DNA from: Candidatus Sericytochromatia bacterium
GTDB taxonomy: Bacteria; Cyanobacteriota; Sericytochromatia; UBA7694; JACMQJ01
DNA length: 64,000 bases
Assembly: GCA_046328015.1 (NCBI GenBank)
Contig: JAXLXH010000001.1
Coordinates: 2,546,350-2,610,349, forward strand
Direction: 5' to 3'
Part shown: positions 1-64,000 of the stretch, one piece after another
Position numbering within the stretch: the first letter of the stretch is position 1
How the letters are laid out: every line of letters starts with the position of its first letter
The notes under the pieces: model-generated
What the model was told of the DNA's origin: nothing
The model's database searches: none
Seen by the model: the letters and a program-made list of their open reading frames with translations, nothing else
Position numbers and translations under genes: made by a program

Positions 1-2
1 TG

Positions 3-3000
3 ATTGATGTAAATGGAATACAAAAAGATGGCTTACAAGATTGGCAAGGTACTTTAAATGGTTCTATTTCAATAGATGTAAAATCAAAATTAGAAGAAAC
101 TCTTAACAAATTAGATTTACCAAAAGGAACTAGAGTAAATGTTGTTTATGATGAAAAAGCTAAAGAGTTTGATGTTAAATTAAATTATGAAATGATAAGT
201 GAAAGATTTGGAGAACTTACTGCTTTAAGGATAAAACCAGAAGCAGATGGTAGCTTATCTATAAGATCTATGGGTAATTTAGTTAATGCCAATTTAAATT
301 TAACAGATGGTTTAGCTGTAAAAGGTAAAGTAAATGTTCCCTTTGTAGCTTCAGTAGCTGCTGATGGTTCTGTTTCTATGAAAGATATGGATAAAATTGA
401 TGCAAAAGCTGGTGCAGAAGTTGAAATAAAAACACCTTTAACTTTACCAAATATAAAAGTAGGTGCTAATGTAAATCCTAATATGCAAAGAAATACCACT
501 ACTAATAAATTTGATTTTAATCCTAATCTAACTAAAGGTAATGCTAATATCTTTCCAGATTTAAAAGTTGATGGTAAATTAATACCTCAATTTGTTGAAG
601 ATAAAACAGGTTCTTGGGAAACAGATGCTCATAAAGCTATTGCAGGATCAATTATAAGTGTTGCTGAAAGTATGGAAAAAGGTGGGTTTATTGTTCCTCA
701 AAGTATAAAAAATGTAAAAAATAATTTAAAAAATTGGGGTACAGAATCTTATAAATCTCAAGAAGTAAAAGATAAACAAGTTATTAATGATTTTGTAAAT
801 GGAAAAATAAAGTTAGAATACGATATTTCTAAACAAATGAATTTAAAAGGATTTCCTAACGCGAATATTAATCAATTTGATCCTAATATAAAATTTACTG
901 GTGATGGACAAAAATTAAATGTAGTTTTTGATAATTCTAAATTAGTTGCTAGTTCTGATGGTAAATCTACTACAGTAGCAACTCAAGAAGGGAGACCAGA
1001 TGGTTTATCTATAGATGTTTCAGCTAATTTAAATAATACTACTGCTTCTGTAGATGCTAAAGCAAGATTACAAGTAAATATTGATGATAAAGAAAGAAAA
1101 GATTTTTCTAAAAAACTTACTGATATGGGTATGAACCCAAATAAAGCTGAAATTTCTGGTGATTTAACAATTGATACCAAATTACATTCAGAACTAAATA
1201 GTACAGATTTAAGTAAAGTTAATTTGGATGCAACTGTTAATGTAAAAGCTAATGATGTTAGTGTTTTTGACCCAACTACAAATACCAAAATAAGTTTAAG
1301 AAAAGCTAAAGCTGATGGTGATTTAAAAGTAGTTCAGGAAGGTAAAAATACTGTTTTAAAAGCTGATACAAAAGTATCTTTATCAGGATTTAATGTTTAT
1401 AAAGGTAATGAAAGATTAGTAGCTGTAGGTAGTGCAGCTTTTTCTGGAAAGTTATCTTATGAGCATGTACAATCTGAAGATAAAAAATCTCAGAAAACTA
1501 AAGTTTTAGTTCAAGGACATTTAGATGTTAGTAGTGGTAAATATGATGATTTTTCTGTTAAAAATTTAAAGGCTGATGGTTTGGTAGCTTATACAGAAAA
1601 AACAGGTGTAACCTTTGGAGCTACTACAGAAGCCGCTATAAAACTTTCTGGAAATATTACTAACGAAAAAGAAGGTATAAATCTAAATATAAAGAATGTT
1701 TCAGGTTATGGAAAAATAGATGTTGATCAATCTGGTAACATTAAAAGTGCTGATATAAAAGCAGGTGCTTCTGGTAAAAATGAATTTAGAGTAGCTGGAA
1801 AAATAAAAGGTGAAGATTTTATTTTAGAATCAGACTTAAAAGCACATGGTAAAGTAAAAATAGATAAAAATGGAGAAAAAACAACTTTTTCTCTTAAAGG
1901 TGATATAGACAGGTTAAAAACAGGAAATATAGATCTTGAAGATTTTAAAAATATAAATGCTAAAGTAACTTTTGATCCTGTTACAAATTCTGTAACTTTA
2001 AAAGCTGAAACAGGTAAAAACTTAGATTTAAAAGGTAAAATTCAGGGGCAAGAATTTATTTTTAAAGGTGATGCAGAAGTAACTCTACAAGTTGATAAAG
2101 CTACAGGTAAATTTACTCTTACTCCAAATGCTAAAGTAGAACATCTAAAAGTAGGTGATTTTGATTTAAAAGATGCAGAATTAAATGGGGCTAAAATTTC
2201 TGTAGATCCATCTAATGGTAAAAATAAAGTTAGTATAGATTCTTTAGAAAATCAAAATTTGAATTTTAAAGGTGATTTTATAAGCGGTAAAAATAATACT
2301 ACTCATGTAGATATAAAAGGTAAAGGTAGTATTAATTTTGAAGCTACTCCAAATAAAACTACTGGAAAAATGGATTATTCAGTTTCTACTAAAAATGAAT
2401 TTGAAAATTTTGAAATAGGTGATTTTAAACTTAAAAATGCCGTTTTTGATGGTAAAGTAGGTTTTGATGGTCAAAATATTTCTTTAAATGGTAACACTAA
2501 TGAATACCTTAAATTTAAAGGTACTCAAATTAACAAACATACTAATAAAGAAACCAATTTAGATTTTGAAGCAAAAGGAAATTTAACTATTAAAACTGAT
2601 AAAAATGATGGCTTAAATATTTCAATGCAAAATGTAGAACTTAAAAAAGGTTTAATTGATGATTATTTAATAGAAGACACCAAAATAAATGGTAAATTAA
2701 ATTATCAAAAAGCTAAAGATGTAAAAACTCTAAATTTCTCAGGTCTAGATGAGAAAAATCCTAATTTAGAATTATCTGGTAAATTAACAAAAACTTATAA
2801 AGATTTGGAAGGAAAAGAACAAAAATATGTTTCTGAAATTTCAAACTTAGCGTTACAAGGTTCTGTTTCATTAGAAGATAATAAATTAAAATTCCATGAT
2901 TTAAAAACAGAAGTAAAAGGAAAAGTAAATGGTGTTTCTGTAAATAATATTATTGCGGCTAATACCGAAAAAGATGGTTCTTTAGATATAAAACTAGGTA

Positions 3001-4475
3001 ATAGTGTTGATGGTGTTTATTTAGGTGATACCATAAAAGTTAAAGAATTAGAAGATGGCAGATTAAGCTTAAAACCTACTACCAAAAATGGTAGTTTAAA
3101 GATAGGTAGTAGTAAAGATGATATAATATCAATGTTAGATGATTTAAATAAACTTAATTCTGTTAATGCCTCCTCTAATCTTCCTAATGATATAAAAAAT
3201 ATTAAACAACAATTAGCTACATTCTCAACGCTTAATATGAGAGCTGATTTAGATAATTTTAGTATTATTTATGATCCTAAAAATAAAAATATGGTTTTAG
3301 ATTCAGATCTAAATGGTCAAATTGGTACTAAGGTTATAGTTGATCCGAATAATAAAACAGATATCAATTTTAGAAATGTAGATATTACAGGAAAATTAAA
3401 AGCAGATACCGAATCTAATAATTTAACTATTACTAATGGTGTAATGTCAGGTACTACAGATAATATAGAAGATATGATTTTAGGTGCTTTAGCAAAATCT
3501 GGAGCTATACCAAAAGATTATGTAACAGATAAAGAAAAACATAAAATATCTTTTAATATGGGTGGAAAAACTGTTAATATAGATACTAATAAAACAGGTA
3601 TTGGAGAAGATAGTCAAATAGGATTAAAAACTGGAACTAAATTAGCGGGTATCAATTTTAATTATAAAATGAAATCTAAAGTAACAGTTGAAAATATAGC
3701 TCCTAAAGATGCTAAAGAACCTAAAAATGTTATAAAAATACATTTAGATAAAAGTAGCTTAGCAGGTTTGATGACTGTTGATCTAGATGGAAAAGGTAAA
3801 ACTTTAGGTGGTTTGATAAAAGTTAATCTAAATAAACAAATAGAAGGAAATAGAACTCCTTATTTAGATTTTATAGAAACATTAGATAATTTTGATAAAA
3901 ATACCGAAAAAGATTATAAAGAAGCTAAAACTACTTTTGAAAATAAGTTTTTAGCCGAACTTCCTAAAGATACTAGAGAAAAAGAAAAAAATAGAAAATT
4001 AGAAAAAGCTCTAAAAGAAAATAATTTAGATTCTTTTGATAATTATCAAAAACATACAGGTGCGGTGCAATTATTAGATGGAAGAACTATTATTTTTGAT
4101 TTGGAACAATATTTAAAAACTCAAACGGGTGGAAATGCAGATTTTAAAATAGAACCATCTAAAAATGTATTATCAGGTGATAAAGATGCAGATCATTTTA
4201 AATTAGGTTTTTCTGTTACGGTAAAAAATATGGGTCCAGGTAAAGTTGATATTCCTAAAGATGTAAAAGAAGCTAAAAGTGTTACTGATATTATAGAGCA
4301 AGTTCCTGAAATACTTAATCAAACACTAAATGTTACAGAACAAGTAGATAAAGTTGCTAAGGATATAAATACTAATGTTAATAATACTGTAAATACAGTT
4401 AATGCTCAAAAAAATAATGCTTTGGGTCAAATGAGAAATATTAATACTCAGCTAAAAAATAATATAAAAAGATAA
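3..4475 (+). CDS. very large repetitive Lys/Asn/Asp-rich secreted or surface protein (5' end runs off the window; >1490 aa)
   Basis: Open frame without stops from nt 3 to the TAA at 4475; upstream of the M at 192 the same repeat style continues. Beta-rich low-complexity repeats, no Cys, no RTX GGXGXD repeats and no catalytic motif recognised. Confidence 0.6.
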   Translation: MDVNGIQKDGLQDWQGTLNGSISIDVKSKLEETLNKLDLPKGTRVNVVYDEKAKEFDVKLNYEMISERFGELTALRIKPEADGSLSIRSMGNLVNANLNLTDGLAVKGKVNVPFVASVAADGSVSMKDMDKIDAKAGAEVEIKTPLTLPNIKVGANVNPNMQRNTTTNKFDFNPNLTKGNANIFPDLKVDGKLIPQFVEDKTGSWETDAHKAIAGSIISVAESMEKGGFIVPQSIKNVKNNLKNWGTESYKSQEVKDKQVINDFVNGKIKLEYDISKQMNLKGFPNANINQFDPNIKFTGDGQKLNVVFDNSKLVASSDGKSTTVATQEGRPDGLSIDVSANLNNTTASVDAKARLQVNIDDKERKDFSKKLTDMGMNPNKAEISGDLTIDTKLHSELNSTDLSKVNLDATVNVKANDVSVFDPTTNTKISLRKAKADGDLKVVQEGKNTVLKADTKVSLSGFNVYKGNERLVAVGSAAFSGKLSYEHVQSEDKKSQKTKVLVQGHLDVSSGKYDDFSVKNLKADGLVAYTEKTGVTFGATTEAAIKLSGNITNEKEGINLNIKNVSGYGKIDVDQSGNIKSADIKAGASGKNEFRVAGKIKGEDFILESDLKAHGKVKIDKNGEKTTFSLKGDIDRLKTGNIDLEDFKNINAKVTFDPVTNSVTLKAETGKNLDLKGKIQGQEFIFKGDAEVTLQVDKATGKFTLTPNAKVEHLKVGDFDLKDAELNGAKISVDPSNGKNKVSIDSLENQNLNFKGDFISGKNNTTHVDIKGKGSINFEATPNKTTGKMDYSVSTKNEFENFEIGDFKLKNAVFDGKVGFDGQNISLNGNTNEYLKFKGTQINKHTNKETNLDFEAKGNLTIKTDKNDGLNISMQNVELKKGLIDDYLIEDTKINGKLNYQKAKDVKTLNFSGLDEKNPNLELSGKLTKTYKDLEGKEQKYVSEISNLALQGSVSLEDNKLKFHDLKTEVKGKVNGVSVNNIIAANTEKDGSLDIKLGNSVDGVYLGDTIKVKELEDGRLSLKPTTKNGSLKIGSSKDDIISMLDDLNKLNSVNASSNLPNDIKNIKQQLATFSTLNMRADLDNFSIIYDPKNKNMVLDSDLNGQIGTKVIVDPNNKTDINFRNVDITGKLKADTESNNLTITNGVMSGTTDNIEDMILGALAKSGAIPKDYVTDKEKHKISFNMGGKTVNIDTNKTGIGEDSQIGLKTGTKLAGINFNYKMKSKVTVENIAPKDAKEPKNVIKIHLDKSSLAGLMTVDLDGKGKTLGGLIKVNLNKQIEGNRTPYLDFIETLDNFDKNTEKDYKEAKTTFENKFLAELPKDTREKEKNRKLEKALKENNLDSFDNYQKHTGAVQLLDGRTIIFDLEQYLKTQTGGNADFKIEPSKNVLSGDKDADHFKLGFSVTVKNMGPGKVDIPKDVKEAKSVTDIIEQVPEILNQTLNVTEQVDKVAKDINTNVNNTVNTVNAQKNNALGQMRNINTQLKNNIKR

Positions 4476-4590
4476 TTTTTTAAAATTATGTATTAACAGA
4501 GTGTGGCATTATATTGTGGGTATGAGTGTACTTAATTTATAATCTATAAATGAAAATAAAATGATAAAAATTTAATAATAAAATTAAAAA

Positions 4591-6186
4591 GTGAAAAATG
4601 ATTTAAAACCGTTACCACTAGGTAATGCAACATTCAAAAAAGTAATAGAAGAAGGTTGTATTTATGTAGATAAAACAGAAGAAATACATAAATTAATTGG
4701 AGATAATAAACAAAGTAGATATTATTTTTTATCTCGCCCAAGAAGATTTGGTAAATCATTACTTATAAGCACATTAGAAGAAATTTTTAAGGGAAACAAA
4801 GAGCTTTTTAAAGGGTTATATATTTATGATAAAATAGATTTTAAAAAATACCCAGTAATAAAATTAACAATGAATGACTTAAATTATGCTCAAGGAATAA
4901 AAGACTTTGAAAATTCACTTTTATTTCAAATAAAAAATATTTATGAAACATATAATATAGAACTAAAAGAAAATGATTATATTTTATCATTTAAAAGGCT
5001 TATACAAGAATTATCAAAAAAATCAGAACAAGAAAAAGTTGTTTTACTAATAGATGAATATGACAAACCAATTATTGAATATTTGGGTGATAATATTGAA
5101 CGTGCAACAGAAATGAGAAAAATTTTGAAAAATTTTTATGAAACAATAAAAGCGAATGATCAATATCTTCATTTTGTTTTTTTAACAGGAGTTTCTAAAT
5201 TTTCTAAAACTTCAATTTTTTCTAGTTTGAATAATATAACTGATATAACATTAGATAATGAATTTTCAAAAATAGTAGGGATAAATGAAGAACAATTATA
5301 TGATTATTTTGATGAATATATAAAAATTTTGGCAACAGAAAATCAGTATAGTATAGAAAATATAAAAAAAGAATTAAAATTTTGGTACAATGGGTATTCT
5401 TGGGACGGTAAAAACTTTTTATATAACCCTTATTCTCTATTAAGTGTTTTTAGTAAAAAAAATGTCGATAATTATTGGTTTGAAACAGGAACTCCAACTT
5501 TTTTAATAAAAACTATAAAAGAATACAATATTGATGTTCGTAAATTAGAAAAATTAGTTTTATCTTTAAATAGTTTTTCTTCTTTTGATATTGATAATAT
5601 GAATGTATATGCGTTACTTTTTCAAACTGGTTATTTAACTGTAAAAGAAATAATAAAAAATGGCTTAGAAAGAGAATATGTTTTATCTTATCCAAATAAA
5701 GAAGTAAGAATTTCAATGTTAGAACATTTATTAAATGACTATGTAGGAAAAATAGTAGATGATGATATATCAGTTAATGAAATGGTTCGTAAATTAAAAA
5801 ATAATGATATGGATGGTCTAAAAAATATTTTTATTTCTATTTTTGGAACAATAGCAGTAAAAATGCAACCTAATTCTAATACAACTATTCAAGATAAAGA
5901 ATTATATTATCATACTATTTTTTATTTAATTTTTGTGCTTATAGGTTCTAAAATAAAAGCTGAAGTTTCTACAAATAAAGGTTTTATAGATGCAGTAGTA
6001 GAAACAGATAAATATATTTATATTTTTGAATTTAAAATGGGTAGTACAAAATCAGCAATTAGGCAAATTAAAGATAAAGCTTATTATGAGCCATATTTAG
6101 CTAAAAATAAACAAATCTTTTTGGTAGGTGTAAGCTTTGATTCTAAAACAAAAAATATAAAAAAATGGGTTTTGGAAAAATTATGA
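4591..6186 (+). CDS. predicted AAA-ATPase-like protein with C-terminal PD-(D/E)XK nuclease-like domain (PF09820/DUF1703-type architecture)
   Basis: N-terminal 'YFLSRPRRFGKSLL' motif typical of the predicted AAA-ATPase-like family. C-terminal 'DAVVETDKYIYIFEFKMG' has a D...E-x-K arrangement typical of PD-(D/E)XK. Confidence 0.6.
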   Translation: MKNDLKPLPLGNATFKKVIEEGCIYVDKTEEIHKLIGDNKQSRYYFLSRPRRFGKSLLISTLEEIFKGNKELFKGLYIYDKIDFKKYPVIKLTMNDLNYAQGIKDFENSLLFQIKNIYETYNIELKENDYILSFKRLIQELSKKSEQEKVVLLIDEYDKPIIEYLGDNIERATEMRKILKNFYETIKANDQYLHFVFLTGVSKFSKTSIFSSLNNITDITLDNEFSKIVGINEEQLYDYFDEYIKILATENQYSIENIKKELKFWYNGYSWDGKNFLYNPYSLLSVFSKKNVDNYWFETGTPTFLIKTIKEYNIDVRKLEKLVLSLNSFSSFDIDNMNVYALLFQTGYLTVKEIIKNGLEREYVLSYPNKEVRISMLEHLLNDYVGKIVDDDISVNEMVRKLKNNDMDGLKNIFISIFGTIAVKMQPNSNTTIQDKELYYHTIFYLIFVLIGSKIKAEVSTNKGFIDAVVETDKYIYIFEFKMGSTKSAIRQIKDKAYYEPYLAKNKQIFLVGVSFDSKTKNIKKWVLEKL

Positions 6187-6260
6187 TATTTAGTAATATC
6201 AAGATTGAGTTAAAATTTTTACTTGCTTTTATATTTACTTTATTTTTCTTACCCAAACGA

Positions 6261-6420
6261 CTAATTTTATTGATAATTTAAAATCAAGAGCCAGTTCCTT
6301 ATAAACTATCTTTTTTTGATAGACCTGAAGTTCATATTGGTTGAATGATGTTAATGTTTCACCTTTTCAATAACTTTAATAGCTTATGCTTTATATAGTT
6401 GGAGAAAAAATTAAGAGCAT
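6261..6420 (+). pseudogene. collapsed remnant of a paralogue of the glycine-zipper gene at 7865..8254
   Basis: 6261-6287 matches 7898-7926 ('taattttattgataatttaaaatcaa'), then joins directly to a match of 8034-8100 ('gagccagttccttataaa...tttgatagacc.gaagttc.tattgg') and 8215-8245 ('agcttatgctttatatagttgg'). Internal deletions remove the Gly-rich core and the frame is destroyed. Confidence 0.55.
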
Positions 6421-6437
6421 TTTTTATTTACAGATAA

Positions 6438-7445
6438 TTATTTTATATTGTTTATAAATTTTATTATAAGAGGCATAATTTTTTTATTTAGAGGCAAGTT
6501 AGGATTAATATAGGTTTTTAGATTTTCTGATACATCAATTGGTGCATCTTTCAATATATGATTCATATTTTCTATTATTTCTATTTTTGAATTTTTATTT
6601 GATGAATTTAGTTCTATTGCATTAGCAACACTTACTTGTAAATCTGTTGTGCCTTGAATAATTTGAATATCACAATTAAGATTTTTTATCTCTTTTGCAG
6701 GAGAATATTTTAGCCATGAAATTAAATAATTTTGACTTTTTGTCGCAAATACAAATTTTAATGTAGGATCTTTTATATCATTAACAAGTTTACCTTCTTT
6801 AAGATTTTTTATTATATAATTTAATTCTTCTTGATCAATATTAGGTTTTTTTAATTGTTCTAATAATACTTCACCAGCTTCTTTTCCCAAACCTGCTATA
6901 GATACAAACCCATTTACTTTTTCTTTTTCTGCACTAATTATACTTATTAAAGAACCTTCACTATGACCTAATAAAATTATTTTATTAAATCTTTTATCAT
7001 TTTTAAAAAATTTTATAATTGAAATAAGATCATTAATTCCGTCTTCTAAAGTTATATTTGATAAATTAAAATTATTTATTTTTTCAGGGTGAAGATACCT
7101 TTTATCAAATCTAAAAGAGGCTATTTTATCTTTGGCTAGTTCTTGAGATATATATTTATATGAATTAGTATTTAAGTTTATTTTTAAATCATTTCCATCT
7201 CTATTAATTGAACCAGAGCCAGGTACTATTAAAGCTATAGTTCCATTAGTAAAATTATTTGGTAAATTTAAAGTACCTAATATTTTGCCATCTTTTATAT
7301 TTATTTCTAATTCTTTTTCAACATATTCAATATTATTAGATATAAAAGTATCTTTTGATTTTGAATTATCAATATTTGCAAAAGCTTGGTTGAAACTAAT
7401 TAATAAAAAAGAAAAAAATATTAAATGTAATTTTTTTAAATACAT
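6438..7445 (-). CDS. secreted alpha/beta-hydrolase (serine hydrolase)
   Basis: 'LLGHSEGSLI' nucleophile elbow (GxSxG). Signal peptide 'MYLKKLHLIFFSFLLISFNQAFA'. The ORF-track start at 7478 is probably an N-terminal over-extension. Confidence 0.65.
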   Translation of the reverse strand: MYLKKLHLIFFSFLLISFNQAFANIDNSKSKDTFISNNIEYVEKELEINIKDGKILGTLNLPNNFTNGTIALIVPGSGSINRDGNDLKINLNTNSYKYISQELAKDKIASFRFDKRYLHPEKINNFNLSNITLEDGINDLISIIKFFKNDKRFNKIILLGHSEGSLISIISAEKEKVNGFVSIAGLGKEAGEVLLEQLKKPNIDQEELNYIIKNLKEGKLVNDIKDPTLKFVFATKSQNYLISWLKYSPAKEIKNLNCDIQIIQGTTDLQVSVANAIELNSSNKNSKIEIIENMNHILKDAPIDVSENLKTYINPNLPLNKKIMPLIIKFINNIK

Positions 7446-7608
7446 AAATTTTCCAATAAATACAATAAAAAATATCAATAATAATATGATATTAAATTTA
7501 TAAATAATATCTTTGTTTATTAAAAATTAATAGATTATCCTATTTTATATCTATTCCCATTTTTTTAGCATACAAGTTTATAATTATCTATACTTAAAAT
7601 TATTATAA

Positions 7609-7757
7609 ACACACACTTTGTCGTTCCGTAAGATCCTGAATCAAGTTCAGGATGACTAGGGAATCTAGTGTGTTTTTCTTATTTTAAACCTATAAAAAGT
7701 TACTTAGATCCTGAATCAATACTGAATCAAGTTCAGCATGACTTGAGGATGACTATA
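7609..7757. repeat. pair of small palindromic elements carrying the 'gatcctgaatcaagttcaggatgact' hairpin (related to repeat family C)
   Basis: 'cctgaatcaagttcagg' hairpin occurs twice (about 7632 and 7720). The first copy is bracketed by acacact/agtgtgt inverted ends. Confidence 0.5.
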
Positions 7758-7864
7758 AGCAACTTTTATAAGTTCTAAATTATATTTTTATAAAAAATAC
7801 CTTAAAAGCATTAGTTATTAGATTATAATTTAAATTATATAAATAGTAAGTAAATAAAAATATT

Positions 7865-8254
7865 ATGATAAATGCAATTCCTAATTCAAATCCAATAAGT
7901 AATTTTATTGATAATTTAAAATCAAAACCTATTTCTAATAATAATTATACTGCTGTATCAACTTCTTATAAATCAGATGCTTTTACTTTAAATACTAATA
8001 TTACAAAACCTATTCCTACAGATCCTCCTTATCAAGAGCCAGTTCCTTATAAACCTTCTTTTTTTGATAGACCCGAAGTTCGTATTGGTGGTATGATGTT
8101 AGGTGCAGGTGCTGTTGGTGGTGGAATTGGATACGCTGTTGGTTCTGCTTTTGGCAGAGCTAGCTTAGGTACAGCAATAGGTACAGGTGTAGGAGTTACT
8201 GCTCCAATAGCTTTATTAGCTTATGCTTTATATAGTTGGGGTAAAAATAACTAA
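7865..8254 (+). CDS. small membrane protein with C-terminal glycine-zipper (GxxxG-rich) hydrophobic segment and Asn/Pro-rich N-terminus
   Basis: '[23 protein letters not shown]...[22 protein letters not shown]' resembles Gly-zipper_2TM-type segments (established family knowledge). No signal peptide. Confidence 0.5.
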
Positions 8255-9288
8255 GAATATTTCTCTTCAAATAATAATGCTATTTTTACTAAAAATAATA
8301 AAACTGGTACTTCTACTAAAGGTCCAATAACACTTGCAAAAGCCGAACCAGAATTAATTCCAAAAACGGCAATTGATACAGCCAAACCAAGCTCAAAGTT
8401 ATTACCTGCTGCTGTAAAAGCCATAGCAACAGCTTTTTTATAATTAGTTCCCATTTTTATAGTTAAATAAAAAGTTAGGAAAAACATAATAGCAAAATAT
8501 ATACTTAAAGGTATGGCTATACGAATAACATCAAAAGGAATAGTTAGAATTAGATTGCCTTTTAAACTAAACATTACAAAAATGGTAAATAAAAGTGCAA
8601 TTAATGTAAAGGGGCTAATAATAGGGACATATTTTTCTTTAAACCATTTTTCACCTTTAGTTCTAATTAGAAAATATCTAGATGTAAATCCCATTAAAAA
8701 AGGAATTCCTAAATAGATAAAAACAGATTCGGCTACTTGTTTCATTGTTATAGCTACTTCAAATCCTTTTATTCCAAAAAATGGAGGTAAAATAGTTAGA
8801 AAAAACCAAGCATATACAGAATAAAATAAAACTTGGAAAATACTATTAAAAGCAACAAATGAAGCTGCTAAAGTATTATCTCCTTTAGCTAAATCAATCC
8901 AAACTACAACCATAGCAATACAAGGAGCAATTCCCATTAACATCATACCAGTCATATATTCAGGTTTATCTGGTAAAAATAAAATAGCTAAACTAAACAT
9001 TAAAAGTGGAGCTAAGATCCAAACTAGAAAAAATAATAAACTTATAACTTTTATATTTTTAAATACTTTAGTAATTTCAGTATAATTAACTTTTGCTAAT
9101 GGTGGATACATCATAATAATAAGCCCAATAGCAATAGGGATATTTGTGGTTCCAGATTGAAACTTATTCCAAAAAGAAGCTAAAGAAGGTAAAAAATAGC
9201 CTAATATTACTCCCAAAAACATTGCTGAAAAAATCCAAACAGTTAAATATCTATCTAAAAAAGAAAGTTTTTTTGTTAACTCAGACAT
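8251..9288 (-). CDS. acr3: arsenite efflux permease, ACR3 family
   Basis: N-terminus '[13 protein letters not shown]' matches the conserved ACR3/ArsB(YqcL) signature. Polytopic hydrophobic protein. Lies in the ars cluster. Confidence 0.85.
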
Positions 9289-9297
9289 AATTAATAC

Positions 9298-9720
9298 CTA
9301 TTCAAGTTCACTATTATTTTCTAAGGCTCTCTTTAGTATATCCAAACGGTTTTTTATTTGATTTCTTATTTCCCTAAATAAATTCATTTGCTCTTCATCA
9401 GATAAAGAAGGGTTTGCAGGATCAGTTAAAGCCCAATTTAATTTTTTCGTTTTTCCTAAAAAAGTAGGGCAAACTTCTTCGGCACATAAAGTTATAACTA
9501 AATCAATACTATTAGGTTTAATACTTTCAACAGATTTTGATTCTTGTTTACTGATATCAATATCTAATTCAGCTAAAGCTTTTATTGCATAGGGATTAAC
9601 AAATGATGGCTTAGATCCTGCACTTTGAATATGATAATTATTTCCCAAAATATTTTTAGCTAATCCTTCTGCCATCTGACTACGTGCAGAATTTGCTACA
9701 CATAAAAATAGAATATTCAT
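9298..9720 (-). CDS. arsC: arsenate reductase, LMW-PTP (thioredoxin-coupled) type
   Basis: '[16 protein letters not shown]' CX5R P-loop at the N-terminus and distal Cys 'TLCAEEVCP', as in Bacillus/Staphylococcus ArsC. Confidence 0.85.
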
Positions 9721-9756
9721 TTTATTCTCCTTTAGTCTTTATTTTTATTAGATAAT

Positions 9757-9869
9757 ACGGGGGTGTCTAAAAAGTGTGCGTTAATTATAACGCCCATACT
9801 AAAACACTGGCTTTCACCCTAGTCTTTCGTAAAAAAAAGACCTAGAAAAAGCCTTTTTGGACACACCCG
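9757..9869. repeat. family-B-like MITE with terminal inverted repeats (gggtgtctaaaaag ... ctttttggacacaccc)
   Basis: GC-rich element in the AT-rich arsI-arsC spacer. The ends form a perfect inverted repeat of about 14 bp. Related to the 14081 and 22174 copies ('ttttacgaaa' core). Confidence 0.55.
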
Positions 9870-9948
9870 TTTCAGGGGTACGGGAGCAGAGCCACCCATC
9901 CCTTCCTCCTGCGGGGTTGATAACCCGTAGGAAGTCTTAAATTCATTT
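9870..9948. repeat. family-A GC-rich palindromic element (REP/RPE-like), copy 1
   Basis: 'tttcaggggtacggg...cccttcctcctgcggggttgataacccgtaggaagtcttaaattcatt' shares core and terminus with the copies at 12679 and 63459. Confidence 0.75.
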
Positions 9949-10068
9949 ATACTTTATGAACTAGTTTACAATTTATTTGCAAACTAATCCATATTTAGTA
10001 TAATTTTAATTGAATCATTTAAACTTATGTTAGTTGGGTAAAACCCTCTAACAAAGTATTTTATTATT

Positions 10069-10539
10069 TTAAGAACAACATTTAACTTTTTTGGTTAAAC
10101 TTTCTTTTTCATTTGTAGGGCAACAAGCAGAAACATCTTCTGGTTTACTAGTTTCTAACATATCATCTAATAAAACATAAACTTCCCATTTATTTCCATC
10201 AGGATCCATTGCCCAAACTTTATCTTGAAGTGCATAACAGCAAGTAGTATTTTTTTCTTCTAAAGTTAATAAACCTGCTTGTTTTAATCTTAAAACTCCT
10301 TTCTCTACCTCTTCTTTACTAGAAACTTGTATGCCTAAATGACTCAAAGTTCCTTTACCTTGTTCTATATTAGCTTCATTTAAGGCTAGTTTTAAAGGTG
10401 GATTTTGCAAATCAAAATTGGCATATCCTTTACGAGTTTTATGTACTTTTTCACCAAAAAAAGCCTCATAAAATTTAATAGCATTCTCTATGTTAGATAC
10501 ATTAAGAGAAACATGTGTTTTTGCAATTGTACTTGTCAT
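10069..10539 (-). CDS. arsI: ArsI-like C-As lyase (VOC/glyoxalase-fold dioxygenase) with vicinal Cys pair
   Basis: Glyoxalase/bleomycin-resistance-type fold in an ars operon. Vicinal Cys 'TCCYA' in the position where ArsI binds trivalent organoarsenicals, plus a Cys-rich C-terminal tail (ACCP...KCCS). Start is likely at M8 (10539), abutting the arsR stop. Confidence 0.6.
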   Translation of the reverse strand: MTSTIAKTHVSLNVSNIENAIKFYEAFFGEKVHKTRKGYANFDLQNPPLKLALNEANIEQGKGTLSHLGIQVSSKEEVEKGVLRLKQAGLLTLEEKNTTCCYALQDKVWAMDPDGNKWEVYVLLDDMLETSKPEDVSACCPTNEKESLTKKVKCCS

Positions 10540-10898
10540 TTTTTTATACCTCCACAACAAGGACTAATAATTTTTGATAGAAATTTTGAAAGTTGAGAAA
10601 CTTTTTCTTTATTAATAGAATAAAGCATATTTTTACCTTTACGTTCGACATTTATAAGCCCTGCATAACGTAACTCTTTTAGATGATGTGACATAGTGGA
10701 TGTAATATTATTTTCACCAGTTATTGTGCAACATATATCACCTACTGTAATACCACAAACATTTCTAATATTATTTTCGTCATCTAAAGCGAAAGAATCA
10801 CAACAAGAAGCAAGATATTCAAATATTTTTAATCTTGACGGTTCTCCTAACGCTTTTAGTAAAACAGCCATTTCTTTTATTTCTAATTCATTACTCAT
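10536..10898 (-). CDS. arsR: ArsR/SmtB-family metalloregulator with multiple Cys pairs
   Basis: Winged-HTH 'PSRLKIFEYLAS...MSHHLKELRYAGLI' typical of ArsR. Cys pairs ASCC, DICC and a C-terminal PCCGG are possible As(III)/MAs(III) sites. Confidence 0.75.
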   Translation of the reverse strand: MSNELEIKEMAVLLKALGEPSRLKIFEYLASCCDSFALDDENNIRNVCGITVGDICCTITGENNITSTMSHHLKELRYAGLINVERKGKNMLYSINKEKVSQLSKFLSKIISPCCGGIKK

Positions 10899-10996
10899 TT
10901 CTATACTTTCATATTTTTATAACTATAGAAATATTAGAGTATAAAATATAAATTGTCAATGTTTTTTATAAAAATATTTTTACTAAAACGGATATA

Positions 10997-11851
10997 TTAA
11001 TCAAAAACATCAGATGGTTTAAGTGGCGTATCTACATACATATCCAAAGTAATACTAGTAGAAGCATGACCTAAATATTTAGATATACCTTTAATACTTT
11101 TCCCTTCTTGATGTTTTATGGTAGCAAAAGAATGTCTTAAAGTATGAGGATGAACATCTTTTAGCAGTATTTCTTGTCCATATTTATGTATTTCAGCATG
11201 AACATATCTTCTAGAAAAAGGTTCTCCATTTTTATTTATAAATAAATAATCTTTTGATTTATAAGCATTTTTTATTCTTTTTAATAATTCATCTGTTAAA
11301 TATATGGTTCTTTCTTTTCTACCTTTACCAACAACTTTAAAATAATGGAAACCTTGAGATAATTTAGAATTTTTTAATCTTAAGCTTAATAACTCACTAA
11401 CTCTCAAGCCACTAATAGCTAAAGTTTCAATTATTAAGGAGATTTTTTTAGGTGTTTTTTCTATCAAAATATCAATCTCTTCTTTATTTAAAGTATCACC
11501 TTCATAAATAGCTTTATCTATTTTAAACCCCTTTAATTCTTCTTTAAAAAACTCATTTAACATGCTAATAAACATATAACTATCAGATTCTTTGGGTAAA
11601 GTTTTTTTTATGCCCAATTTTAAAGCTTGTTTTTTTACATTTAAAGTTTGAGGACTATAATCTTGTTTTAATAACCACTGCCAAAAAATAGCTAAATTTT
11701 CTCTGGTTAGGGGTAAATTATTATCTTTTAGGTAATTATTAAATTGCTTTATATGGCAATCATAGTTTTTATCATTAATAAAAACCATACCTTCTAATGA
11801 GTTATTATTATTTACTTTTTCTAAAGTATTATCAGATAATATCAAATCCAT
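10997..11851 (-). CDS. tyrosine recombinase (XerD-like / phage-integrase family)
   Basis: C-terminal catalytic box 'HPHTLRHSFAT...LGHASTSITLDMYVD' (R-H-R-Y residues). N-terminal SAM-like core-binding domain. Confidence 0.8.
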   Translation of the reverse strand: MDLILSDNTLEKVNNNNSLEGMVFINDKNYDCHIKQFNNYLKDNNLPLTRENLAIFWQWLLKQDYSPQTLNVKKQALKLGIKKTLPKESDSYMFISMLNEFFKEELKGFKIDKAIYEGDTLNKEEIDILIEKTPKKISLIIETLAISGLRVSELLSLRLKNSKLSQGFHYFKVVGKGRKERTIYLTDELLKRIKNAYKSKDYLFINKNGEPFSRRYVHAEIHKYGQEILLKDVHPHTLRHSFATIKHQEGKSIKGISKYLGHASTSITLDMYVDTPLKPSDVFD

Positions 11852-11855
11852 ATTT

Positions 11856-12806
11856 TTATTCGGTTACAAATATTACTTTCTTCTCTAAAAACTGAGAATT
11901 AAGCTCTTTTTCATATTCTTGAGCATCAAGTTTTTCTAAATCTTTTGCCTTAATATCAAAATAATTTTTAGCAAATTTTTTATTAAAATCTATTTTAATC
12001 ATTTCTTTTATTCTTACAAGAGATTCTTTAAAAACATTATCATCATATTCATAACGAATATTTTCTATTTTTAGTGGAAAATTTAATTTTTTAGAAAACC
12101 AAATATTTATTTTATCAATATATTTACTTTCGCTAAAATATTCTGTTTTGGGGTATATTTTTATGCGTTCTATGTTAAAAACTTCGCAATCATAACCTTT
12201 AAATTTTTCAGTATAAATTTTTTTATGTTTTATATTTTTTAAAAAATTATAAAGCTTTTTGTTATTTTCAAACATTTCATAATCATAAATATTTTCTATA
12301 GCAAAATCAAAAACTTTGGTATCCTTAGTTAAATTTTTATATTCCATACCAAAATCATTATATTTATCTAAAAAACCGTTAAAAGAATAAAAAATATTTT
12401 TATCTTTATCAATAATAATATAATTTCTAGTATTATCATTACCTAAAGTTGTTATTTTTATTTTATTTTTTATAGTGCTATAAACTTCTTTTTGTCCATA
12501 AAAACCATGGTCTTTTAATATTTCAAGTAAATTAGTTTCAGTAATATTTTCTTTTAATTGGGGATAAACCTTAGTATCATAAGTTATTTCAATATTTTCT
12601 GGTAAAGCATAAGCTTTTTGAAAATTTAAAATAATTAAACTAGTAAAACCAAATAAAAAATATTTTATGATTACTAGAGAAGACCTCAGAGCTCCGCTCT
12701 GGGGTTTCAGGGGGTACGGGGGCATAGCCCCCGATCCCTTCCTCCTACGGGGGATCACCCCCGTAGGAGGTCTTAAATTCATTATTAAAGAATTATTTAA
12801 AACCAC
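11856..12806 (-). CDS. hypothetical secreted protein; N-terminal about 40 codons are read through a family-A repeat
   Basis: Hydrophobic signal-like segment 'IIKYFLFGFTSLIILNFQKAYA'. The only in-frame ATG upstream (MPPYPLKPQ...) lies inside the repeat at 12679-12784. No family assignment. Confidence 0.45.
   Translation of the reverse strand: MVLNNSLIMNLRPPTGVIPRRRKGSGAMPPYPLKPQSGALRSSLVIIKYFLFGFTSLIILNFQKAYALPENIEITYDTKVYPQLKENITETNLLEILKDHGFYGQKEVYSTIKNKIKITTLGNDNTRNYIIIDKDKNIFYSFNGFLDKYNDFGMEYKNLTKDTKVFDFAIENIYDYEMFENNKKLYNFLKNIKHKKIYTEKFKGYDCEVFNIERIKIYPKTEYFSESKYIDKINIWFSKKLNFPLKIENIRYEYDDNVFKESLVRIKEMIKIDFNKKFAKNYFDIKAKDLEKLDAQEYEKELNSQFLEKKVIFVTE
12679..12784. repeat. family-A GC-rich palindromic element, copy 2
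   Basis: 'gagctccgctctggggtttcagggggtacgggggcatagcccccgatcccttcctcctacgggggatcacccccgtaggaggtcttaaattcatt' contains the perfect palindrome cctacgggggatcacccccgtagg and gacctc/gaggtc ends. Confidence 0.8.
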
Positions 12807-13951
12807 GATTTAAAAGAATTCCAAGCTGATGAAATACCATTTGATATTTTACCTACAGTATTTCCAACTGCATTAGCTAAACGATCTACTTGTTTTTCTG
12901 CAAAAGCAACAGCCTTACCAACTCCTTCTTTAGCTTTATCGGCTACATAAGTTAAAGCTTTACCTGTTTTTTCTAAGGCAACTCCAACTGTTTTAGAAAC
13001 TTTTGCTACCACTACTTGTCCTGTAGCTTTTACGGTATTTACTACACCACCTTTTTTGAAGTTCTCATCAGCTTTAGCTTCCATTTTATTTCCATAATCT
13101 TGAGCTTTTTTACCAGCTTTTTCAGCTCCTTCGCCTAAAGTTTTCACTCCTTTTATCGCAGCTCCTGCCACTATAGATGTTGCGGCAATAATAGTTTGTC
13201 CTTGAGCTGCTACAGATGAAGCCATTACTCCAGCTACTTTTCCATCTTTTTTAGAAACATTCTCATAAGTTTGTTTTACTTTTGTGCCTACATGTTGTAC
13301 GGCACTTTCATTTTCACCTTTTGCATCTTTAAACCAACCAAATTCCTTAGTTGCTTTATCTCCATAATGAGCTATCTCAGCCCCAGCATAAACAGCTATA
13401 CCAATAGGGCCACTAACCACAGCTGAAGTAACTAAAGCACCACCTTTTACTACATTCCAACCACCATCATAAGTATCTCCTTTTGCTATTTGATAAATTC
13501 CTTTACCTATTTGTAGTGAACCGCCAGCTACGCCTAAAACAGTTAAACCTTTTGATAATCCAGAGGCTAATTTATCATGATTAGCTATAACTAATCTTCC
13601 AATAGAACTTTTTTCAACAAATTGAACAACTTTATTTTCAGTAAGAAAAGTGGCAACATTTTTTACTGTTTTACTTTCCATTACAGCATTTTTTATTTTA
13701 TCTATTTTTCCAGATGCTTCTGCTGGTTCAAAAGTTCCTTGAGCAATCTTTTTTACTTTAGAAGTTGTTTCTATAGCTGTATTACCATTACTAACAACGC
13801 TTTTAGCTGTTTTTACTCCTTGAGAACTTACATCAAATACTTCTTGTGTTTTATCAGCAGATTTTAATGCTTTTTGAGATGCTGTTTTTACATTTCCACC
13901 AAAAGTACTTCCAACTGGAGTTTGAGAAAAAGAAAGAGTTCCACCAGACAT
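12797..13951 (-). CDS. Gly/Ala/Lys-rich protein with central glycine-zipper hydrophobic region and amphipathic-helix repeats (possible membrane-active protein)
   Basis: No signal peptide. 'GLTVLGVAGGSLQIGKGIYQIAKG...GGALVTSAVVSGPIGIAVYAGAEIAHYG' hydrophobic Gly-zipper segment, then KAxxKxxxGVGKAVA-like repeats. Overlaps the start of the downstream ORF by 10 nt, so the two are probably co-transcribed. Confidence 0.5.
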   Translation of the reverse strand: MSGGTLSFSQTPVGSTFGGNVKTASQKALKSADKTQEVFDVSSQGVKTAKSVVSNGNTAIETTSKVKKIAQGTFEPAEASGKIDKIKNAVMESKTVKNVATFLTENKVVQFVEKSSIGRLVIANHDKLASGLSKGLTVLGVAGGSLQIGKGIYQIAKGDTYDGGWNVVKGGALVTSAVVSGPIGIAVYAGAEIAHYGDKATKEFGWFKDAKGENESAVQHVGTKVKQTYENVSKKDGKVAGVMASSVAAQGQTIIAATSIVAGAAIKGVKTLGEGAEKAGKKAQDYGNKMEAKADENFKKGGVVNTVKATGQVVVAKVSKTVGVALEKTGKALTYVADKAKEGVGKAVAFAEKQVDRLANAVGNTVGKISNGISSAWNSFKSWF

Positions 13952-14080
13952 AAAAAACCCTCAAAGATATAAAATAAAATTCCTTATTAATAATAGTAAA
14001 AATTAAAAAAATATTTCTTCATTTAAAGGTTTTTTAACAATTAAATTTTATATAATTCCTGATGGTTTCAAAAAAACATC

Positions 14081-14174
14081 ATTTTTTACGAAAAATATTG
14101 GTGTAAAACCCAGTATTTTCGTAGAGGAAAAGCACTGTTTTGTCCTCTCCGAGACCCCCAAGGTCTTAATTTTA
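14081..14174. repeat. family-B MITE copy
   Basis: 'ttttacgaaaaatattggtgtaaaacccagtattttcgtagaggaaaagcactgttttg...ggtcttaatttt' matches 22190-22283 almost base for base in the core. Confidence 0.75.
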
Positions 14175-14999
14175 AAAAGAGTCAATTTTTTCTATATCTT
14201 CTTTTTCCAGATTAATAGATTTATAAGAAGAAATAGCTAAGTTTATATTTTCTTTTTTAGTGGAACTAATAATAGGTATAATATTTGAACCTTTACTTTT
14301 TATCCATAAAAGAGTAATAATTTCAGAGCTTGTATTATATTTTTTTGCCAATGATTGTAATAAATTATCTAATAAAGTATTATTTCCTTTATGATAAATT
14401 CCATAAGCAAAATATAAAATATTGTTGTCCTTACAATAATCTAATAAACCTGTTTTTAAGTCTTTCTGAAAAAAAGGATTAAGTTTATTTTGTATAGAGT
14501 AAATACCACTAATTTTATCTAAATTTTGAAATTCATATAAATCTATTAAATCTATATTTGATAAGCCAAAATTTAAAATTTTACCTTTTTCTTTTAATTC
14601 TTTAATAGTATTTAAAATTATATTTTTAGCTACTTTTTTATCATAAACATGTAATTGATAAAGAAAAAGCTTTTTTAAATTCAAATTTTCTAAGCTTTTA
14701 TTGCAACAATAATTCAAAAATTCAGGTCTATTATCTATAACAGATTGATTGTTTTTTATATAATAACCGCCTTTAGTAGCAATAAATAATTCTTTTAATT
14801 TTTCACCTAATAAGCTTTCTAAAAATCTTTCATTACCACCAATATCATCATAATTTTTACCATAATAATATGCGGTATCTATAATATTTATATCCGAATC
14901 TAAAACGTGTTTTATAAGCTCTTTACTTTTTAGAGTATCTTCTTGAAGCTTTTTTGATAAAATAAAGCTACCATAAGCAAGATTAGAAATATTATTCAT
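14172..14999 (-). CDS. aldo/keto reductase-family oxidoreductase
   Basis: 'IIDTAYYYG' resembles the AKR 'IDTAxxYG' active-site region. Length and pattern are consistent with an AKR. Confidence 0.55.
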   Translation of the reverse strand: MNNISNLAYGSFILSKKLQEDTLKSKELIKHVLDSDINIIDTAYYYGKNYDDIGGNERFLESLLGEKLKELFIATKGGYYIKNNQSVIDNRPEFLNYCCNKSLENLNLKKLFLYQLHVYDKKVAKNIILNTIKELKEKGKILNFGLSNIDLIDLYEFQNLDKISGIYSIQNKLNPFFQKDLKTGLLDYCKDNNILYFAYGIYHKGNNTLLDNLLQSLAKKYNTSSEIITLLWIKSKGSNIIPIISSTKKENINLAISSYKSINLEKEDIEKIDSF

Positions 15000-15001
15000 A
15001 A

Positions 15002-15787
15002 TTAATTAGCTATATCTATATAATCTGTATGAACATCACAAGGATTTTTCATTTCTTGCATTCTCCAATAATTTCTACCATTATATTTTTTAAAAGTAAA
15101 ATCTCCTAATCTTTGACAAGGCATACCAGAAAAAATATGGTTTATTTGCATAGTAATTTTTCCATTAAAATTTAGTTGGTATTTATCAATACTAGTAAAA
15201 AAACCATCTATTTCTAAAAAATCACCTTTTACTTTTTTTGAATTATATCTACCTTTCATAAAAACTTTATTATCTTTTTCAAAAACCTTGATCTTTTCAT
15301 AATCATTAAAACTTATCCATTGTAAAGATATTTTAGTGTTTTTTAATAAGCTTTTTTTAGCTTTACTGTCTTTTATTATGGTTTTAGTATAATCAGGTGC
15401 TTTTAGATTAAATTTAAGTTCTTTACCTTCTCCTTTTGGTAGCCAAGTTCCAGTAAAATTATTATCTAAAATTTTACCTTCCAAAGAGCCTGTAACTTTT
15501 TCTTTATCAGTAGATTCAGCTACAAAAATATTAGTAAGATTTTTATAAAAATCTCCATCATATCCTCCATCTAAAGTTAAATATTTTATACCCTCAGAAT
15601 CATAAGAATAAAATCCTGTAAGATGAGGATCTTTTTCATTATTATTTTTTATAAGTGTTAATTGAATAGGATATTTGTCCAATTTTCCAGAAAAATATCT
15701 GTAATAAGCACCTGCTGTTTCTTCTGAGAAGGAGTTATTTGTAAATAATAATTGTAAAATACCTATAAATAAAATAGTTTTTTTCAT
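15002..15787 (-). CDS. hypothetical secreted protein
   Basis: Signal peptide 'MKKTILFIGILQLLFTNNSFS'. No family recognised. Its start lies 3 nt from the stop of the AKR gene. Confidence 0.5.
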   Translation of the reverse strand: MKKTILFIGILQLLFTNNSFSEETAGAYYRYFSGKLDKYPIQLTLIKNNNEKDPHLTGFYSYDSEGIKYLTLDGGYDGDFYKNLTNIFVAESTDKEKVTGSLEGKILDNNFTGTWLPKGEGKELKFNLKAPDYTKTIIKDSKAKKSLLKNTKISLQWISFNDYEKIKVFEKDNKVFMKGRYNSKKVKGDFLEIDGFFTSIDKYQLNFNGKITMQINHIFSGMPCQRLGDFTFKKYNGRNYWRMQEMKNPCDVHTDYIDIAN

Positions 15788-15902
15788 AATAATATCCTTT
15801 TATGTTTAATTTTTATTTATAGTATAGAAAAATATACACAAAAGACATATTTTGTAATATAATTTTATTTTAGTAAAAACTTGTTTAAATATTGAGGTAA
15901 AA

Positions 15903-16637
15903 ATGAAAAAGATAATTTCTTCTATTCTTATGACATCTATTCTTTCATACTCGCTAACTTCTTGTACTAACCAAACAGAGAATCTAAATTTAACAGAATT
16001 AAATAATGTTGAAATAGCTAGTTTTTCGTCTAATGATAAAGAAGATATAGACAAAGTTTTTAATTATATAGATACAGATAAAAACTCTAAAATATCTATA
16101 ACAGAATTAAGCAAAGTTTTTAGTATATTAACTTCTGATAATAATGCGTATAAAGAAAAATTTAAATTAGTAGAAAAAGCTTTTCAAAATACAGATCTAG
16201 ATAAAAGTCAAACTTTGGATAAAAAAGAATTTGCTTCGTTTTCTACCGAACTAGATAAATTATCTGGAAAGATAGCTAAAAACTCTTTAGAATCTAAACC
16301 AAATAAAGTTGACCCTCAATATGTGAAAAAAACTTTTGATATGATTAGAGGTTCTGAAGATTATATTAATGAAAAAGCTTTTGTAAAATTTTTAACTAAC
16401 CCTCCAGATGTTACTGCTGGAGATGCTGTTAAAGTTTTTGTTCAATTAGATAAAAATAAAGATAGACAATTAGATTTAAAAGAATTTTCTAAACTTTTTG
16501 ATAAAATGGGTGATACTGTTGATAAAAATGGTATATTAGATGGTGTTAAAAAGGCATTTACTATGGCAGGTTTAATGCTTCTAATGCCTTTAGCATGGTT
16601 AGCTGAAAAGTTAGATATATTTCATAATATAAAATAG
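15903..16637 (+). CDS. EF-hand calcium-binding lipoprotein
   Basis: Lipobox 'SLTSC'. Two canonical EF-hand loops, 'DTDKNSKISITEL' and 'DKNKDRQLDLKEF' (D-x-[DN]-x-[DN]...E). Confidence 0.65.
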   Translation: MKKIISSILMTSILSYSLTSCTNQTENLNLTELNNVEIASFSSNDKEDIDKVFNYIDTDKNSKISITELSKVFSILTSDNNAYKEKFKLVEKAFQNTDLDKSQTLDKKEFASFSTELDKLSGKIAKNSLESKPNKVDPQYVKKTFDMIRGSEDYINEKAFVKFLTNPPDVTAGDAVKVFVQLDKNKDRQLDLKEFSKLFDKMGDTVDKNGILDGVKKAFTMAGLMLLMPLAWLAEKLDIFHNIK

Positions 16638-16655
16638 TTAGGTGAGTAATAAATA

Positions 16656-17885
16656 GTGAAGGTTTGGCATACAAAAAAATTATTTATAGGTTTTATAATT
16701 TTAGCTTTTTCAATAAATATTTCTTGTCAACCAGAATATGGTTATGTAGAGTTACCTAAATATGATTTCCCAGAACCTTCTGCTACACCAAAACCTTCTG
16801 TTAGTCCTAAAGAAGAAGAAGAAACTAAAACTACCACTAAACCTAAAACTGAACCTAAAAAAACTCCAGAAACACCTAAAAATACTTTAGATACTATTTT
16901 TTTAACATCAGAAGTTAAACATAAGTTAGAAAAATATGTAAAAGAAGATTTAAAAAGTACCTTTGATAATAATGGTTATTACCTATACTACAAAAATAAA
17001 GATGAAGAAGGTTTAATGATTAATAAAAAAGGTTCTAATTCTGCTTATTGGGTTCATGCAGATATTTATAAATCTTTTAAACAAGCTGGAGGGATAGAAA
17101 TTCTAGGCTACCCTGTAGCTGAACAAGAATTTATTCATCAAGATAAATTAAAAGATACTGTGGCTAAGCAACTTTTTGAAAAAGGGGTAATTTATTATTT
17201 TAATGATCCAGATTTAGAAAATTTTTATGAAAATACTTTGGTAAGATTATATGATGATTTAAAAATAGATAATATTGATTTTAAGTTTAAAACAGATGCC
17301 AATCTACCTACTTATGCAGAAAAATCTACAGGAAGACAAGGTGATCCTATAAATATAATTTTTATTGCAAAAAATCAAGAGCAAATAGAAAAAGCTTTTG
17401 ATGATTCTAAATGGGTTAAACCAAAATTTGGTTTTAATAATATACCTTTTTCTGAATTACAAGTTTATGGTAGAGGACAAGATTTAGGTTATGCCAGAGA
17501 AACTAGTAATATTTTTACTTTTTATAAAAGAAGACATCATATAAGATTTTGGAATTCTGCTACTAAAGAAAATGATAAAGAAATGTGGGTGGCAGCAGCT
17601 ACTGAAGATGTTGAAGTTAAGTTTAAAAATAAAGATTTAAGACAAGAAGAAAAGAATAATAAAGATCCTGATAGAAAAAATCCTTTAACGCATAAAATAG
17701 ATCCTGATACAGATAAAGAGCGAGAATACGTTAGAAAAACTTTAACAGAAAAAAATCCCAAAATTAAAACTTATTTTGTAAAACACCCCAAAATATCGGA
17801 TAAATTTGTTGATACTACTAATAGTAGTTTAGATTTGGTACTTTGGGATGGTAGAATTTTAGTTGTGGATTTAAGTGATATTTAA
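16656..17885 (+). CDS. lipoprotein with Pro/Thr/Lys-rich linker and an LGFP-like repeat
   Basis: Lipobox 'NISC'. Linker 'PKPSVSPKEEEETKTTTKPKTEPKKTPETPK'. 'GGIEILGYPVAEQEF...QLFEKGVIYYF' fits the LGFP-repeat pattern (LG[FY]P...Q.FE.G.IYW). Confidence 0.5.
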   Translation: MKVWHTKKLFIGFIILAFSINISCQPEYGYVELPKYDFPEPSATPKPSVSPKEEEETKTTTKPKTEPKKTPETPKNTLDTIFLTSEVKHKLEKYVKEDLKSTFDNNGYYLYYKNKDEEGLMINKKGSNSAYWVHADIYKSFKQAGGIEILGYPVAEQEFIHQDKLKDTVAKQLFEKGVIYYFNDPDLENFYENTLVRLYDDLKIDNIDFKFKTDANLPTYAEKSTGRQGDPINIIFIAKNQEQIEKAFDDSKWVKPKFGFNNIPFSELQVYGRGQDLGYARETSNIFTFYKRRHHIRFWNSATKENDKEMWVAAATEDVEVKFKNKDLRQEEKNNKDPDRKNPLTHKIDPDTDKEREYVRKTLTEKNPKIKTYFVKHPKISDKFVDTTNSSLDLVLWDGRILVVDLSDI

Positions 17886-18712
17886 GAAAAATTATGTAGC
17901 TCATAACCTATCATCATTTTTTTCTTACCACTACCCCAATAGTAATTTCCTATCTTACATTCTTTTCTTATAACTCTATGACAAGGAATTAAATAACTAA
18001 TTGGGTTAGAACCAATTGCAGTTCCAACAGCTCTAATTGCTTTAGGGTTTTCTATATGATTCGCAATAGTTTGATAACTTACTAAAATTCCTTCTGGTAT
18101 TTTTAATAAAGCTTCCCAAACTTTTATTTGAAAATTAGTACCTTTTAATAATAGATTTAATTTCCCTTTTTTTAATTCACCATAAAAAATCTTGTTTACA
18201 ATATCTTTGGTGTTTTCTTTATTTTCAATAAAATTACTTAATTCCCATTTTTCTTTTATTTCATTTAGAGCTTTATCATAATCATTGTTTATAACAAAAC
18301 CTAAACCACAAAGCCCTCTTTTTGTAATTGCTACGATACATTCTCCAAAAGGAGTATCATGAAATCCATATTCAATATTTAATCCTTTACCTTTGGTTTT
18401 ATATTCATTAGGTGTCATTGCTTCAATATTAACAAATAAATCATAAACTCTAGATTGAGCAGATAAACCAGCATAGTCTGAAATTTCACAAACATTACTA
18501 ATATCATAAATTTTATTTTTAATGTATTCTATAGTAAGATAACCCAAAAATTTTTTGGGACTAATTCCAACCCAGTTTATAAATTCTTTTTGAAAATTAT
18601 CTGCTTTAAATCCAAATTTTGTAGCAATCTCTTCTATTTTAGGATTATTATTTTTATTATCATAAATATATTTTATGATTTCTTCCATTTTATAATAATT
18701 TTCTTTTTGCAT
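17882..18712 (-). CDS. Ada-like fusion: AraC-type HTH regulator + O6-methylguanine-DNA methyltransferase
   Basis: C-terminal 'IPCHRVIR' is the MGMT active-site PCHR motif. N-terminal AraC-type HTH. Confidence 0.8.
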   Translation of the reverse strand: MQKENYYKMEEIIKYIYDNKNNNPKIEEIATKFGFKADNFQKEFINWVGISPKKFLGYLTIEYIKNKIYDISNVCEISDYAGLSAQSRVYDLFVNIEAMTPNEYKTKGKGLNIEYGFHDTPFGECIVAITKRGLCGLGFVINNDYDKALNEIKEKWELSNFIENKENTKDIVNKIFYGELKKGKLNLLLKGTNFQIKVWEALLKIPEGILVSYQTIANHIENPKAIRAVGTAIGSNPISYLIPCHRVIRKECKIGNYYWGSGKKKMMIGYELHNFS

Positions 18713-18789
18713 AAAATTAACCCTCTAATTTTTTATAGTTTAATTTTAAAATAAAAAAGATTATAACCCAACCTGATTTTAGAAAAAAA

Positions 18790-19224
18790 CTATTTAAGTT
18801 TAATTATTACATTAGGAATCCATAATTTTATCCAACGAGAGATTTTTTCTTCGGCACTTAAAATTTTTGGGGATACATTTAAATTGTCTCCAAAATTTAG
18901 TTTTTGCTCTAAACAACTTAAATTGATATTTCCATAAATACCAGAATTATCTTTAAAAATTACAGCTACAAAAACACCACAGTTTTTACATAAAATAAAA
19001 GAAGCATTATTAGAACCTTGTTGATATTCATGAATACTTTGCTCTTTAGCTTCTATTACTAATTCTCCTAAGGGATCAGAAATATATTTAGCACCATGTT
19101 TTTGACAAAAAGAGCAATCACAAACTCTAGGGTTAATCTCTGATTGCTCTAAATTGGTAGCAAAAGTAAAAGTTATATTTTTACAATAACAACTACCATA
19201 ATGAGTAAATTTTTTTACTGACAT
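18790..19224 (-). CDS. GFA-family (glutathione-dependent formaldehyde-activating-like) zinc-binding protein
   Basis: Cys motifs 'GSCYCKN', 'RVCDCSFCQKHG' and 'CKNCG' are typical of GFA/CENP-V domains. Confidence 0.55.
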   Translation of the reverse strand: MSVKKFTHYGSCYCKNITFTFATNLEQSEINPRVCDCSFCQKHGAKYISDPLGELVIEAKEQSIHEYQQGSNNASFILCKNCGVFVAVIFKDNSGIYGNINLSCLEQKLNFGDNLNVSPKILSAEEKISRWIKLWIPNVIIKLK

Positions 19225-19232
19225 TTAAATTC

Positions 19233-19586
19233 TTATAATTTACATTTTTTTGCTTCATCAATCTCAGGAGTTAAAGCTAAAAAGTCTTTAGCTAATTTTT
19301 CGTATCTAGCTAAATCTTCAGCTGAAACATTAGCAGGGTAAGCTTGAAAAGTCATATAATCATTCATAATAGATTTTTTTTCAGGTTTACTATCAGGCAC
19401 TTTATCTACAATACATTTAAAAAAGGCTAATAAAGTAACTTTATTCAAAGTTCCTGTAGGTGCAGCTGAAGCACTTGGAGCTACACTAGAATTTGGTGTA
19501 GGAGAAGAACTAGAATTTGTAGCTGGAGTTCCATTACAAGCTGTTACGATTAATAAGGTTGATAAGGCTATAATAAATTTTTTCAT
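19233..19586 (-). CDS. small lipoprotein (hypothetical)
   Basis: Lipobox 'IVTAC', Ser/Pro-rich linker, two Cys. Lies between the GFA gene and the P-type ATPase gene. Confidence 0.45.
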   Translation of the reverse strand: MKKFIIALSTLLIVTACNGTPATNSSSSPTPNSSVAPSASAAPTGTLNKVTLLAFFKCIVDKVPDSKPEKKSIMNDYMTFQAYPANVSAEDLARYEKLAKDFLALTPEIDEAKKCKL

Positions 19587-19663
19587 TTTTTGCTCCTTAT
19601 AAAATAATGAATACTTAATTTTATAACTAATATTTTTTAATGCAATATTTTAATAAAAAATAA

Positions 19664-22036
19664 TTACGAAAATTTAGTTTCTAAATCTTTTTTTAAAACT
19701 AGAGAGTTTCTTATAATTAAAAGGCTACTTATTGCCATAAAAGCTGCCGCAAATATTGGTTGTAAAAAACCAAGCATAGCTAATGGTATAGATACAAAAT
19801 TGTAAGAAAAAGCCCAAATAATATTTATCTTAAGGTATTTTAATGATAATTCACTAATATAAAATATCTTTAGTAAGTTATCAAAATCATTTTTCATAAA
19901 AGTAATATCAGATGCTTCTATAGAAATATCACCAGCATTTGATACAGAAACTCCTATATCTGCTTTTACCAAAGAAGGAGCGTCATTTATACCATCACCA
20001 ATCATTAAAATTTTTTCTCCCTTTTTTTGTAAATTACTAATAAAATTTAATTTATCAGCAGGTAATTGTTCATAATAAAATTCTGAAATACCTAAATTTT
20101 TAGCAATATATTCTGCTGAGTTTTTATTATCACCTGTTAGCATTATAACTTTTAAGTTTTTTGCTCTTATATTATCTAAGGTTTCTTTTACTTTTTCTTT
20201 TATATTATCTTCTATAAATAAAGAAGCTACTAGTTTATTATTAATACTACAAAAAACCATAGTTGAAATTGAGTTTTTATTATCATTAGTAGTAATAATA
20301 TTATTGCTGTCTTTTTCAATAAAATTTTTATTACCTATTTTTATATGAAAGTTTTTAAAATTTCCTTCTACTCCTAAACCTTTAGTTATTTGAAAATTTG
20401 TTATATTATCTAAATTTATTTCTTTTTCTTTTACATAATTAACAATAGATTTAGCTATAGGGTGTTCTGAATATTTTTCAATACTTCCAATTAATTTTAA
20501 TACTAAATCTTCTGAATAATCATGATTAGAAAATTCAACTTTGACAACTTTCATTTTACCTTCAGTAAGAGTTCCTGTTTTATCTGTAATAATAGTAGTA
20601 ATTTTATTTAATTCTTCTATTAAATTAGAGTTTTTTATGATAATACCTTTTTCAGCTGATTTATCTAAAGCTGTATGAGTAGCCATAGGTACCGCTAAAC
20701 CTAAAGCACAAGGACAAGCAACTACTAATACTGCAATAGCATTCATAAGAGCTATTGAGTTGTTTTGAGTAAAAAATACCCATAAAACCCAAGTTAGAAT
20801 AGCTAATAAAAATACTATTGGTATAAAATAAGCTGAAATTTTATCTGCAACTTTTTCAAATTCAGTTTTTTCATTTTGAGCTTTTTCCACTAAATCAATT
20901 ATTTTTGCAAGAGTTGTATTTTCAGATGTTTCTGTAACTTTAAATATGAAATAGTTATCTTGATTTATAGTAGCAGAAAAAACTCTGTTACCTACTTTTT
21001 TACTAACAGGCTTATATTCTCCAGTTATCATAGATTCATCTATATGAGATTCGCCTTCAATTATTATGCCATCTAGAGGGATTTTTTCTCCTGCTTTGAC
21101 AATTACAATATCATCTATTTTTATTTCATCAATATTTTTTTCGATTTCTAAGTTATTTTCTATTACTTTAGCTGATTTAGCATTAAGAGTCATAAGTTTT
21201 TTTATAGTTTTACCTGCTTTATTTTTAGCGGAATTTTCTAAAAATTTACCTAATAAAACAAAAGCAATTATCATTGATGCGGTATCATAATAAACATTAA
21301 ATTTTCCATAAAAAGTTTCATATAAGCTATAAAAATAAGAAGTTAGAGTTCCAAAAACAACTAGAGTTTCCATACTTAACTTTTTTTGAGTTAGTTTCAT
21401 GATCGCACTTTTTATTAAAGGATAGCCTAAAACAAAAACAACAATAGTACATAAAAATGCCTGTATGTATATAATAGCTGGTATAACTTCTTTATAGTTA
21501 TCCAATTGTCCATAATATATACCCATACTAAATGACATAATATTCATGGATAAAAACCATACAGAAGCTAATCTTAATAAATACATATCTGTAATATTTT
21601 CAATATCTTCTAAAGAGTTTTTTTCAATTAGAGTATAACCAAATTTTTTTAATTCTTTTTTTGTTTTATTCAGATTAAAATTTTTAGAATCAAAAGATAT
21701 TTTTACTTTTTCAGAAACCAAATTAACCTTAGCTTCTGATACTCCTTCTTGTAAGGTGAGTACTTTTTCTATTATAGGTGAACATGAAGTACAAGTTATT
21801 CCTTTTAAATAAAAACTATCTGTTTTATCAAAGTTTAAATTTTTTTTTTCTTTAATATCAATTTCATTTTTTATGAGATCTTCTAAAAAAGATTCTTTGT
21901 CTTTTACTTCTTCAGAGTTAACTAACTCATAAGCTATAGAGCAACCTAAACAACAAAATTTAAAATCAGTTTCTTTAAACTTTTTTTCTATAAAATTTCC
22001 TTTTATAGGTGTATTACAATGAAAACAATTATTCAA
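19664..22036 (-). CDS. heavy-metal (Cu+-type) translocating P1B-type ATPase with N-terminal Cys-rich zinc-ribbon-like motif
   Basis: 'DKTGTLT' phosphorylation site, 'CPC' in the transmembrane region, 'SEHPIA' HP motif, HMA 'GITCTSCS'. N-terminal 'CFHCNT...FCCLGCS' resembles the FixI/CcoI-type N-termini. Confidence 0.85.
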   Translation of the reverse strand: MNNCFHCNTPIKGNFIEKKFKETDFKFCCLGCSIAYELVNSEEVKDKESFLEDLIKNEIDIKEKKNLNFDKTDSFYLKGITCTSCSPIIEKVLTLQEGVSEAKVNLVSEKVKISFDSKNFNLNKTKKELKKFGYTLIEKNSLEDIENITDMYLLRLASVWFLSMNIMSFSMGIYYGQLDNYKEVIPAIIYIQAFLCTIVVFVLGYPLIKSAIMKLTQKKLSMETLVVFGTLTSYFYSLYETFYGKFNVYYDTASMIIAFVLLGKFLENSAKNKAGKTIKKLMTLNAKSAKVIENNLEIEKNIDEIKIDDIVIVKAGEKIPLDGIIIEGESHIDESMITGEYKPVSKKVGNRVFSATINQDNYFIFKVTETSENTTLAKIIDLVEKAQNEKTEFEKVADKISAYFIPIVFLLAILTWVLWVFFTQNNSIALMNAIAVLVVACPCALGLAVPMATHTALDKSAEKGIIIKNSNLIEELNKITTIITDKTGTLTEGKMKVVKVEFSNHDYSEDLVLKLIGSIEKYSEHPIAKSIVNYVKEKEINLDNITNFQITKGLGVEGNFKNFHIKIGNKNFIEKDSNNIITTNDNKNSISTMVFCSINNKLVASLFIEDNIKEKVKETLDNIRAKNLKVIMLTGDNKNSAEYIAKNLGISEFYYEQLPADKLNFISNLQKKGEKILMIGDGINDAPSLVKADIGVSVSNAGDISIEASDITFMKNDFDNLLKIFYISELSLKYLKINIIWAFSYNFVSIPLAMLGFLQPIFAAAFMAISSLLIIRNSLVLKKDLETKFS

Positions 22037-22173
22037 AATTAACTAAACTAATATCTTATATAAATTAAACTTTTTTAGATAATTTAAGCAGATGATTTAT
22101 AAAAACACAAGTATAACTTAGTTAAAAGTTAGGTGATGTTTTTTATCTTTTCTACCGATATTTTTAAGATTTT

Positions 22174-22283
22174 GGGGTTGTCCAAAAAGACAATTTTTAC
22201 GAAAAACATTGGGAGAAAACCCAGTATTTTAGTAGGGGAAAAGCACTGCTTTGCCCGTTTTTGGACACCCCCGTAGGTGTGAG
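22174..22283. repeat. family-B MITE copy with inverted termini (ggttgtccaaaaag...gtttttggacaccc)
   Basis: Core identical to 14081-14150. The termini are inverted repeats. Confidence 0.75.
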
Positions 22284-22298
22284 TAAAGATAAAAAATA

Positions 22299-23372
22299 TT
22301 AACTATTCATTATTTTATTTTGAATTTCAATTGACTCTGTATGAATACTTTGAAAAATCTCCATAATAAATCTATCTGATAAATGTTTACCTTTTGCTAA
22401 TTCTTGCATTTTATGTAAAATTTCATCCCATCTAGAAGGTTGTAAAATAGTAATATTATTTTCTTTTTTATATTTACCAATTTCACTTACTACTTGCATT
22501 CTAGAACTAAGCATATCAATTAATTGAGTATCTATTTTATTAATTTGACTTCTTAATTCATCCAATTTATTATTAAAATTACTATTATCAGAACTTACTT
22601 TTCTTAAAACTAATTTACTTAATATTTCAGCTAATTCGTCTGGTTTAACTTGTTGTTTTGCATCACTTAAGGCAACTGAAGGATCTCTATGAGATTCTAT
22701 CATTAAACCATCATAATTTAAATCTATAGCTTCTTGAGAAACTTCTTGTAAAAATTTTCTATCCCCTGTAATATGGCTAGGATCGCATATTAAAGGCATT
22801 TCCGGAAATCTTCTTTTTAATTCTATAGGCAATTCCCAATGAGGTTGATTTCTGTATTTTCCTTTTTCATAGCTAGAAAAACCTCTATGTATAGCAGCAA
22901 GTTTTTTTATACCAGAATTATTTAATCTTTCAAAAGCTCCTAACCATAATTCTAAATCAGGGTTAACAGGGTTTTTTACCATTACTGGAATATCAACTCC
23001 TTTTAAGGCATCTGCTATTTCTTGAACTGCAAAAGGGTTAACAGTTGTTCTTGCTCCAATCCATAAAATATCAATTCCAGCTTCCAAAGATTCTTCTACG
23101 TGTTTTGCAGTAGCAACTTCTATAGTTACAGGTAAACCTGTTTCTTTTCCTGCATCTTTTATCCATTTTAGAGCTTCAGTTCCAACTCCTTCAAAGGTAT
23201 TTGGTCTTGTTCTTGGTTTCCAAACTCCTGCACGTAAAATATTTACATTATGTTTTGCCAAATTTACACAAGTTTCCATAACTTGTTCTGGAGATTCGGC
23301 ACTACAAGGACCTGATATGATTATAGGTCTTTTTAAATCACTTTTAAAAGGTTGTTCTAATTCCAATTTCAT
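22299..23372 (-). CDS. bifunctional 3-deoxy-7-phosphoheptulonate synthase / chorismate mutase
   Basis: 'PIIISGPCSAESPEQV' DAHP-synthase (KDO8PS-like class) N-terminus and a C-terminal chorismate-mutase-like helical domain. SD 'aagagga' 9 nt before the ATG at 23372. The longer track start at 23432 lies in a family-B repeat fragment. Confidence 0.8.
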   Translation of the reverse strand: MKLELEQPFKSDLKRPIIISGPCSAESPEQVMETCVNLAKHNVNILRAGVWKPRTRPNTFEGVGTEALKWIKDAGKETGLPVTIEVATAKHVEESLEAGIDILWIGARTTVNPFAVQEIADALKGVDIPVMVKNPVNPDLELWLGAFERLNNSGIKKLAAIHRGFSSYEKGKYRNQPHWELPIELKRRFPEMPLICDPSHITGDRKFLQEVSQEAIDLNYDGLMIESHRDPSVALSDAKQQVKPDELAEILSKLVLRKVSSDNSNFNNKLDELRSQINKIDTQLIDMLSSRMQVVSEIGKYKKENNITILQPSRWDEILHKMQELAKGKHLSDRFIMEIFQSIHTESIEIQNKIMNS

Positions 23373-23426
23373 TTTTTTATTCCTCTTTTTAATATAATAA
23401 ACTTTTTTTATAATTTTTCTTAAAAA

Positions 23427-23460
23427 GGACAAAGCTGTGCTTTTACCCTACGAAAATACT
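23427..23460. repeat. partial family-B repeat (reverse orientation)
   Basis: 'ggacaaagctgtgcttttaccctacgaaaatact' is the reverse complement of the B core 'agtattttcgtag.ggaaaagcac.g.tttgtcc'. Confidence 0.6.
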
Positions 23461-24855
23461 TTATTTTTTCAAAATACCATCTAAAACCCTTCTAATTTCA
23501 TTAGTATCTTTCATATAATCAAAAATTTTATTATATTCTTTATTATCAAGATACTGTTTAAAAACTAAAAGATTTTTTATATATTCATCTAAAGCTGTAG
23601 AAACATTTTCCATATTTTGTTCAAAAATAGGTGTCCACATAGCAGGAGAACTTTTTGCTAATCTAACTGTAGATTCAAAACCGCTACCAGCTAAATTAAA
23701 AATAGTAGTTTCATCTTTTTCTTTTTCTAAAACTGTTGCACCCAAAGCAAAAGAGCTTATATGAGATAAATGAGAAACATATGCTATATGTAAATCATGA
23801 GCTTTAGAATCCATATATAAAATTTTCATACCTAAAACTTGATATATTTTTTCAACTTCTTTCACTGCAAAATCATAGCTTTTTTCTTGATCACAGATAA
23901 TACCTGTTTTTTTTGAAAATAAACCAGAAAAAGCGGCTTTAGGTCCAGAATGTTCTGTACCAGCAATAGGATGTCCTGCTACAAAGTTTTTTCTATTTTT
24001 ATGATTTTCAACAGCAAGACAAATATTTTCTTTTGTCGAGCCTACATCAGTAACTATAGTAGTTTCATTTATTTTATCTAAAACATTTTGTAAAACTTTT
24101 TCTGTTGCATTAACAGGTATAGAAACTAGTACTAAATCAGAGCTTTTTACAGCCTCATCTAGTTCTTTTATTTCATCTACAATATTTAATTCCAAAGCTA
24201 ATTTACAATTTTCTTTATTATTATCTACACCTATTATTTTATCTATATAATTAACTTTTTTTAGATCTAAAGCTATAGAACCACCTATTAAACCAAGACC
24301 AATAACTGTAATAGTTTTTAATTTTTCTTTTCTAGGCATGTTTTCTAAAATACTATTGATAAAAGGAGCTTTTGCATTTGTATATTCTTCTCTTATTAAG
24401 CCTTTACTTTCTAAATCTAATTTTAATTTTTCATATTCTTCAGCTTTATTTGGATTATTATTCATATAATCTCTAAAAAAAATAGTTTTATTATAATCTT
24501 CAGAGTTTAATTCAAACATATGTATATGAAATTTAACTATTTCACCTATAGTTCTAAAATAGTGTCTTTTTTCTATACCAAATTCTCCCATGAATTCATA
24601 ACCAATTTTTTTTAATCCTTCTATACAGTTAAAACCATCATCAAATTTAGTTATTCCTATACATATATCTATAATTGGCTTTGCGGAAATATTTTTTATA
24701 GAGGTACTTCCAACATGATCTATGGTTTTTATATAAGGAGCGATTTCTCTTAGAATTTTATTTTTTTCATTTTCAAATTCTTTTATCCATAGTTCATTAT
24801 GAGGAAATAATTTTATTTCACCTTTTTTTAAACCTATTATATTTTCTTTATTCAT
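23461..24855 (-). CDS. tyrA: GrpB-domain / prephenate dehydrogenase (TyrA) fusion
   Basis: N-terminal GrpB/UPF0157-like domain 'FPHNELW...IDHVGSTSI'. Central Rossmann 'ITVIGLGLIGGSIALDL' and the TyrA catalytic region. Confidence 0.75.
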   Translation of the reverse strand: MNKENIIGLKKGEIKLFPHNELWIKEFENEKNKILREIAPYIKTIDHVGSTSIKNISAKPIIDICIGITKFDDGFNCIEGLKKIGYEFMGEFGIEKRHYFRTIGEIVKFHIHMFELNSEDYNKTIFFRDYMNNNPNKAEEYEKLKLDLESKGLIREEYTNAKAPFINSILENMPRKEKLKTITVIGLGLIGGSIALDLKKVNYIDKIIGVDNNKENCKLALELNIVDEIKELDEAVKSSDLVLVSIPVNATEKVLQNVLDKINETTIVTDVGSTKENICLAVENHKNRKNFVAGHPIAGTEHSGPKAAFSGLFSKKTGIICDQEKSYDFAVKEVEKIYQVLGMKILYMDSKAHDLHIAYVSHLSHISSFALGATVLEKEKDETTIFNLAGSGFESTVRLAKSSPAMWTPIFEQNMENVSTALDEYIKNLLVFKQYLDNKEYNKIFDYMKDTNEIRRVLDGILKK

Positions 24856-24867
24856 ATTTTTATTTTT

Positions 24868-24958
24868 CCTTGTCAGAATCAGGATTCACAAGATTTTAGG
24901 ATTAACAGGATTATTTTTTATTAGAACAACCCAATCCTAAAAATCTTGATTCAGAAAT
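24868..24958. repeat. family-C MITE with terminal inverted repeats (tctgaatcaggatt...aatcctaaaaatcttgattcaga)
   Basis: Termini are inverted and match the 25343-25446 copy. Lies between the tyrA start and the GxxExxY stop. Confidence 0.75.
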
Positions 24959-25329
24959 TATTTTTTACCTTTAAAAATTTTTTTATATTGTAAACTACTA
25001 GAACCAAAATTTATTAATAATCCTATTGGAAAATCATAAGCCACAACATAATTTTTTGCTTGTGCTAAGTGTATATCTTCCAAATTTATTAAAGCTTTTA
25101 ATTCAACTACAACACAATTTTCTACGATAAAATCTGCTCTTCTTGTTCCTACATTTATACCATCATAAAAAATAGGTTGCTCTTTTTCTTTTTCAAAAGA
25201 TAATCCAGCACGTTCAAACTCAATACTTAAACATCTTTGATAAATAACTTCTTGAAAGCCGTTACCCAAAGTATTATGTATTTTCATTGCTCCACCAATA
25301 ATTTTATATGTTATTTCTTCTAATTCCAT
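24958..25329 (-). CDS. GxxExxY-family protein (PD-(D/E)XK-like), bracketed by two family-C MITEs inside the aromatic operon
   Basis: 'KIIGGAMKIHNTLGNGFQEVIYQ' carries the GxxExxY motif. 123 aa. Confidence 0.7.
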   Translation of the reverse strand: MELEEITYKIIGGAMKIHNTLGNGFQEVIYQRCLSIEFERAGLSFEKEKEQPIFYDGINVGTRRADFIVENCVVVELKALINLEDIHLAQAKNYVVAYDFPIGLLINFGSSSLQYKKIFKGKK

Positions 25330-25342
25330 TTTATTTTCCTTT

Positions 25343-25446
25343 GTCTGAATCAGGATTCACTGGATTTTAGGATTAGCAGGATTATTTTGCATTAGATTAA
25401 CCCAATCCTGTAAATCTTTTAATCCTGAAAATCCTGATTCAGACAA
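25343..25446. repeat. family-C MITE copy
   Basis: 'tgtctgaatcaggattcactggattttaggatt...aatcctgaaaatcctgattcagaca' has perfect terminal inverted repeats. Overlaps the aminotransferase stop. Confidence 0.75.
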
Positions 25447-26596
25447 TTATCCTTTCAGAAGCATCTTTTAATCTATCAACACTAGCACATAAAGAAATTC
25501 TTATATATCTTTTTCCATTATTTCCAAAAATAAAACCAGGGGTAATAAAAACATGCTTTTTAGCTAAAATATCTTCTATTAATTCTTCTCCACTGTTTAA
25601 AGCATCTGGAATTTTAGCCCAAAAAAACATACCTTCTTGATTTTCACTATATTTGCAATTTAAAGCATTTAGTATCTCTTTTGCATAAAATTTTCTTTTA
25701 TTATATTCTTCATTTCTTTTGTCATGCCATTCTTCAGAGTTTTTTAAGGCTTCTATTGCTGCATGCTGAACAGGTAAAAACATTCCAGAATCTATATTAC
25801 TTTTGAATTTTAAAATAGTATCAATATATTCTTTTTTTCCAGAAATCCATCCAATTCTCCAACCAGCCATATTATGAGATTTACTAAGAGAATTTAATTC
25901 TAAGCAAACTTCTTTTGCATTAGGTAAAGATAAAATACTAGTAGGTTTGTCAGTATTTAAAACTAAACTATAAGGATTATCATGACATAATAAAAACTTT
26001 TTTTCTAAGGCTAAATTAATTAATTCTTCAAAAACTTTTTTATCAGCTTTTGCTCCTGTAGGCATATTAGGATAGTTCAACCACATAATTTTTACTTTGG
26101 ATAAATCCATAGCTTTTAATTCTTCAATATTTGGTTGCCAATTATTATTTTCGGTTAAATTGTATTTTTTTATAATTCCACCAGCTAAATTAGTTACAGA
26201 AGAATATGTTGGATAAGAAGGATCTGCAATTAATACTTCATCGCCATTATTTAAAAAAGCCATAGAAATATGCAAAATACCTTCTTTAGAACCAATTAAG
26301 GGTAAAAGTTCTGTTTCAGGATTAAGTTCAACTTGATAAGTTTTTTTAGTCCATTCTGCAATAGCTTTTCTAAAATCAGGAATACCTTTATAAGCTTGAT
26401 AACTATGATTTTTAGGATTTTTTGCTGAATTTATTAAGGCATTAACTGTTTCTTCAGATGGAGGCATATCAGGGCTTCCAATACCTAAATTTATAACATC
26501 TAGGCCTTCATCTTGCATTTTTTTTATTTGTGCAAGTTTAGAAACAAAATAATATTCGCTTACATTATCTAATCTTTTGGCTTGTTCAATTATCAT
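25439..26596 (-). CDS. class I/II PLP-dependent aminotransferase (aromatic/aspartate type)
   Basis: 'SLSKSHNMAGWRIGW' PLP-lysine motif. Position between pheA and tyrA. Confidence 0.75.
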   Translation of the reverse strand: MIIEQAKRLDNVSEYYFVSKLAQIKKMQDEGLDVINLGIGSPDMPPSEETVNALINSAKNPKNHSYQAYKGIPDFRKAIAEWTKKTYQVELNPETELLPLIGSKEGILHISMAFLNNGDEVLIADPSYPTYSSVTNLAGGIIKKYNLTENNNWQPNIEELKAMDLSKVKIMWLNYPNMPTGAKADKKVFEELINLALEKKFLLCHDNPYSLVLNTDKPTSILSLPNAKEVCLELNSLSKSHNMAGWRIGWISGKKEYIDTILKFKSNIDSGMFLPVQHAAIEALKNSEEWHDKRNEEYNKRKFYAKEILNALNCKYSENQEGMFFWAKIPDALNSGEELIEDILAKKHVFITPGFIFGNNGKRYIRISLCASVDRLKDASERIIV

Positions 26597-27447
26597 AAAT
26601 ATTTTTCTCCTACTAAATATTCACCCAAAACAGTTAGTTCATTTACAGTTTTATTTACTATTTCTAAGGCTTTTTTATAAATAAAATAATCATTAAATTC
26701 TAAATCTAAATGAAAAAAGTATTCCCATTCTCTTCCTAAGACAGGTAAAGATTGAATCTTAGTTAAATTAATATCCAAACTAGCAAATGATATTAAAATA
26801 TTTGCCAAACTACCACTTTTATGGCTTAAGTTAAAACATATAGAGGCTTTATTTGCTTTATCATTTAAAATTTTAGAGCAGTTATTTTCGTTTATATCTT
26901 CATTTTCTTTTATTATTAAAAATCTAGTATAGTTTCTTTTATTTGTTTCAATGCTTTCAGCTAAAACTTCTAAATCAAAAGCTTCTGCTGCTTCCAAACT
27001 TGCAATAGCTCCAATTCCTTTTAAGTTTTTTTCTCTTATTTCTTTTGCACTTAAAGCTGTATCTGTACTTTCAGCTAATTTTATATTTGGGTAATAAGTT
27101 TCAAAAAAATCTTGGCATTGCAATAAAGCCATTTGATGAGATCTAACTTCTGTTAATTCTTCTATTTTTTGATTTGGTAAAGCCATAAGATTTTGTTGAA
27201 TCCTTAAATAGACTTCTCCTATAATATTTACATTGTAATCTCTTAATAAAGCATAATTAGGTAAAATCGAACCAGCTACAGTATTTTCTATGGCTACAAC
27301 TCCAAAATTAACTTCTTGTCTTTCCAAAGAATTAAAAACTTCTTTGAAAGTTTCGCACATAACTACTGCTATTTCTTTTCCAAAAAACTTATTTGCAGCT
27401 ATTTCATGGAAAGAAGCTCTAAATCCTTGTATTGCTATTTTTTTATT
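26593..27447 (-). CDS. pheA: prephenate dehydratase
   Basis: PDT catalytic domain plus C-terminal ACT. Start 'MNKKIAIQGF' at 27447. The extra 10 codons in the track (MSYESGVKI) and the GGAG of the SD lie inside the family-D repeat. Confidence 0.8.
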   Translation of the reverse strand, partial: NKKIAIQGFRASFHEIAANKFFGKEIAVVMCETFKEVFNSLERQEVNFGVVAIENTVAGSILPNYALLRDYNVNIIGEVYLRIQQNLMALPNQKIEELTEVRSHQMALLQCQDFFETYYPNIKLAESTDTALSAKEIREKNLKGIGAIASLEAAEAFDLEVLAESIETNKRNYTRFLIIKENEDINENNCSKILNDKANKASICFNLSHKSGSLANILISFASLDINLTKIQSLPVLGREWEYFFHLDLEFNDYFIYKKALEIVNKTVNELTVLGEYLVGEKYL

Positions 27448-27466
27448 CATTATCTTAACTCCAGAT

Positions 27467-27563
27467 TCATAACTCATCCCCCTCCCCCCTTCTCTTTGTT
27501 AAAAGAGAAGAGGGAACTAACAATAACTCCCTCTCTTTAGATGAAGAGAGGGTTGGGGTGAGT
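27467..27563. repeat. family-D MITE copy 1 (cataactcatccccctcccccttctctttgttaaaagagaag...agagggttggggtgagtt)
   Basis: Termini are inverted (actcatcccc / ggggtgagt). About 92% identical to 30821-30917, in the same orientation. Confidence 0.8.
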
Positions 27564-27582
27564 TCTGATATATTCAAACAAA

Positions 27583-27612
27583 AAAGCCTCGGTTTAAATC
27601 GAGGCTTTTTGC
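27583..27612. terminator. bidirectional rho-independent terminator
   Basis: 'aaaaagcctcggtttaaatcgaggcttttt' is a 6-bp GC stem with A-run and T-run flanks. Immediately downstream of the minus-strand SEC-C gene. Confidence 0.6.
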
Positions 27613-27811
27613 TATATCTTTTTCTTGGCAACAAAAACTACCACGATTTTTCAATCGAATAATAATAGTAATAATAGTTGCTTTTAAAACTCATTTTAAA
27701 TTTTTTTTAAACTAAAAATAATTTATATATTAGATTTTATCAGAAAATTTTATGCTACGAGTAAAAATATTAAAAAACTTTACAAGTAAGTTTATTTTAC
27801 ATTACTTAATA

Positions 27812-28294
27812 TTAATCCCCACAACATTTTTTATATTTTTTACCACTGCCACAATAACAGGGATCATTTCTTCCTATTTTAGTATTTATTTTATTTTTAG
27901 GATTAATACCATCTACATAAAACCATTTACCTGCTTCTTTTTTAAAAAAGGATAATTCATGTAAAAAATCATTCTCTCCTTTATAATTATAACTAGCAAT
28001 AAATTCTACATAACCTATATTGTCATTAATAAGCCCATCTTTAGTTTTAACTATTTCTAATTTTAACCATTTAGAATTAATAGACCATTCTTCCATACTT
28101 TTATAAGTATATAAACTTTTTTTTGTTTCATGTGTTGTATCTATTAAGTAATTAATTTCTGTTTTTGCATAAGCTGAATATCTTGATCTCATTAATTTTT
28201 CAGCAGTTTCTGGTAATTTTACTTTTTTATGAAAGGGTTCACAACATTCAATATATAATAATTCTGAGCAACAAGGGCATTTTTCTTGGTTCAT
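27812..28294 (-). CDS. SEC-C motif / YchJ-like (UPF0225) metal-binding protein
   Basis: N-terminal 'CPCCS' and C-terminal '[17 protein letters not shown]' SEC-C zinc-binding motifs. Confidence 0.6.
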
Positions 28295-28392
28295 TAAAAA
28301 TATCTAAAAAATATCTAAAAATACTAATTATTAAATATTATACTTAAATATGATAAACTTAGACATCTTATTTTTATTGGTTTTTATAATTT

Positions 28393-30756
28393 ATGTCATC
28401 ATCATTTGATTTTATTTTGAATATAATAAATAAAATTAGTAAAAAACTAAATATAACTAATATTTATTCTTTTAATGAAGATGATTTAATTATTGATTTA
28501 CCTTTAAAAAAAATTGCTTTAAGCAAAGTCATCGAAGAAACTAAAAATGAAGAAGTTTTTATTGGGTTTTTAAAAAATATTCCTATATATACTATAATAA
28601 AAAATTTAAATATAGAAAAAGATCTTTTTCTGATTAATCTAAGTAATATAGAATTATCTTTTGGAATTAAAAATACTTTAAAAAGAAATGACATAAATAT
28701 TTTAAATATAAATCCTGATATTTCTATTATTTATAAAACTAAAAATCAAGTACTTATTGATTTTATAACTAAAATAACTTATTTTTCAAATTTTATAAAT
28801 ACTACTAAAACAGAAACTGATTATCATAATTATATAAATTTAAATTCTGAAAAAATAGATTTATTTAGATCTGATATAAGAATAGCTAATTTATATAACG
28901 ATATAAATTCTGGAAAATATAAAGTCTTATCTATAGATTTTTTTGATACTTTAGTTTTTAGATTATGTTCTATGCCAAATGGATTATTTCTTACTTTATA
29001 TAAAAAACTTTTAAAAGAAGGTCTTATTGAAGATATTTATAATAAAGAAGAATTTATGGTTATAAGACAAGTAGCAGAAGTATCAGCAAGACAAGAATTA
29101 ATAAAAAATGGTGTAGTAGAAATAACAATAGAGCAAATATATGCTAAATTAATTAATTTAATTAGTGATATTCCTAAAGCAATAGATATAGAAAAAAATT
29201 TAGAAATAGAATTTTGTTTTGTTAATCCCTTTTTAGAGTCATTAATAAAATATGCTAAAGCTAAAGGTATAACTATAATTATTACTTCTGATATGTACTT
29301 AGCTCAAACTGATTTAAAAAATATTTTAGCTAATAATAATTTTGATGTATCTTTGATAGATTATTTTTTTGTATCATCAGAATATAATGCTTCTAAATAT
29401 GATAAAACACTTTATTATAAAATTTTTAATTATTTTAATATAAAATCAAATGAATTAATTCATATAGGCGATAATATTGGTTCCGATTATAATAATGCAG
29501 TTGAATTAGGAATAAAATCTTATCTTTACATAGATCATCAGTATTTATTAAATTCAAGACAAGGTGAAGGTTACTTAATTAATCATAAATTAAATGATTA
29601 TTCTAATATAGCTTTTAGAAAAATTTTTTCTAATATGTTTATAAGTGAAGATGTGAAAGAAAATATTCTTTTTAAATTAGGTACAACTACTTTAGCACCA
29701 ATTCTAACCTCTTATATTTATTGGGTATTATTTGAAGCAAAAAGAAAGAATATAAAAAATATTTTAGTAGTAATGAGAGATGGTGATATTTTTGCAGAAA
29801 TGCTTAAAAAAGTATCTTTATCTTTAGACTATGATTTAAATATAGCGTATTTTTATAGTTCCAGATTATCATCTATTTTACCAGCACTTTATGAAGATCT
29901 TTCTATAGATAACTTAATTATTTCTACTAGGTTTTTACTTAATACAGAAAATAAATTTGCAGAAACCAAAACTATTTTAAGTAAATTAAGTTTAACTTTT
30001 TCTGATAGTTTTTTTTATGAACATAAATTACCTAAAATTGTTGAGCTTGATAATGAAAATCTTGGTAATTTTTTTAAAAAAATATTATCTACAGATTTAA
30101 AAGAACAATTAGAATATTTAATAAAAGAAAGAACGTCAAATTTTTTAGAGTACACTTTATCTTTAATAACAGAAAATAACTCTAATGAAAATATAGGTAT
30201 TATTGATTTGGGTTATGGAGGAAGTGTTCAAAGTTTTTTACAAAGAATTTTTAAACATAAAAAAATAAATTATACCTTATATGGATTATATCTATTTACT
30301 AATAAGGGTATATTAGATAAGCCTTTAAAAGAAAAAAGTTTTTATAAGTCTTATTTATCATCTGTATTTTTTTCTAGTAGTTTGATTAATTCTTATTCAA
30401 CCCATTTAGGTGTTTTTGAAACAATATTATCTTCTTTAGTTGGAACGGCTGTCAATTATAATGATAATTTTTTAGGAGTGAATCAAGAATTGGCTGAAGT
30501 AAAAGAAAGTTCTACTTATAAAGTAATTAATAAAATAAAAGAGGGGATTCTTTTATATAATGATTTTTATACTAAAATAGTAAGTTCAAAAAAAGATTTA
30601 TTTTTAAATTATTTTTTTGATAAGAATTATATATTACAAGAAAATTCAGCTATTTTAGCCAGATTCCATGCTATGCCTTTCGAAGAAGAATTAGCTGTTT
30701 TAAATACATTAGATTGTAAAATATGGTTAGAAGAAAGTCTTAAAAATAAAAAATAG
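28393..30756 (+). CDS. 787-aa fusion protein: unknown N-terminal domain + HAD-superfamily hydrolase core + about 400-aa uncharacterised C-terminal domain
   Basis: HAD motif I 'VLSIDFFDTLVFR' (DxDT), motif II 'IITSD', motif IV 'IHIGDNIGSDYNNA'. No match recalled for the flanking domains. Confidence 0.55.
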   Translation: MSSSFDFILNIINKISKKLNITNIYSFNEDDLIIDLPLKKIALSKVIEETKNEEVFIGFLKNIPIYTIIKNLNIEKDLFLINLSNIELSFGIKNTLKRNDINILNINPDISIIYKTKNQVLIDFITKITYFSNFINTTKTETDYHNYINLNSEKIDLFRSDIRIANLYNDINSGKYKVLSIDFFDTLVFRLCSMPNGLFLTLYKKLLKEGLIEDIYNKEEFMVIRQVAEVSARQELIKNGVVEITIEQIYAKLINLISDIPKAIDIEKNLEIEFCFVNPFLESLIKYAKAKGITIIITSDMYLAQTDLKNILANNNFDVSLIDYFFVSSEYNASKYDKTLYYKIFNYFNIKSNELIHIGDNIGSDYNNAVELGIKSYLYIDHQYLLNSRQGEGYLINHKLNDYSNIAFRKIFSNMFISEDVKENILFKLGTTTLAPILTSYIYWVLFEAKRKNIKNILVVMRDGDIFAEMLKKVSLSLDYDLNIAYFYSSRLSSILPALYEDLSIDNLIISTRFLLNTENKFAETKTILSKLSLTFSDSFFYEHKLPKIVELDNENLGNFFKKILSTDLKEQLEYLIKERTSNFLEYTLSLITENNSNENIGIIDLGYGGSVQSFLQRIFKHKKINYTLYGLYLFTNKGILDKPLKEKSFYKSYLSSVFFSSSLINSYSTHLGVFETILSSLVGTAVNYNDNFLGVNQELAEVKESSTYKVINKIKEGILLYNDFYTKIVSSKKDLFLNYFFDKNYILQENSAILARFHAMPFEEELAVLNTLDCKIWLEESLKNKK

Positions 30757-30820
30757 TATTTATATAAAAGTAAATTTAAATATTAAAAAAAGTTGCTAGT
30801 ACACTGTAAAGTAAGTCTTA

Positions 30821-30917
30821 CATAACTCATCCCCCTACCCCTTCTCTTTGTTAAAAGAGAAGGGGAGAAAGTTAAGATACCCCTCTCTAATGACTTAGAG
30901 AGGGGTTGGGGTGAGTT
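30821..30917. repeat. family-D MITE copy 2, itself inserted inside a 12-bp inverted repeat (aagttgctagta / tactagcaactt)
   Basis: Direct repeat of 27467-27563. The flanks at 30790-30801 and 30938-30949 are perfect inverted repeats. Confidence 0.8.
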
Positions 30918-30926
30918 AAGATAAAA

Positions 30927-30964
30927 AGAATTTTTTGATACTAGCAACTTAGATTAATTAAATA
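30927..30964. repeat. about 38-bp element 'atttaat(taat)ctaagttgctagta.aaaaaatt.ttttta' (reverse-complemented here); second copy at 35690..35728
   Basis: Near-identical sequence immediately 3' of two minus-strand genes (flotillin, ddl). Confidence 0.55.
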
Positions 30965-30971
30965 AAAATAC

Positions 30972-33029
30972 TTATTCTGAAATAGAATTCATAATTTTAT
31001 CTTTCATTTTTTTAATTTTTTCATTATCATCTTTTTTATTGGTTAAATCTACTCCCAATTTTTCACTTAAGATTAAAGAGATAAGAGCTTCAAAGGCATT
31101 AAAACTACTATTATTTTCAGCATTTCCTCCCATACTAATAATAGTTTTAGGAACAATATCTATATTACCTTGTTTGATAGCATCAGTAAAACGAACCATT
31201 ATATCTTGCATAATTTGATATTTAGCTCCACCATAAGCATTAACTTGTTCTTCCATTGCTATAGCTTTGCCTATACCTACTTGAGCTTCTTTTTCAGCTT
31301 CAGCTTCAGCTATTTTTTTAATTTTTTCTGATTCTCCATCAGCTAAAATTCTTATTTTTTCAGCCTCACCATTTGCAAGGGTTCTTATTTTCTCTGCTTC
31401 GGCAGAAGCTAATATTTTTATTTTTTCAGCTTCTTGTGTTGCTTTTTTATATTCAGCTTTACCTTTATTTTCTTCTACTTCTATATCTATAGATGAAGCT
31501 GTAAGATTTTTTTGTTGTTCAGCTTTGGCTTCAGATTCTCTTAATTCCCTTTCTTTAGTAGCAGCTCTTTGTTGAACTTCATAGGTTTTTACTTTTTCTT
31601 CTGCAATTTGTCTTTCTCTTAGTTGAGTAAGTATAGTTTCTATTTTAGTATCATTAGGAGAACTGCTAGGAGTACCTATTAAAACTTCTTCTAATTCTAA
31701 ATTATATCTATCAAATTTTTCAGCCATTTCTGTATGAGCTATATCTTGTAATTCTCTTCTATTATGAATTAACTCAATTAAAGTTTTAGTTTGACCAATA
31801 TTTTTGAAATAAGAACTTATCATAGGATCTAAAGATTGTTCAACTAATTTTGTAATATCTCCAAATCTTTGTATAACTAAGGGAGCTTTTTTATAATCTA
31901 TATGTATTACTATACTAAGAGGTAGTAAAGGTTCAAAAGCATCTTTGGTTATAAGAGAAACTTCTTTTAAGTTTTCATCGTATTTATGTGTTCCAAATTG
32001 AGTACTAATCCATTTTAAAATAATATTGGTAGTTGGAACTGGAATTATTTTACCAGAATAAGTGTTAAAAGCATATTTACCAGGCATTAAAGGTTCACTC
32101 CAAACACCACTATAACCTTTTTCTACTAATTCTCCATGAGTGTAAGCATCCCCTGATTGATCTGTTCCTTTTTCTCCGGTATAAGATACAACTACTCCTA
32201 CATAACCAACATCAATTATAGTTTTATTTATTAGTTCAACAGTAGCAAAAAGTCTATTAATATAATAAGTTCCATCTACTAAAACGTGATGTTGTCTTCC
32301 TCTAAAACCTCCAGCTAATAAAAATTTTTCTATATCTTGAAAATTATTATGATAAGTAGCTTGGTTATTAGGATTATCTCCAACAATAGGAGCTATAATT
32401 TGTCCATTTGGTAAAGATTTACCATCATGAGTAGTTAATATTCCAATTTTATCTTCATTTCCTCTTATTACTATAGGATAAAAAGCATCTCTAGCTAATA
32501 ATACTTTATGCATGTTATCTACAGCATCTTTTTCTGTTGTATTTTCTAGAGGAAAATAATAAACTCTATTCGATGTAAATATTATAAATTGAGCAAGATT
32601 AAAAGCATAAGTTCCTTCTCTTACGATTTCTCTTTGTTGTCCTTTTTGTCCACCATTATATAAAAAACCTCTAACATCTTGAAAGTTATTTCCTTTACTT
32701 ACAACTTTAGCTAAAGTTTGTGTTGGATCTAAAGGTTTTCCATCTCTTGCAAATACATATCCTATTTGTCCTTGTGGAATAGTAACAAGTGGTAAAATAT
32801 GTATTTTATACATAATAGGAGATCTAAAATGGATACCTCCTCTTAAAACTTCTGCTTGAATACCAGCTTCTCCATCTAAAGCTATAATTTTATCACTTAA
32901 AGAGCCTTTTGGTGACCACCATTTTTCTACAATTCCTATTTTATTGTTAGGTATAATTCTAAGTCCCATAATTTTTAAAACAATAAAACTTATACCTATA
33001 AAAGTAATTAAAAAAACTAAAAAATTCAT
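30972..33029 (-). CDS. flotillin / SPFH (band-7) family membrane protein, long form
   Basis: N-terminal TM, SPFH domain, C-terminal 'EAEKIR..ADGE.EKI' flotillin repeats and 'MGG' tail. No adjacent NfeD partner. Confidence 0.75.
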   Translation of the reverse strand: MNFLVFLITFIGISFIVLKIMGLRIIPNNKIGIVEKWWSPKGSLSDKIIALDGEAGIQAEVLRGGIHFRSPIMYKIHILPLVTIPQGQIGYVFARDGKPLDPTQTLAKVVSKGNNFQDVRGFLYNGGQKGQQREIVREGTYAFNLAQFIIFTSNRVYYFPLENTTEKDAVDNMHKVLLARDAFYPIVIRGNEDKIGILTTHDGKSLPNGQIIAPIVGDNPNNQATYHNNFQDIEKFLLAGGFRGRQHHVLVDGTYYINRLFATVELINKTIIDVGYVGVVVSYTGEKGTDQSGDAYTHGELVEKGYSGVWSEPLMPGKYAFNTYSGKIIPVPTTNIILKWISTQFGTHKYDENLKEVSLITKDAFEPLLPLSIVIHIDYKKAPLVIQRFGDITKLVEQSLDPMISSYFKNIGQTKTLIELIHNRRELQDIAHTEMAEKFDRYNLELEEVLIGTPSSSPNDTKIETILTQLRERQIAEEKVKTYEVQQRAATKERELRESEAKAEQQKNLTASSIDIEVEENKGKAEYKKATQEAEKIKILASAEAEKIRTLANGEAEKIRILADGESEKIKKIAEAEAEKEAQVGIGKAIAMEEQVNAYGGAKYQIMQDIMVRFTDAIKQGNIDIVPKTIISMGGNAENNSSFNAFEALISLILSEKLGVDLTNKKDDNEKIKKMKDKIMNSISE

Positions 33030-33594
33030 AAATTTTCTACCTCATAAACAATATAGATGATTTTTAGACAAAACAAATAAATTAGTTAATAAAAACTATA
33101 TTTATAACTATATTTATTTTTATTCGAAATGATTACATATAACTTGATTTGAAGATTCTAAAAAGTTTAAACTACTTTAGGATCTTTATTATTAATGCAT
33201 GATTTTGTTTTAAATTAACTCAGGACTAATATTGATTTTAAGTGTAATTTCATAAAAAGATTTTTTATTATACCTACATTAGGTATATAATTTTTTTTAG
33301 AGCCCTTAATCTTTTTGTAGCTAATAATAGCTTTCATTTTTTTACCTATACTTAGTTGTTACTATGTTGAACAACTTATAATTATTATATCACTTTAAAA
33401 AAAAATTTAAATAGTTTTTTATTTGTTTTTTACTAATATAAATAATAATATATTTATTTATATTAAAAATTTAGCTGTTAATCTTAAAGATAAAAAAATA
33501 AGCTTAATTTATTAATAATATAAGATATTTTTTTACTTATTTAAAATGTAAATTTTTATATACAATCAATTTAAGACATTATTTAAGTTTAATT

Positions 33595-35247
33595 TTATTT
33601 TTTATCTTTAATTAATTTTTCAGTTTGCCCAGTTCTCATATATAAGTTAATTAGGTTACTATAGGCTTTACTAAAATTTGGATCTAATTTTAAAGCTTCA
33701 TTATAAAACTTTTCTGCTCTTTTATCATTTTTATTCATTTCATAACAAAAACCTATATTATTATAAGCAGTTGCATTTTTTTTAATATTTAGAGCCTTTT
33801 CTGAAAATTTTATACAATTTAAAGCATCTTTATTTTCTAAATAAGCAAAACCTAAATTAATAAAATCTGATTCATTTTTAGAACCTAATTCTATACTTTT
33901 TAAATAATAAGGAATTGATTCTTTATATTTATTTTGATTTATATAATTATCTCCTATTAAAGAGGTAATATTATAATTTTTTGAATCAAGTTTTAAAGCT
34001 TTTATTAAATAGGTTTCACTATCTCTAAATTGAGAAAATCTTTTATATAAATCAGCTATTTCTAAATAAATTGAAGTATTTTTATTCTTATTAGATAATT
34101 CTTTTTCATTTAAAAGATATTTTTCATAAAAAAATTCAGCTTTATCAAGGTTATTTGTTACGTTATAAAAATAAGCTAATTCATAATTTATTTTATTTGT
34201 TTTTTCTTTGGATAATAAATTTTTAGTTATTTTGTTAAATATTTGATCATTATTTAAAATAGAAAATAGATATAATTTTAAAAGTTCTTTATTATTATCA
34301 AATTTTATTAGCTCAAGCCCTTTTTTTATTAATGAAGTATTTTTACTTAGTTTATTAGTTATATCATAATATTTTTTACTATTTTCTTTATCATTAATTA
34401 AATAATAAAAAGAAGCTAGACAAAAATATCCATAAGGACTTTTGGGAAAAATATTAACAAATTCTTTCATATGATTTATAGCTTTATTTATATTGTTTTC
34501 TTCTAAATATATAAATGATATGTTATAAAAAGCTTCAAACGATTTTTTATTTATTTTTATTAGTTTTTCATAATATTGAATGGCTTGATTATTATTATTA
34601 TCCAATTGTTCTGAATAAGCTAAAAAAAGTAAAGCATTCTGGTTATCAGGATTATTTAAAAGTAATTCTTCAGACATTTTTTTGCAGAAAAATATATAAT
34701 TTTTATTTTTTAAATTACTTTCTTCTAAAAAAAATGAAATTAATTCTTCTAAATCTTTGGTATTATTTGATTTATTTAAAAAATTTTCAGCTGTTTTTAT
34801 AAATAAATCATTTGAATATAATTGATTTTCTACTTCTTTTAAAGATTTTATATTATTAATTACTTCATTATATTTTTTGTCTAATAAAAAAATTTGAGAT
34901 TTAATTAAATAAGCTTCTTTATTTTTTTTATTTAAACTGATACATTTATCTATAAATTTTAAAGCTTTATCGTATTCATTTTTTTCTAAATATATTCTAC
35001 CTATTTCTAAATTTGTATAATAATAAAATTCATTTATAAATTCTTCTTTTTTATTTGAATTTTTTTCTATAAGTCCAAATTTTAAAGGGAAAATATTTTT
35101 TTCTAAACTTTTTTCTAAATAGAATAAACATTTATTTTTTTCATTTAAGTTTTTATAGGCATTAGCTAAAATAAATAGTTCTATAGAATTAAGAGTTTCT
35201 TTTTTATTTTCTATTAAATCAATAGTTTTTTTGTAATAACCCATCAT
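33595..35247 (-). CDS. TPR-repeat protein; 5' region (35248..35590) appears frameshifted
   Basis: Multiple TPR-like 'A..Y.' repeats. Upstream in other frames there is a signal peptide (MNKKFILTLSSILFCFF at about 35590) and further TPR-like sequence, separated by at least 2 frame breaks. Confidence 0.6.
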   Translation of the reverse strand: MMGYYKKTIDLIENKKETLNSIELFILANAYKNLNEKNKCLFYLEKSLEKNIFPLKFGLIEKNSNKKEEFINEFYYYTNLEIGRIYLEKNEYDKALKFIDKCISLNKKNKEAYLIKSQIFLLDKKYNEVINNIKSLKEVENQLYSNDLFIKTAENFLNKSNNTKDLEELISFFLEESNLKNKNYIFFCKKMSEELLLNNPDNQNALLFLAYSEQLDNNNNQAIQYYEKLIKINKKSFEAFYNISFIYLEENNINKAINHMKEFVNIFPKSPYGYFCLASFYYLINDKENSKKYYDITNKLSKNTSLIKKGLELIKFDNNKELLKLYLFSILNNDQIFNKITKNLLSKEKTNKINYELAYFYNVTNNLDKAEFFYEKYLLNEKELSNKNKNTSIYLEIADLYKRFSQFRDSETYLIKALKLDSKNYNITSLIGDNYINQNKYKESIPYYLKSIELGSKNESDFINLGFAYLENKDALNCIKFSEKALNIKKNATAYNNIGFCYEMNKNDKRAEKFYNEALKLDPNFSKAYSNLINLYMRTGQTEKLIKDKK

Positions 35248-35689
35248 ATTTAATGAATTATAGTAATTAATTGGATATTCTAATTTTATATTATTATTAA
35301 TAGCTTTTTCAGAATAATATAAAGCTTTATTATATCTACTATTTTCAGAATAAGTTGTTTGCTAATTTTTCATAAATATCTTTATTATTTTTATTTTCAT
35401 TTAGAGTTTTTTCTAAATATTCTATAGAAGTATAATATTCTTCTTTTTCAAATAATTCTATACCTTTTATAATTATTTTCTGTTTTATTTTGAATATTTA
35501 TATTATTAGATTTTGAGTAGCTAATATTAGAATAATTAAAAAAACAAAATAAAATAGAACTTAAAGTTAAAATAAATTTTTTATTCATAATAAAACCAAA
35601 AAAAGATAATATAAAATTGTACTTTAATTTTAATATTTTTAAAAGTAATAAAATAGATTGAATAAAAATTCAATCTATTTAGTTTATAT

Positions 35690-35728
35690 ATTTAATCTAA
35701 GTTGCTAGTATAAAAAAAATTTTTTATA
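35690..35728. repeat. second copy of the 'aagttgctagta'-containing 3' element
   Basis: 'atttaatctaagttgctagtataaaaaaaattttttat', compare 30927..30964. Preceded by the hairpin 'agattgaataaaaattcaatct'. Confidence 0.5.
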
Positions 35729-35737
35729 TTATAGATT

Positions 35738-36809
<1,072 letters not shown>

Positions 36810-37280
36810 ATTAACCTCAAATTTTTTATGTTTCAAATTTATCTAAAAAATCATTTAACCATAAATCAGCTTCTTCTAATGAATTAAAGTATTCAGATTC
36901 CAAGATTCTTTATCAGATATAGAAGAAAAAATTTAACATAAAAAACTTTTTTTCCGCTATTTCCAAAACTAAAAGCTTTATCACCAACTTTAGCTTCTAA
37001 TATTTCTGTTTTATAAATGTAATCTAAATTATATCTAGTAGTTTCATCTATTCTTAAAAATTTTGCCATAATAAAAACCATAAAAAACATTTTATATCTA
37101 CATTCTAGAATTTTATCATAGTATAGTTTTTAATTATTTTTTTTGGAAAAAATGTTTATAATTTTTTAGTACGATATATCATATTTTAAGTAATAATATG
37201 TTTCTTAAAGAAACCTTAACCTAAAAGGATTATTATAATTTTTACTGGTATAATATATATTTGAAGGGAGGTGATTTAAA

Positions 37281-37355
37281 ATGGGATGGACAACCATAAT
37301 ACAAATGTTTACTGGAATGTCTAGTTTAGTCTCAGTAGAAAAAGAGGAAAATTAA
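37281..37355 (+). CDS. 24-aa small peptide ORF (MGWTTIIQMFTGMSSLVSVEKEEN) behind a perfect Shine-Dalgarno; Fst-like type I toxin candidate
   Basis: 'GGGAGGTGA' 9 nt upstream of the ATG. Hydrophobic core with an acidic tail. A GC hairpin lies 140 nt downstream (37496-37520). Confidence 0.3.
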   Translation: MGWTTIIQMFTGMSSLVSVEKEEN

Positions 37356-37495
37356 TAAACTAGAAAAATTTCATTACAACGGCGTAATGATTCAAAAAAA
37401 ATTCAAAAAATTGCAAAAACTTTTAAGACTAAAAATATAATCAAAAAAATATCAAAATGTTGTATAATTAAATAAGAATTACTTTTTTAGAGAAG

Positions 37496-37520
37496 AAACT
37501 TGTTTCCGCGCTGGAAACTT
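37496..37520. repeat. GC-rich hairpin 'aaacttgtttccgcgctggaaactt' (family E)
   Basis: Isolated GC palindrome in the AT desert. Paralogous to 40488..40510. Confidence 0.6.
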
Positions 37521-39666
37521 AAAACTATATTTATTTGCTAAAAATTAAAAAAATCTACTTAATATTTCTATTATTAATCCAAAAAAAATGATAATATTTA
37601 TAGGAAATAAAGGAAATGAAAAAAATATAATAATAAAAATATCAAACTTATTATAAAAAATTTTATTGAAAATATATTGAATTGTAAAAAAAGAGAGAAC
37701 ATATATAAAGTAAAAAATAATGAAAAAAATATAGTTTCATCTAACATATTAAAAAAACTATATTTTTTAATAAAAAAAGTATTAATATCTATTATTTCTT
37801 CTTTTTCTTATAGAAAAAAATAATTTATTATGTACAATAATAAAAATATAAAAAAATAATAGAATAAATTTATTACTGTTAAACTAAAAGAAAATTTAAA
37901 CAGTTTATCTAAATTTTCTTTTGCTTCAAAAACATTTATTAATAATTCTCTTTTTACTTTATTTATTAAAATAATTATATAAGTTGATATAAAAGGAGAT
38001 AATATTAATCCATAAAAAAGTGTTTCTAAGCTTCTATCTCTAATATTTTTAACCTGATTTCTATTATTTTTTAATTATAACAAAATTTTTTTATAAAATC
38101 TGAAAAGATTTTTCAATGAAAAAACTTTAGTGATCATTATAACTAAAATTAAAAAATAGGTTTTTATTAGTGAATATATTAGTTTAAATAAAAATGTATT
38201 GATAAAGATATTTTTATTCTGAAACTTAATTTAAATTAATTAGTATGCTAATTAAATATGTATAGTTTAAAATTTATAATCCTTATAATAAAAGTTACTT
38301 TTGTTTTTTAAGGAAAATTTATTTTAAAATAATAAGGAAAGTTTTTTTATTTAATATATAGAGTCTTAGAATATAAATAAACTAGAAATATAAGATATAA
38401 AAGTTTGTCTAAAATTTTTTTTACAAAAAAAATTTTAGACAAATAAAGTATTTTTATAAAGTGAGAACGCCTTTCTTTGTAGTTTTTTTGAGAGACAATA
38501 ATGTAAATAAAAAAATGTTGATAATTATAAAACTAATTAGAATAACTATGATTATAGTTTTATTTAATTTTTCAGGATTAAATTATAAAATGTTTTTTAT
38601 AGAGGAAAAATATATAAAGTAAAATTTTCACGAAGAAAAACTTTTGTTTATTTTATAATAAAAATACTAGGTATAAGTTTTTTTGGAATAAAATGAATTT
38701 TTTTATATACAAAAAAATAAATTATCAATAATAGCTATAAGTTTATATAATCAATGTATTAAACTTTCCATTATTGATAATTCATATTATCAATAATAGA
38801 AATATCGTTCAAATATATAATTATAACAGCCTTTTATTTTAGTTTTCTCAAGAAAAATTTTTTATTTTTAAAACAAAATCTATTTGATAAAATAAAATTA
38901 AACAAAAGAAAAATAGTGATTTAAATAACAATATAATTTATTTTTGATTTTTAAAATACTTTTTTCTTATTTAATAAGAATATATTCAGAAATTAAATTA
39001 CTTTCTTATAATTAATTTAAATTAATTAGTAAACTAACTATATTAGGTTTTCATGATTAACTTTTACCTAAAAAAGAGTTATAATAAAATTATTCTAATT
39101 TAAATAATAAAATTGAGTGGAAATTTACCTAAAAAAATAATTTAAATAATATAGAATTAAATGGAAATATTTTCATATTTAATTCTATTGATATAGATTT
39201 ACTAATATATTTTTTGCCTATTAGTAAAAATATTGATTTTTTTCTTCAAGGAAAAAACTAATTCCTAATCAATATGATTTTAAAAGCTTTAAAATATAAA
39301 GGTAAAAATAAATACAAATTTACTCTAAAAATATAAAAATAATACTTATGTTTTTGATATTCATGATGAAAAGAAAAATTTTATTTATAATATAAATGTA
39401 TTTATTAATGATAAATTAGAACTTTCTGAAAAATAAATTATAAAAATAATAATAATCTATCTATAAATTTTGCAGTAAGTTTTTTCAAAAAACAATATTA
39501 ATTTTTTTAGGTATATTAATTTACCTTTTTATTCAAAAATAATAAATGATTTTATAATAATAATATATATACTTATTTTTTATATGATACTCTCACCTTT
39601 TTATATTTTATATAAAGAGCATATTTTAGTAAAAAAAGAATTAGATTTTATTTTAATAAAAATATT

Positions 39667-40368
39667 ATGAATATAAAAAAAATTAAATGTGAAATTAAAA
39701 ATATAACAAAAAATTTTTCAAAAGGAAAAATATTAGATTTATGTACAGGAAATGGAGATTTTATAGATTTTATAAAAGATGAATTAAAAAACTTTTCTGA
39801 AATTATTGGAGTAGATATTCATAATAGAAATATTGAAAAAGAAAATTTTATTTATAGAAAAATGGATATTTATAATTTAAATTTTCCTCAAAATTACTTT
39901 GATATAATAACCATATCAAATTCTTTGCATCATATAGAAAATTTAGAAATAATATTTTCTTCAGTAAAAAAATATTTAAAAGAAGATGGTTTTTTTATAA
40001 TAAATGAGATGTTTTCTGACAACCAAAGTTCTCCACAGCAAACTCATGTTCTATTACATCATTTTTCAGCAGAAATAAATAAATTAGAAAATATTTATCA
40101 TAGAGAAACCTATAAAAAAGATGAAATTAAAAATATTATAAAAACAAATAATTTTATTATTGAAAACAAATTTGAATTTTATTTTAAAGAAAGTATCGCA
40201 GGAAATCAAATTTCAGAACTTATAGATAATTTATTAAAAAAAGTTCCGCAAGAAAAAAAAGAAGAGTTTACAACTAAATCAAAATATATAATAGAAAATT
40301 ATTTATTTTATGGTTTTCAAAATGCAACTCAATTATTATTAATAACAAAACCTAATAAAAGTATTTAA
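39667..40368 (+). CDS. class I SAM-dependent methyltransferase
   Basis: Motif I 'ILDLCTGNGDF', post-I 'IIGVDI', 'ISNSLHH'. Substrate unknown. Confidence 0.65.
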   Translation: MNIKKIKCEIKNITKNFSKGKILDLCTGNGDFIDFIKDELKNFSEIIGVDIHNRNIEKENFIYRKMDIYNLNFPQNYFDIITISNSLHHIENLEIIFSSVKKYLKEDGFFIINEMFSDNQSSPQQTHVLLHHFSAEINKLENIYHRETYKKDEIKNIIKTNNFIIENKFEFYFKESIAGNQISELIDNLLKKVPQEKKEEFTTKSKYIIENYLFYGFQNATQLLLITKPNKSI

Positions 40369-40487
40369 ATCACAAAAAGCTATATTTTAAAGAATAAAAT
40401 ATTTTATTTTATTTTTATTAGTTTTATAAGGAAGAATAAAATTATAAAAGTATTTCTAAATTATAAAAGTCAACTTTTAGAATACAT

Positions 40488-40510
40488 AAGTTTCCGCGCG
40501 GAAACTTGTA
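40488..40510. repeat. GC-rich palindrome 'aagtttccgcgcggaaacttgta' (family E); probable bidirectional terminator between convergent genes
   Basis: Perfect 9-bp stem gtttccgcg/cgcggaaac. Located between the 40368 (+) stop and the 40527 (-) stop. Confidence 0.55.
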
Positions 40511-40526
40511 TCTTCTAGATCAAATT

Positions 40527-40982
40527 TTACTCGTAAGTTTTACCTTTTACTTTTATATATCCACTAGGATGTTTTGGATTATCTGACTTATGTGTCCAAT
40601 GTAAAACCATTTCTGGTTGAGCATTTATAATTAAATCACCTTTTATTTCTACATTATCATTTACTTCTAATGGAACATAAGGTGCATAAGTTGTATCATG
40701 AGCAACTTTTATTATTTTTCCAGCATATTTTCCTTGAGTAAACTTAATTTTAAAAAGCTCATGTTTTAGTCCATCATTATCATCTGGTAATTTTTCAGTA
40801 ACTGTACCAAAATAAATACCATGTTCTATTATACTTTGAGGATTTCCTTTTTTTGCCTGAATAATAGTCTGAGCTAAAGTTTGATTCTGCTCTAAATTTT
40901 GCTCAGGTAAAATTTGTAAACTCTCTTGATTAGAACAACTAATTAAAAATAATGTTAAAATAAATAATGATATTTTTTTCAT
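40527..40982 (-). CDS. hypothetical lipoprotein
   Basis: Lipobox 'LFLISCSNQ'. No family recognised. Confidence 0.5.
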   Translation of the reverse strand: MKKISLFILTLFLISCSNQESLQILPEQNLEQNQTLAQTIIQAKKGNPQSIIEHGIYFGTVTEKLPDDNDGLKHELFKIKFTQGKYAGKIIKVAHDTTYAPYVPLEVNDNVEIKGDLIINAQPEMVLHWTHKSDNPKHPSGYIKVKGKTYE

Positions 40983-41088
40983 AAACTATTCCTATAATAA
41001 TACACATATTTATCTTAACAAAAATAGCTTAATTTAATATTATTTAGATATTAAGTTTTATAGTAAAAAGGGGAATTCCCCCTTTTTA

Positions 41089-41631
41089 CTATTTTTTTAA
41101 AGGCATTATACTTTCTATAATATCTCTTTCTACTTCTATATTTTTAGTTTCATCGCCATCTTGCCAATATAAAATATAAGCAGCGAAATTATTAGAACTA
41201 TTTGGATCAATAAAACCTAATACAGCAAAATTTACTCCTTTTCCATTTAAAAATCCTTCTCCTAAAATTTCATAACCGCTAAAACCATTTAAATTTCTTT
41301 TTTTATCAGATGTTATTTTAAGACCTTTTTTATCTAAACCTAAATCTTCAAATGCAGCTTGAGCTACATCATGTTCATTTACAGTATTATCTTTCCAAGG
41401 ATAAATTTCAAAAGTTAAACTTTTATTTTCTGCTATATATTTAGTTGTAGTATTTTCTGTTTCTTTCAAATCTGATGGTAAAGAAAATTTTAAATTATAT
41501 TGAGTCCAATTAACATCTTCCCAAGCAGTATCTGTTCTTGGTCCAGCATTTGCAACTGAAGTCATAATAATAAAAGGAGAAATTAAAGCTACTAAATACT
41601 TAGAAATTTTTTTTGATTTAAAAAAGTTCAA
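41089..41631 (-). CDS. hypothetical secreted protein
   Basis: Signal peptide ending '...MTSVANA'. No family recognised. Confidence 0.5.
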   Translation of the reverse strand: MNFFKSKKISKYLVALISPFIIMTSVANAGPRTDTAWEDVNWTQYNLKFSLPSDLKETENTTTKYIAENKSLTFEIYPWKDNTVNEHDVAQAAFEDLGLDKKGLKITSDKKRNLNGFSGYEILGEGFLNGKGVNFAVLGFIDPNSSNNFAAYILYWQDGDETKNIEVERDIIESIMPLKK

Positions 41632-41758
41632 GGTAAAATCCTCTTTGATAAATATAAAGATAAATTAATATTATTTCTTTGAAGCAATTAAGTCAATATT
41701 AAATTTCTTATTTAGATAAAAATATGTGATAATTAATTAGTAAAATTATAGTTTTTTA

Positions 41759-43255
41759 GTGAAAATGAAAAAAGATTTTGAAACTTACAATCAATTCAAT
41801 GATATTTTAAATAAAGAAAAACATAAAACAAAAGATAATAAATTAAATTCTCATGAAAGATTAGCTATTTTATTTGATAATGGAGAATTTAAAGAAATAT
41901 TCAAATATTCAAGTTTATCTAATTTTGCTGAAAATTTTAACGATGGAGTAGTTTGTGCTTTTGGTAATGTAAATAATAAACCTATTATGGCTTATGCTAC
42001 AGATTTTTCTTTTGAAGGTGGCAGTATTGGAATTCATCAAGCTAAACAAATATCAGAAATTTATAGATTAGCAAAAAATCATGGAATACCTATAGTTGGT
42101 TTACTAGAATCTGGTGGGGCAAAACTAACTGAATCTATTCATATTATGGAATCTTATGCAGGTATTTTAAAAGATGCTGTTTTTGCTTCAGGTTATATAC
42201 CACAAATAGCTTGTACATTTGGTCATTGCATAGGAGCTACAGCTTTTTTAGCCTTATTAAATGATTTTATAGTTATGGAAAAAAATTCTAATATATCAAT
42301 AGCCGGAGCTAATATAAATAAACAAGCTACAGGAGAAGATCTTACTCAAGAAGAAATAGGTGGAACTGATATTCATACTAAACATTCTGGAGCAGCTCAT
42401 TTTGTTGAACTTGGAGAAGAAAATAGTATTAAAAAAGTAAGAGAAATACTAAGTTGGTTACCTCAAAATAACAAAGAAAAAAGTTTTATAAAAATAACAG
42501 AAGATTCTGAAAATAGAGAAGAAGAAAGTATTTTTAATATTTTACCAGAAGATGAAATGAAACCATTTGACATAAAAAAATTAGTTAAATTATTTACAGA
42601 TAATAATGAATTTTTAGAAATACAAAAAGATTTTGCTAAAAATATAATAATAGGTTTTGCCAGATTTTCAGGTATTCCTGTTGGAATAATAGCTAATCAA
42701 CCAGCTTATATGGGTGGGGCTTTAGATAGTAAAGCTTTTAAAAAAGTAACTAAATTTATAAATATATTATCAAATTATAATTTACCTATGATTAGTTTTG
42801 TAGATGTACCTGGTGCAGTACCAACATCTGAAGAACATAAAAAAGGTATTTTAAATTTAGGAGCTGCTTATTTACAAGCTTTGGGACATCATAAAGAATT
42901 AAAATTAAGTATTCTTGTAAGAAAATGTTTTGGTGGAACATATAGTATGATTAACCCTAAAATTTCAGGTGGTGATATTATTTATGCTTATCCTAATGCT
43001 TCAGTTGGAATAATGAGTGAAAGAGCTATGGCTACTATATTAGGTGAAAATTCAAAAATAAAACAAAAAATGGATCTATTACATGAAAAAGGATTAAGAT
43101 TAGATCATCCTGTTTTTGCTGTATCATCATCATATATAGATGATATTATTGATCCTAAAAAAACTAGAATTGAAATAATAAAGGTATTAAAAGCATTTAA
43201 AAATAAATATTTAATTGATATTCCAGATAAAAAAGTTTTTAATTTCCCTTTATAA
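41759..43255 (+). CDS. acyl-CoA carboxylase carboxyltransferase subunit (propionyl-CoA carboxylase beta / methylmalonyl-CoA decarboxylase alpha type)
   Basis: Two crotonase-like carboxyltransferase halves with Gly-rich oxyanion regions ('LLESGGAKL', 'VDVPGAVP'). Length is about 500 aa. Confidence 0.75.
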   Translation: MKMKKDFETYNQFNDILNKEKHKTKDNKLNSHERLAILFDNGEFKEIFKYSSLSNFAENFNDGVVCAFGNVNNKPIMAYATDFSFEGGSIGIHQAKQISEIYRLAKNHGIPIVGLLESGGAKLTESIHIMESYAGILKDAVFASGYIPQIACTFGHCIGATAFLALLNDFIVMEKNSNISIAGANINKQATGEDLTQEEIGGTDIHTKHSGAAHFVELGEENSIKKVREILSWLPQNNKEKSFIKITEDSENREEESIFNILPEDEMKPFDIKKLVKLFTDNNEFLEIQKDFAKNIIIGFARFSGIPVGIIANQPAYMGGALDSKAFKKVTKFINILSNYNLPMISFVDVPGAVPTSEEHKKGILNLGAAYLQALGHHKELKLSILVRKCFGGTYSMINPKISGGDIIYAYPNASVGIMSERAMATILGENSKIKQKMDLLHEKGLRLDHPVFAVSSSYIDDIIDPKKTRIEIIKVLKAFKNKYLIDIPDKKVFNFPL

Positions 43256-43422
43256 ATTAGATTAGTTTTTAAAATAATCTTAAATTTTCGCTAAAAAACT
43301 ACTAATTATCTACTAATAATTTTTTAAGCTTTATTATGATATAATCCTATATATAAAATATAAATGATTATATTTAGTATTTAAATATTTATAGTGTATA
43401 AAACACTGGAGAATATTATTTT

Positions 43423-44241
43423 ATGAGTAATAAAAAATTAATTTTAAGTATTAGTTTATTTCTGTTTATTTTTTCTTGTTCAAATCCTAATCAATTAAAT
43501 TTACTTCAGACTGATAAAGCCTCATTATTAAAAGTAAACACTACAGATTCTAATAAAAATAACGAAGTTTTAAATAAATTAAAAGATATTTTAGAAAAAA
43601 ATGGGAAAATATCTGATGAAGATATAAATATAACAGTATATAATTCTGTTGTTGCTTCTGTTGTTGGTATTAATACAACAAGTGTAGAAAAAGGTTTTTT
43701 TAGACAAAATGTGGTAAAAGGTTCTGGTTCTGGTTTTATTATAAGTAAAAAGGGACATATTTTAACAAATTACCATGTAGTTAATAATACTACCAAATTA
43801 CAAGTAGTTTTATCTAATAAAAAAGCCTATTCTGCTAAAGTTATAGGTGGAAATGAAATTACTGATGTGGCTGTTATAAAAATAGAAGCTTCTGAAAGTG
43901 AATTAAATTCAGCTAATTTAGGTGATTCTTCAAATATTTCAGTTGGACAAAAAGTTCTAGCTATTGGTAGTCCTTATGGGTTGTTAGGAACTTTAACCAC
44001 AGGAATTATAAGTTCCATTAATAGAAAATTACCTACTGAAGATGGTACTGAACTAGAAGGAATTATCCAAACTGATGCAGCTATTAATCCTGGTAATTCA
44101 GGTGGACCTTTAATTAATTCAAAAGGTGAAATAATTGGAATAAACACAGCTATATTTTCTCCTAATGGTGGAAGTGTGGGTATAGGATTTGCTATTCCTA
44201 TTAATAAGGTAAAAGATTTTCTAAAAACAATATCTTTATAA
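43423..44241 (+). CDS. trypsin-like serine protease lipoprotein (S1C-like, no PDZ)
   Basis: Lipobox 'FIFSCS'. Catalytic His 'LTNYHVV', Asp 'ITDVAVIKI', Ser 'GNSGGPL'. Confidence 0.75.
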   Translation: MSNKKLILSISLFLFIFSCSNPNQLNLLQTDKASLLKVNTTDSNKNNEVLNKLKDILEKNGKISDEDINITVYNSVVASVVGINTTSVEKGFFRQNVVKGSGSGFIISKKGHILTNYHVVNNTTKLQVVLSNKKAYSAKVIGGNEITDVAVIKIEASESELNSANLGDSSNISVGQKVLAIGSPYGLLGTLTTGIISSINRKLPTEDGTELEGIIQTDAAINPGNSGGPLINSKGEIIGINTAIFSPNGGSVGIGFAIPINKVKDFLKTISL

Positions 44242-44244
44242 TAA

Positions 44245-44910
44245 ATGGAAAATATAAAAGAAAATAAAAGTTATTACAATGTTAATAGCTTTTATTTATT
44301 ATTTTTTAAAAGATTTTTTGATATTATATTATCTATTAGTTTAATTACTTTATTTTTACCTTTTTTTATTTTAATTCCAATATGTATAAAATTATCATCA
44401 AAAGGTAATATTTTTTTTAAACAAGAAAGGGTAACTCAAAATAACAAAAAATTTTATATGTATAAATTTAGATCTATGATTGAAAATGCAGAATTAGATA
44501 CAGGTCCCATATTTGCTGATAATAATGATAAAAGATGTACAAAAATAGGTTTAATTTTAAGAAAATTAAGTTTAGATGAAATACCGCAATTTTTTAATGT
44601 TTTAAAAGGAGATATGAGTTTAGTTGGTCCAAGACCAGAAAGACCTTATTATATAGATATTTTTAGTAAAGATATACCTAATTATAACAATAGACATTCA
44701 GTTAAAACAGGTATAACTGGATTATCTCAAATAAAAGGATTAAGGGGTAAAACTTCAATAAAAGAAAGAACTAAATATGATTTAGATTATATAAATAAAA
44801 TAAGCCTTTTTTATGATTTAAATATTATTTTTAATACAATAATTATTATTTTAGTTGAATTTATTAAATTTATTAAAACCATTTTATTGAGTCAAAAAAA
44901 AATTTTATAA
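44245..44910 (+). CDS. small bacterial sugar transferase (PglC/WbaP C-terminal-domain type, phosphoglycosyltransferase)
   Basis: 'DEIPQFFNVLKGDMSLVGPRPERP' signature of the bacterial sugar transferase family. N-terminal re-entrant helix. Confidence 0.8.
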   Translation: MENIKENKSYYNVNSFYLLFFKRFFDIILSISLITLFLPFFILIPICIKLSSKGNIFFKQERVTQNNKKFYMYKFRSMIENAELDTGPIFADNNDKRCTKIGLILRKLSLDEIPQFFNVLKGDMSLVGPRPERPYYIDIFSKDIPNYNNRHSVKTGITGLSQIKGLRGKTSIKERTKYDLDYINKISLFYDLNIIFNTIIIILVEFIKFIKTILLSQKKIL

Positions 44911-44971
44911 CTTATTAATATACTTATATTGTATAATAATAAGTGAAAATATGTTTTTTTAGGTAATTAAA

Positions 44972-46018
44972 GTGAAAGAAACAAAAGAAACTGATGCTTT
45001 ATTTAGTAAGTTTCTAATAAAAAAAGGGTATCTAACAACTGATAAATTAATGAAATGCATTGATTTTCAAACTAATTTAGACAGAAGAAATTGGATTCCT
45101 ATTGGCGATATTTTACTTAGATATAACTACATTACAGAAGAAAAATTAAACCATGCTAAAAATGAATTTAATAAAGAAAATGAAAGTAGTTCAAATCCTA
45201 ATAATAATTTTAGAGGAACTATTAATTCTAAGGAACAAGATGCTGAAATAAAAAATGCTTTAAATAAAATTCAAAAAACTTCTAATGATTTTAGAACCAC
45301 TAATTTGTCAAATAAAAATGCAAATGAAATAAAAAGTGCTATAAATAATTTACCTCAAACTAATAAACCAAATTTACCAGTACAAACTCCACCTACTGTA
45401 AACAAAGTAAACTTAGTTAATCCTCAACAAAATCAATTAGTTAAACCAATTTTACCTAATACAAATATACAACCTAATCAAAATTTAGGTCGAATTACAT
45501 TAGGTAATTCACAACAAAATGATACTAAAAATATTCAAGAAGAAGTTAAAAAATATGCTACACCAAATAAAACAGTTCCACCACCCCCTCCTGTAGCTAT
45601 GCAAAATGCTACAAATAACCAAGTTATTAGAAAACCTATTGGAGAAATTTTAATAGAAAAAGGAATTATTACTAGATACCAATTAAGTAATGCGTTACAA
45701 TATCAATCTTCTTTAAATCCAACTAATTATAAACCCATTGGTGAAGTTATGATAGAAATGGGTTTTCTAAGTAAAACTCAATTAGATGATGCTTTAAAAG
45801 AACAACCAGAAAAAACAGGTAACGCAATTGGTGAAATATTAAAAAAATTAGGATTTATTAATGAAGCTCAACTAGCTGCTGTTTTATCTCAACAACATTC
45901 TGTTAGTGGTAAACCTATATTAATTGGAGAATTACTTGTTCAACATGGGTTTATTAGTCCAGAACAATTAGATCAAGCATTAAAAGTCCAAAAATCTATA
46001 AACAATAAGGCTATATGA
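44972..46018 (+). CDS. protein with 4-5 tandem MshEN/T2SSE_N-like repeats (putative c-di-GMP-binding modules) and Pro/Asn/Gln-rich linker
   Basis: Repeats of 'PIGE(I/V)L(I/V)E.G.I...QL..AL..Q' at five positions, matching the MshEN c-di-GMP-binding motif. GTG start. The stop overlaps the dnaE ATG. Confidence 0.65.
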   Translation: MKETKETDALFSKFLIKKGYLTTDKLMKCIDFQTNLDRRNWIPIGDILLRYNYITEEKLNHAKNEFNKENESSSNPNNNFRGTINSKEQDAEIKNALNKIQKTSNDFRTTNLSNKNANEIKSAINNLPQTNKPNLPVQTPPTVNKVNLVNPQQNQLVKPILPNTNIQPNQNLGRITLGNSQQNDTKNIQEEVKKYATPNKTVPPPPPVAMQNATNNQVIRKPIGEILIEKGIITRYQLSNALQYQSSLNPTNYKPIGEVMIEMGFLSKTQLDDALKEQPEKTGNAIGEILKKLGFINEAQLAAVLSQQHSVSGKPILIGELLVQHGFISPEQLDQALKVQKSINNKAI

Positions 46019-49000
46019 ACTACGATTTTGTCCATTGTAACTTACATTCAGAGTACTCACTTTTATCAGCTTCAAGTAAAGTTAAAGATATAGTAAAAAC
46101 CGCTAAAAATGCTGGTATGAGTGCTATCGCCATAACAGATCATAATGTTATGTATGGAGCTATAGAATTTTATAAAGCTGCTAAAGAAGCTCAAATAAAA
46201 CCTATTATAGGTTATGAAGCTTATTTAGCACCTAAAGGCATGTCTGATAAAACCACAAAAGAATATTATAATTTAGTTTTATTAGCTAAAAGCTACGAAG
46301 GTTACCAAAATTTAACTCAAATATTATCAGCTAGTTATACTGATGGATTTTATTATGTACCTAGAATTGATATGGAACTTTTATCCAAACATCATAAAGA
46401 TGTTATTGCTTTATCAGCTTGTTCTAATGGAGAAATTTTTTCATCTTTATTAAGAGGTAATTATGAAAAAGCGTTAAATATAGCTTCTAATTATAAAGAT
46501 ATTTTTGGAGATAACTATTATTTAGAAATAGAAGATCATGGAATGCAATCTCAAAAAAAAGTAAACCCCATGATTTTAAAACTTGGTAAAGAACTTGGTA
46601 TAAAAGTTGTAGCTACTAATGATTGTCATTATACAAAAAAAGATGATGCTCTAGCTTGGGAAGTTTTAACTTGTATAAAAAATGGTGTAAAACTAGATGA
46701 TAATAAGAATCCTTTAGAAGGTGAAGAACATTATATAAAAACGCCTCAAGAAATGTTTGGTGTTTTTCATGAAATACCTGAAGTTTTAAAAACTAGTTTA
46801 GAAATAGCTGAAAAATGTCATGTAATAATACCTATGGGAAAATCTATTTTACCTCATTTCCCTCTACCTCCTAACCATACAGCTGAAAGTTATTTACAAC
46901 AAACTTCATTAGAAGGTTTAAAAAGAAGATATAAAGAAATAACACCTGAAATAAATAAAAGGTTTTTTTATGAAATAGAAATAATTAATAAAATGGGTTT
47001 TGCTGCATATTTTTTAATAGTTTGGGATTATATTAATTATGCTAGAACAAAAAACATTCAAGTTGGACCAGGTAGAGGATCAGCTGCTGGTTCTATAGTA
47101 GCTTTTGCTTTGGGAATTACAGACTTAGATCCTTTACCATACAATTTACTTTTTGAAAGATTTCTTAACCCTGAAAGAATATCAATGCCCGATGTTGATA
47201 CCGATTTTTGTATTGATCGTAGAGGTGAAGTTATTCAGTATGTTACTGAAAAATATGGAGCTAAACAAGTAAGTCAAATTGTTACATTAGGAACTTTAGG
47301 GGCTAAACAAGTAATACGAGATGTTTCTAAAGTTATGGGTTATGCTGTTTCAGATTCTGAAAGATTATCAAAAATGTTACCTAAAGGGTTAAATGTTAAA
47401 TTAAAAGATGCTTTAGAAGATGGTCAAGAATTAAAAAAAGAAGTTGATAATAACCCTAAAACAAAAGAAATAGTAGATTTAGCTTTAAAATTAGAAGGTC
47501 TTTCTAGACATTCAAGTATTCATGCTGCTGGGGTTGTTATTTCTAAAGATCCTTTAGATACGATAGTTCCTTTAGAAAAAGGAAAAGAAGGAGGTTTAGT
47601 TGCCCAATTTCAGATGAGCGATTTAGATAAATTAGGTCTTTTAAAAATGGACTTTTTAGGTCTAAGAAATTTAACTATGATTGCAAGCTCTTTGGAAATC
47701 ATAAAAGAAACTAGAGGATTTGATTTAGATATAAATAATGTTCCCTTTGATGATAAAAAAACTTACGATTTATTAGAATCTGGTCAAACTATTGGGGTAT
47801 TCCAATTGGAATCACAAGGTATGCAAAAGCTTGTATCTCAATTACAACCAAACCTTTTTGAAGAAATTATCGCTCTTATAGCACTTTATCGTCCTGGTCC
47901 TTTGGGCAGTGGAATGGTTGAGGATTTTGTTGAAAGAAAACATGGCAGACAAGAAATAAAATATCCTCATCCTAGTATAGAAAATGTTTTAAAAGATACT
48001 TATGGTCTTATAATCTATCAAGAACAGATAATGCAAATATCTCAAATAATTGCTGGTTATACATTAGGGCAAGCTGATATTTTAAGAAAAGCTATGGGTA
48101 AAAAGCAACTTGATGAAATGATGAAGCAAAGAGAAACATTTTTATCCGGTTCTTCTAAAAATGGCATAGCTACAGAATTAGCAAATAGTCTTTTTGACAC
48201 TATGGAAAAATTTGCTGAATATGGTTTTAATAAATCTCATAGTGCTGCTTATGCTGTTGTTACTTACAGAACAGCTTATTTAAAAGCTAATTATCCTGTT
48301 GAATATATGGCTGCTTTAATATCTAGTGTTATGAACAACCCAGATAAAGTACCTCTTTATACTTCTGAAGCAAGAAGAATGGGAATTGAAATTTTACCAC
48401 CAGATGTAAATTCTAGTGATTTAGGTTTTAAGGTATCAAAAAATTCTATAAGATTTGGTTTGAAAGCTATAAAAGGAGTAGGTGAAAATGTTATTGAATC
48501 TATTATAGAAGTTCGAAAGAAAAATGGTAATTATAAGTCTTTATATGATTTTTGTAAAAATGTTAAAGGTGGCATAAATAAAAGAGGTTTGGAATCTCTT
48601 ATAAAAGGTGGTGCTTTTGATTCTATTAATAAAAATAGAAAACAATTATTAGAAGGTTTAAGCCTTACTTATGAAACAGCTGTAAAAAAGCAAAAAGAAG
48701 AAGCTTCAGGACAAACCTCTTTATTTGGAATGACTCAAGAAGATGGAACTAATTTTGATGAAGCTCCAGAATTACCTAATGTAGAACCCTATCATGAAGA
48801 AGAAAAATTAAAAATAGAAAAAGAAGTATTAGGTTTATTTGTTTCTGGACATCCTTTGGATAAATGTAGAGGACAAATAGAAAAATTTTGTACTCAAAAA
48901 GTATCAGATTTAGCTGAATTAGCAGATGGAGCTAATGTTACTATAGGTGGAATGATAAATGGTTATAGAACCATACTTACTAAAAAAATGGATACTATGG

Positions 49001-49404
49001 CTGTTTTTACTTTAGAAGATCTTACTGGTTCTATAGAAGTTGTTGTTTATCCTGATACTTGGAATAAATTTAATCAGTTTTTGGCTAATGATGAAAAAAT
49101 AATGATAACAGGTAAATTATCTTCGAAAGAAGATGAATTAAAAATATTTTTATCTTCTACAAATAGTTTGAATAAAATACAATATTTAGAAATAATGTTA
49201 GATGAATTAATTACTCCTATGAAATTAGTATCTATGAGAGCAGTACTTCAAGAAAGTAATGGAGATATTCCTGTTATTATTAATTACCCTTCTCATAATA
49301 TAGAAATTATTACTAGTAAAGATTTTTGGATTAAACCTACTGTTGAAATATTAAACAAATTAAAAGAAGAACTTGGTGAAGACAAGGTTTTACTAAAAAC
49401 TTAA
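46015..49404 (+). CDS. dnaE: DNA polymerase III alpha subunit
   Basis: PHP domain (CNLHSEYS..AITDHN), palm 'PDVDTDF', fingers, OB-fold. 1129 aa. Confidence 0.95.
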   Translation: MNYDFVHCNLHSEYSLLSASSKVKDIVKTAKNAGMSAIAITDHNVMYGAIEFYKAAKEAQIKPIIGYEAYLAPKGMSDKTTKEYYNLVLLAKSYEGYQNLTQILSASYTDGFYYVPRIDMELLSKHHKDVIALSACSNGEIFSSLLRGNYEKALNIASNYKDIFGDNYYLEIEDHGMQSQKKVNPMILKLGKELGIKVVATNDCHYTKKDDALAWEVLTCIKNGVKLDDNKNPLEGEEHYIKTPQEMFGVFHEIPEVLKTSLEIAEKCHVIIPMGKSILPHFPLPPNHTAESYLQQTSLEGLKRRYKEITPEINKRFFYEIEIINKMGFAAYFLIVWDYINYARTKNIQVGPGRGSAAGSIVAFALGITDLDPLPYNLLFERFLNPERISMPDVDTDFCIDRRGEVIQYVTEKYGAKQVSQIVTLGTLGAKQVIRDVSKVMGYAVSDSERLSKMLPKGLNVKLKDALEDGQELKKEVDNNPKTKEIVDLALKLEGLSRHSSIHAAGVVISKDPLDTIVPLEKGKEGGLVAQFQMSDLDKLGLLKMDFLGLRNLTMIASSLEIIKETRGFDLDINNVPFDDKKTYDLLESGQTIGVFQLESQGMQKLVSQLQPNLFEEIIALIALYRPGPLGSGMVEDFVERKHGRQEIKYPHPSIENVLKDTYGLIIYQEQIMQISQIIAGYTLGQADILRKAMGKKQLDEMMKQRETFLSGSSKNGIATELANSLFDTMEKFAEYGFNKSHSAAYAVVTYRTAYLKANYPVEYMAALISSVMNNPDKVPLYTSEARRMGIEILPPDVNSSDLGFKVSKNSIRFGLKAIKGVGENVIESIIEVRKKNGNYKSLYDFCKNVKGGINKRGLESLIKGGAFDSINKNRKQLLEGLSLTYETAVKKQKEEASGQTSLFGMTQEDGTNFDEAPELPNVEPYHEEEKLKIEKEVLGLFVSGHPLDKCRGQIEKFCTQKVSDLAELADGANVTIGGMINGYRTILTKKMDTMAVFTLEDLTGSIEVVVYPDTWNKFNQFLANDEKIMITGKLSSKEDELKIFLSSTNSLNKIQYLEIMLDELITPMKLVSMRAVLQESNGDIPVIINYPSHNIEIITSKDFWIKPTVEILNKLKEELGEDKVLLKT

Positions 49405-49476
49405 TTATAGGCTATTGTTTTTTATCTTTTATCATCTTATAATTGTGTAAACATAGAGTTTTTATAAGGAGTATTT

Positions 49477-49821
49477 ATGGCAAACGTACCACAAAGACCA
49501 CAACCAGCTCAACCACCTCAAGCTAAACCTCAAGCTCAGCCAGCAGGAGGCGGTGGTAATTCACAAGGTTTAACACCAGATGATTTACTTGCTAGAGACT
49601 TTAATACTTTAGCTAAACCTGCTAATTTATTCAGATTTAGAATAGACAAAGATAATGTTGTTATCGATTTTGGTTATTTACCTCCTATTATTCAAAACGA
49701 AATTGATAGATTAACAAAAGATGTTGTTAACGTTCATACAAGAATTGCTATTCAATTTGAATTAGCTAAACAAATGGCTGAAAAATTAGTTGAAACTATA
49801 AAAGAAGCTGAAGAAATGTAA
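49477..49821 (+). CDS. hypothetical protein with Pro/Gln-rich N-terminus
   Basis: SD 'aaggag'. ORF ends at the terminator at 49822-49856. Confidence 0.45.
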   Translation: MANVPQRPQPAQPPQAKPQAQPAGGGGNSQGLTPDDLLARDFNTLAKPANLFRFRIDKDNVVIDFGYLPPIIQNEIDRLTKDVVNVHTRIAIQFELAKQMAEKLVETIKEAEEM

Positions 49822-49856
49822 AAAAAAAAGATGCTTATACAGCATCTTTTTTTTAA
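49822..49856. terminator. bidirectional rho-independent terminator between convergent genes
   Basis: 'aaaaaaaaagatgcttatacagcatctttttttt' is a hairpin aagatgct/agcatctt flanked by A9 and T8. Confidence 0.75.
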
Positions 49857-50182
49857 ATATTTATTTCTCCCAAAACTTCTAACTTATAGTTAGGAGGAAC
49901 TTCCATATAAGATATAACTTGAATTCTTGGATATTTTCTTTCTATTAATCTTCTAAAATATAATCTTATATCTGGTTTACAAATAATAGGAACACCTTTT
50001 AAACCAACAGATAATAATATTTCTTCTTTTTCATCTATACTTTTATATAAATTTACGCTTTCAACTCCACTTATCTCTATTCTAGTTCCATTATCATCTC
50101 TAATAATTTTATTTCTTAATAAATCTTCTAAACTTTGAGAAAGAGTTAAAACTTTTAGTGGAATTCTATTATCTTCAGACAT
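49853..50182 (-). CDS. hypothetical protein (109 aa)
   Basis: ORF with a coding-like composition. Ends at the terminator. No family recognised. Confidence 0.45.
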   Translation of the reverse strand: MSEDNRIPLKVLTLSQSLEDLLRNKIIRDDNGTRIEISGVESVNLYKSIDEKEEILLSVGLKGVPIICKPDIRLYFRRLIERKYPRIQVISYMEVPPNYKLEVLGEINI

Positions 50183-50257
50183 TTTATAAAATCTATAATA
50201 TAAATATTTTAAAGTATTTTATTATACATTAAATAAAAAAAATTAGATACTAAAAAA

Positions 50258-51319
50258 CTATAAAACATGACACCAATTAAAAATATCCTCTTTTTCTCCA
50301 TATTGAATATCAGTAATCTCTTTATAGATTTTTTTTGCTAATTCACCATTTTCATTATTATTTATAATTATTTCTTTATCTTGGTGTCTTATTTTTCCAA
50401 TAGGAGAAATTATAGCTGCTGTACCAGAACCAAAAGCATCTTTTAATTTACCTTTAGCTGAAGCTTCTAAAACTTCATCTATAGATATTCTTCTTTCATT
50501 AACTTTTATACCCATGTTTTTTGCTAAATTTATAACAGAATCTCTAGTTACACCATCTAATATAGTGCCATCTAATGGAGGCGTAATTAATTCATCATCT
50601 ATAAAAAAGAAAATATTAGAAGTTCCTATTTCATCTATGTATTTCCTTTCTATTCCATCTAACCAAATAACTTGAGTATAACCTTGTTCTTTTGCTAACA
50701 TAGAAGGATATAAACTTGCTGCATAATTAGCAGGAGTTTTAGCCTCGCCTAAACCACCTTTTACTGCTCTTACATAATCACCTGAAGTAATTAAACTAAT
50801 AGGGTTTAAACCTCCTTTATAGTATGCACCTACAGGGCAAGTTATTACCATATATTTAAAAGTATCAGAAACTTTTAGACCCAAAAACTCTTCAGTTGCA
50901 AAAGTAAAAGGTCTTATATATAAAGAATTACCTCTTTTTTTAGGTATCCATTCCAAATCAACTTCTAATAAAGTTTCTAATGATTTTATAAATACATCAT
51001 AAGATACTTCTGGAATGCAAATTCTTTTATGAGAAGTATTTAATCTTTTATGATGTTTTTCAGGTCTGAAAAGTCTATGTTTACCATCAACACCTGTAAA
51101 AGCTTTCATTCCTTCAAAAACAGCTTGTCCATAATGTAAAGTAGCTAAAGATGGATAAAAACTTATTTTTTCAAAAGGTATTATGGAAGGATTACCCCAA
51201 ACGTTATTTTCATAATCCATTGAAACCATATGATCTGAAAAAATATGCCCAAAGCCTAAATTATCAAAATCTACTGTTTTTAAAATACTATTATTTGTTT
51301 TTCTAATATCTATTTGCAT
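50258..51319 (-). CDS. ilvE: branched-chain amino acid aminotransferase
   Basis: 'FSDHMV...YGQAVFEGMKAF' BCAT class IV signature. Confidence 0.9.
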   Translation of the reverse strand: MQIDIRKTNNSILKTVDFDNLGFGHIFSDHMVSMDYENNVWGNPSIIPFEKISFYPSLATLHYGQAVFEGMKAFTGVDGKHRLFRPEKHHKRLNTSHKRICIPEVSYDVFIKSLETLLEVDLEWIPKKRGNSLYIRPFTFATEEFLGLKVSDTFKYMVITCPVGAYYKGGLNPISLITSGDYVRAVKGGLGEAKTPANYAASLYPSMLAKEQGYTQVIWLDGIERKYIDEIGTSNIFFFIDDELITPPLDGTILDGVTRDSVINLAKNMGIKVNERRISIDEVLEASAKGKLKDAFGSGTAAIISPIGKIRHQDKEIIINNNENGELAKKIYKEITDIQYGEKEDIFNWCHVL

Positions 51320-51334
51320 TTATTTTACCTGTAT

Positions 51335-51420
51335 ATAGTGAAGCGTGAAGCGTGAGTCGTGAATAGATTTTTAATTTAGTTACAACTCACGGATAACTTT
51401 TCACGATTAACGCTTTATTA
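51335..51420. repeat. imperfect long inverted repeat with tandem 'gtgaagc' units between cysS and ilvE
   Basis: 'gtgaagcgtgaagcgtgagtcgtgaa...ttcacgattaacgcttt'. The arms pair (aagcgt.a.tcgtgaa). Relatively GC-rich for this DNA. Confidence 0.45.
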
Positions 51421-52810
51421 TTTCATAGCTATCTTTAGAATCTTTTACATCAAAACCTTTTTCATGTATCAAAGCTCTTATTCTATCTGATTCTTTCCAA
51501 TCTTTATTTTTTCTTGCAGTCCATCTTTCTTCAGCTAAAAGTAAAATTTCCTCAGGAACTTCTATTTTTTCATCTAAATCAGAAAAATCAAATAAATTTA
51601 AGCTAAAAATATCATCATATTTTTTTATTAATTCAATTTTATTTTTATTACCTAATTTATCTGAACCAATCATTTCCCAAAAAAATCCAATTGCTTTAGG
51701 TACATTCAGATCATCTAATAAAGAATCTAATATTTCTTTGTCAAAAGCTAATTGAATATCATTTCCAAATTCATCTTCTTTTGTAGAAATATTTCTTACA
51801 GCTTTTTTTAAATTAAAATAAGCATTTTGAGCTGATTTTAAAATATCATTAGAAAAAGTTAAGAAATTTCTATAATGAGATGTTAAGGCTAAGTATCTAT
51901 AAGCTAAAGGGTTAAAACCTGCATCTATTATAGTTTGAAGTGTTATAAAATTCCTTCCTGACTTAGCCATTTTTATAGTTTCTAAAACTAAAAAAGCACC
52001 ATGCAACCAATAATTTACAAATTTTTTTCCTGAACAACATTCAGATTGAGCTATTTCATTAGTATGATGAATTTGTATATGATCTGTTCCTCCTGAATGT
52101 ATATCAATATGTTCACCTAATTCAGCAAAAACCATAGCACTACATTCAATATGCCACCCAGGAAAACCAACTCCCCAAGGGCTATCCCACTCCATTTGTC
52201 TTTTTTTATCTGTTGGACTAAGTTTCCACAAAGCAAAATCTGTTTTATTTCTTTTTTCTTTAAAATCAACTCTTTGCCCTTCATTTAATCCTTCTATATC
52301 AAGTTTTGCCATTTTTCCATAATCATTGAATTTAGCAGTATCAAAATAAACACCATCTGAAGTTAGATAAGTAAAGCCTTTTTCTTCTAAAGTTTTTACC
52401 ATATTTATTTGCTCTTTTATATATTCTGTCGCATAAGTAAACTTTGAAGGGAAAGTTATATTTAAAAGTGATATATCTCTTTTAAAAGCTTCTGCATAAT
52501 ATTTTGATAATTCCCAAGCATTAGTACCTTTTTCTGCGGCTGCTTTTTCTACTTTATCCTCACCAAAATCTTCATCTGTAGTATTATGACCAACATCTGT
52601 AAAATTCATTATTTGTTTAACATTATATCCAGCTAATTTTAAGACTTTTTTTAAAATATCTGGAAAAATATAAGAACGTAAATTTCCTATATGTGCATAA
52701 TTATATACAGTTGGACCACAAGTATACATAGTTACTATATCTTCATTTATAGGAACAAAAAGCTCTTTTGTTCTACTTAGTGTATTATAAAGTTTTAGTT
52801 GTTTTTTCAT
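51407..52810 (-). CDS. cysS: cysteinyl-tRNA synthetase
   Basis: 'MYTCGPTVYNYAHIGN' HIGH region, 'KMAKS' KMSKS variant. 467 aa. Confidence 0.95.
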   Translation of the reverse strand: MKKQLKLYNTLSRTKELFVPINEDIVTMYTCGPTVYNYAHIGNLRSYIFPDILKKVLKLAGYNVKQIMNFTDVGHNTTDEDFGEDKVEKAAAEKGTNAWELSKYYAEAFKRDISLLNITFPSKFTYATEYIKEQINMVKTLEEKGFTYLTSDGVYFDTAKFNDYGKMAKLDIEGLNEGQRVDFKEKRNKTDFALWKLSPTDKKRQMEWDSPWGVGFPGWHIECSAMVFAELGEHIDIHSGGTDHIQIHHTNEIAQSECCSGKKFVNYWLHGAFLVLETIKMAKSGRNFITLQTIIDAGFNPLAYRYLALTSHYRNFLTFSNDILKSAQNAYFNLKKAVRNISTKEDEFGNDIQLAFDKEILDSLLDDLNVPKAIGFFWEMIGSDKLGNKNKIELIKKYDDIFSLNLFDFSDLDEKIEVPEEILLLAEERWTARKNKDWKESDRIRALIHEKGFDVKDSKDSYEIIKR

Positions 52811-52997
52811 ATATCAATTACAATTCTACTTTTTTAATTTATGTACATTTTATCATATATTAAATAGTAACTAATACAGAGGTAAAAACAAAGTTAAAGC
52901 AAAAATTTATAAGAATAAAACATAAAATTTATAAAATTATTTTTATCAATATAAAAAACTATGAGATAATTATAATCGTTTTTTATATAAAAAAATT

Positions 52998-54404
52998 TTG
53001 GTGATTAAAGATATGGATATAGAAAAAGTAATCTCTTTTGCTAAAACTAACAAAGAAGAATTTAAAAATAATTTGATAAAAATGGCAAAAATACCTAGTG
53101 TTAGTGCTGATGGATACCCACCTGAAGAAGTTGCAAAATCGGCTGAAGAAGTTGCTAATCAAATGAAATTCGCTGGTTTAACTAATGTTGAAGTAATTAC
53201 TTTTCCAAATGCACACCCATATGCTTATGGAGAATATATTTTTGATGATAAAGCTCCTACTATTTTATTATATGCACATCATGATGTTCAACCTCCTGGA
53301 AAACTTGATAAATGGATAACAGGAAGCCCTTGGGAACCTAAAGAAATTGATGGAAGATTATATGGTAGAGGTGTTGTTGATGATAAAGCAGGTGCTATGA
53401 TACATTTAGCAGCTATTAGATCTTATATACAAACAGAAAACAAATTACCTATTAATATAAAAATGATTGTTGAAGGAGAAGAAGAAATAGGATCTACACA
53501 TTTATCTCAATTTATTGAAAAATACAAAGATAAATTAAATGCTGATTGTATTGTATTAACCGATACTGCTAATTTATATGAAGGTTTACCATCTATTACT
53601 TATTTACTTAGAGGACAAGTTGGAGTTGATATAGAAGTAAAAGCACTTAAACAACAAGTTCATAGTGGAATTTTAGGCGGTCCATTACCAGATTCTGCAA
53701 TGGCTTTATGTCAATTATTAGCAACCTTAAAAGATGATCAAGGTAATTTAACTATAGATGGTATAAACAATGGTGTAAAAATTTTAACAAAAGAAGAAAG
53801 AGATAGATTAAATGCACTCCCATTTGATAAAAAAGTATTTGAAGATGATGCAGGGTTATTAGATGGAGCTAAAATGCATGAATATGAAGGAATATCTGTT
53901 TATGAACAATTATGGCACAAACCAGCTTTAACTGTAACAGCTTTAGAAAGTTGTACTTTAAAAGAATCAGCAAATCAAATTAGTGAAAGTGCCAAAGCTA
54001 GACTTGGATTAAGAATTGTTCCTAATCAAAATCCTAAAGAAATAAGAGATATTTTAATAAAACATTTAGAAAAAAATAAACCCGAAGGAGTTTTGTTAGA
54101 AATTACTCCTACTAAATCTTCTACTTGGTGGTTTACTGACTATAATCATAAAGCTTTTGACTTAGCTTGTAATGCCTTAGAAAAAGGATATAATAAAAAA
54201 CCTGTTTTTATAGGTTGTGGAGGAACTATTCCTTTTGTAAAACCATTTTCTGATAATTTAGGTGGGGTCCCTTGCTTATTATTAGGATTAGAAGATCCTA
54301 TTTGTCATGCACATTCTGAAAATGAAAGCTTATCATTAAGTGATTTTTATAAAGCTATTGATTCAGCTATTTATTTGTATGAGGAATTAGCTAAATTGAG
54401 TTAA
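52998..54404 (+). CDS. M20-family metallopeptidase (dipeptidase/deacylase)
   Basis: 'YAHHDVQPP', 'GRGVVDDKAG', 'EGEEEIGS' metal-binding motifs of M20. The start may instead be the ATG at 53013. Confidence 0.8.
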   Translation: MVIKDMDIEKVISFAKTNKEEFKNNLIKMAKIPSVSADGYPPEEVAKSAEEVANQMKFAGLTNVEVITFPNAHPYAYGEYIFDDKAPTILLYAHHDVQPPGKLDKWITGSPWEPKEIDGRLYGRGVVDDKAGAMIHLAAIRSYIQTENKLPINIKMIVEGEEEIGSTHLSQFIEKYKDKLNADCIVLTDTANLYEGLPSITYLLRGQVGVDIEVKALKQQVHSGILGGPLPDSAMALCQLLATLKDDQGNLTIDGINNGVKILTKEERDRLNALPFDKKVFEDDAGLLDGAKMHEYEGISVYEQLWHKPALTVTALESCTLKESANQISESAKARLGLRIVPNQNPKEIRDILIKHLEKNKPEGVLLEITPTKSSTWWFTDYNHKAFDLACNALEKGYNKKPVFIGCGGTIPFVKPFSDNLGGVPCLLLGLEDPICHAHSENESLSLSDFYKAIDSAIYLYEELAKLS

Positions 54405-54483
54405 AAGATTTTGAGTTATAAGTTAGAAGAAAATAATATCTATTAACTCATTAACTCTTAGCTTTTAATTAATAGAGGTTTAA

Positions 54484-55650
54484 ATGTTAAAATATCAAAT
54501 AACACAAAATGGAAATAAAATAGACTATGTTCTATTAGTAATGGTTTTAGCTCTTGTTGTTGTAGGTATTTTTGCTGTTTTTAGTTCTAGTGCTTATGTA
54601 GCTCAATTTAAATATAATAACAGTGCCTATTTTTTAATAAGACAAGTTATTTACACAATCGTTGGTTTAATAGGAATGTTTGTTGCGATGAAATTGGATT
54701 TTTATCATCTAAGAAAATATTCCAAAGTTATGATTATAGGTAATGCTTTTTTATTAATGTGTACCTATTTTTCTTTTTTAGGTGGAACTGTAGTTAATGG
54801 AGCTAATGGTTGGATAATAATACCTGTTATAAATCAAGGATTTCAACCATCTGAAATAGCAAAAATTGTAGCCTTAATATATGTAGCTAATATACTAGCT
54901 TACCCTAATTATAAAAATTTAGATATATTTACTAGAATTCTAACTACAATACCTATTGCTGGATTATTAGGAATAGTGGTTTTTCAACCAGATATGGGAA
55001 ATACCTCTATTATTACTATGGCTGTGTTATCAGTTTATTTTTCTGCTGGATTAAGTAAAAAATTAATTTTATCTGTAATGAGCTTTGTAGGCGTTTTAGT
55101 TACAGCCATAATTGCTTCAAACCCTTATCAATTAGATAGAGTTTTATTTTTTTTAAATCCTTGGCAAGACCCACAAGGAAAAGGATTTCAACTAATACAA
55201 TCTTTATTAGCAGTTGGTTCTGGTGGTATTACAGGTAGAGGTTTGGGACAAAGTATTCAAAAATTATTTTATTTGCCTGAAAGTCATAACGATTTCATTT
55301 TTGCTGTTTTTGCAGAAGAAACTGGTCTTATAGGAACTTTAACTATGATATTTTTCTTCTTTGTAGTACTAACAAGAGGACTTAATATAGCTGTAAAAAA
55401 TAAAGATAGTTTTATAAAATTGTTATGTACTGGTATAACTATACTAATCACAGGTCAAACATTTATGAACATAGGGGTTGTAACTGGTATTTTGCCAACA
55501 ACAGGAATAACGCTACCTTTTATAAGTTCAGGAGGAACATCTATGATTGTAAATTTATTTTGTATAGGTTTATTATTAAACGCCTCTAGTTATACTTATA
55601 CAGATTGGGAAGTTATAGAAGGTAATTCTAATAATAATGAAAATTTTTAA
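54484..55650 (+). CDS. SEDS-family peptidoglycan glycosyltransferase (FtsW/RodA)
   Basis: 10-TM pattern and conserved 'GQSIQKLFYLPESHNDFIFAV...LPFISSGG' SEDS motifs. Confidence 0.85.
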   Translation: MLKYQITQNGNKIDYVLLVMVLALVVVGIFAVFSSSAYVAQFKYNNSAYFLIRQVIYTIVGLIGMFVAMKLDFYHLRKYSKVMIIGNAFLLMCTYFSFLGGTVVNGANGWIIIPVINQGFQPSEIAKIVALIYVANILAYPNYKNLDIFTRILTTIPIAGLLGIVVFQPDMGNTSIITMAVLSVYFSAGLSKKLILSVMSFVGVLVTAIIASNPYQLDRVLFFLNPWQDPQGKGFQLIQSLLAVGSGGITGRGLGQSIQKLFYLPESHNDFIFAVFAEETGLIGTLTMIFFFFVVLTRGLNIAVKNKDSFIKLLCTGITILITGQTFMNIGVVTGILPTTGITLPFISSGGTSMIVNLFCIGLLLNASSYTYTDWEVIEGNSNNNENF

Positions 55651-55742
55651 GTTTTATTAAATTAAATTTACTGTTAAGAATGTTTTTCTATTTTTTTACT
55701 ATCTAATTAGCATATTTTATTTTTTATATAGGAAGTAAATTT

Positions 55743-56759
55743 ATGTCTGGGATAGATATTATAGGGAAAACAAATTCTTTACATGACGCAAGAGAATTAG
55801 CTAGAAAAAACTCAGGAAATGAAGCCATAATAAAAAATAATGATGGATCATATAGTGTACAAAAACTAACAATAAAAGAAACTAATAATATTGAAAGTAA
55901 AGCAGATGCAAATTTTGGGCCTTCAGTTGTAGAATTTTCTTTAGAAAAAAATGGGAAAGAAGAAATAATAATAAACCCTAACACAACATTTATTAATAAA
56001 TTAGAAAGCAAAACTGTTAATGCTCAAGAAGTTGGAATAGGAATAGCAAAATATTTAACAGATAAAGGCGAAAAGACCTTAAAAAAAGGAAACGAAGTTG
56101 TTCAATATATAGAAAATAAAGGAGATGAAATAGTTAAAGAAGTAAAAAAAGATTTAAAAGAAGCTATTAATAAATTTGAAAATTTTATAACACCTTTATC
56201 AGGCGATATAAAAAATTTCTTTTCACAAAAATCACCTGTTTTAAGAAGTTGGGAATCTAATTGTGGTCCAACTTGTGGAGCTAATATAGCTGAAATGTTT
56301 ATACCAGGAATATCAAAAGGAAATCCTAATTTTATTTTAAAAATTAGAGATATTGATGGACCTAAAGAACATGCTTTAACTGAACAAGAAATTATAAATG
56401 GAGTCAAAATAGCAACTAATGGAAAAGTTAAAGGAAAAGTTATTGATACAAATTATAAAAGTAATGAAAAAAATAATTTAATAAATGATATTAAAAAAGA
56501 ACTAAGTAAAGGTAATTTACTTATGCTATGTACAGGTTTTGGTAAACCAACTGAAAAGAAACCTGTCCCATCTAGACATTATATAGCAATAGTTGGTATA
56601 GATAAAAATGGTAATTTATTAGTATCTGACCCTTATAAAAAATCCCCTGGTTCTGATTTAGATGTTTGGACTCCTGAACAGTTACAAGACAGGATGAATA
56701 GAGCTACAAAAACTTCAAGTGGTGTAAGTAGCCTAACCTCTTTTGAAAAAGTAAAATAA
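55743..56759 (+). CDS. protein with C-terminal papain-fold cysteine peptidase domain (Peptidase_C39_2-like)
   Basis: 'WESNCGPTCGANIAEM' (Cys), 'RHYIAIVGID' (His), 'LVSDPY' (Asp). No signal peptide. Confidence 0.5.
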   Translation: MSGIDIIGKTNSLHDARELARKNSGNEAIIKNNDGSYSVQKLTIKETNNIESKADANFGPSVVEFSLEKNGKEEIIINPNTTFINKLESKTVNAQEVGIGIAKYLTDKGEKTLKKGNEVVQYIENKGDEIVKEVKKDLKEAINKFENFITPLSGDIKNFFSQKSPVLRSWESNCGPTCGANIAEMFIPGISKGNPNFILKIRDIDGPKEHALTEQEIINGVKIATNGKVKGKVIDTNYKSNEKNNLINDIKKELSKGNLLMLCTGFGKPTEKKPVPSRHYIAIVGIDKNGNLLVSDPYKKSPGSDLDVWTPEQLQDRMNRATKTSSGVSSLTSFEKVK

Positions 56760-56832
56760 ATTTGAAATTATTTAGTTTTTATTATAAAATATAAACTTAT
56801 AAAACTTTATAAATTTAATGTAAAGGAGAGTC

Positions 56833-57888
56833 ATGAAAAAACAAAACATTTTTTCTTTATTAATTTGCTCAGTTATAGTATTAAGTACTAGTATTGTAGA
56901 TTCTAAAGAAATAACTATAAATTCTAAATCTATAAAAAAAATTCAAGATAAATCTCTAAAAGAAAATGCTGAAAAGGCTTTTAAAAATAAAGAATTTAAT
57001 GATGCTGTAAAATACTATAGAGATTTGGTAAAAAAAGATAATTCTAATGAAGAATATATATATAAGTTAGCTATATCTCTATATGAAGTAGAAAATTATA
57101 AAGATTCAGAAACCTATTTTAATTATTTAAATGAATCTTCTAGTAATAGTAAATATTTATCAGATGCTAAAAATTATTTAGCTATAATAAAATCTGGAAA
57201 TTTTCCTAAAAAAAATAATAAAAAAAGTTTAATAAGTGTTCAAAGTAATTCAAGCGAAGATAATTTTGTAGAATTATCTGATAATGATAATCATTATTTG
57301 TGTAATCCTGATATAAATCAAAGAACTATTTTAAAAGAAGGAAATTTTGTAAGATGGGATGAAAGTGATTTCCCTTTAAAAATATATATTCCTAAAGTAC
57401 CAGAAAAATATCAAGGTGATTCTAAAGTTAATTATGCTGAAGTAGCAAAATCTAGTATGAGACAATGGGCTAACAGAGCTCCTAATATTGTAAAATTATC
57501 CTTTGTAAGTAGTGCCTCTTCAGCTAATGTAGTCGTCGAGTGGTTAGAATATTTTAAAGATGAAGCTTGGGGTAAAGCACATTTACCAGAATTTGATCCA
57601 TCAAAAGGAAAAAGATTTTCTAGAATATTATTAGCTACCAAAGCAAAACCAGGTAGTGCTTTATTTTCTAGTGACGCAACAAACTTTGGGGATGATGAAT
57701 TTAATAAATTGGTTGTTCATGAGTTTGGACATACATTAGGTTTAGTTCATAGCTATAAATCTGATGATAATTTAGATATTATGGCACCTGTATTTAGTTT
57801 ATTTAAAAGAGATATATCTGATAGAGATTTAGCCTCATTAAAAAAATTATATTCTTTACCTAAAGATAGTAAAGTTATCTGTAAATAG
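56833..57888 (+). CDS. secreted TPR + matrixin-like (M10) zinc metalloprotease
   Basis: Signal peptide. 'HEFGHTLGLVHS' HExxHxxGxxH zincin motif followed by a Met-turn region 'DIMAP'. Confidence 0.7.
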   Translation: MKKQNIFSLLICSVIVLSTSIVDSKEITINSKSIKKIQDKSLKENAEKAFKNKEFNDAVKYYRDLVKKDNSNEEYIYKLAISLYEVENYKDSETYFNYLNESSSNSKYLSDAKNYLAIIKSGNFPKKNNKKSLISVQSNSSEDNFVELSDNDNHYLCNPDINQRTILKEGNFVRWDESDFPLKIYIPKVPEKYQGDSKVNYAEVAKSSMRQWANRAPNIVKLSFVSSASSANVVVEWLEYFKDEAWGKAHLPEFDPSKGKRFSRILLATKAKPGSALFSSDATNFGDDEFNKLVVHEFGHTLGLVHSYKSDDNLDIMAPVFSLFKRDISDRDLASLKKLYSLPKDSKVICK

Positions 57889-58103
57889 TTTTAAAAGATA
57901 ATTATAAAAATACTTTTAGAATAAATTCTTAACTTGATAAGAACTATTCTATTTTTATATTAGTAACTTAGATTAATTAATAATATCACTTTTATAAATT
58001 ATTATAAAAGGTTATAATATAAATAATTTGTATAATACTTAGCTATAAAAATAAAATAATAAATTATTTATTTTGTAAATATTAGTATCAATAAAATTAA
58101 AAC

Positions 58104-58165
58104 CTACTTCAGGGTTCAATACCACGAAGCAGAGCTTTGAGGAATTCTATAAGATTAAATTTTAT
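58104..58165. repeat. partial family-A-like repeat upstream of the histidine-kinase gene
   Basis: 'cttcagggttcaataccacgaagcagagctttgaggaattctataagattaaatttta' aligns to the reverse complement of 63500-63578. Confidence 0.45.
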
Positions 58166-58232
58166 TCAAATAATACAAATAAAAATAAATAACTAAATAA
58201 ATTTGTTTTTAAATATAATAAAAAATTAGAGT

Positions 58233-59726
58233 ATGGAAGAAAAAAAAGTTTTTTTTATAGGAAGCAATGATTTAAAATTAAAAATATCTGATTATTTTGA
58301 AAAAATTAGTTTTGATAAAAAATTACTTTTTTTAGACTTTAATAATGAATTTAAGAACTCCTATGGTTTATCAACAAAGCTGGAGGCAGCTGAGGTATTC
58401 TCTAATAAGAATAAAATTAAGCTAAAAAAAGAACAAGAATCTAATTTTGAAGAATTAAATACAAAAAATAATCAAATAGCTATCATAGAATTAAATGATA
58501 ATGAAAAATTATTTGAATATATTAATCATATAAAAAATAATTTTTTTATTTTTATTATTAAGACATATAATAATAATTTTATTAGTAATCTTGCAAGCAT
58601 AGATAAAAAATTATTTATTTTTTTAGATAAAGAAGAAAAATATTTTGAGTTTCTGATAGTAAATATAACAAATTATTTAAATTTAATTGATGAACTAAGC
58701 ACAACAAAAAAAGCTTTAGAAGAAAAAAGAAAAAAATATATTTCTCTATTAGAGAACAATCCTATAGGTATTTTATTAGCAGATATAAAAGGTAATATTC
58801 TAGAAGTTAATGAATGTATGATAAAAATGTTAGGTTCACCTTCTAAAGAAGCTACAAAAAAATTAAATTTACTTACTTTACAAAAATTAGTTGAAGTAGG
58901 ATTTTCTGATGACTTACTAAATTGTATTAAGTTTAAAACAGCTATTACAAATGAATATCCTTATAAAACAGTTTGGGGCAAAGATGTTGTAATTAAATAT
59001 ATTATGAACCCATTAACAGATGAAAGTAATCAAGTAGTAGGAATTTATTGCTTATTTGAAGATATAACAGAAAAGAAAAAAATAGAAGAAGCCATAATAG
59101 AATCTTTACATGAAAAAGAAACCTTATTAAAAGAAATTCATCATAGAGTAAAAAATAATCTTCAGATAATTTCAAGCCTAATAAATTTACAGGCTAATAA
59201 AATAAAAGATAAAAGAATTACAGATATTTTTAGAGAAAGTCAAAATAGAATTAAAGCTATGTCAATTGTACATGAAGAACTTTATCAAAATAAAAAACTT
59301 ATCTCTATAAACTTAGAATCTTATATAAAAAACTTAACTTATTCTTTATATAAGTCTTATCGTTTAGACAATATAGATGTTAAATTTGATGTTTCAGTAA
59401 ATGATATTAATATAGATATTGAAAATATTATCCCAATTGCTTTAATATTAAATGAAACTATATCTAACTCATTAAAATATGCTTTTATAAATAAAAATAA
59501 AGAAGATAATAAAATAACTATAAATTTTTATTCGCAAAATTTAGATTTTATTATTATAATTAAAGATAATGGAATTGGTTTACCATCTAATATTGAAGAA
59601 CTAAAAACTAAATCTTTAGGATTATCTCTTATAGAAAGTCTAACTTCTCAAATAGGTGGAAGTTTAGAAATAGATTGTAATAATGGAACTTGTTACAAAA
59701 TAACATTTCCTATAAATCAAGAGTGA
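58233..59726 (+). CDS. cytoplasmic sensor histidine kinase, HisKA_2 type (degenerate receiver-like N-domain, PAS, HisKA_2, HATPase)
   Basis: 'EIHHRVKNNLQIISSLINLQ' HisKA_2 H-box. PAS region 'NPIGILLADIKGNILEVNE'. C-terminal HATPase 'IIIKDNGIGLP'. Confidence 0.75.
   Translation: MEEKKVFFIGSNDLKLKISDYFEKISFDKKLLFLDFNNEFKNSYGLSTKLEAAEVFSNKNKIKLKKEQESNFEELNTKNNQIAIIELNDNEKLFEYINHIKNNFFIFIIKTYNNNFISNLASIDKKLFIFLDKEEKYFEFLIVNITNYLNLIDELSTTKKALEEKRKKYISLLENNPIGILLADIKGNILEVNECMIKMLGSPSKEATKKLNLLTLQKLVEVGFSDDLLNCIKFKTAITNEYPYKTVWGKDVVIKYIMNPLTDESNQVVGIYCLFEDITEKKKIEEAIIESLHEKETLLKEIHHRVKNNLQIISSLINLQANKIKDKRITDIFRESQNRIKAMSIVHEELYQNKKLISINLESYIKNLTYSLYKSYRLDNIDVKFDVSVNDINIDIENIIPIALILNETISNSLKYAFINKNKEDNKITINFYSQNLDFIIIIKDNGIGLPSNIEELKTKSLGLSLIESLTSQIGGSLEIDCNNGTCYKITFPINQE
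58377..58419. repeat. repeat fragment 'aaagctggaggcagctgaggtattctctaataagaataaaatt' embedded in-frame in the kinase CDS
   Basis: 23 nt are identical to 63556-63578 and the upstream part resembles the family-A 'gcagctttgg' region. Encodes KLEAAEVFSNKNKI. Confidence 0.55.
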
Positions 59727-59733
59727 GGATAGT

Positions 59734-61116
59734 ATGATTAAAGAACATCCAAAAGTCCTTATAGTTGAAGATCAAAATATTGTTGCATTAGATCTAGAAA
59801 ATTCTTTAAGATCTTTAAAATATAATGTTACAGGTATAGCTTTTTCTGGAGCTGGAGCTATAAAAAAAACTCAAGAGACTTTACCAGATATAATTTTAAT
59901 GGATATTACCTTAAAAGGAGATATGGATGGTATTAATGCTGCACAAGAAATAAAAAAAAGATTTGATATACCTATAATATACTTAACTGCTTACACTGAT
60001 TCTGCTACTATTGAAAGAGCAAAAAAAACAGAACCATTAGGTTATTTAATAAAACCATTTGAAGAAAAAGAGTTAAATAGAGTAATAGAACTAGCTTTAT
60101 ATAAGCACAAAATAGATAAAAAAACTAAAGAGAAAGAAGTTATTAGCAAAAGCATCTTAAATTCTTTAGATTCTGCTATTATTAGATTAAATAAAGATTT
60201 AAATATTATTTTTGCTAATAAAAAATTTTTAGAAATTTCTGAATATACTGAAAAAGAACTATATAATAAAAGTTTAAAAGAACTTTTTATATCTCTAAAT
60301 TTAGATGGTGCTTATAATGATAAAGAAGTTATTTTAATAACTAGATCTGGTGATAATAAATTACTATCATTAAAAATTAATTATGATAATGATGATAATG
60401 ACTTAATGATAGGAATAAATATTATATTAGATGAACTAAAAGAAAATAATACATTGTTCAGCTTAAAATATATAGAAAAAAGCATAAACTTACTTTTAGA
60501 TATATGCAACAATCATGCAGATGGTATTTTTAATACTTTAACTGGATTAAAATTTAATTTTAGTGTAATAGAAAAAAATAATAATAATGAACTAATAATT
60601 AATAATATTAATTTTATGAAAGAATATGGTATTAAATTAGAAAAAAATATTAGTAATCTTTTTGAATTTTCTCAAAAAACTTTTATTATAAAAGAAACTG
60701 TACCTTTATTAAATATTTTAGAAAAAGTTTTAAAAAAAATTAAATATGATAATTTTGAGATAGATATTTCTAATAAAGATATTGTGTATTGTGATATAGA
60801 AAGTATTTCAGAAGCAATATATCAAATAATTCTAAATGCTTTAGAAGCATCAGAATATGACTCAAAAATAAGTTTATTTACAAACAAAATTATTATTAAT
60901 AATCAAAGTTTTTTAAAATTTTCTATAAAAGACGAAGGTATAGGAATAGAAGAAAAAAACTTGAATAAAATATTTGAGCCATACTTTTCAACTAAATGTA
61001 AAAAAGGAATTGGTTTAACAAAAGCTATGATAAATATAAGTAAAAATGATGGATTTATAACTTTTGAACAAAACTATCCTTCTGGAGTTATTTTTAACAT
61101 ATTTATTCCAATATAA
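59734..61116 (+). CDS. response-regulator receiver fused to PAS-like and HATPase-like C-terminal domains (hybrid)
   Basis: REC with 'ILMDITLKGDMDG' phospho-acceptor Asp and 'YLTAY...LIKP'. C-terminal 'IKDEGIGIEEKNLNKIFEPYFSTK..GIGL' G1/G2-like boxes. Confidence 0.65.
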   Translation: MIKEHPKVLIVEDQNIVALDLENSLRSLKYNVTGIAFSGAGAIKKTQETLPDIILMDITLKGDMDGINAAQEIKKRFDIPIIYLTAYTDSATIERAKKTEPLGYLIKPFEEKELNRVIELALYKHKIDKKTKEKEVISKSILNSLDSAIIRLNKDLNIIFANKKFLEISEYTEKELYNKSLKELFISLNLDGAYNDKEVILITRSGDNKLLSLKINYDNDDNDLMIGINIILDELKENNTLFSLKYIEKSINLLLDICNNHADGIFNTLTGLKFNFSVIEKNNNNELIINNINFMKEYGIKLEKNISNLFEFSQKTFIIKETVPLLNILEKVLKKIKYDNFEIDISNKDIVYCDIESISEAIYQIILNALEASEYDSKISLFTNKIIINNQSFLKFSIKDEGIGIEEKNLNKIFEPYFSTKCKKGIGLTKAMINISKNDGFITFEQNYPSGVIFNIFIPI

Positions 61117-61171
61117 GCTCAAAATACTAAGAAAGATAACTGATATAGCTAATCTCTTATAGTTATCCTAA

Positions 61172-61208
61172 AGTTATTCTGAACTAGATTCAGGATCTTA
61201 CAGAATAA
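61172..61208. repeat. hairpin 'gttattctgaactagattcaggatcttacagaataac' (family-C-related motif)
   Basis: 9-bp inverted ends. Contains 'ttcaggat'. Confidence 0.45.
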
Positions 61209-61281
61209 CAAAGTATATTTTTATAATAATTTTAAGTATAGCTAATTATAAACTTATAGCTATTGATTTAAATATACTAAA

Positions 61282-61380
61282 AAAGAATTGGTTTGCATTT
61301 TTTCAATCAGTGAGTCTATAGATGAAACAGTTGGTTGCAACCAACTGTTTCAGGGGAATATGATTTTGAAAAAATGCAAC
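61282..61380. repeat. nested palindrome: outer 'gcattttttcaatca/tgattttgaaaaaatgc' arms around a perfect 28-bp palindrome 'gaaacagttggttgcaaccaactgtttc'
   Basis: Read directly. Lies between convergent genes (61116 + end, 61381 - end). Confidence 0.65.
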
Positions 61381-63438
61381 CTATAAAATATTAACTATAG
61401 AAAATCTTTTTACATCTTCTCTATCATTTTTTAGGTGTTTTATAATTATAATTCCTTTTCTAAGATAAATATCTTTAAAGACAACCTCTATTTGTTGATT
61501 AACTTCTAAGCGACCTACCCAATCTTTCATTAAAGGTAACTCAATAAGAATTTCTGGTAAATGTACTATATATTTATCATCACTAGAATCTACCACAATA
61601 GCAGTAGTTTTATAACCTAAAAATTCCTTTAAATATTTACATAACCAATATCTAATAGTACTTCTTTGAATAATATTACATACATTTAGAGAATGTTCTG
61701 TAAAATTAATTATTTCTTTTATCTCAGCTTCATTATAAAAAGGTTTTCCTTCTCTGAGAAAAGATTTTATTTGTCTATGAATAACCAAATCACTATATCT
61801 TCTAATTGGTGAGGTCATTTGACAATAATAATCTATGCCTAAACCATTATGTTTATCTGGAACTGTAGATACTTCTGATTTTTTCATCAGTCTTCTTTGT
61901 TGATAAAGTTTTACAATTTCACTAACATTTGGAGCAAACTCTAAAACTTCTGAAGGTTCTTCTTGAGATCTAAAAATAGCAGGGATCTTATTTTTATATA
62001 AAAATTCTGCTACCAGATAATTTGTAAGAATCATTAATTCTGATACTAAACCTTGTGTTGGGCTATTATTTTTATATTTACCAATAAAAATATTTTTATT
62101 CTCATCAACTTTTAATTTTAACTCTACAAAATTTAAAATTACAGCTCCATTATTAATTCTTTTTTCTTTTAAAAATTCCGATATTTGAAATAATTTAGAT
62201 AATCTTTTATCTTCAAAACAAATTTCATCTGCATAATTATAAGATAGTTTTTTATCTACATTTATAAGAGATTCAAAAACAGTTGAACCTATAATATTAT
62301 TATCATGATCAAAATTAACTAAAAGAGTTAAAGCTGGTCTATCTTCTGATTCAACTAAGCTACAAACAATTTCAGAAAGATTTTGTGGTAACATTTCTAT
62401 TTTTCTATCTGGTAAATAAATAGTAGTAGCTCTTGAAAAAGCTTCTTTATCTACTAAAGAATCTTTTTCTATAAAACTAGCTGCATCAGCTATATGAATA
62501 TAAACGTCATAACCATTTTCTGTTTCTTCTATAGAAATAGCATCATCTATATCTTTTGTTTCCTCATCATCTATAGTTATGGTATATAAACTTCTTAAAT
62601 CTTTTCTGTATTGTGTATCTCCAACTAAATCAAATTTTATAGTTTCAATATAATCTAAAACAGTTTTAGAAAAAGTAGTTGGTATTTTGTATTCTCTTAA
62701 TAATAAGTTTTCATCAGGATCAAAAATATTAGCTTTTACTAATAAATCTATTAAAAAATCTTGCATATTAGGAATATTATGATTAATTTCTGTCATTAAA
62801 GCTGCAACTTCAGGGTATTTTTCATCTCTAGAATCTAAGACAGCCGAACTAATTAACATATCTAAAGTTTTATCTGCTCCTTGTGGTTTTTCTATATTAT
62901 TATTTCCAGAAATAATACCTTTCAACCATTCTATAGTAAGCTTTTTTTGTTGTTCTCTTTCTTCTTCAAGTTTTTTTTGTTGAATAATTTGATTTACAAC
63001 TTTTTCTTCTTTAGGGGTAAAAAAACCTTCAGCTTTTTGTTCGAAATAAATACCATCTTCTATTAAGGCTCTAAACATAGAAGCTTTTTTATAGGTATCA
63101 TCAGCTTCAGAAAAATATAAATCTGTTAATTGAGCTACATCATATTTTTCAGTTTCTTCATCTTTTAATAATTCCCATAAATCTACTAAATTTATTTCTT
63201 CAACAAATTCTTCAGCTTTATCTGTATATTCTCGTAAGCTTTCTATTAGTTCAAATCTTGCTCTGTTAGTATTTAAGACTTTATTAGTAATATGTCCTAT
63301 CTTATTTATAGGCAAATTAAACTCTTTATTAGATTCATTTACTACCCTTAAAGTTTTTGATTCAACTTTTAAACAAACAACACTAGTAACTTTCTTTTTA
63401 TCTCTAAATTCTATTACTAGCCCCTCTTTTATAGACAT
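61381..63438 (-). CDS. rnr: RNase II/R-family 3'-5' exoribonuclease
   Basis: RNB catalytic region 'IDDAISIEE...HIADAASFI', 'LPDRKIEMLP'. C-terminal S1-like region. Confidence 0.85.
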   Translation of the reverse strand: MSIKEGLVIEFRDKKKVTSVVCLKVESKTLRVVNESNKEFNLPINKIGHITNKVLNTNRARFELIESLREYTDKAEEFVEEINLVDLWELLKDEETEKYDVAQLTDLYFSEADDTYKKASMFRALIEDGIYFEQKAEGFFTPKEEKVVNQIIQQKKLEEEREQQKKLTIEWLKGIISGNNNIEKPQGADKTLDMLISSAVLDSRDEKYPEVAALMTEINHNIPNMQDFLIDLLVKANIFDPDENLLLREYKIPTTFSKTVLDYIETIKFDLVGDTQYRKDLRSLYTITIDDEETKDIDDAISIEETENGYDVYIHIADAASFIEKDSLVDKEAFSRATTIYLPDRKIEMLPQNLSEIVCSLVESEDRPALTLLVNFDHDNNIIGSTVFESLINVDKKLSYNYADEICFEDKRLSKLFQISEFLKEKRINNGAVILNFVELKLKVDENKNIFIGKYKNNSPTQGLVSELMILTNYLVAEFLYKNKIPAIFRSQEEPSEVLEFAPNVSEIVKLYQQRRLMKKSEVSTVPDKHNGLGIDYYCQMTSPIRRYSDLVIHRQIKSFLREGKPFYNEAEIKEIINFTEHSLNVCNIIQRSTIRYWLCKYLKEFLGYKTTAIVVDSSDDKYIVHLPEILIELPLMKDWVGRLEVNQQIEVVFKDIYLRKGIIIIKHLKNDREDVKRFSIVNIL

Positions 63439-63458
63439 TTATACCTCTTTCTATAATC

Positions 63459-63578
63459 AATTTAAGACCTCATGCAGGGGGGACACCCTGTAGGAGGAGG
63501 GCAGCTTTGGCTCTGCCTATATACCACCCTGAAAACCTAGAGCATAGCTCTTAGATATTCTCTAATAAGAATAAAATT
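63459..63578. repeat. family-A GC-rich element copy 3 (reverse orientation) with 'attctctaataagaataaaatt' tail
   Basis: Reverse complement aligns to 12679-12784 ('gagct.tgctct.gg.tttcaggg.gg.a...cctcctac.ggg...cc.tg.a.gaggtcttaaatt'). Confidence 0.75.
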
Positions 63579-63711
63579 TCCTACATTGTAACAAAAAAAT
63601 TAATTGTTATGAATAGCTAAATTAGTATATTTAGCTTATTTTTTCTAGCATTAAAGTTACTATATTGTTAAAATATAAGATAATTTAATATTTTAATTTA
63701 AAAAATAAAAA

Positions 63712-64000
63712 GTGAAAAACATACTAATAATTATTATATTTTTATTCTTTTTCTCATCTAATGCAAATGCAGATGAAGCAAAAAGATATTTATTAAAAGA
63801 TCAAAAAGTTACAGAAGTACTAGTTTTACCTTTTAATTATAAAGATAAAAAAATAAGCGATAAAGTTACAGAATTTTTTATAAACGAATTACAAAAAAAT
63901 AAAAATAATATATCTATTACTAAAGAAGCAACTTATTTAAAGTTAGGATTTCATAATAGTTCTAAAAGATTGGATACTTTTTTATTAAGAAATAGTACTA
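63712..64000 (+). CDS. 5' part of a secreted hypothetical protein (runs off window end)
   Basis: GTG start after 'aaaaag'. Signal peptide 'MKNILIIIIFLFFFSSNANA'. Open to the window end. Confidence 0.35.
   Translation, partial: MKNILIIIIFLFFFSSNANADEAKRYLLKDQKVTEVLVLPFNYKDKKISDKVTEFFINELQKNKNNISITKEATYLKLGFHNSSKRLDTFLLRNST

Follow-up and report, generated by a model that had tools for sequence, protein, structure and literature searches.

The genome of an uncultured "Candidatus Sericytochromatia" bacterium, a very AT-rich (~25% GC) relative of the Cyanobacteria, carries a recombinase gene followed by a set of ars genes. This raised the question of whether the locus is a mobile island dedicated to organoarsenicals, as the initial annotation had proposed, or a more general arsenic-detoxification cluster. 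We analyzed it within the window, the whole 64,000-nt stretch of DNA, in which the following features were found:

8251-11851, minus strand: whole ars block with recombinase, in transcription order recombinase, arsR, arsI, arsC, acr3
8251..9288, minus strand: acr3, arsenite efflux permease, 345 aa (TIGR00832, Pfam SBF)
9298..9720, minus strand: arsC, LMW-phosphatase-type (thioredoxin-coupled) arsenate reductase, 140 aa (Pfam LMWPc, alignment to 1jl3)
9721-10068: arsI-arsC spacer, 348 nt, between minus-strand genes, with a stretch of 54-59% GC
9735..9955, minus strand: copy of GC-rich palindromic repeat Y, split by a nested X (nhmmer 9e-24 to the Y profile)
9756..9868, plus strand: copy of palindromic repeat X, nested in Y (nhmmer 3e-23)
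10069..10539, minus strand: arsI, VOC-superfamily C-As lyase dependent on Fe(II), 156 aa (NF041414, phmmer, Foldseek)
10536..10898, minus strand: arsR, ArsR/SmtB repressor, 120 aa (NF033788)
10911..10959, minus strand: predicted arsR promoter and operator (promoter scan, conservation in relatives)
10997..11851, minus strand: tyrosine recombinase, 284 aa (Pfam Phage_integrase 7e-30)
11856-12806 and 12797-13951: two upstream ORFs (no match in Pfam and NCBIfam scans)

An arsenic-resistance cluster typical of its lineage

The four co-directional genes had been read as an arsR-arsI-arsC-acr3 cluster, and each was recovered at the coordinates listed above, on the minus strand. The cluster is a new instance of a well-known arsenic-resistance system, and probably a chromosomal arsenic-detoxification cluster working by the five steps proposed below. 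AT-rich MAG or metagenome contigs supply its nearest homologues of ArsI and ArsR (65-76%), and all named sources among them are Candidatus Sericytochromatia, suggesting that the cluster is typical of this lineage. Close relatives keep the arsR-arsI pair, including its 4-nt overlap, and continue with acr3-arsC (locus L006), MIP-arsC (L002), or trx-arsP-arsC-acr3 (L018).

Acr3 scored 412 bits against the TIGR00832 equivalog (cut-off 283) and 1.6e-51 against Pfam SBF, and is 82% identical to the Acr3 of L006. Its sole cysteine, Cys123, is part of an A-P-C motif, and V-E-V-P contains E326; we take both residues to correspond to residues essential in characterized Acr3 proteins. The arsC gene has an AGGAG ribosome-binding site upstream of its ATG. 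Its product matched Pfam LMWPc (3e-17) and fell under both equivalog cut-offs (TIGR02691: 126 bits, cut-off 174), while its top PDB match was Bacillus subtilis ArsC (1jl3, 3.6e-27). Judged by this alignment, ArsC is of the thioredoxin type: C7 sits in the CX5R loop, and C79 and C84 are the counterparts of C82 and C89 in 1jl3, so that all three redox cysteines are retained, although the second and third are separated by a loop two residues shorter. An LMW-phosphatase-type ArsC with a CX5R loop and two further redox cysteines, followed by Acr3, is likewise found in classical Firmicutes and cyanobacterial arsR-arsC-acr3 operons (B. subtilis 1jl3, S. aureus pI258 1jf8). Unlike in those operons, arsC-acr3 is set apart here from arsRI by the 348-nt repeat-filled spacer.

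ArsI retains the residues of C-As lyases

The VOC protein had been assigned to the ArsI type on account of its vicinal cysteine pair. This assignment holds: the protein scored 170 bits (cut-off 116) against the ArsI/CadI equivalog NF041414, a model that pools ArsI with Cd-induced CadI proteins, and C100-C101 are present within an NTTCCYA motif. A phmmer search against the Thermomonospora curvata ArsI structures 5c4p and 5cb9 gave 2e-30, with 46-48% identity to the crystallized enzyme over 122 residues without significant gaps. In this alignment, Gln8, His65, Cys98-Cys99, and Glu117 of TcArsI, whose roles as metal ligands and cysteine pair are taken from PMC6138428, correspond to His9, His67, Cys100-Cys101, and Glu119. 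The HMM comparison with ArsI that had been suggested thus finds the entire Fe(II) triad (H9/H67/E119) retained along with the cysteine pair, and these five residues are invariant among 54 homologues. Translation of arsI starts from the ATG at 10539, which shares an ATGA with the arsR stop codon, as in relatives; a TTG at 10560 was rejected as the start.

The VOC fold, the Fe(II) triad, and the Cys-Cys site are common to the T. curvata structures (5c4p, 5cb9, 5v0f) and the window protein, which differs in having a histidine instead of Gln8 as first metal ligand. A histidine is reportedly the first metal ligand in Bacillus ArsI as well. Further features shared with the ArsI of T. curvata and Bacillus sp. 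MD1 are a cysteine-rich disordered C-terminal tail and a gene located in an ars cluster, adjoining an arsR (PMC6138428); in contrast to these enzymes, the present one, of predicted activity, stems from an uncultured Sericytochromatia bacterium. An ArsR-like regulator also stands beside an ArsI/CadI-family VOC protein in the Rv2640c-cadI (Rv2641) region of M. tuberculosis (NF041413 / NF041414). However, the window regulator reached only 46.8 bits with the Rv2640c-family model, whose cut-off is 155, placing it outside that family.

As the NCBIfam model covers both ArsI and CadI, the protein could instead be a metal-stress protein of the CadI kind or some other VOC enzyme, in which case the cluster would handle inorganic arsenic only. 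The AF2 model, which departs from the arrangement in ArsI crystals, might be read in the same way. In Foldseek searches, C-As lyase structures had the lowest E-values. We consider such a function very improbable, given the identity to a crystallized C-As lyase with every catalytic residue retained, the invariance of these residues throughout the family, and the scores of the next families (FosB and others), which reached ~36 bits or less against 170. In L018, moreover, arsI is followed by a gene for an ArsP-family permease (Pfam ArsP_1), and ArsP is a methylarsenite efflux permease. The preferred reading is therefore a C-As lyase.

A cysteine-rich ArsR and its predicted operator

ArsR passed the NF033788 cut-off narrowly (57.6 bits, cut-off 55). 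It carries cysteines at positions 32, 33, 48, 56, 57, 114, and 115, which include three vicinal pairs, and, between helices 2 and 3, an 18-residue insertion preceded by an invariant CC. Like characterized ArsR types, it has the winged-helix ArsR/SmtB fold, and the top fold match of its AF2 model (pLDDT 81) was the As(III)-responsive AfArsR (6j05). C32, C33, C56, and C57 are conserved across a clade of Cys-rich ArsRs (C32/C33, C56/C57, wing Cys, C-terminal CC) that was surveyed over 80 metagenome loci. Within this clade, 51 of 62 members have a wing cysteine at position 93, where the window protein has a tyrosine instead.

The protein matches none of five published ligand sets, namely those of R773 (Cys32/34/37), AfArsR (Cys95/96/102), CgArsR (Cys15/16/55'), ArArsR (Cys41/80/82), and SpArsR (PMC11868830). 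Like R773 and ArArsR, it has cysteines where helix 3 begins, but as CC rather than CxC..C, and the 18-residue insertion sets it apart from characterized ArsRs. C114-C115 align with Cys95-Cys96 of AfArsR, while the third AfArsR ligand, Cys102, has no equivalent, nor is there an N-terminal cysteine. SpArsR has a pair equivalent to this C-terminal CC (PMC11868830).

The several cysteine pairs had been thought to suit the sensing of methyl-arsenicals, an interpretation that the survey does not support. The Cys-rich clade mostly adjoins arsC, aquaglyceroporin (MIP), or acr3 genes without arsI, and in 4 loci it is divergent from the arsenite oxidase genes aioBA, which are induced by inorganic arsenic. 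Accordingly, the cysteine pairs are no methyl-arsenical signature. An ArsR tuned to methylarsenite or other organoarsenicals over As(III), which would make the unit a dedicated organoarsenical sensor-detoxifier, nevertheless has points in its favor. The genes arsR and arsI are coupled in translation, and close relatives keep the pair. C114-C115 without a third ligand is the arrangement of the MAs(III)-selective SpArsR (PMC11868830, PMC13236881), which is defined by just two ligand cysteines (PMC11868830). Tyr93 replaces the wing cysteine, and removal of one wing cysteine from ArArsR (C80S) left a response to MAs(III) only (PMC11868830). We still regard this selectivity as improbable. At least four clustered thiols could form a three-coordinate As(III) site, for which cysteines 32, 33, 56, and 57 plus C48 would suffice, and all characterized three-Cys ArsRs in PMC11868830 respond to As(III), ArArsR to both. 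In addition, the ArsC and Acr3 of the operon act on inorganic arsenic and would need it as an inducer.

Upstream of arsR, a promoter was predicted with a -35 hexamer TTGACA (10959-10954) and a -10 hexamer TAATAT (10936-10931; scan score 10/12), together with a 24-bp palindrome, ATATTTCTATAG/TTATAAAAATAT, at 10934-10911. Both hexamers and the palindrome are kept upstream of arsR in 4 loci from relatives with ArsRs 62-76% identical (five loci with that of the window). This operator sequence matched once in the window, upstream of arsR, with 0.06 matches expected by chance.

Proposed mechanism

In the general arsenic-detoxification cluster that we favor, an ArsR dimer would occupy the palindrome, which overlaps the -10 of its own promoter, and leave the DNA once its cysteine thiolates have captured a trivalent arsenical. 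The likeliest ligands are C32/C33 and C56/C57 near the start of helix 3, with C114-C115 as a second, AfArsR-like site. Derepression would yield the translationally coupled arsR-arsI, while arsC-acr3 might be expressed through transcription continuing across the spacer or by means of a weak internal promoter. ArsI, with Fe(II) (H9, H67, E119) and O2, would then split the C-As bond in its substrate, methylarsenite or a trivalent aromatic arsenical bound by C100-C101, releasing As(III). In parallel, ArsC would reduce arsenate to As(III) by a thiol cascade (C7 -> C79 -> C84) that thioredoxin recycles, and Acr3 would export the As(III) from both routes.

A neighboring tyrosine recombinase

The recombinase and two ORFs that had been noted upstream of the cluster are present, the former directly upstream of arsR and co-directional with it. 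All its catalytic motifs (R, K, H-x-x-R, H, and Y) are retained. Its top NCBIfam match was XerA-like (132 bits, under the cut-off of 220), and assignments as XerC/D or as an integron integrase were rejected by model cut-offs.

The proposed island status of the locus is unproven: no flanking att-like repeats were detected, the window has no tRNA, and our searches found no relative with conserved flanks that could show an empty site. A small unit (8251-11851), inserted as an integrative island or as cargo moved by the recombinase with its complete motifs, would be in line with several observations. Pooled over the five genes, GC3 reaches 0.130, compared with 0.094 across the window, and no other five-gene block has a value as high (Fisher p = 1.3e-4); the genes flanking on both sides have average or low GC3. 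In synonymous codon use, arsR (z = -2.7), arsC (z = -2.5), and acr3 (z = -1.6) belong to the most atypical genes. The recombinase has orthologues (79% and 71% identity) in wholly different neighborhoods without ars genes, and ars clusters of relatives lack an upstream recombinase. However, the GC3 shift is small (13% vs 9%) and does not leave the range of the genome's extreme AT bias, the nearest ars homologues stem from the same lineage, and no direct repeats bracket the block, the long repeats belonging only to dispersed families. By curated models, moreover, the recombinase is neither an integron integrase nor a recognized phage-type integrase. Taken together, we find a mobile unit doubtful and favor a chromosomal cluster.

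Nested palindromic repeats separate arsRI from arsC-acr3

The GC-rich repeats described in the arsI-arsC spacer are real: their GC content stands out in this genome, and the stretch recurs elsewhere in the window. They are two nested members of dispersed palindromic repeat families, genome-specific in that they were seen in this genome only, among the little sequence available. The Y copy is interrupted by X, beyond which its 3' tail resumes. X has a terminal inverted repeat (GGGGGTGTCTAAAAAG / CTTTTTGGACACACCC), and further copies lie at 14064-14170, 22171-22278, and 23418-23475.

In relatives, the next gene follows arsI directly, only 12 nt away in L006. Here, the strongly folding 220-nt repeat insertion parts arsRI from arsC-acr3, and it is uncertain whether the four genes form a single operon. 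The stable structure of the spacer repeats (-72.5 kcal/mol, z = -4.1), a single terminator-like hairpin within the X copy (minus strand 9793-9778), and the absence of a second predicted ArsR operator upstream of arsC in the window scan suggest that arsC-acr3 may not be co-regulated with arsRI.

X and Y resemble REP/BIME, Correia, and RPE elements and cyanobacterial MITEs in being dispersed, multi-copy, and strongly self-complementary. They differ in being GC-rich in a 25% GC genome and in lacking a sequence relationship to any Rfam family, the Rfam search of the spacer repeats having given no match. Neither a transposase nor a target duplication was identified for them. The elements measure 110-135 nt and are mostly intergenic; one copy falls within an ORF, and another supplies the start of one. 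Their multiple copies are found in either orientation, some of them nested within others.

An arsI-containing ars gene cluster in a Sericytochromatia chromosome

The window is chromosomal DNA with a GC content of ~25% and carries dnaE, cysS, and genes for aromatic amino acid biosynthesis. Its host belongs to the non-photosynthetic sister lineages of the cyanobacteria and is uncultured and extremely AT-rich. An aldo/keto reductase encoded near the ars block shares 67% identity with its counterpart in a groundwater Cyanobacteriota MAG. The initial annotation had described 4 co-directional genes forming an ars cluster next to a recombinase gene. Family models confirmed this gene set and the positions, all on the minus strand, with the reservation that ArsC scored under its equivalog cut-off.

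Genes of the ars block
10997-11851, minus strand: tyrosine recombinase (Pfam Phage_integrase, 7e-30)
10536-10898, minus strand: arsR, ArsR/SmtB regulator (NF033788, 57.6 bits, a marginal pass of the cut-off of 55)
10069-10539, minus strand: arsI, ArsI/CadI VOC protein (NF041414, 170.4 bits, cut-off 116)
9298-9720, minus strand: arsC, low-molecular-weight-phosphatase type (TIGR02691, 125.8 bits, below the cut-off of 174.3)
8251-9288, minus strand: acr3 (TIGR00832, 412 bits, cut-off 282.8)

The ATG start codon of arsI at 10539 overlaps the stop codon of arsR as ATGA, an overlap that is identical in relatives, and arsC and acr3 are separated by 9 nt. Upstream of the recombinase gene lie 2 ORFs (11856-12806 and 12797-13951) without a family match in Pfam or NCBIfam. 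The second encodes a Gly/Ala/Lys-rich product of 384 aa and has a GC content of 35%, which is unusually high for this genome. The large ORFs 192-4475 and 15002-15787 likewise had no match in these databases; the longest product among the 3 is 1427 aa. Further stress- and metal-related genes were found 6-10 kb from the ars cluster (17882-22036), encoding an Ada-like AraC/O6-methylguanine methyltransferase fusion, a GFA-family protein, and a heavy-metal P-type ATPase with an HMA domain.

The product of arsI matched NF041414 over the full profile (1-147 of 147) and the VOC/glyoxalase fold model PF00903 at 1e-13. Its residues 5-126 aligned with the structures of the C-As lyase of Thermomonospora curvata, TcArsI (phmmer, 2e-30). 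In TcArsI, Gln8, His65, and Glu117 form the Fe(II) facial triad, and Cys98-Cys99 binds the trivalent organoarsenical (PMC6138428). The corresponding residues in the phmmer alignment are His9, His67, and Glu119 for the triad and Cys100-Cys101 for the cysteine pair, where TTCCYALQDK stands opposite TACCYAVQDK; these 5 residues of the window's ArsI did not vary across 54 aligned homologs. The initial annotation had called a C-As lyase on the basis of the vicinal cysteine pair and had named a loss of the metal ligands as evidence against it. All ligands and the pair are retained, and the identification therefore stands on this point. By score, triad, and cysteine pair, the VOC protein is thus assigned at the sequence level to the ArsI/CadI family and, if the annotation is right, would be an O2- and Fe(II)-dependent lyase of methylarsenite (MAs(III)) and aromatic As(III). 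The AlphaFold2 (AF2) model did not reproduce the crystal arrangement of ArsI. Additional cysteine pairs at 139-140 and 154-155 lie within a low-confidence carboxyl-terminal tail.

ArsC also scored below the cut-off of the glutaredoxin-type model TIGR02689 (83.6 against 157.6 bits). Its best alignment was to the thioredoxin-coupled ArsC of Bacillus subtilis (1jl3, 3.6e-27). Enzymes of this pI258/B. subtilis type are defined by a CX5R phosphatase loop and 2 downstream redox cysteines (Cys10/82/89). The window's ArsC contains the loop as C7-VANSA-R13, while C79 and C84 stand opposite C82 and C89 of 1jl3, with the intervening loop shorter by a 2-residue gap. ArsC is thus predicted to be of the thioredoxin-coupled type by its residues, though not by its equivalog score. 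The match of Acr3 to TIGR00832 spans the profile (1-327 of 327), placing the predicted protein within the family. The single cysteine of Acr3 sits in an A-P-C motif and a glutamate in V-E-V-P, the positions found essential in Acr3 studies.

Together, the genes would work like a known pairing, in which an inorganic ars pathway (ArsR, ArsC, and Acr3) is combined with demethylation and dearylation by ArsI. Provided that the annotation is correct, this sister lineage of the cyanobacteria, itself non-photosynthetic, has O2-dependent organoarsenical demethylation along with the classical arsenate/arsenite route, which widens the known host range of arsI and leaves the understanding of the system unchanged. 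The cluster is a known type of system in a little-studied lineage; only the regulator clade and the GC-rich palindromic repeats go beyond routine annotation, and these are the more useful by-products.

A cysteine-rich clade of ArsR regulators

Upstream of arsR, we found a -35 hexamer TTGACA (10959-10954) and, after 17 nt, a -10 hexamer TAATAT (10936-10931), followed by the palindrome ATATTTCTATAG/TTATAAAAATAT at 10934-10911. Hexamers and palindrome are kept upstream of arsR in 4 loci with an ArsR of only 62-76% identity, and the window has a single occurrence of the palindrome (0.06 expected by chance). We infer that 10911-10959 is the autoregulated promoter with the ArsR operator. A second operator before arsC was not found with up to 3 mismatches.

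ArsR contains 7 cysteines, at positions 32, 33, 48, 56, 57, 114, and 115, and, between helices 2 and 3, an insertion of 18 residues that forms a lower-confidence hairpin in the AF2 model. The closest fold match of this winged-helix model was the As(III)-responsive AfArsR (6j05, TM 0.66/0.77-0.84). The cysteine layout reproduces none of the 5 published ligand sets (comparison with PMC11868830 and PMC13236881). Helix 3 reads D-I-C56-C57-T-I-T; the pair sits where R773 and CadC have their helix-3 cysteines, but the helix has neither a CxC nor a third cysteine 3 residues further on and differs from Cys32-x-Cys34-x-x-Cys37 of R773 (type 1). C114-C115 align with Cys95-Cys96 of AfArsR, whereas an equivalent of its Cys102 is absent and there is no third carboxyl-terminal cysteine. 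In SpArsR, the pair provides the only ligand cysteines, while the window's ArsR has 5 others; the protein therefore fits neither the AfArsR nor the SpArsR definition cleanly. The ArArsR type combines a helix-3 cysteine with 2 wing-strand cysteines (Cys41/80/82; PMC11868830). The window's ArsR has Tyr93 at the wing position and most clade members a single cysteine, unlike this type. ArsR scored 46.8 bits against the Rv2640c-family model NF041413, below its cut-off of 155.

A profile search at E <= 1e-10 retrieved 468 clusters at 50% identity, indicating the breadth of the clade. Among the 62 members counted, defined by C32 plus C56C57, the wing cysteine at position 93 is present in 51. Tyr93 and Cys48 each appeared unique to the window's ArsR, which holds among close relatives only: in 149 representatives at 50% identity, 9 further full-length members lack the wing cysteine and 2 carry Cys48.

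In close relatives, the regulator is paired with arsI in 3 arrangements in all: arsR-arsI-acr3-arsC and arsR-arsI-MIP-arsC, both in GCA_964422885.1, and arsR-arsI-trx-arsP-arsC/VOC-acr3 on a Sericytochromatia contig (L018). Across 80 metagenome loci, arsI adjoins the clade regulator in only 6; the majority have arsC, an aquaglyceroporin gene, and/or acr3 alone beside it. One branch, a candidate for the regulation of arsenite oxidation, is divergent from the arsenite oxidase genes aioBA (AioA, TIGR02693, 596 bits; AioB, TIGR02694, 135 bits). The earlier proposal that the multi-cysteine regulator suits the sensing of methyl-arsenicals was thus not borne out by the clade at large, whose neighborhoods, as the decisive evidence, mark the cysteine-rich architecture as a general arsenic-sensor design rather than an organoarsenical signature. 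A bias of the window's own ArsR towards MAs(III), given Tyr93 and a carboxyl-terminal site of 2 cysteines, is possible but speculative. The clade is well delimited and has a conserved operator; it may represent a new type of arsenic-binding site and could be of use in biosensors.

Members of the aioBA-linked branch (homologous loci L021, 2319-5420; L022, 2290-5391; L050; and L053) have a 23-residue insertion, occur in organisms of 55-60% GC, and also adjoin phosphate-transport genes. On contig L018, ArsC forms a fusion protein with a second VOC domain, a distant relative of ArsI (8088-8927, 49 bits), and the fusion gene is preceded by genes for a thioredoxin and an ArsP-family permease. The window's arsC-acr3 resembles this arrangement minus trx-arsP and the VOC domain, with the palindromic repeats now occupying that place.

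Palindromic repeats interrupt the cluster

The gap between arsI and the next gene is 348 nt in the window, whereas in relatives the next gene follows within ~12 nt. GC-rich repeats had been noted in this spacer, and these resolved into nested copies of 2 families, X and Y: an element Y of ~135 nt (9735-9955, minus strand), interrupted by an element X of ~110 nt (9756-9868, plus strand). Further copies were found elsewhere in the window.

Copies of X and Y outside the spacer
12655-12790, minus strand: Y, folding with z = -6.7
63448-63585, plus strand: Y
58338-58423, plus strand: Y, internally deleted and degenerate
14064-14170, minus strand: X
22171-22278, minus strand: X
23418-23475, plus strand: X, partial

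Both families have a GC content of 54-59% and fold far beyond shuffled controls (z = -4.1 and -6.7). X has the terminal inverted repeats GGGGGTGTCYAAAAA / TTTTTGGACAMCCCC, and its copies mostly lie directly downstream of minus-strand genes. Y is a multi-hairpin element that occurs in both orientations; between the 2 full copies, the hairpins are retained via some compensatory changes. No Rfam family reached its gathering threshold across the whole window, and the spacer gave only chance-level miRNA-like matches at E <= 10. Neither family was found in the relatives' loci, and Y had no match in viral contigs. X and Y behave like dispersed repeats of the REP or MITE type and do not belong to the ars system. 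Such GC-rich palindromes may influence gene expression in a genome as AT-rich as this one. One terminator-like hairpin lies within X on the transcribed strand. Given this hairpin and the lack of an operator before arsC, expression of arsC-acr3 may require read-through or a weak promoter located at the edge of the repeat element.

A wider reading joins regulator and repeats. ArsR would represent an uncharacterized, widespread arsenic-sensing type, with an invariant Cys-Cys closing helix 2, the 18-residue insertion, the helix-3 Cys-Cys, and usually a wing cysteine and a carboxyl-terminal Cys-Cys, its ligand set being unlike those of the 5 published types. In the window's variant, the wing cysteine would have been lost (Tyr93) and Cys48 gained, and the effector preference would therefore have shifted to methylarsenite, matching the translational coupling to arsI; the GC-rich palindromic elements, specific to this genome, would have split the operon, leaving arsC-acr3 expressed independently of ArsR. 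As a whole, we consider this reading improbable.

With start codons as predicted, some Y copies overlap reading frames, which recalls the Rickettsia palindromic elements inside genes. At 12680-12806, ORF 11856-12806 has its sole canonical start, an ATG in the conserved 5' end of Y, which gives a 35-residue R/K/P-rich extension ahead of a signal-peptide-like segment. The degenerate copy at 58338-58423 lies in frame as residues 36-64 of a PAS/HisKA_2 kinase ORF (58233-59726). Two more repeat families derive from ATCCTGAATC-like motifs. The repeats 24858-24947 and 25329-25418 are direct, 87% identical, and bracket a gene of the GxxExxY family (24958-25329; TIGR04256, 134 bits), while 7571-7657 and 61172-61258 are inverted, 87% identical, and 53 kb apart.

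Origin of the ars block

The recombinase gene at one edge (10997-11851) raises the alternative that the block from recombinase to acr3 is an integrative genomic island. Consistent with this, its pooled GC3 is 0.130 against 0.094, the highest of any 5-gene block (p = 1.3e-4), and that of the flanking genes is average or low; however, this is a small shift in a set of short genes. Orthologs of the recombinase (79% and 71% identity) lie in unrelated neighborhoods without ars genes, and the relatives' ars clusters have no recombinase. Against an island, no bracketing direct repeats were found in 6150-14250 and no tRNA or tmRNA gene in the window, and the nearest homologs of the ars genes are from the same lineage. 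Searches with neighboring genes yielded no genome near enough for comparison of an empty site: the nearest genome found, the Cyanobacteriota MAG with the aldo/keto reductase, shared no other gene and no synteny, and exact-protein look-ups of the flanking genes 7865-8254 and 12797-13951 gave no match. Exact look-ups of ArsI and ArsR returned only Logan contigs of 0.9-2 kb, with an identical arrangement. On balance, we regard an integrative island as possible but doubtful.

The catalytic motifs of the recombinase are all intact. Its top curated model was XerA-like (132 bits, under the cut-off of 220), and it scored far under the cut-offs for XerC and XerD. An integron was rejected: TIGR02249 gave 62 bits (cut-off 265), and the palindromic repeats form no cassette array but are scattered across 55 kb in both orientations. 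Nor do the recombinase and its upstream ORF form a conserved gene pair, the ORF upstream of the 79% ortholog being unrelated.

We considered whether a copy of the 3' part of gene 7865-8254, located at 6262-6415, is an att scar; this copy flanks a hydrolase gene instead, so that the ars block is not bracketed. Gene 7865-8254 encodes a Gly-rich membrane protein of 129 aa; its internally deleted pseudo-copy at 6262-6415 has an in-frame TGA and shares up to 92% identity with 7900-7935, 8031-8101, and 8205-8250. The position of the pseudo-copy beyond the alpha/beta-hydrolase gene (6438-7478) suggests that DNA at the left border of the ars block was locally duplicated or rearranged.

Follow-up and report, generated by a model that had tools for sequence, protein, structure and literature searches.

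The window, as we call the whole 64-kb stretch of DNA that was analysed (24.5% GC), contains a dispersed, GC-rich repeat of ~130 nt with three hairpins, hereafter family A, which is present as three long copies (c1 to c3), one deleted copy (c4), and one fragment (c5). The same contig carries one more copy, separated from P0001 by ~600 protein accession numbers. Family A is probably a non-autonomous, MITE/REP-like dispersed repeat confined to this lineage; as a sequence family it is new, but it belongs to a familiar kind of small mobile repeat and does not amount to a new kind of system. Several copies are read in frame as part of host genes, and c2 holds the only ATGs from which the predicted secreted protein downstream of it would be made with its signal peptide. 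The host is a MAG that NCBI lists as Candidatus Sericytochromatia (genome 3.55 Mb, locus-tag prefix U0457), represented by a contig of 3,555,234 bp and proteins that include MFN8672570.1 and MFN8673168.1. An alternative genetic code was rejected in favor of the standard code, as table 4 gave no extra ORF length.

Evidence for the family came from similarity and from composition. An nhmmer profile built from c1, c2, and c3 matched c2 with E = 3e-44, c3 with E = 1.5e-40, and c1 (9870-9952, minus strand) with E = 2e-24, values that are circular for these three copies. Independent support was provided by pairwise similarity (88% over 42 nt, and 85% over 75 nt in BLASTN); the copies in the window were 74-88% alike. 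The cores of the copies have a GC content of 52-65%, compared to the 24.5% of the window, and when we counted 40-nt stretches with at least 57.5% GC, we found six in the window, three of which were family-A copies with peaks of 68-73%. The claim of the first-pass annotation that this is a genuine dispersed family of GC-rich palindromic repeats was confirmed. Beyond this genome, a three-block family-A DNA pattern yielded 0 matches in the genome, metagenome, and viral contig collections, and blastn of family A against plasmid and phage collections yielded nothing. A pattern made from the 3' tail had four matches on metagenome contigs, which we dismissed as chance, since they covered the AT-rich tail only, without the GC core. 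Family A and GC islands were absent from relatives' contigs (about 30 kb, 23-29% GC); no close relative of the host was found in any collection, and a related-locus search with RNase II gave none.

The best-preserved copy is c2 (12656-12789, minus strand), in which three hairpins are framed by AT-rich sequence, CTTTAATAATGAATTTAAGAC at the 5' end and TTCTCTAGTAATCATAAAAT as the 3' tail. Hairpin 1 (12741-12770, minus strand) is a perfect 13-bp stem, CCTCCTACGGGGG-TGAT-CCCCCGTAGGAGG, that includes both a GTAG/CTAC, paired in the stem, and a Shine-Dalgarno (SD)-like AGGAGG (12741-12746). It is followed by hairpin 2 (12709-12739, minus strand), with the core GGGGGC-TAT-GCCCCC, and by hairpin 3 (12679-12708, minus strand), CCAGAGC-GGA-GCTCTGAGG, which, with AAGACCTC near the 5' end of the copy, makes up an 8-bp subterminal inverted repeat, AAGACCTC/GAGGTCTT. 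The fold of c2 was predicted to be very stable on either strand, at -64.4 kcal/mol (z = -6.7) for its own strand and -72.9 kcal/mol (z = -8.2) for the opposite one. The copies had been described as containing perfect palindromes, which is true of c2, where 43 of 43 pairs are Watson-Crick, but not of c3 (31/43) or c1 (16/24). No notable promoter match was seen in c2, and when 9000-14500 was scanned for terminator-like sites, none fell in c2 or in the family-A parts of c1.

We observed that c2 is read through in frame by ORF 11856-12806 (minus strand; NCBI P0001, 289 amino acids, U0457_10895). Two ATGs lie upstream of a signal-peptide-like segment in this ORF, and both are in c2. The outer ATG (12780-12782, minus strand; residue 9 of the stop-to-stop ORF) is part of the conserved 5' end of the repeat, AATGAATTTAAGA, and has no SD ahead of it. 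The inner ATG (12723-12725, minus strand; residue 28), which is the start chosen in the NCBI annotation, sits in the loop and stem of hairpin 2, with the AGGAGG 15 nt upstream, buried in the stem of hairpin 1. The signal-peptide-like segment, IIKYFLFGFTSLIILNFQKAYA/LPEN, comes after the repeat, no ATG, GTG, or TTG occurs between the two, and the next ATG of the ORF is at about residue 155. Because only two ATGs are available upstream, and both are within the element, a start inside c2 would be needed to keep the signal peptide; as judged from the sequence, either of the two may be the one used. The first-pass annotation, which had c2 read in frame and contributing the only upstream Met, was supported on both points, with two such ATGs inside the repeat. 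Its suggestion that the repeat supplies the start agrees with both sequence and annotation, and it is from these that we infer it.

Rather unlikely is the alternative that this start donation is an annotation artefact, in which the element would amount to no more than 5'-UTR or intergenic sequence, and ORF 11856-12806 as well as a TetR gene discussed below would start downstream at ATA, ATC, or ATT or be pseudogenes. Gene callers extend an ORF as far as no stop intervenes, and GC-rich sequence inserted into a 24.5% GC genome is naturally free of stops, with two to three of the six reading frames open across the family-A insert; the burial of the inner ATG and its AGGAGG in very stable predicted hairpins and the missing SD of the outer ATG point the same way. 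A homolog, P0002 (55% identity over 273 amino acids), has an ordinary start with no repeat upstream and begins MKKNFVYILILVLLNIFIPKNAYS/LPDN, and an ATA (12666-12668) is found where the native Met would be expected (IKYFLF in ORF 11856-12806 versus MKKNF in P0002). However, ATA and ATC are very poor bacterial start codons, and the stretch from the element to the signal peptide offers none of the better ones, ATG, GTG, or TTG. The identity of the gene body to P0002 furthermore makes a dead gene unlikely, and the same arrangement is encountered again in the TetR gene.

In that gene, the first ~42 residues of the protein (P0003, MFN8673168.1) are encoded by the family-A copy located elsewhere on the contig. 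Upon searching for homologs with a HMMER profile of all 242 columns, i.e., the whole TetR protein, we found the N-terminal extension in none of the 150 best TetR homologs, which are 155-262 amino acids long and whose alignments start at position ~33-58 of P0003. Since the homologs align only past the N-terminus of P0003, the element-coded extension is an addition. The TetR copy reads KNK-[insert]-KNK, and homolog P0124 has a single KNK. A further case of in-frame reading is c4 (58338-58417, plus strand), a two-piece match (58338-58387 and 58389-58417; E = 1e-3 and 3e-4) that retains the 5' end, a degenerate hairpin 1, and the 3' tail, with the middle deleted. It forms residues 39-64, NEFKNSYGLSTKLEAAEVFSNKNKIK, of the HisKA_2 kinase ORF 58233-59726; an alignment of the kinase N-terminus, meant to show c4 as an insertion, was ambiguous, as this region was not reliably alignable. 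A doubtful fragment, c5 (58085-58161, plus strand), which comprises hairpin 3 and tail and has weak nhmmer matches (E = 0.16 and 1.1), is located ~70 nt ahead of the kinase start. Of the partial copies previously reported near 58 kb, the one at 58.3 kb is real and larger than the 3' piece listed before, but the 58085-58161 fragment is weak.

In-frame reading was thus found for three of the seven known copies (c2, c4, and the TetR copy), in two different frames (f2 for c2 in ORF 11856-12806, f1 for c4 in the kinase and for the TetR copy) and with no single conserved peptide. Family A has no coding capacity of its own, its open frames being stop-free read-through only, and it would be tolerated in frame on account of the scarcity of stop codons in GC-rich sequence.

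The copy c1 is interrupted by a second repeat. Its 5' part (9869-9952, minus strand), with decayed hairpins 1 and 2, is followed by a nested family-B element of 111 nt (9758-9868, minus strand; ends GGGTGTGTCCAAAAAG ... CTTTTTAGACACCCCCG) that takes the place of hairpin 3, after which the family-A sequence resumes as the 3' tail, TATTATCTAATAAAAATAAAG (9730-9757, minus strand). The copy at 9870-9948 of the earlier description is real, but it carries a second family nested within it. The two families have CCCCCGTAGG in common, and the single terminator-like site of the 9000-14500 scan is inside the family-B element. The end of the c1 tail is 16 nt upstream of the ATG of arsC, with an SD in between; c1 resides within an ars operon, with an ArsI-like gene on one side and arsC on the other. 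The direct repeats c1 and c2 are spaced by 2.8 kb and lie on either side of the ArsI-like gene, ArsR, a Xer-like tyrosine recombinase (10997-11851), and ORF 11856, a location that would fit recombination sites (att/attC/dif-like) of that recombinase, bracketing a mobile module. We regard this as highly improbable, given that other copies lie 45-50 kb and ~600 accession numbers away with no recombinase nearby, that c1 splits a normal ars operon, that c1 and c2 are only 85% identical without an identical core, and that the recombinase scores 62 bits against an integron-integrase cut-off of 265 and 98 bits against a Xer cut-off of 335. An identity as integron attC/att sites was rejected on the grounds of the dispersion over >50 kb and the lack of an identical core.

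Decay was also apparent in c3 (63449-63583, plus strand), which is of full length and whose 5' end adjoins the SD of a divergent RNase II gene (ATG 63436-63438, minus strand). Its fold has z = -1.7/-1.1, far from the values of c2, and relative to c2 this copy has 20 differences from G/C to A/T and 8 the other way; G/C-to-A/T changes make up most of the decay in c1 as well. Of its 12 non-Watson-Crick pairs, 8 are unable to pair at all. We found no strand asymmetry of G-U versus C-A pairs (5 versus 3), and compensatory pairs among the three sequences were not above shuffles (74/500). The copies look unconstrained, because pairing is lost, strand asymmetry is absent, and compensatory pairs stay at the shuffle level. 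RNA function, sought via covariation and strand asymmetry, was set aside as not significant with three sequences.

These observations bear on the idea that family A represents cis-acting structured RNA leaders, i.e., regulatory 5'-UTR elements, and not a selfish repeat. Four copies, c1, c2, c4, and the TetR copy, are sense-oriented and sit at gene starts or shortly ahead of them, which, together with the strong predicted structure of c2, would be in line with such leaders. We nevertheless judge this very unlikely: c3 is antisense to the neighbouring RNase II gene, the downstream genes are unrelated in function (arsC, secreted protein, TetR regulator, and kinase), the older copies lose their pairing without strand asymmetry, and c1 is interrupted by another repeat. 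Rfam covariance models moreover gave nothing at gathering thresholds in the whole window, with sub-threshold chance matches only around c2. No tRNA or tmRNA was found in the window.

In keeping with a MITE, family A combines a small size (~130 nt, with MITEs being shorter than about 300-500 bp), the lack of a transposase gene, and dispersed copies. A comparison of filled and empty sites, made with distant homologs only, gave P0002 and the 150 TetR homologs as sequences without the element. Against a MITE/REP-like reading, the classical hallmarks of a MITE were not clearly seen. The inverted repeat spans just 8 bp and is subterminal, lying ~15-20 nt inside AT-rich conserved ends, and is perfect in c2 but decayed in c3; a clean target-site duplication was not found among the few copies. 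An AAnAATnAA occurs at both ends; within a copy, the two ends agree at 6-8 of the 9 positions, yet in these few copies the ends are alike between copies too. Transposase family matches were absent among the ORFs of the 64-kb window, as were a parent IS and a Y1/RAYT gene.

The same selfish repeat could, with a rather low probability, be a REP/BIME-like mosaic or IS200/IS605-type element that moved as single-stranded DNA by a Y1 (HUH)/RAYT enzyme recognising subterminal hairpins. Such elements lack true terminal inverted repeats and target-site duplications, and family A has hairpins near both ends with neither feature clean. The motif CCCCGTAGG (at most one mismatch) was seen 7 times versus 0.44 expected, with 6 of the 7 in families A and B; in B2, a GTAG comes immediately after the long stem, and GTAG-tagged REPs have been reported in Cyanobacteria (PMC3733652). 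The modular build, with a family-B unit replacing hairpin 3 of c1 and modules missing in c4, can be read likewise. Yet the GTAG of family A is paired within the stem of hairpin 1, leaving no unpaired terminal tag, and the window has no Y1/RAYT gene.

We favor the reading of family A as a MITE/REP-like repeat that would spread in trans, presumably with an enzyme whose gene lies in another part of the 3.55-Mb genome. Once inserted, copies would decay under the AT mutation bias of the host; c2, still perfect, would be young, whereas c1 and c3 would be older and c4 and c5 would be remnants. Copies at or just inside the 5' ends of genes would stay open, as their GC-rich cores have few stop codons, and might then be carried along as N-terminal or internal coding sequence.

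All good family-A copies adjoin translation starts. Only about 9% of intergenic positions are located 25 nt or less upstream of a crudely called start, and purely random insertion does not predict such start-adjoining copies, a point against the favored reading. We can conceive, as a decidedly speculative reading, that families A and B belong, as modules, to a single transposition system that recognises hairpins and prefers A/T-rich SD-to-ATG spacers, with some copies exapted. If this were true, insertion would repeatedly rewrite translation starts, the element with its own ATG and AGGAGG would be a portable donor of start codons and N-terminal extensions, and the secreted protein U0457_10895 and the TetR regulator would be exapted beyond mere tolerance. 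Should the association with starts hold genome-wide, family A would usefully illustrate how target-site preference shapes the 5' ends of genes.

Start codons and N-termini that are called within GC-rich repeats of this MAG, and probably also of related AT-rich genomes, should be treated cautiously, which applies to U0457_10895, the TetR protein MFN8673168.1, and the kinase 58233-59726. With family A, a GC-rich palindromic repeat family is added from a lineage that is related to cyanobacteria, non-photosynthetic, and poorly sampled, and it provides a small natural case of stop-free GC-rich inserts turning into coding sequence in an AT-rich genome.

Such behavior has parallels in several known systems. 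The GC clusters of yeast mitochondria are GC-rich, palindromic, and mobile in an extremely AT-rich genome, with in-frame insertions in VAR1; they are organellar and much shorter, and their likeness to family A is one of composition and behavior only. With REP/BIME sequences and GTAG-tagged REPs with RAYT, family A shares GC-rich stem-loops, the GTAG, module mosaics, and intergenic sites within operons (PMC3733652). It falls outside the definition of the GTAG superfamily of REPs, which are single palindromes of 20-40 nt with a terminal, unpaired GTAG (PMC3733652), whereas the family-A unit is a three-hairpin unit of ~130 nt with a paired GTAG. Bacterial MITEs (Correia, RUP/BOX, ERIC, Nezha, and Anabaena MITEs) are likewise small, non-coding, and dispersed, with stable predicted hairpins, and they also share the nesting, the location at gene starts, and ORF fusions including 5' extensions (PMC10969869, PMC3184786); family A differs in having no clear terminal inverted repeats or target-site duplication and no sequence match in the collections searched. 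Rickettsia palindromic elements (RPEs), of about 105-150 nt, are palindromic as well and occur both between genes and in frame in unrelated genes, where an insertion contributes a peptide and leaves the gene functional (PMC10969869, PMC3184786). The likeness to RPE-style insertion noted in the first-pass annotation fits the recurrent in-frame behavior, but family A is probably not a member of the RPE family: it is set apart by its Sericytochromatia-labelled host, a GC content much higher than that of its genome, the use of two frames, and in-frame cases at or near N-termini. Genes fused in frame with small repeats are known from several repeat families (PMC10969869, PMC3184786), and such fusions are to be expected wherever GC-rich DNA is inserted into an AT-rich genome.

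In a window of 24.5% GC that reads with the standard genetic code (taking TGA as sense gives no gain), just six 40-nt stretches reach a GC content of at least 57.5%, and three of the six are reported copies of family A, which peak at 68-73% GC. We oriented every copy as the minus strand of c2, the best-preserved one, aligned the copies, and used the three long ones (c1 to c3) to make a profile that was run against the window. This search placed c2 at 12656-12789 (-; E = 3e-44), c3 at 63449-63583 (+; E = 1.5e-40) and c1 at 9870-9952 (-; E = 2e-24; 3′ tail apart at 9730-9757), E-values that are circular because the same three copies built the profile; independent support for the family comes from pairwise identities of 88% over 42 nt and 85% over 75 nt. 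A further copy, c4, appeared in two pieces at 58338-58387 and 58389-58417 (+; E = 1e-3 and 3e-4), and a weak fragment, c5, at 58085-58161 (E = 0.16 and 1.1). The coordinates of the first-pass annotation were thereby found to be essentially right, except that c4 is bigger and takes in the 5′ end of the element, that c1 is interrupted, and that c5 is doubtful.

A complete copy spans ~130 nt and consists, in order, of an AT-rich 5′ end (CTTTAATAATGAATTTAAGAC), hairpin 1 (CCTCCTACGGGGG-TGAT-CCCCCGTAGGAGG), hairpin 2 (core GGGGGC-TAT-GCCCCC), hairpin 3 (CCAGAGC-GGA-GCTCTGAGG) and an AT-rich 3′ tail (TTCTCTAATAAGAATAAAAT). Its 5′-proximal AAGACCTC and 3′-proximal GAGGTCTT make up a subterminal inverted repeat of 8 bp. 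RNA folding, which the first-pass annotation had proposed as a check, is predicted to be strong for c2 (-64 kcal/mol on one strand, z = -6.7; -73 on the other, z = -8.2) and weak for c3, which folds hardly better than its own shuffles (z = -1.7 and -1.1). On the c2 structure, Watson-Crick pairs are formed at 43/43 positions in c2, 31/43 in c3 and 16/24 in c1. Taking the three copies together, 86% of the cells are paired, versus ~48% with partners slid, a control that is biased toward structures taken from one of the sequences, as here. The three compensatory pairs among these copies do not exceed shuffles (74/500), and pairing has no strand asymmetry (five G-U versus three C-A). Relative to c2, c3 has changed from G/C to A/T at 20 positions and in the reverse direction at 8. 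The pattern is that of one fresh copy and older copies decaying under AT pressure, and not that of a structure kept by selection. Nor is family A likely to act as a terminator, as its sequence in c1 and c2 contains no terminator-like site.

In c1, a 111-nt element at 9758-9868 (ends GGGTGTGTCCAAAAAG...CTTTTTAGACACCCCCG) stands where hairpin 3 should be; it belongs to family B, another GC-rich palindromic repeat. This repeat, ~105-111 nt long, recurs at 22173-22277, with partial copies at 14073-14145 and 23426-23467, and has long-range ends GGGGKTGTCCAAAAAG...CTTTTTGGACACCCCC, followed in the copy B2 by GTAGG. Families A and B have in common the motif CCCCGTAGG (CCCCCGTAGG in the family-B description), which occurs seven times with at most one mismatch, versus 0.44 expected, six of these inside A or B repeats. 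Directly after the first partial family-B copy, a short stretch at 14146-14175 (reverse complement AAAATTAAGACCTTGGGGGTCTCGGAGAGGAC), not picked up by the family-A profile search of the window, resembles a family-A 5′ end with hairpin 1 after deletion.

The window holds other repeats and unusual segments as well. A third repeat (~87-110 nt, 87% identity) lies inverted at 7571-7657(+) and 61172-61258(-), 53 kb apart; both copies are intergenic and combine an AT-rich promoter-like part with a hairpin (arms ATCCTGAA/TTCAGGAT). Two 90-nt direct repeats (24858-24947 and 25329-25446; 87% identity), rich in CAGGATT/AATCCTG palindromes, flank a small ORF at ~24958-25330(-), and the second contains a 43-nt inverted repeat with itself. 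Segments 6283-6459 and 8031-8296 are duplicated (92% and 75% identity), the latter mostly in the C-terminal half of ORF 7865-8254(+), which is small and rich in Gly and Ala, a pattern pointing to local paralogs flanking ORF 6438-7526. In the SPFH/Band-7 domain ORF 30972-33041(-), a periodic repeat at 31290-31454 (at least four units, 61-71% identity) has a 33-nt period, implying an 11-residue protein repeat. The region 33000-40000 has 14-17% GC, and ~35.4-39.6 kb is free of ORFs of at least 150 aa, unusual beside ordinary housekeeping genes.

Copy c2 occupies the gap from the stop of ORF 12797-13951 to the body of ORF 11856-12806, a secreted-protein ORF with 100% identity to NCBI protein MFN8672570.1 (U0457_10895) of a Candidatus Sericytochromatia bacterium MAG. 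It is read in frame with this ORF, and the signal-peptide-like IIKYFLFGFTSLIILNFQKAYA/LPEN comes next; the sole other homolog, P0002 (55% identity), starts MKKNFVYILILVLLNIFIPKNAYS/LPDN and lacks an upstream repeat. No ATG, GTG or TTG occurs from c2 to the signal-peptide-like segment, so that the earlier claim that the repeat supplies the only upstream ATG is correct at the sequence level. The outer ATG (12780-12782) belongs to the conserved 5′ end of c2 (AATGAATTTAAGA) and lacks a Shine-Dalgarno (SD) sequence; the inner one (12723-12725), in hairpin 2, is the NCBI start, and the AGGAGG 15 nt ahead of it is in turn sequestered within hairpin 1. The start codon really used would, as we infer, be one of these. 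Four nucleotides after the ORF lies a co-oriented Xer-like tyrosine recombinase, directly followed downstream by an arsenic-resistance cluster (8251-11851, -) of ArsR, an ArsI/CadI-type enzyme, LMW-PTP ArsC and Acr3. That family A is a recombination site for this recombinase is unlikely, given that the copies are dispersed and lack an identical core, and that the recombinase scores far under family cut-offs.

A protein-database search with translations of the element's open frames yielded one further copy on the same contig, in the TetR regulator MFN8673168.1 (P0003), 598 accession numbers from MFN8672570.1. Its residues 1-42 (MKNKFKTSYWVSTPQEEGIGGYAPVPPETPEQSSEVFSNKNK) are element-coded, and the TetR_N domain begins at residue 47. 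The 150 best TetR homologs (155-262 aa) align from P0003 position ~33-58, at homolog residues 1-22 (one alignment begins at homolog residue 78), so that the N-terminal extension encoded by the element has been added; the top homolog begins MDHSKNKKYQSII, versus ...FSNKNKKYLKII in P0003. Copy c4 is read in frame as residues 39-64 of a HisKA_2/PAS kinase, whose nearest homolog is just 61% identical; over these residues the kinase homologs show gaps or resist alignment, which at most hints at an insertion. Since c2 is read in frame f2 and the TetR copy and c4 in f1, there is no single conserved family-A peptide, and the two to three of six frames free of stops are as expected for GC-rich sequence inside an AT-rich genome.

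Every well-preserved copy adjoins a translation start. Within the ars operon (ArsR, ArsI-like gene, c1, ArsC, Acr3), c1 ends 16 nt from the arsC ATG, and c3 adjoins the SD of RNase II. Because a position in non-repeat intergenic DNA has only a ~9% chance of falling in the 25 nt upstream of a start (starts crudely called), such adjacency of the three independently found copies (c1, c2 and c3) is unlikely by chance (roughly 0.18 cubed, either end counted), with the sample tiny and the TetR copy biased by its discovery through a protein search. The end repeats of family A resemble the genome's usual SD-to-ATG spacer (e.g., arsC GGAGAATAAAATGAAT), and a target preference for this spacer is a testable idea. 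A regulatory RNA leader is unlikely: the genes next to the copies are unrelated, c3 lies antisense to RNase II, older copies lose pairing, and Rfam gave no match.

These observations agree with a selfish, non-autonomous repeat of the MITE/REP type. Such an origin would account for dispersed copies of graded age without coding capacity, the strong hairpins of the youngest copy, the nesting of another repeat, deleted remnants, homologous genes elsewhere without the element, and confinement to one lineage. The classical hallmarks are less clear: the inverted repeat is short and subterminal, and AAnAATnAA direct repeats at both ends (6-8 of 9 positions identical within a copy, and similar between copies) may either belong to the element or have arisen as duplications of a preferred target site. 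None of the ORFs in the window matched a transposase family. Alternatively, the mover could reasonably be a single-strand transposase that recognises hairpins (RAYT or IS200/IS605-like), although family A departs from the definition of a REP, a 20-40 nt palindrome with unpaired GTAG.

A three-block DNA pattern fitting c1 to c3 had no match in genome, metagenome and viral contigs, collections without the source genome or close relatives; a 3′-tail pattern gave four matches, all by chance, and blastn found none in plasmids or phages. GC islands and family-A matches are likewise absent from ~30 kb of contigs (23-29% GC) of relatives. Family A matters mainly as an annotation caveat and as a modest illustration, from a lineage with little sampling, of N-termini that derive from a repeat. 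Internal, 3′ and 5′ ORF fusions are documented for Rickettsia palindromic elements (RPEs), BOX/RUP, BRE, ERIC-like repeats and Anabaena MITEs (PMC10969869; PMC3184786). The likeness to RPEs drawn in the first-pass annotation holds for behaviour and in-frame reading. Family A has no demonstrated membership in a named family, and the collections searched gave no match to its sequence. In composition it recalls the GC clusters of yeast mitochondria, and in behaviour its nearest counterparts are the RPEs, alongside MITEs that fuse with host ORFs.

Follow-up and report, generated by a model that had tools for sequence, protein, structure and literature searches.

Family B repeats in a 64-kb stretch of a Sericytochromatia genome are probably MITEs derived from the IS1182 family

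We analyzed a 64-kb stretch of DNA from a Sericytochromatia genome (hereafter the window) and found that its repeat family B is real, with three full-length copies and one 43-nt fragment (Table 1). The full copies have a common layout, in which a 16-nt TIR (GGGGKTGTCYAAAAAG) is followed by hairpin 1, then by GTAG and hairpin 2, and finally by a second TIR. The match of the TIR to IS1182-family ends leads us to read family B as IS1182-derived MITEs. It is probably a small non-autonomous family that was formerly moved in trans, with replacement of inverted repeats, by an IS1182-family DDE transposase.

Table 1. Family B and family A features in the window
Feature	Positions	Strand	Found by
B copy 1, best preserved, 99 nt	22174-22272	+	patterns, nhmmer profile, fold
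Copy 1 TIR-L, GGGGTTGTCCAAAAAG	22174-22189
Copy 1 hairpin 1	22198-22234
Copy 1 GTAG	22232-22235
Copy 1 hairpin 2	22236-22256
Copy 1 TIR-R, reverse complement GGGGGTGTCCAAAAAC	22257-22272
B copy 2, 110 nt, inverted	9759-9868	-	patterns, nhmmer profile, fold
Copy 2 end, GGGGGTGTCTAAAAAG	9759-9774
Copy 2 end, reverse complement GGGTGTGTCCAAAAAG	9853-9868
B copy 3, 99 nt	14061-14159	+	blastn-short, nhmmer profile, fold
B copy 4, fragment, 43 nt	23418-23460	-	blastn-short, nhmmer profile
Family-A 5' arm TTTATTTTTATTAGATAATA, adjoins left end of B copy 2	9738-9757	+	motif match
Remaining part of the same family-A element, with hairpins 2 and 3, terminal ...GGAAGTCTTAAATTCATT, adjoins right end of B copy 2	9869-9964	+
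Family-A reference copy, three GC-rich hairpins (hairpin 1 = 12684-12704)	12652-12799	+
Family-A copy just upstream of RNase II gene, stems differ from 12652 copy	63439-63588	-
Family-A copy, internal deletion	58330-58425	-

A sensitive nhmmer profile recovered the four copies with E-values of 5e-28, 7e-24, 8e-24 and 1.5e-4 and found no further B copies in the 64 kb. The TIR-pair pattern TGTCYAAAAA-N60-90-TTTTTRGACA matched only the two intact-ended full copies (chance expectation 0), and GGGTGTCCAAAAAG with up to two mismatches matched exactly the four ends of these copies (0.18 expected). The core of copy 3 was 88% identical to that of copy 1 by blastn-short (14083-14142 against 22194-22253, 60 nt, E 4e-13), and a longer comparison gave 84% identity over 73 nt. 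The original prediction had called the copies at 14081 and 22174 near-identical; they do share a core, but at 84-88% identity. The predicted copy at 14081 exists with other bounds (Table 1), and both of its TIRs are degraded (left GATGGTTTCAAAAAAAC, right CTCCGAGACCCCC). At 23426-23460, we detected a reverse partial copy (88.6% identity, 35 nt, E 2.5e-5), and the whole fragment retains hairpin 2, the 3' part (one half) of hairpin 1 and a right TIR decayed toward A/T. This fragment lies inside the 88-nt intergenic spacer that runs from the stop of prephenate dehydrogenase (23461) to the DAHP synthase ATG (23372), and it begins immediately after that stop. Because the start at 23372 yields a 357-aa protein that exactly matches an NCBI entry, copy 4 lies outside coding sequence. 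The truncated reverse copy proposed at 23427 is thus present, but its proposed overlap with the DAHP-synthase 5' coding region is not. Likewise, the four places first reported were found, but intact 16-nt TIRs occur in only two of the window copies and in a homologue from one other Sericytochromatia MAG (L064), those of the fragment being partial. The host genome is very AT-rich.

The results further showed that the full copies (99-110 nt) carry no ORF and fall in the MITE size range (50-1000 bp). The four copies occupy separate intergenic sites with unrelated flanks, and two lie in each orientation relative to transcription, as expected under DNA-level insertion. The family is thus short, non-coding, dispersed and TIR-bounded, which bears out the original description of it as a MITE.

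The B folds were strong and far more stable than those of shuffled sequence (z -4.2 to -7.1), including those of copy 1 (DNA fold -21.2 kcal/mol, z -4.2) and copy 2 (z -6.4). Hairpin 2 of copy 2 has another sequence (GCGTTATAATTAACGC) with the same structure, and the structure of hairpin 2 is kept through two-sided changes in four stem pairs. A GTAG stands directly before hairpin 2 in L064 and in three of the window copies, and CCCCCGTAGG lies 3' of the right TIR of copy 1. These compensatory changes and the GTAG could reflect selection on structure, or a REP-like module, rather than neutral junk. An Rfam search of the window and 18 related loci gave nothing at gathering score, and only chance-level miRNA matches appeared at E<=10.

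IS1182-family ends from several phyla read GRGG(C/T)TGTCYNAAAAG, which provides the insertion sequences with TIRs matching 'gggtgtccaaaaag' for which a search had been proposed. One element of 1758 bp, bounded by AAAGGGGCTGTCCAAAAAG and AAAGAAGGTGTCTGAAAAG, encodes a protein that reached 486 bits against the model NF033551 'IS1182 family transposase' (the cutoff is 270), and transposase identity was assigned from this score and RefSeq annotation. Further IS1182-family elements were collected by protein homology alone, independently of the TIR. The ends were AAAAAAGAGGCTGTCCGAAAAG at each end of the Bernardetia element, GGGGCTGTCCAATAAG in L337, GAGGCTGTCTCAAAAG in ISMsp1, GAGGTTGTCCCAAAAG at each end of ISBce1, GAGGTTGTGTCAAAAC at each end of ISBf3, GGGGCTGACCCAAAAG in IS1182 itself and GGGGCTGTCCCAAAAG in a Paenibacillus element. 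The B TIR matches GGGGCTGTCCAAAAAG of L301 (15/16 positions), GAGGCTGTCCGAAAAG of Bernardetia and the ends of ISBce1 (14/16), ISMsp1 and the Paenibacillus element. Hairpin elements with this type of TIR form a large class spanning many phyla; the extended GRGGC arm was present in 68 of 119 genome matches to the 10-mer pair and absent with control 10-mer pairs. B itself contains no transposase remnant. An intermediate form between IS and MITE was found in another genome (L229), where a 602-bp internally deleted IS1182 element carries the same TIRs around a truncated transposase (aa 24-167). Searches with Pfam and NCBIfam of the ORFs from about 110 aa upward, and of several shorter ones, detected no IS1182-family transposase in the window.

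Target-site duplications, which the original prediction had suggested looking for, were not found: direct reading revealed no direct repeat around any B copy, and no consistent duplication occurred among the 119 elements of the wider hairpin class. IS1272, of the IS1182 family, targets inverted-repeat structures 15-66 bp downstream of genes and replaces them without target-site duplication (PMC5678879). Since IS1272 makes no duplication either, its absence from B does not exclude this subclass. All B copies lie just 3' of stop codons, at distances of 26, 12 and 0 nt for copies 1, 3 and 4. Copy 1, which is upstream of copA, follows the stop of the DAHP synthase/chorismate mutase gene (minus strand, 22299-22301) by 26 nt, copy 3 ends 12 nt before the aldo-keto reductase stop codon (14172-14174, minus strand), and in L064 the homologue follows a stop codon by 7 nt. 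Among elements of the wider class, convergent (22) and tandem (21) positions outnumbered divergent ones (4), with a median of 30 nt from the stop.

The relative predicted at 9757-9869 was confirmed as a reverse copy with clear inverted termini that directly adjoins a family-A copy. The family-A 5' arm at 9738-9757 has two mismatches to the A 5' motif (whole-window expectation 0.32). Hairpin 1 is missing from this family-A copy (9738-9964) and present in other A copies, and B copy 2 occupies the exact place of this 20-nt hairpin, a single case of the arrangement expected from inverted-repeat replacement. B copy 2 thus appears, as a fossil, to have replaced the resident hairpin 1. The position after stops, the lack of target-site duplication and this hairpin replacement fit the inverted-repeat-replacing transposition of IS1272. 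Hairpin 3 of family A has the form CTAC-GGGGG...CCCCC-GTAG, and family A has no IS1182-type TIR. The proposed resemblance between a B terminus and the family-A terminus, with the common origin or mobilizing enzyme that it suggested, was not supported: the supposed B terminus 'ggtcttaatttt' (14162-14173) is the flanking DNA of a single copy, lying outside the degraded right TIR (14147-14159) and overlapping the aldo-keto reductase stop, and the flanks of the other copies are unrelated.

Core-pattern scans of GTDB representative genomes and JGI metagenomes did not detect the B core, and L064 is the only other genome with it, so evolutionary sampling is thin. A related genome (L120, DAHPS 81% identical) has no B-containing insert of about 75 nt at the orthologous PDH-DAHPS junction, a comparison that provides one empty site only and concerns fragment copy 4. 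In L120, a plain hairpin lies about 31 nt after the DAHPS gene.

Read as IS1182-derived MITEs, B elements would have kept nothing of the parent but its two transposase-binding ends, which enclose about 65 nt of non-coding DNA folding into two hairpins. Insertion would be aimed at existing inverted-repeat hairpins, such as terminators just downstream of genes, and the hairpin would be replaced without target-site duplication. We infer that the mover was an IS1182 transposase from this lineage and that insertion was inverted-repeat-replacing. The window copies would be old, two having lost G/C from their TIRs under A/T mutation pressure and one being a fragment. Family B is then selfish DNA of a fairly ordinary kind; a present role, for example as an RNA 3'-end hairpin or terminator, is speculative. 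Against the IS1182-derived reading stand the lack of an IS1182 transposase in the 64-kb window, the lack of duplications marking the insertions, the small number of copies (four, two with damaged ends), the covariation of hairpin 2 with its GTAG, and the occurrence of the B core in only one other genome.

A broader proposal, which we regard as rather unlikely, is that IS1182-type MITEs are portable hairpins that spread in trans by swapping with resident terminator or REP-like hairpins. If it were true, a sizeable share of the structures about 30 nt past stops across many phyla, acting as RNA 3'-end structures, would be co-opted mobile-element ends. The B-in-A composite at 9738-9964 would be the fossil of a hairpin swap, and an AT-rich genome would retain GC-rich elements because they are the only stable hairpins available.

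Other explanations of family B were also weighed. Di Nocera et al. described GTAG REPs in Cyanobacteria, and RAYT-like genes with long flanking TIRs carrying a GGGG motif (PMC3733652). B could accordingly consist of REP-like GTAG-tagged palindromes moved by a HUH/Y1 (RAYT/TIRYT) transposase acting on single-stranded hairpins rather than on double-stranded TIRs, an explanation favored by the GTAG before hairpin 2, the CCCCCGTAGG after copy 1, the CTAC and GTAG flanking family-A hairpin 3 and the compensatory changes. However, REPs are single hairpins of 20-40 bp, whereas B is a 100-nt TIR-bounded unit in which GTAG adjoins hairpin 2. The B TIR misfits the GGGGWSAS motif but agrees with IS1182-family ends in 14-15 of its 16 positions, the fourth window copy has GTAT, and the window contains no Y1 transposase. 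We consider this explanation improbable. To the same degree, we doubt that B copies are host structured elements (terminators, mRNA 3' stabilizers or a small RNA) that resemble each other through function or gene conversion and not transposition. The location of every copy just past a stop codon, the strong folds with hairpin 2 covariation and the strong bias of the wider class to gene 3' ends would suit such elements, but the transcribed strand has no U-tract after the closing stem, the copies face both ways relative to transcription, and no Rfam family matched even at E<=10. B shares its ends with the transposase-binding termini of a known IS family, L229 is a deletion intermediate with transposase remnants, and one copy is nested inside another repeat.

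It is very improbable that B copies serve the Xer-like tyrosine recombinase (gene at 10997-11851) as att-like recombination sites at the borders of an island integrated between 9.7 and 14.2 kb. This gene does lie between the B/A copies, and there are direct repeats of GTCTTAA(A)TT at 9933, 12769 and 14162, but the 11-mer is not enriched (8 one-mismatch matches against 5 expected), no recombinase neighbors the B copies at 22.2 and 23.4 kb or the one in another genome, and the B ends are of a type found in a family of DDE transposons. The recombinase scored 62 bits against the 265-bit integron-integrase cutoff; integron attC sites were rejected on this score and because the ends are TTTRGAC and not GTTRRRY. 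A 14-kb span contains three of the four copies, as might be expected of fragments of one longer duplicated region, but sequence similarity does not extend beyond the element ends into the flanks, which are unrelated genes, and both orientations occur. The unrelated flanks indicate that the copies are not pieces of one larger duplication, and we give this explanation next to no weight.

IS1182-derived MITEs are already known from Methanosarcina acetivorans, where ISMac2 MITEs are 160-169 bp long with direct repeats of 4 or 0 (PMC3852290). The ISMac2-related MITEs (Kamoun et al. 2013, PMC3852290) resemble B in being short (100-170 bp for the two together), non-coding and dispersed, with TIRs that copy IS1182-family ends, direct repeats of 0-4 bp and several copies per genome. 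B differs in its phylum, very AT-rich genome, internal sequence and decayed copies, and its assignment rests on IS1182-family ends from other genomes and not on a partner IS in the same genome. The IS1272/IS1182 family (Wan et al. 2017, PMC5678879) shares with B the end type, the lack of duplication and the hairpins just downstream of genes, but B is about 100 nt compared with 1.5-1.9 kb and has no transposase gene, and replacement is deduced from fossil copies. SPRITE of S. pneumoniae (PMC10969869) and GTAG-tagged REPs (PMC3733652) are, like B, GC-rich hairpins after genes in both orientations with GTAG beside a stem-loop, and may have a role as RNA 3'-end structures; unlike them, B has long DDE-transposon TIRs, no U-tract and no RAYT association found. 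In BrickBuilt/MITEPgRS of Porphyromonas gingivalis (Klein et al. 2015, PMC4596501), the MITE TIRs (GAGACTGTTGCA type) match partners of the IS5 family, which is related to IS1182. BrickBuilt and B share irregular or absent target duplications and nesting into other repeats, but B has another IS family and TIR, and its window copies have no tandem array. An internal tandem array was observed in L072 and parallels the BrickBuilt minisatellite.

The original prediction had described family B as short mobile elements in at least four places of the window, and the repeat family proved to be real, while its delimitation had to be partly redrawn after alignment. The stretches 14083-14142 and 22194-22253 were 88% identical over 60 nt (E 4e-13), a partial reverse copy was found at 23426-23460 (E 2.5e-5), and the reverse-oriented relative at 9757-9869 had clear inverted ends. 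The paired-end pattern TGTCYAAAAA-N60-90-TTTTTRGACA gave 2 matches in the window vs 0 expected, and the 14-mer GGGTGTCCAAAAAG, when at most 2 mismatches were allowed, matched solely the four ends of the two intact copies (0.18 expected). An nhmmer profile recovered exactly four family-B copies in the 64 kb. Alignment showed that the copy placed at 14081 is the full-length copy 3 of the table, with both ends there but degraded. The sequence 'ggtcttaatttt', proposed as a terminus common to families B and A, lies outside copy 3, where it runs over the stop of the adjacent gene, so the claimed terminus is an accident of one flank. The fragment believed to overlap the DAHP synthase (DAHPS) gene, copy 4, is intergenic.

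Coordinates of repeats and a neighbouring gene in the window, and end sequences of IS1182-family elements
Feature	Position	Strand	End sequence or remark
Family-B copy 1	22174-22272
Family-B copy 2	9759-9868		inverted
Family-B copy 3	14061-14159
Family-B copy 4	23418-23460		fragment
Family-A copy	12652-12799	+
Family-A copy	63439-63588	-
Family-A copy	58330-58425	-
Family-A copy	9738-9757+9869-9964	+	split by family-B copy 2
Possible extra family-A 5' fragment	34081-34100
PD-(D/E)XK (PF13366) gene, 123 aa	24958-25329		between aminotransferase and GrpB-PDH gene
Bernardetia element			AAAAAAGAGGCTGTCCGAAAAG, both ends
ISMsp1			GAGGCTGTCTCAAAAG
ISBce1			GAGGTTGTCCCAAAAG, both ends
ISBf3			GAGGTTGTGTCAAAAC, both ends
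IS1182			GGGGCTGACCCAAAAG
Paenibacillus element			GGGGCTGTCCCAAAAG

Family B consists, in order, of a left terminal inverted repeat (TIR; GGGGKTGTCYAAAAAG), a short spacer, hairpin 1 (TACGAAAAA..TTGGG / CCCAGT..TTTTCGTA), GTAG, hairpin 2 and the right TIR. The TIRs close a three-way structure into which the whole unit is predicted to fold, with a stability well beyond that of shuffled sequence (z -4.2 to -7.1 for DNA, and similar as RNA from either strand). Hairpin 2 occurs in two sequence versions, AAAAGC...GCTTT and GCGTTA...TAACGC, with pairing kept. A recognisable homologue of the same architecture was found 7 nt past a stop codon in another Sericytochromatia MAG (L064:5942-6043, 28% G+C). 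A scan with the B-core pattern gave 0 matches in GTDB representative genomes, and a looser pattern gave 3 matches in JGI metagenomes, the B core not among them; two of the three look like chance in ordinary sequence, and locus L126 has a similar, possibly related hairpin. Rfam returned nothing relevant at gathering score or E<=10 for the window and 18 related loci.

We then searched a viral collection for a single 16-mer and for its inverted partner at any distance, which yielded two informative elements. The ORF of a 1758-bp element (L301:4426-6183) scored 486 bits on NCBIfam NF033551 'IS1182 family transposase' (cutoff 270) and contains the Pfam domains DUF772, DDE_Tnp_1 and DDE_Tnp_1_6. An IMG/VR contig (L229:10627-11228) carries a 602-bp internally deleted IS1182-family element with both TIRs and transposase residues 24-167, which is an intermediate between IS and MITE. 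Further relatives, annotated in RefSeq as IS1182 family, were picked purely by protein similarity. An IS with matching TIRs, which the original prediction had proposed to look for elsewhere in the genome, was found in several phyla, as these elements carry the same ends; the B TIR differs from these ends at 1-2 of 16 positions. MITEs derived from this family are already on record in Methanosarcina (PMC3852290). Family B is best explained as decayed IS1182-family MITEs, not as a new kind of system, and we infer that an IS1182-family transposase acted in this lineage. Other resemblances considered for families A and B were rejected, as unlike IS1182 they offered neither a partner protein nor a matching end: TnpB/IscB guide-RNA remnants, group II intron pieces, integron attC sites, Tn3-type 38-bp ends (TIMEs), IS1595/IS1016 ends, IS630/Tc1 ends with TA duplication, and IS5 ends. 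An anonymous GC-rich repeat from a little-studied lineage of non-photosynthetic cyanobacterial relatives is now placed in a defined transposon family. Each end of the full-length IS1182-family elements at L301:4426-6183 and L346:about 345-2140 is a terminator-like hairpin, (A)n-GRGGC-TGTCC.AAAAG-loop-GCCYC-(T)n, a possible reason for the resemblance of two-end MITEs to long bidirectional terminators.

New insertions of IS1272 (IS1182 family) target inverted-repeat structures located 15-66 bp past the ends of genes; the element replaces these structures with no target duplication, and tandem duplications of its left end are possible (Wan et al., PMC5678879). The B copies lie 26, 12 and 0 nt past stop codons, and the search for target-site duplications suggested by the original prediction found none at any copy. 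In L120, a relative with an 81% identical DAHPS, the DAHPS gene is followed ~31 nt on by an ordinary AT-rich hairpin, and the junction between the prephenate dehydrogenase (PDH) and DAHPS genes is without the ~75-nt insert that holds the B fragment. B copy 2 sits precisely at the position of the first hairpin of a family-A element, whose 5' arm lies on one side (20 nt with 2 mismatches; the window would give 0.32 such matches by chance) and whose remainder lies on the other. These observations suggest that B copies would have been inserted by replacing hairpins downstream of genes without duplication, as IS1272 is; the fossil record in the window and in the wider class fits each IS1272 point, namely after-stop position, no duplication, hairpin replaced and, at locus L072, tandem left end. 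It is equally possible that the bias to after-stop sites reflects retention of tolerated or useful hairpins and not targeting. To our knowledge, hairpin-replacing, duplication-free insertion has so far been described for IS1272 in Staphylococcus only. The nested B-in-A copy and the strong bias to ~30 nt after stops are independent, cross-phylum, sequence-level support for it outside that genus.

Scanning genome representatives for the TIR 10-mer pair gave more than 118 loci in Bacteroidota, Spirochaetota, Chloroflexota, Bacillota, Nitrososphaerota and others, some of which are chance coding matches, e.g. in a ribosomal protein gene. A conserved GRGGC extends the inverted repeat outward in 68 of 119, often bracketed by A- and T-runs, and the search for target-site duplications in this wider class found no consistent one. 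Two other 10-mer pairs, scanned in the viral collection as controls, yielded comparable numbers of raw matches, yet almost none had such an extension or a conserved flank, indicating that the end class is specific. The gene context of the wider class was convergent in 22 cases, tandem in 21 and divergent in 4, at a median of 30 nt from the stop codon. No recurrent neighbour gene was found beside the generic elements, apart from a ribosomal-protein operon due to chance coding matches, and the 118 genome loci held multiple short elements and no full-length IS between TIR pairs. No Rfam family covers this wider class, a literature string search with the TIR sequence returned irrelevant primers only, and neither a Bacillota MITE nor a synthetic TIR concatemer had a BLAST match among plasmids. 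An Ignavibacteriales MAG (L072:3627-4480) has six tandem 147-bp copies of the left part of an IS1182-type MITE, including the left TIR, with a single right TIR closing the array, reminiscent of the tandem left-end duplication of IS1272L. Sub-families with other outer arms occur among loci L002-L119, with CGTCAGWCTGTCTAAAAAC in Flavobacteriia and GGGGAGACTGTCTAAAAACTAG in Nitrososphaerota; Saccharicrinis loci are also in the set, and in some of these elements conservation continues past the hairpin. The initial CGTC is reminiscent of the 'CGTC-tagged' repeats that Di Nocera et al. described with no transposase known (PMC3733652). For annotators, GRGG(C/T)TGTCYNAAAAG in inverted pairs 60-90 nt apart is a signature of a very widespread class of IS1182-derived hairpin elements. 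Such by-products, the end signature for a widespread MITE class and the support for hairpin-replacing insertion, may prove more valuable than the main result.

Several other readings of family B were weighed. A REP/RAYT-type repeat would agree with the GTAG adjoining B hairpin 2 and with the GTAG-flanked stems of family A (cf. PMC3733652), but the B ends do not fit the GGGGWSAS motif of that paper, the window has no Y1 transposase and the B unit is no simple palindrome, which makes this reading improbable. The copies might also depend on the local Xer-like recombinase; this gene is unrelated to where the repeats occur, and we give the idea hardly any credence. That all copies are parts of a single larger duplication, a scenario raised by the original prediction against itself, is refuted by their unrelated flanks. 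A purely host-encoded RNA element is disfavoured by the mixed orientation, the missing U-tract, the lack of an Rfam match and ends common to a transposon family, although a secondary role of these IS1182-type MITEs as RNA 3' hairpins may be speculated upon.

Family A, with four copies in the window, is a distinct GC-rich repeat built of three hairpins. It has AATTTTATTCTTATTAGAGAATA as its 5' part and GGTCTTAAATTCATTATTAAAG as its 3' part; the stems vary from copy to copy, and hairpin 3 forms the palindrome CTAC-GGGGG...CCCCC-GTAG. No IS1182-type ends were found on family A, which is perhaps REP-like. The 12-mer CACCCCCGTAGG occurs both in its hairpin 3 and at the right margin of B copy 1; the only real link between the families is that one A copy served as an insertion site for B. 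IS1182-derived hairpin elements generate spurious ORFs, and our local example is two mechanical ORFs (11856-12806 and 58233-59726) that continue in frame across family-A copies and thereby gain N-terminal extensions such as MNLRPPTGVIPRRRKGSGAMPPYPLKPQSG. These starts are probably spurious, and the family-A insertion seems to have displaced the start that the 11856 gene would canonically use.

The window has 24.5% G+C, the standard bacterial code reads well across it, and its gene content is housekeeping and chromosomal (ars genes, copA, an aromatic amino-acid operon, dnaE, cysS and ftsW). The DAHP synthase/chorismate mutase is 100% identical to an NCBI MAG protein, and its close homologues are labelled Candidatus Sericytochromatia or Cyanobacteria. 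No transposase was present among the window ORFs tested (those of about 110 aa or more and several shorter), and no tRNA genes were found in the window. The unknown 384-aa and 316-aa proteins adjoining the recombinase had no family hits; they resemble a low-complexity and a secreted protein, respectively, and not transposases. GrpB and PDH form one fused 464-aa ORF (23461-24855) and are separate adjacent genes in L120. Direct repeats of 90 nt, rich in AGGATT and 87% identical to each other, bracket the PF13366 gene (24858-24947 and 25329-25418), and this repeat sequence also forms an inverted repeat at 25341-25446. The neighbouring aminotransferase and GrpB-PDH genes overlap in L120 with no insert, so the PF13366 gene with its repeats gives the impression of a small cassette that was inserted here. 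Next to a truncated C-terminal fragment of a D-Ala-D-Ala ligase (35738-36118, 126 aa) starts a stretch of about 3.5 kb at 14-21% G+C (35738-39660) that has no ORF >=110 aa and has perhaps decayed or been disrupted. Local duplicated segments (92% and 75% identity) and an inverted duplicate of 87 nt with partners 53 kb apart were also seen, and the SPFH/Band-7 gene contains a 33-nt periodic repeat (6283-6459 vs 8031-8296; 7571-7657 vs 61172-61258; 31290-31454).

What the first reader, a model, noticed from the sequence alone, without database searches (positions are those of the whole stretch)
24868..25446. GxxExxY gene bracketed by two direct family-C MITEs and inserted inside the aromatic amino-acid operon
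The operon pheA - aminotransferase - [GxxExxY] - tyrA - DAHP synthase/CM runs co-directionally on the minus strand. The 123-aa GxxExxY protein (PD-(D/E)XK-like) is flanked tightly by two about 95-bp elements with perfect terminal inverted repeats (tctgaatcaggatt...). The two elements abut the neighbouring gene boundaries. This looks like a MITE-delivered cassette within a biosynthetic operon.
Basis: partly seen in the sequence, partly recalled or inferred. Interest (0 to 1): 0.65.

Follow-up and report, generated by a model that had tools for sequence, protein, structure and literature searches.

The report
Hairpin-bounded GxxExxY nuclease cassette in operon
A small nuclease gene with palindromic ends has been inserted between two genes of an amino-acid biosynthesis operon, and the same gene with the same 17-base ends turns up wedged between operon genes in bacteria of many phyla, which points to a widespread, apparently undescribed kind of tiny selfish DNA cassette.

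Summary
On the minus strand the order is pheA, aminotransferase (AT), a 106-bp palindrome, a 123-aa GxxExxY gene (TIGR04256/PF13366), an 88-bp palindrome, GrpB-tyrA, then DAHP synthase/chorismate mutase.

Relatives lack the insert. In the closest one (L094) the AT stop overlaps the GrpB start. In L091-93 AT overlaps tyrA.

The "two captured MITEs" reading is only partly right. The palindromes are the cassette's own ends.
- Of 80 homologous genes from many phyla (70-83% aa identity), 69 have TTGTCTGAATCAGGATT or its complement within 400 nt.
- 28 of the 80 have the simple left end–gene–right end form, and 4 have the window's double-hairpin form.
- Gene-less hairpins with the same ends are dispersed: 77 in metagenomes, only 4 of them next to a gene.
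- There is no target-site duplication.
- Insertions sit at cistron junctions, mostly co-directional with their neighbours. The left end often supplies the upstream stop codon, as it does here.
- Protein subtypes co-vary with the repeat-unit sequence.
- A Mucilaginibacter filled/empty pair gives a nucleotide-level footprint.

Best explanation: a selfish cassette encoding a PD-(D/E)XK nuclease that acts on its own ends and is transcribed by read-through. Membership and insertion are well supported. The mobility mechanism is inferred. I found no published description.

The parts
24870..25446 (-). Whole inserted unit: hairpin B, leader, GxxExxY ORF, hairpin A.
   Evidence: Absent at the orthologous junction in L094 and L091-93. 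It is bounded by the family's outer terminal repeats.
25341..25446 (-). Hairpin element B (106 bp). Its arms are built of AGGATT-type 8-9-nt units.
   Evidence: I1: 43-nt arms, 81% complementary. (-45.8 kcal/mol, z = -8.4)..
25430..25446 (-). Outer left terminal repeat, TTGTCTGAATCAGGATT on the minus strand. Its TGA (25439-25441) is the aminotransferase stop codon.
   Evidence: The same use of the repeat's TGA as the upstream stop occurs in 10 of 55 other loci.
25341..25357 (-). Inner right terminal repeat of hairpin B, AATCCTGATTCAGACAA on the minus strand. It is followed by the leader AGGAAAATAAA and the GxxExxY ATG.
24958..25329 (-). GxxExxY ORF, 123 aa. It has the PD-(D/E)XK nuclease fold, with invariant E27, D66, E76 and K78.
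24870..24957 (-). Hairpin element A (88 bp). It is one 17-nt unit shorter than B and its ends are degenerate, with 3 and 1 mismatches.
   Evidence: (-22 kcal/mol, z = -3.2).
24856..24869 (-). Leader GGAAAAATAAAAAT between the outer right end and the GrpB-tyrA start codon. It is a near-copy of the leader in front of the GxxExxY ATG (25330-25340).
   Evidence: D1 extends past the terminal repeat..
25439..26596 (-). Aminotransferase gene. Relative to its homologues it has lost about 6-9 C-terminal codons. Its last codons, ATT GTC TGA, come from the element.
   Evidence: window ...ERIIV*; L094 ...DRIKNFKKGIYE*; the L091 3' end reads ...ERIKDFIKK*.
23461..24855 (-). GrpB-TyrA fusion gene immediately downstream of the insert.

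Best explanation
The window holds one copy of a widespread family of very small cassettes (about 0.46-0.6 kb).

Anatomy. Each cassette is bounded by a 17-bp terminal inverted repeat. The outer part, TTGTCTGAA, is universal. The inner part is the first of several 8-9-nt subterminal units (AGGATT-type) that make the two arms a palindrome. Between the arms lies one ORF, a 123-135-aa GxxExxY protein with a complete PD-(D/E)XK nuclease active site.

History here. The cassette entered the aminotransferase/GrpB-tyrA junction of the aromatic operon. It replaced the last few aminotransferase codons and supplied a new stop codon from its own end. In this copy both arms have been completed to full hairpins.

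Expression (inferred). It has no recognisable promoter or terminator of its own and is oriented with the operon. It is therefore probably transcribed by read-through and translated from its own A-rich/AGGA leader.

Mechanism (inferred).
- The nuclease binds the repeat units of its own arms and cuts at the conserved outer repeat.
- Host repair or recombination then copies or moves the unit, which would leave no target duplication.
- Survivors are those that land exactly between cistrons and keep both neighbours expressed.
- Gene-less hairpins with the same ends are deletion derivatives that depend on a nuclease supplied in trans.

Shown: family membership, the conserved ends, insertion relative to relatives, junction precision, absence of a target duplication, and protein/repeat co-variation.

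Inferred: nuclease activity, recognition of the ends by the protein, the way of moving, and read-through expression.
For: Family and fold:
- TIGR04256/PF13366 scores are far above their cut-offs.
- E27, D66, E76 and K78 are invariant in 20 homologues.

Insertion:
- Empty sites are seen in L094 and L091-93.
- A nucleotide-level pair exists in Mucilaginibacter. The empty leuC...GAATTAGTGTAATGGCAACT contrasts with the filled ...GAATTAGTCTGAATCAGAATT[...]GATTCAGATGGCAACC.

Conserved ends:
- 69 of 80 loci from GTDB genomes have the 17-mer (2 or fewer mismatches) within 400 nt of the gene. 28 have the simple left|right form.
- The chance rate is about 7e-8 per position.

Selection on the protein and on the ends:
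- ORF GC tracks host GC (r = 0.61), and the window copy has GC3 of 8.9%.
- Yet protein identity stays at 70-83% and the ends stay constant.

Gene-less derivatives:
- 77 hairpins with exact ends were found in metagenomes, only 4 next to a gene. At least 17 contigs came from one sample.
- Some also occur in viral contigs.

Placement:
- Neighbours are co-directional for 59 of 71 upstream and 61 of 74 downstream genes.
- 27 of 33 gene-less hairpins lie between co-directional genes.
- The upstream ORF ends at or in the left end in 36 of 55 loci. The downstream start lies within 2 nt of the right end in 12 of 57.

Protein/repeat co-variation:
- AGGATT arms go with K at position 117 (47 of 48). AGAATT arms go with L (17 of 17).
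- The unit type of the two arms correlates (r = 0.72).
- A 57%-identity subfamily has its own inner repeat, with the matching complement at the other end.

Other:
- Sense and antisense RNA folding energies are equal, which argues for a DNA-level palindrome.
- The only ORF found between left and right ends in the held loci is GxxExxY.
Against: - No activity of any family member is documented in the papers I could search.
- A 123-aa PD-(D/E)XK protein acting alone as a mobility enzyme has no precedent.
- There is no target duplication and no excision footprint to tie movement to a known chemistry.
- The exact Crocosphaera protein sits at one and the same locus in all strains read.
- The ORFs are compositionally ameliorated and strongly conserved. 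That fits a long-resident, possibly host-useful gene as well as it fits an active parasite.
- Protein/repeat co-variation could be plain linkage within element lineages.
- About a quarter of the loci lie in type I restriction-modification operons. This could mean a functional tie to restriction systems rather than selfish spread.
- Only one copy is visible in the source genome.
- The test for other cargo between the ends was run on a biased sample.
Confidence: 0.55

Rival explanations
1. Two copies of an independent, genome-specific MITE family happen to flank the gene, or mobilised it as a composite unit, and delivered it into the operon.
For: - Two full palindromes in direct orientation flank the ORF.
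- Gene-less hairpins of this kind exist and are dispersed in other genomes.
- Clusters and arrays of hairpins occur.
Against: - The same ends accompany the gene across phyla, and the simple left end-gene-right end form is the commonest.
- The repeat-unit subtype follows the protein subtype.
- There is no target duplication around either hairpin or around the whole unit.
- No further copy lies in the 64-kb window.
Confidence: 0.08
2. A host-useful or domesticated small nuclease or nucleic-acid-binding protein. Its flanking hairpins would work at the RNA level, as processing or stabilising sites that set its own expression and that of the operon. Alternatively it is an accessory of restriction-modification or defence operons. 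On this view spread is mostly by riding on transferred operons, not by its own movement.
For: - Purifying selection is extreme and composition is fully ameliorated.
- The locus is stable in Crocosphaera strains.
- About a quarter of the loci are inside type I restriction-modification operons.
- The cassette is co-directional with its neighbours and lies between cistrons.
Against: - Insertion into unrelated junctions of housekeeping operons (aro, leu, ilv), with empty sites in relatives, needs a DNA-level insertion process.
- Gene-less hairpins are dispersed without the gene.
- Folding energy shows no strand bias between sense and antisense.
- PADLOC has no model for the protein.
- Two different subfamilies occupy the same leuC|leuD junction in sister species.
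Confidence: 0.22
3. The hairpins are recombination sites for an enzyme encoded elsewhere: integron-attC-like, Xer-like, or a REP-associated (RAYT-like) HUH enzyme. GxxExxY would then be only the commonest cargo.
For: - Imperfect palindromes flanking promoterless, co-oriented ORFs resemble integron cassettes.
- Tandem gene-plus-end arrays occur, e.g. L065 with a period of 489 bp.
- Absence of a target duplication is typical of site-specific or single-strand mechanisms.
Against: - The only ORF between the ends in the held loci is GxxExxY (biased sample).
- Protein subtype co-varies with repeat subtype.
- The ends do not contain the integron core GTTRRRY.
- No integrase, RAYT or transposase family appears among the most frequent neighbour families in 145 flanking ORFs.
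Confidence: 0.12
4. An assembly artefact, or a chance local duplication with no wider meaning.
For: The source is a metagenome-assembled genome. Direct repeats of about 100 bp can be produced by misassembly.
Against: - A separately assembled contig from run SRR1027651 carries the same protein between the same two hairpins.
- The same architecture recurs in unrelated genomes.
- The two copies are only 87% identical.
Confidence: 0.02

Closest known systems
MITEs and their parent insertion sequences
   Same: - Small size and terminal inverted repeats.
- A protein-coding form together with many short non-coding derivatives that share the same ends.
- Dispersed copies in some genomes.
   Different: - No target-site duplication.
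- The only encoded protein is a 123-aa PD-(D/E)XK nuclease, not a DDE, HUH, serine or tyrosine transposase.
- Insertions are concentrated exactly at cistron junctions inside operons.
REP/REPIN elements with their RAYT gene (REPtrons)
   Same: - A single small gene flanked by palindromic repeats of the same family that is scattered gene-less through the genome.
- Long residence and strong conservation of the gene.
   Different: - RAYTs are HUH/Y1 enzymes related to IS200/IS605 TnpA. Here the protein has a PD-(D/E)XK fold.
- By my own knowledge, REPs cluster at operon ends and between convergent genes. These hairpins lie between co-directional genes (27 of 33).
- Here the element crosses phyla with nearly unchanged ends.
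Free-standing and intron-borne homing endonuclease genes, including the PD-(D/E)XK enzyme I-Ssp6803I
   Same: - A small site-specific-nuclease-type ORF.
- Presence/absence polymorphism at precise sites.
- No target duplication.
- Dependence on host repair would explain the footprint.
- Two different variants occupy the same junction in sister species.
   Different: - There is no conserved host target sequence. The insertion sites are unrelated genes.
- The element carries its own inverted repeats and leaves gene-less derivatives, which homing genes do not.
- No sequence-level relation to I-Ssp6803I was tested.
IS200/IS605 family
   Same: - Very small, with a protein of about 150 aa.
- Hairpins near both ends.
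- No target duplication.
- Palindrome-rich non-autonomous derivatives.
   Different: - The enzyme class differs (HUH against PD-(D/E)XK).
- IS200/IS605 ends are not inverted repeats of each other.
- Those elements insert next to a specific 4-5-nt target.
Correia elements of Neisseria and other intergenic palindromes (ERIC, BIME)
   Same: 100-150-bp inverted-repeat elements sitting between genes and co-transcribed with them. They can affect mRNA stability.
   Different: - Correia elements duplicate TA, are genus-restricted, and have no known coding form.
- The present family has a coding form and spans phyla.
TnsA of Tn7
   Same: It is a PD-(D/E)XK nuclease that cuts transposon ends.
   Different: TnsA works only together with the DDE transposase TnsB and other Tn7 proteins. 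Here no partner is encoded.

Membership tests
GxxExxY protein family (TIGR04256 / Pfam PF13366 PDDEXK_3) | The profile match is above the curated cut-off over the full length. | tested here: met
   TIGR04256 134.3 bits (cut-off 35), residues 5-118. PF13366 127.3 bits (cut-off 22).
GxxExxY protein family (TIGR04256 / Pfam PF13366 PDDEXK_3) | The GxxExxY motif is present. | tested here: met
   G24-F-Q-E27-V-I-Y30 is invariant in 20 homologues.
PD-(D/E)XK nuclease superfamily | The catalytic constellation is present: E on the first helix, D, then (D/E)xK on the central strands. | tested here: met
   E27, D66 and E76-L-K78 are invariant.
PD-(D/E)XK nuclease superfamily | The restriction-endonuclease-like alpha/beta fold is present. 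| tested here: met
PD-(D/E)XK nuclease superfamily | Nuclease activity is demonstrated. | not testable with these tools
   No solved structure by sequence. Function is listed as unknown in PMC3424549.
Terminal-repeat-bounded GxxExxY cassette (family defined here) | The 17-bp terminal inverted repeat TTGTCTGAATCAGGATT / AATCCTGATTCAGACAA brackets the gene. | tested here: met
   Window: exact at 25430-25446 and 25341-25357, with 1 and 3 mismatches at 24870-24886 and 24941-24957. Present in 69 of 80 other loci.
Terminal-repeat-bounded GxxExxY cassette (family defined here) | The subterminal arms are made of inverted 8-9-nt AGGATT-type units. | tested here: met
Terminal-repeat-bounded GxxExxY cassette (family defined here) | The cassette lies between co-directional cistrons and is absent in relatives. 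| tested here: met
MITE | Short, non-coding, with terminal inverted repeats. | tested here: met
   The hairpins are 88 and 106 bp with terminal repeats.
MITE | A target-site duplication flanks each copy. | tested here: not met
   In 138 left...right pairs, the length distribution of anchored direct repeats equals the permutation expectation. The Mucilaginibacter filled/empty pair shows none.
MITE | Many dispersed copies in the same genome. | tested here: inconclusive
   There are only the two adjacent copies in 64 kb. A metagenome scan for the window-specific loop found 0 hits. In other samples many contigs carry copies.
MITE | Shares its ends with an autonomous element that encodes a transposase. 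| tested here: inconclusive
   The ends are shared with the gene-carrying form. Whether GxxExxY acts as a transposase is unknown.
REPtron (REP + RAYT) | The flanked gene encodes an HUH/Y1 RAYT transposase. | tested here: not met
   The only Pfam/NCBIfam hits are PF13366 and TIGR04256.
Integron gene cassette | An attC site with R''/R' cores (RYYYAAC / GTTRRRY), and an IntI integrase with attI nearby. | tested here: not met
   By inspection, the ends TTGTCTGAATCAGGATT / AATCCTGATTCAGACAA contain no GTTRRRY core. No recombinase family is among the frequent neighbours. The window was not scanned exhaustively for integrases.
Homing endonuclease gene | A nuclease ORF inserted at a defined, conserved host target that it cleaves in empty alleles. 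| tested here: inconclusive
   Presence/absence at exact junctions is shown. Insertion sites in different operons share no sequence. Cleavage is not testable here.

The most novel reading that the evidence does not exclude
These cassettes would be a new class of autonomous mobile element, the smallest known in bacteria at about 0.46-0.6 kb. Their single 123-aa PD-(D/E)XK nuclease would recognise subfamily-specific repeat units in the element's own palindromic arms and cut at a universal outer motif (TTGTCTGAA). It would drive duplication-free insertion precisely at stop/start junctions of operons, leaving gene-less hairpins as non-autonomous progeny.
Probability: 0.3. Interest if true: 0.85.

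Novelty: new variant of a known kind. Interest (0 to 1): 0.7.

Why it matters
GxxExxY/PF13366 is a very large family. It has 14,648 clusters at 50% identity with E <= 1e-3, and more than 8,000 clusters at 90% identity close to this protein. Its function is listed as unknown.

This analysis ties the family to a fixed pair of 17-bp ends, to palindromic arms that co-vary with the protein, and to duplication-free insertion exactly between cistrons. That gives a concrete, testable function: a nuclease acting on its own ends.

It would also explain many small 'hypothetical' ORFs and repeats that interrupt restriction-modification and biosynthetic operons in Bacteroidota, Cyanobacteria and other phyla.

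Practical consequences:
- Genome annotation. Upstream genes gain or lose C-terminal residues, and repeat-encoded tails get called as protein.
- Operon expression. Hairpins of -45 kcal/mol sit inside polycistronic mRNAs.
- Possibly a source of compact sequence-specific nucleases.

Tried and rejected
- **Rfam.** A scan of the whole window at gathering thresholds gave no RNA family.
- **Solved structures.** A PDB sequence search gave no relative. PADLOC gave none, and PHROGs gave only a weak hit of unknown function.
- **Source genome.** Looking up the window protein returned only a 1.6-kb Logan contig, so the 3.55-Mb source contig could not be censused. A metagenome scan for the window-specific loop sequence found nothing.
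- **Target-site duplication.** Neither anchored nor shifted direct repeats exceeded permutation.
- **Covariation in the arms.**
  - RNAalifold on 40 hairpins gave almost none, because the ends had been selected as exact and the arms align poorly.
  - Own-arm against cross-element complementarity was only slightly higher (6.58 against 6.37 of 9; 34 of 2000 permutations reached it).
  - The clearer signal came from unit subtypes and from same-site elements.
- **RNA-level structure.** Folding energies of sense and antisense strands were equal.
- **Recent transposition.** The identical Crocosphaera protein proved to be one orthologous locus in all strains.
- **Other cargo between the ends.** None was found, but the sample was chosen through the gene or through short hairpins.
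- **Literature.** Searches for GxxExxY, PF13366/PDDEXK_3, TIGR04256/TIGR02436, the end sequences themselves, and MITE+Bacteroidetes+nuclease gave only incidental mentions.
- **Promoters and terminators.** The scan showed nothing above shuffles inside the insert.
Full report
**1. What is in the window**

The window is about 25% GC. The GxxExxY protein and the TyrA protein are each 100% identical to proteins of an NCBI metagenome-assembled genome labelled 'Candidatus Sericytochromatia bacterium', whose contig is 3.55 Mb.

The genes run as follows on the minus strand:
- prephenate dehydratase, 26593-27477
- an aminotransferase (AT), 25439-26596
- a 123-aa ORF, 24958-25329
- a 464-aa GrpB-prephenate dehydrogenase fusion, 23461-24855
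- DAHP synthase/chorismate mutase, 22299-23432

The 123-aa ORF is a clear GxxExxY protein. It scores 134 bits on TIGR04256 (cut-off 35) and 127 bits on PF13366 (cut-off 22).

Two palindromic elements flank it.
- elemB (25341-25446, 106 bp) has perfect 17-nt ends, TTGTCTGAATCAGGATT / AATCCTGATTCAGACAA. It folds at -45.8 kcal/mol (z = -8.4).
- elemA (24870-24957, 88 bp) has ends with 1 and 3 mismatches. It folds at -22 kcal/mol (z = -3.2).
- The two align in direct orientation at 87% and differ by one 17-nt unit.
- The repeat extends about 12 nt beyond the end into the leader before each start codon (GGAAAAATAAAA against AGGAAAATAAAA).

The AT stop codon is the TGA inside elemB's outer end. elemA begins 2 nt after the GxxExxY stop and ends 14 nt before the GrpB-tyrA ATG.

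The window holds no other copy of the element and no other GxxExxY gene. A separately assembled Logan contig carries the same protein between the same two hairpins.

**2. It is an insertion**

All TyrA homologues except the window's own are about 284 aa and lack the GrpB part.
- L094 is the closest relative found (TyrA 80%, GrpB 60%, AT C-terminus 65% identical). It has AT, GrpB and TyrA in the same order. The AT stop overlaps the GrpB start by 8 nt, and it has neither the gene nor hairpins.
- L091-93 (TyrA 68%) have pheA-AT-tyrA-DAHP synthase, with AT and tyrA overlapping.
- The window's AT ends ...ERIIV*. L094 ends ...DRIKNFKKGIYE*, and the L091 3' end reads ...ERIKDFIKK*. The insert therefore removed the last 6-9 codons and supplied ATT GTC TGA.

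**3. The flanks are the gene's own ends, in many phyla**

Homologues are 75-86% identical across Bacteroidota, Cyanobacteria, a Deltaproteobacteria MAG and Kapaibacterium.

The first contexts I fetched came from unrelated metagenomes and lay inside type I restriction-modification operons. They showed the same ends at the DNA level.

I then took 80 loci from GTDB species genomes. They include Akkermansia, Leptospirales, Ignavibacteriota, Microcystis, Dolichospermum, Janthinobacterium, Methylococcaceae and Desulfocicer.
- 69 of 80 have the 17-mer with 2 or fewer mismatches within 400 nt of the gene.
- 28 have the plain left end-gene-right end form.
- 4 have the window's form, with a full hairpin on each side.

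In the compact form the ORF's own TAA overlaps the right end (TAaatcctgattcagacaa), and the whole unit is about 460-500 bp. The C-terminal tails of the longer proteins (NPxNPK...) are read from the arm repeats.

**4. Gene-less derivatives**

A metagenome scan for left end, 45-75 nt, right end (both ends exact) found 77 hairpins on 74 stretches.
- Only 4 have a GxxExxY gene within 300 nt.
- At least 17 contigs come from one sample.
- One 2.1-kb contig has three.

Such hairpins also occur away from the gene in the GTDB loci and in a few viral contigs. Their arms are 2-3 inverted NNNAGGATT units, and their loops are unrelated to one another.

**5. How and where they sit**
- No target duplication. 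In 138 end pairs the anchored direct-repeat lengths match permutation.
- Orientation. 59 of 71 upstream and 61 of 74 downstream neighbours are co-directional with the gene. 27 of 33 evaluable gene-less hairpins lie between co-directional genes.
- Junction precision.
  - In 10 of 55 loci the upstream ORF stops at the TGA of the left end, as in the window.
  - In 16 it runs into the element, and in 10 it stops within 12 nt before it.
  - In 12 of 57 loci the downstream start codon lies within 2 nt of the right end (GACAATG).
- Neighbours. The commonest are type I restriction-modification genes: Methylase_S in 16 of 71 upstream ORFs, and HsdR-type domains in 11-13 of 74 downstream ORFs. Neighbours also include leuC/leuB, ilvC, acyl-CoA dehydrogenase and ClpB.

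**6. A nucleotide-level footprint**

In Mucilaginibacter lutimaris (L205) leuC and leuD overlap: ...GAGGAATTAGTGTAATGGCAACT.

Three relatives carry an insert at that point:
- M. flavus (L072): ...GAAGAATTAGTCTGAATCAGAATT[...]AATTCTGATTCAGATGGCAACC
- M. kameinonensis (L203): ...GAGGAATTGGTCTGAACTCGAATT[...]AATTCGAGTTCAGACAATATTATGGCAACT
- strain KACC 22773 (L204): ...GAAGAAGTTGTCTGAACCGGAATT[...]AATTCCGGTTCAGAAAAAAG...

What this shows:
- The LeuC C-terminus (EELV in L072 and L203, as in the empty allele; EEVV in L204) is kept, with the stop now supplied by the element.
- Nothing is duplicated.
- The L072 protein and the L203/L204 proteins are only about 60% identical, although leuD is 86-88% identical at the DNA level. 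Two subfamilies therefore occupy one junction in sister species.
- L204 has the double-hairpin architecture of the window.

**7. Protein and repeats change together**

The outer TTGTCTGAA is common to all subfamilies. The inner part of the end and the arm units differ.
- AGGATT units go with K at window position 117 (47 of 48).
- AGAATT units go with L (17 of 17) and an MEKDELTY N-terminus. This pairing holds in hosts from Sphingobacteriales to Janthinobacterium and Desulfocicer.
- The unit type of the two arms correlates (r = 0.72).
- More distant paralogues have TGATT, CGAATT or CGGAATT units, each with the matching complement at the other end.

This fits recognition of the units by the protein. 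Linkage within element lineages is the null explanation.

**8. The protein**
- E27, D66 and E76-x-K78 are invariant.
- The window ORF has GC3 of 8.9%, like its neighbours. Across loci the ORF GC follows host GC (r = 0.61). These copies are therefore old residents under strong purifying selection, while the ends stay constant in hosts from 25% to about 50% GC.
- Sense and antisense strands of the hairpins fold equally well. This gives no sign of selection on the RNA.
- The wider family is large: 14,648 clusters at 50% identity.

**9. Interpretation**

Well supported: the window holds a member of a cross-phylum family of hairpin-bounded GxxExxY cassettes, and it was inserted at an operon junction.

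Mechanism I commit to, with moderate confidence: the encoded PD-(D/E)XK nuclease acts on its own ends. Host repair completes duplication-free insertion or copying. The promoterless gene lives on operon read-through. Gene-less hairpins are dependent derivatives.

Points against an actively jumping parasite:
- the stable single locus in Crocosphaera strains
- the amelioration of the ORFs and the extreme conservation of the protein
- the link with restriction-modification operons

These keep a host-function or RNA-level rival alive. A trans-acting recombinase cannot be excluded, because my test for other cargo was biased.

**10. Comparison with what is known, and novelty**

The cassette works most like an IS/MITE pair or a REP/RAYT pair, and in its footprint like a homing endonuclease gene or IS200/IS605. 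It fails defining features of each:
- no target duplication
- a PD-(D/E)XK enzyme only
- no conserved host target
- true inverted-repeat ends

PMC3424549 lists PF13366 as 'unknown', with multiple transfers. Searches for the family names, for the end sequence and for related terms found no description of the ends, the hairpins or the insertion pattern. Subscription literature and database comments were not searchable, so prior knowledge cannot be ruled out.

Noticed in passing
window 23461-24855 (-): The prephenate dehydrogenase carries an N-terminal GrpB domain (PF04229, aa 14-171) as one 464-aa ORF. In the closest relative (L094) GrpB and TyrA are separate genes 1 nt apart. The other 119 TyrA homologues listed match only the C-terminal ~60% of the query (279-315 aa).
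   Followed up: partly
window 27508-27610 (-), upstream of pheA: A bidirectional terminator-like hairpin (27581-27610) is followed by two overlapping G+C-rich hairpins (27552-27529 and 27535-27508) that end just before the pheA start codon. This looks like an attenuator-type leader for the operon.
   Followed up: no
window 14073-14145 and 22184-22256: A second intergenic repeat family, 73 nt at 84% identity. The copy at 22184-22256 lies right after the DAHP synthase/CM stop. It lies between the inverted sequences TGTCCAAAAA and TTTTTGGACAA.
   Followed up: partly
window 9875-9916 and 12711-12752: A G+C-rich 42-nt repeat (GGGGTACGGG...CCTGCGGGG, 88% identical) in a 25% GC genome.
   Followed up: no
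window 36001-40000: The local G+C content drops to 17.6%, with few long ORFs.
   Followed up: no
L065 (Bacteroidales bacterium OY781105.1), 1-4414: Four GxxExxY gene copies lie in the same orientation. The last three are spaced 489 bp apart, and each of the four is followed by a right end at +41.
   Followed up: partly
L087 (Dolichospermum planctonicum) 4377-5400; L039 3590-4901 and 7184-7752; L018 3637-4636: Arrays of many left or right ends at 80-110-bp spacing lie next to the gene. These are complex clusters of partial hairpins.
   Followed up: no
L072, L203, L204 against L205 (Mucilaginibacter leuC|leuD junction): Two GxxExxY subfamilies, about 60% identical and with different inner ends, occupy exactly the same stop/start junction in sister species. 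M. lutimaris has the empty overlapping junction.
   Followed up: yes
L012, L033, L047, L070: In L012, L033 and L070 the cassette sits in the same context, directly upstream of an ORF beginning ...YNPDVL..., in genomes labelled as different families. L047 was grouped with them by eye only. The cassette appears to travel with that operon. Eco57I-type methylase domains occur among the downstream neighbours, but this ORF was not scanned on its own.
   Followed up: no
one search hit list (e.g. P0369, P0382, P0387): Some family members are proteins of about 250-270 aa with two GxxExxY domains in tandem.
   Followed up: no
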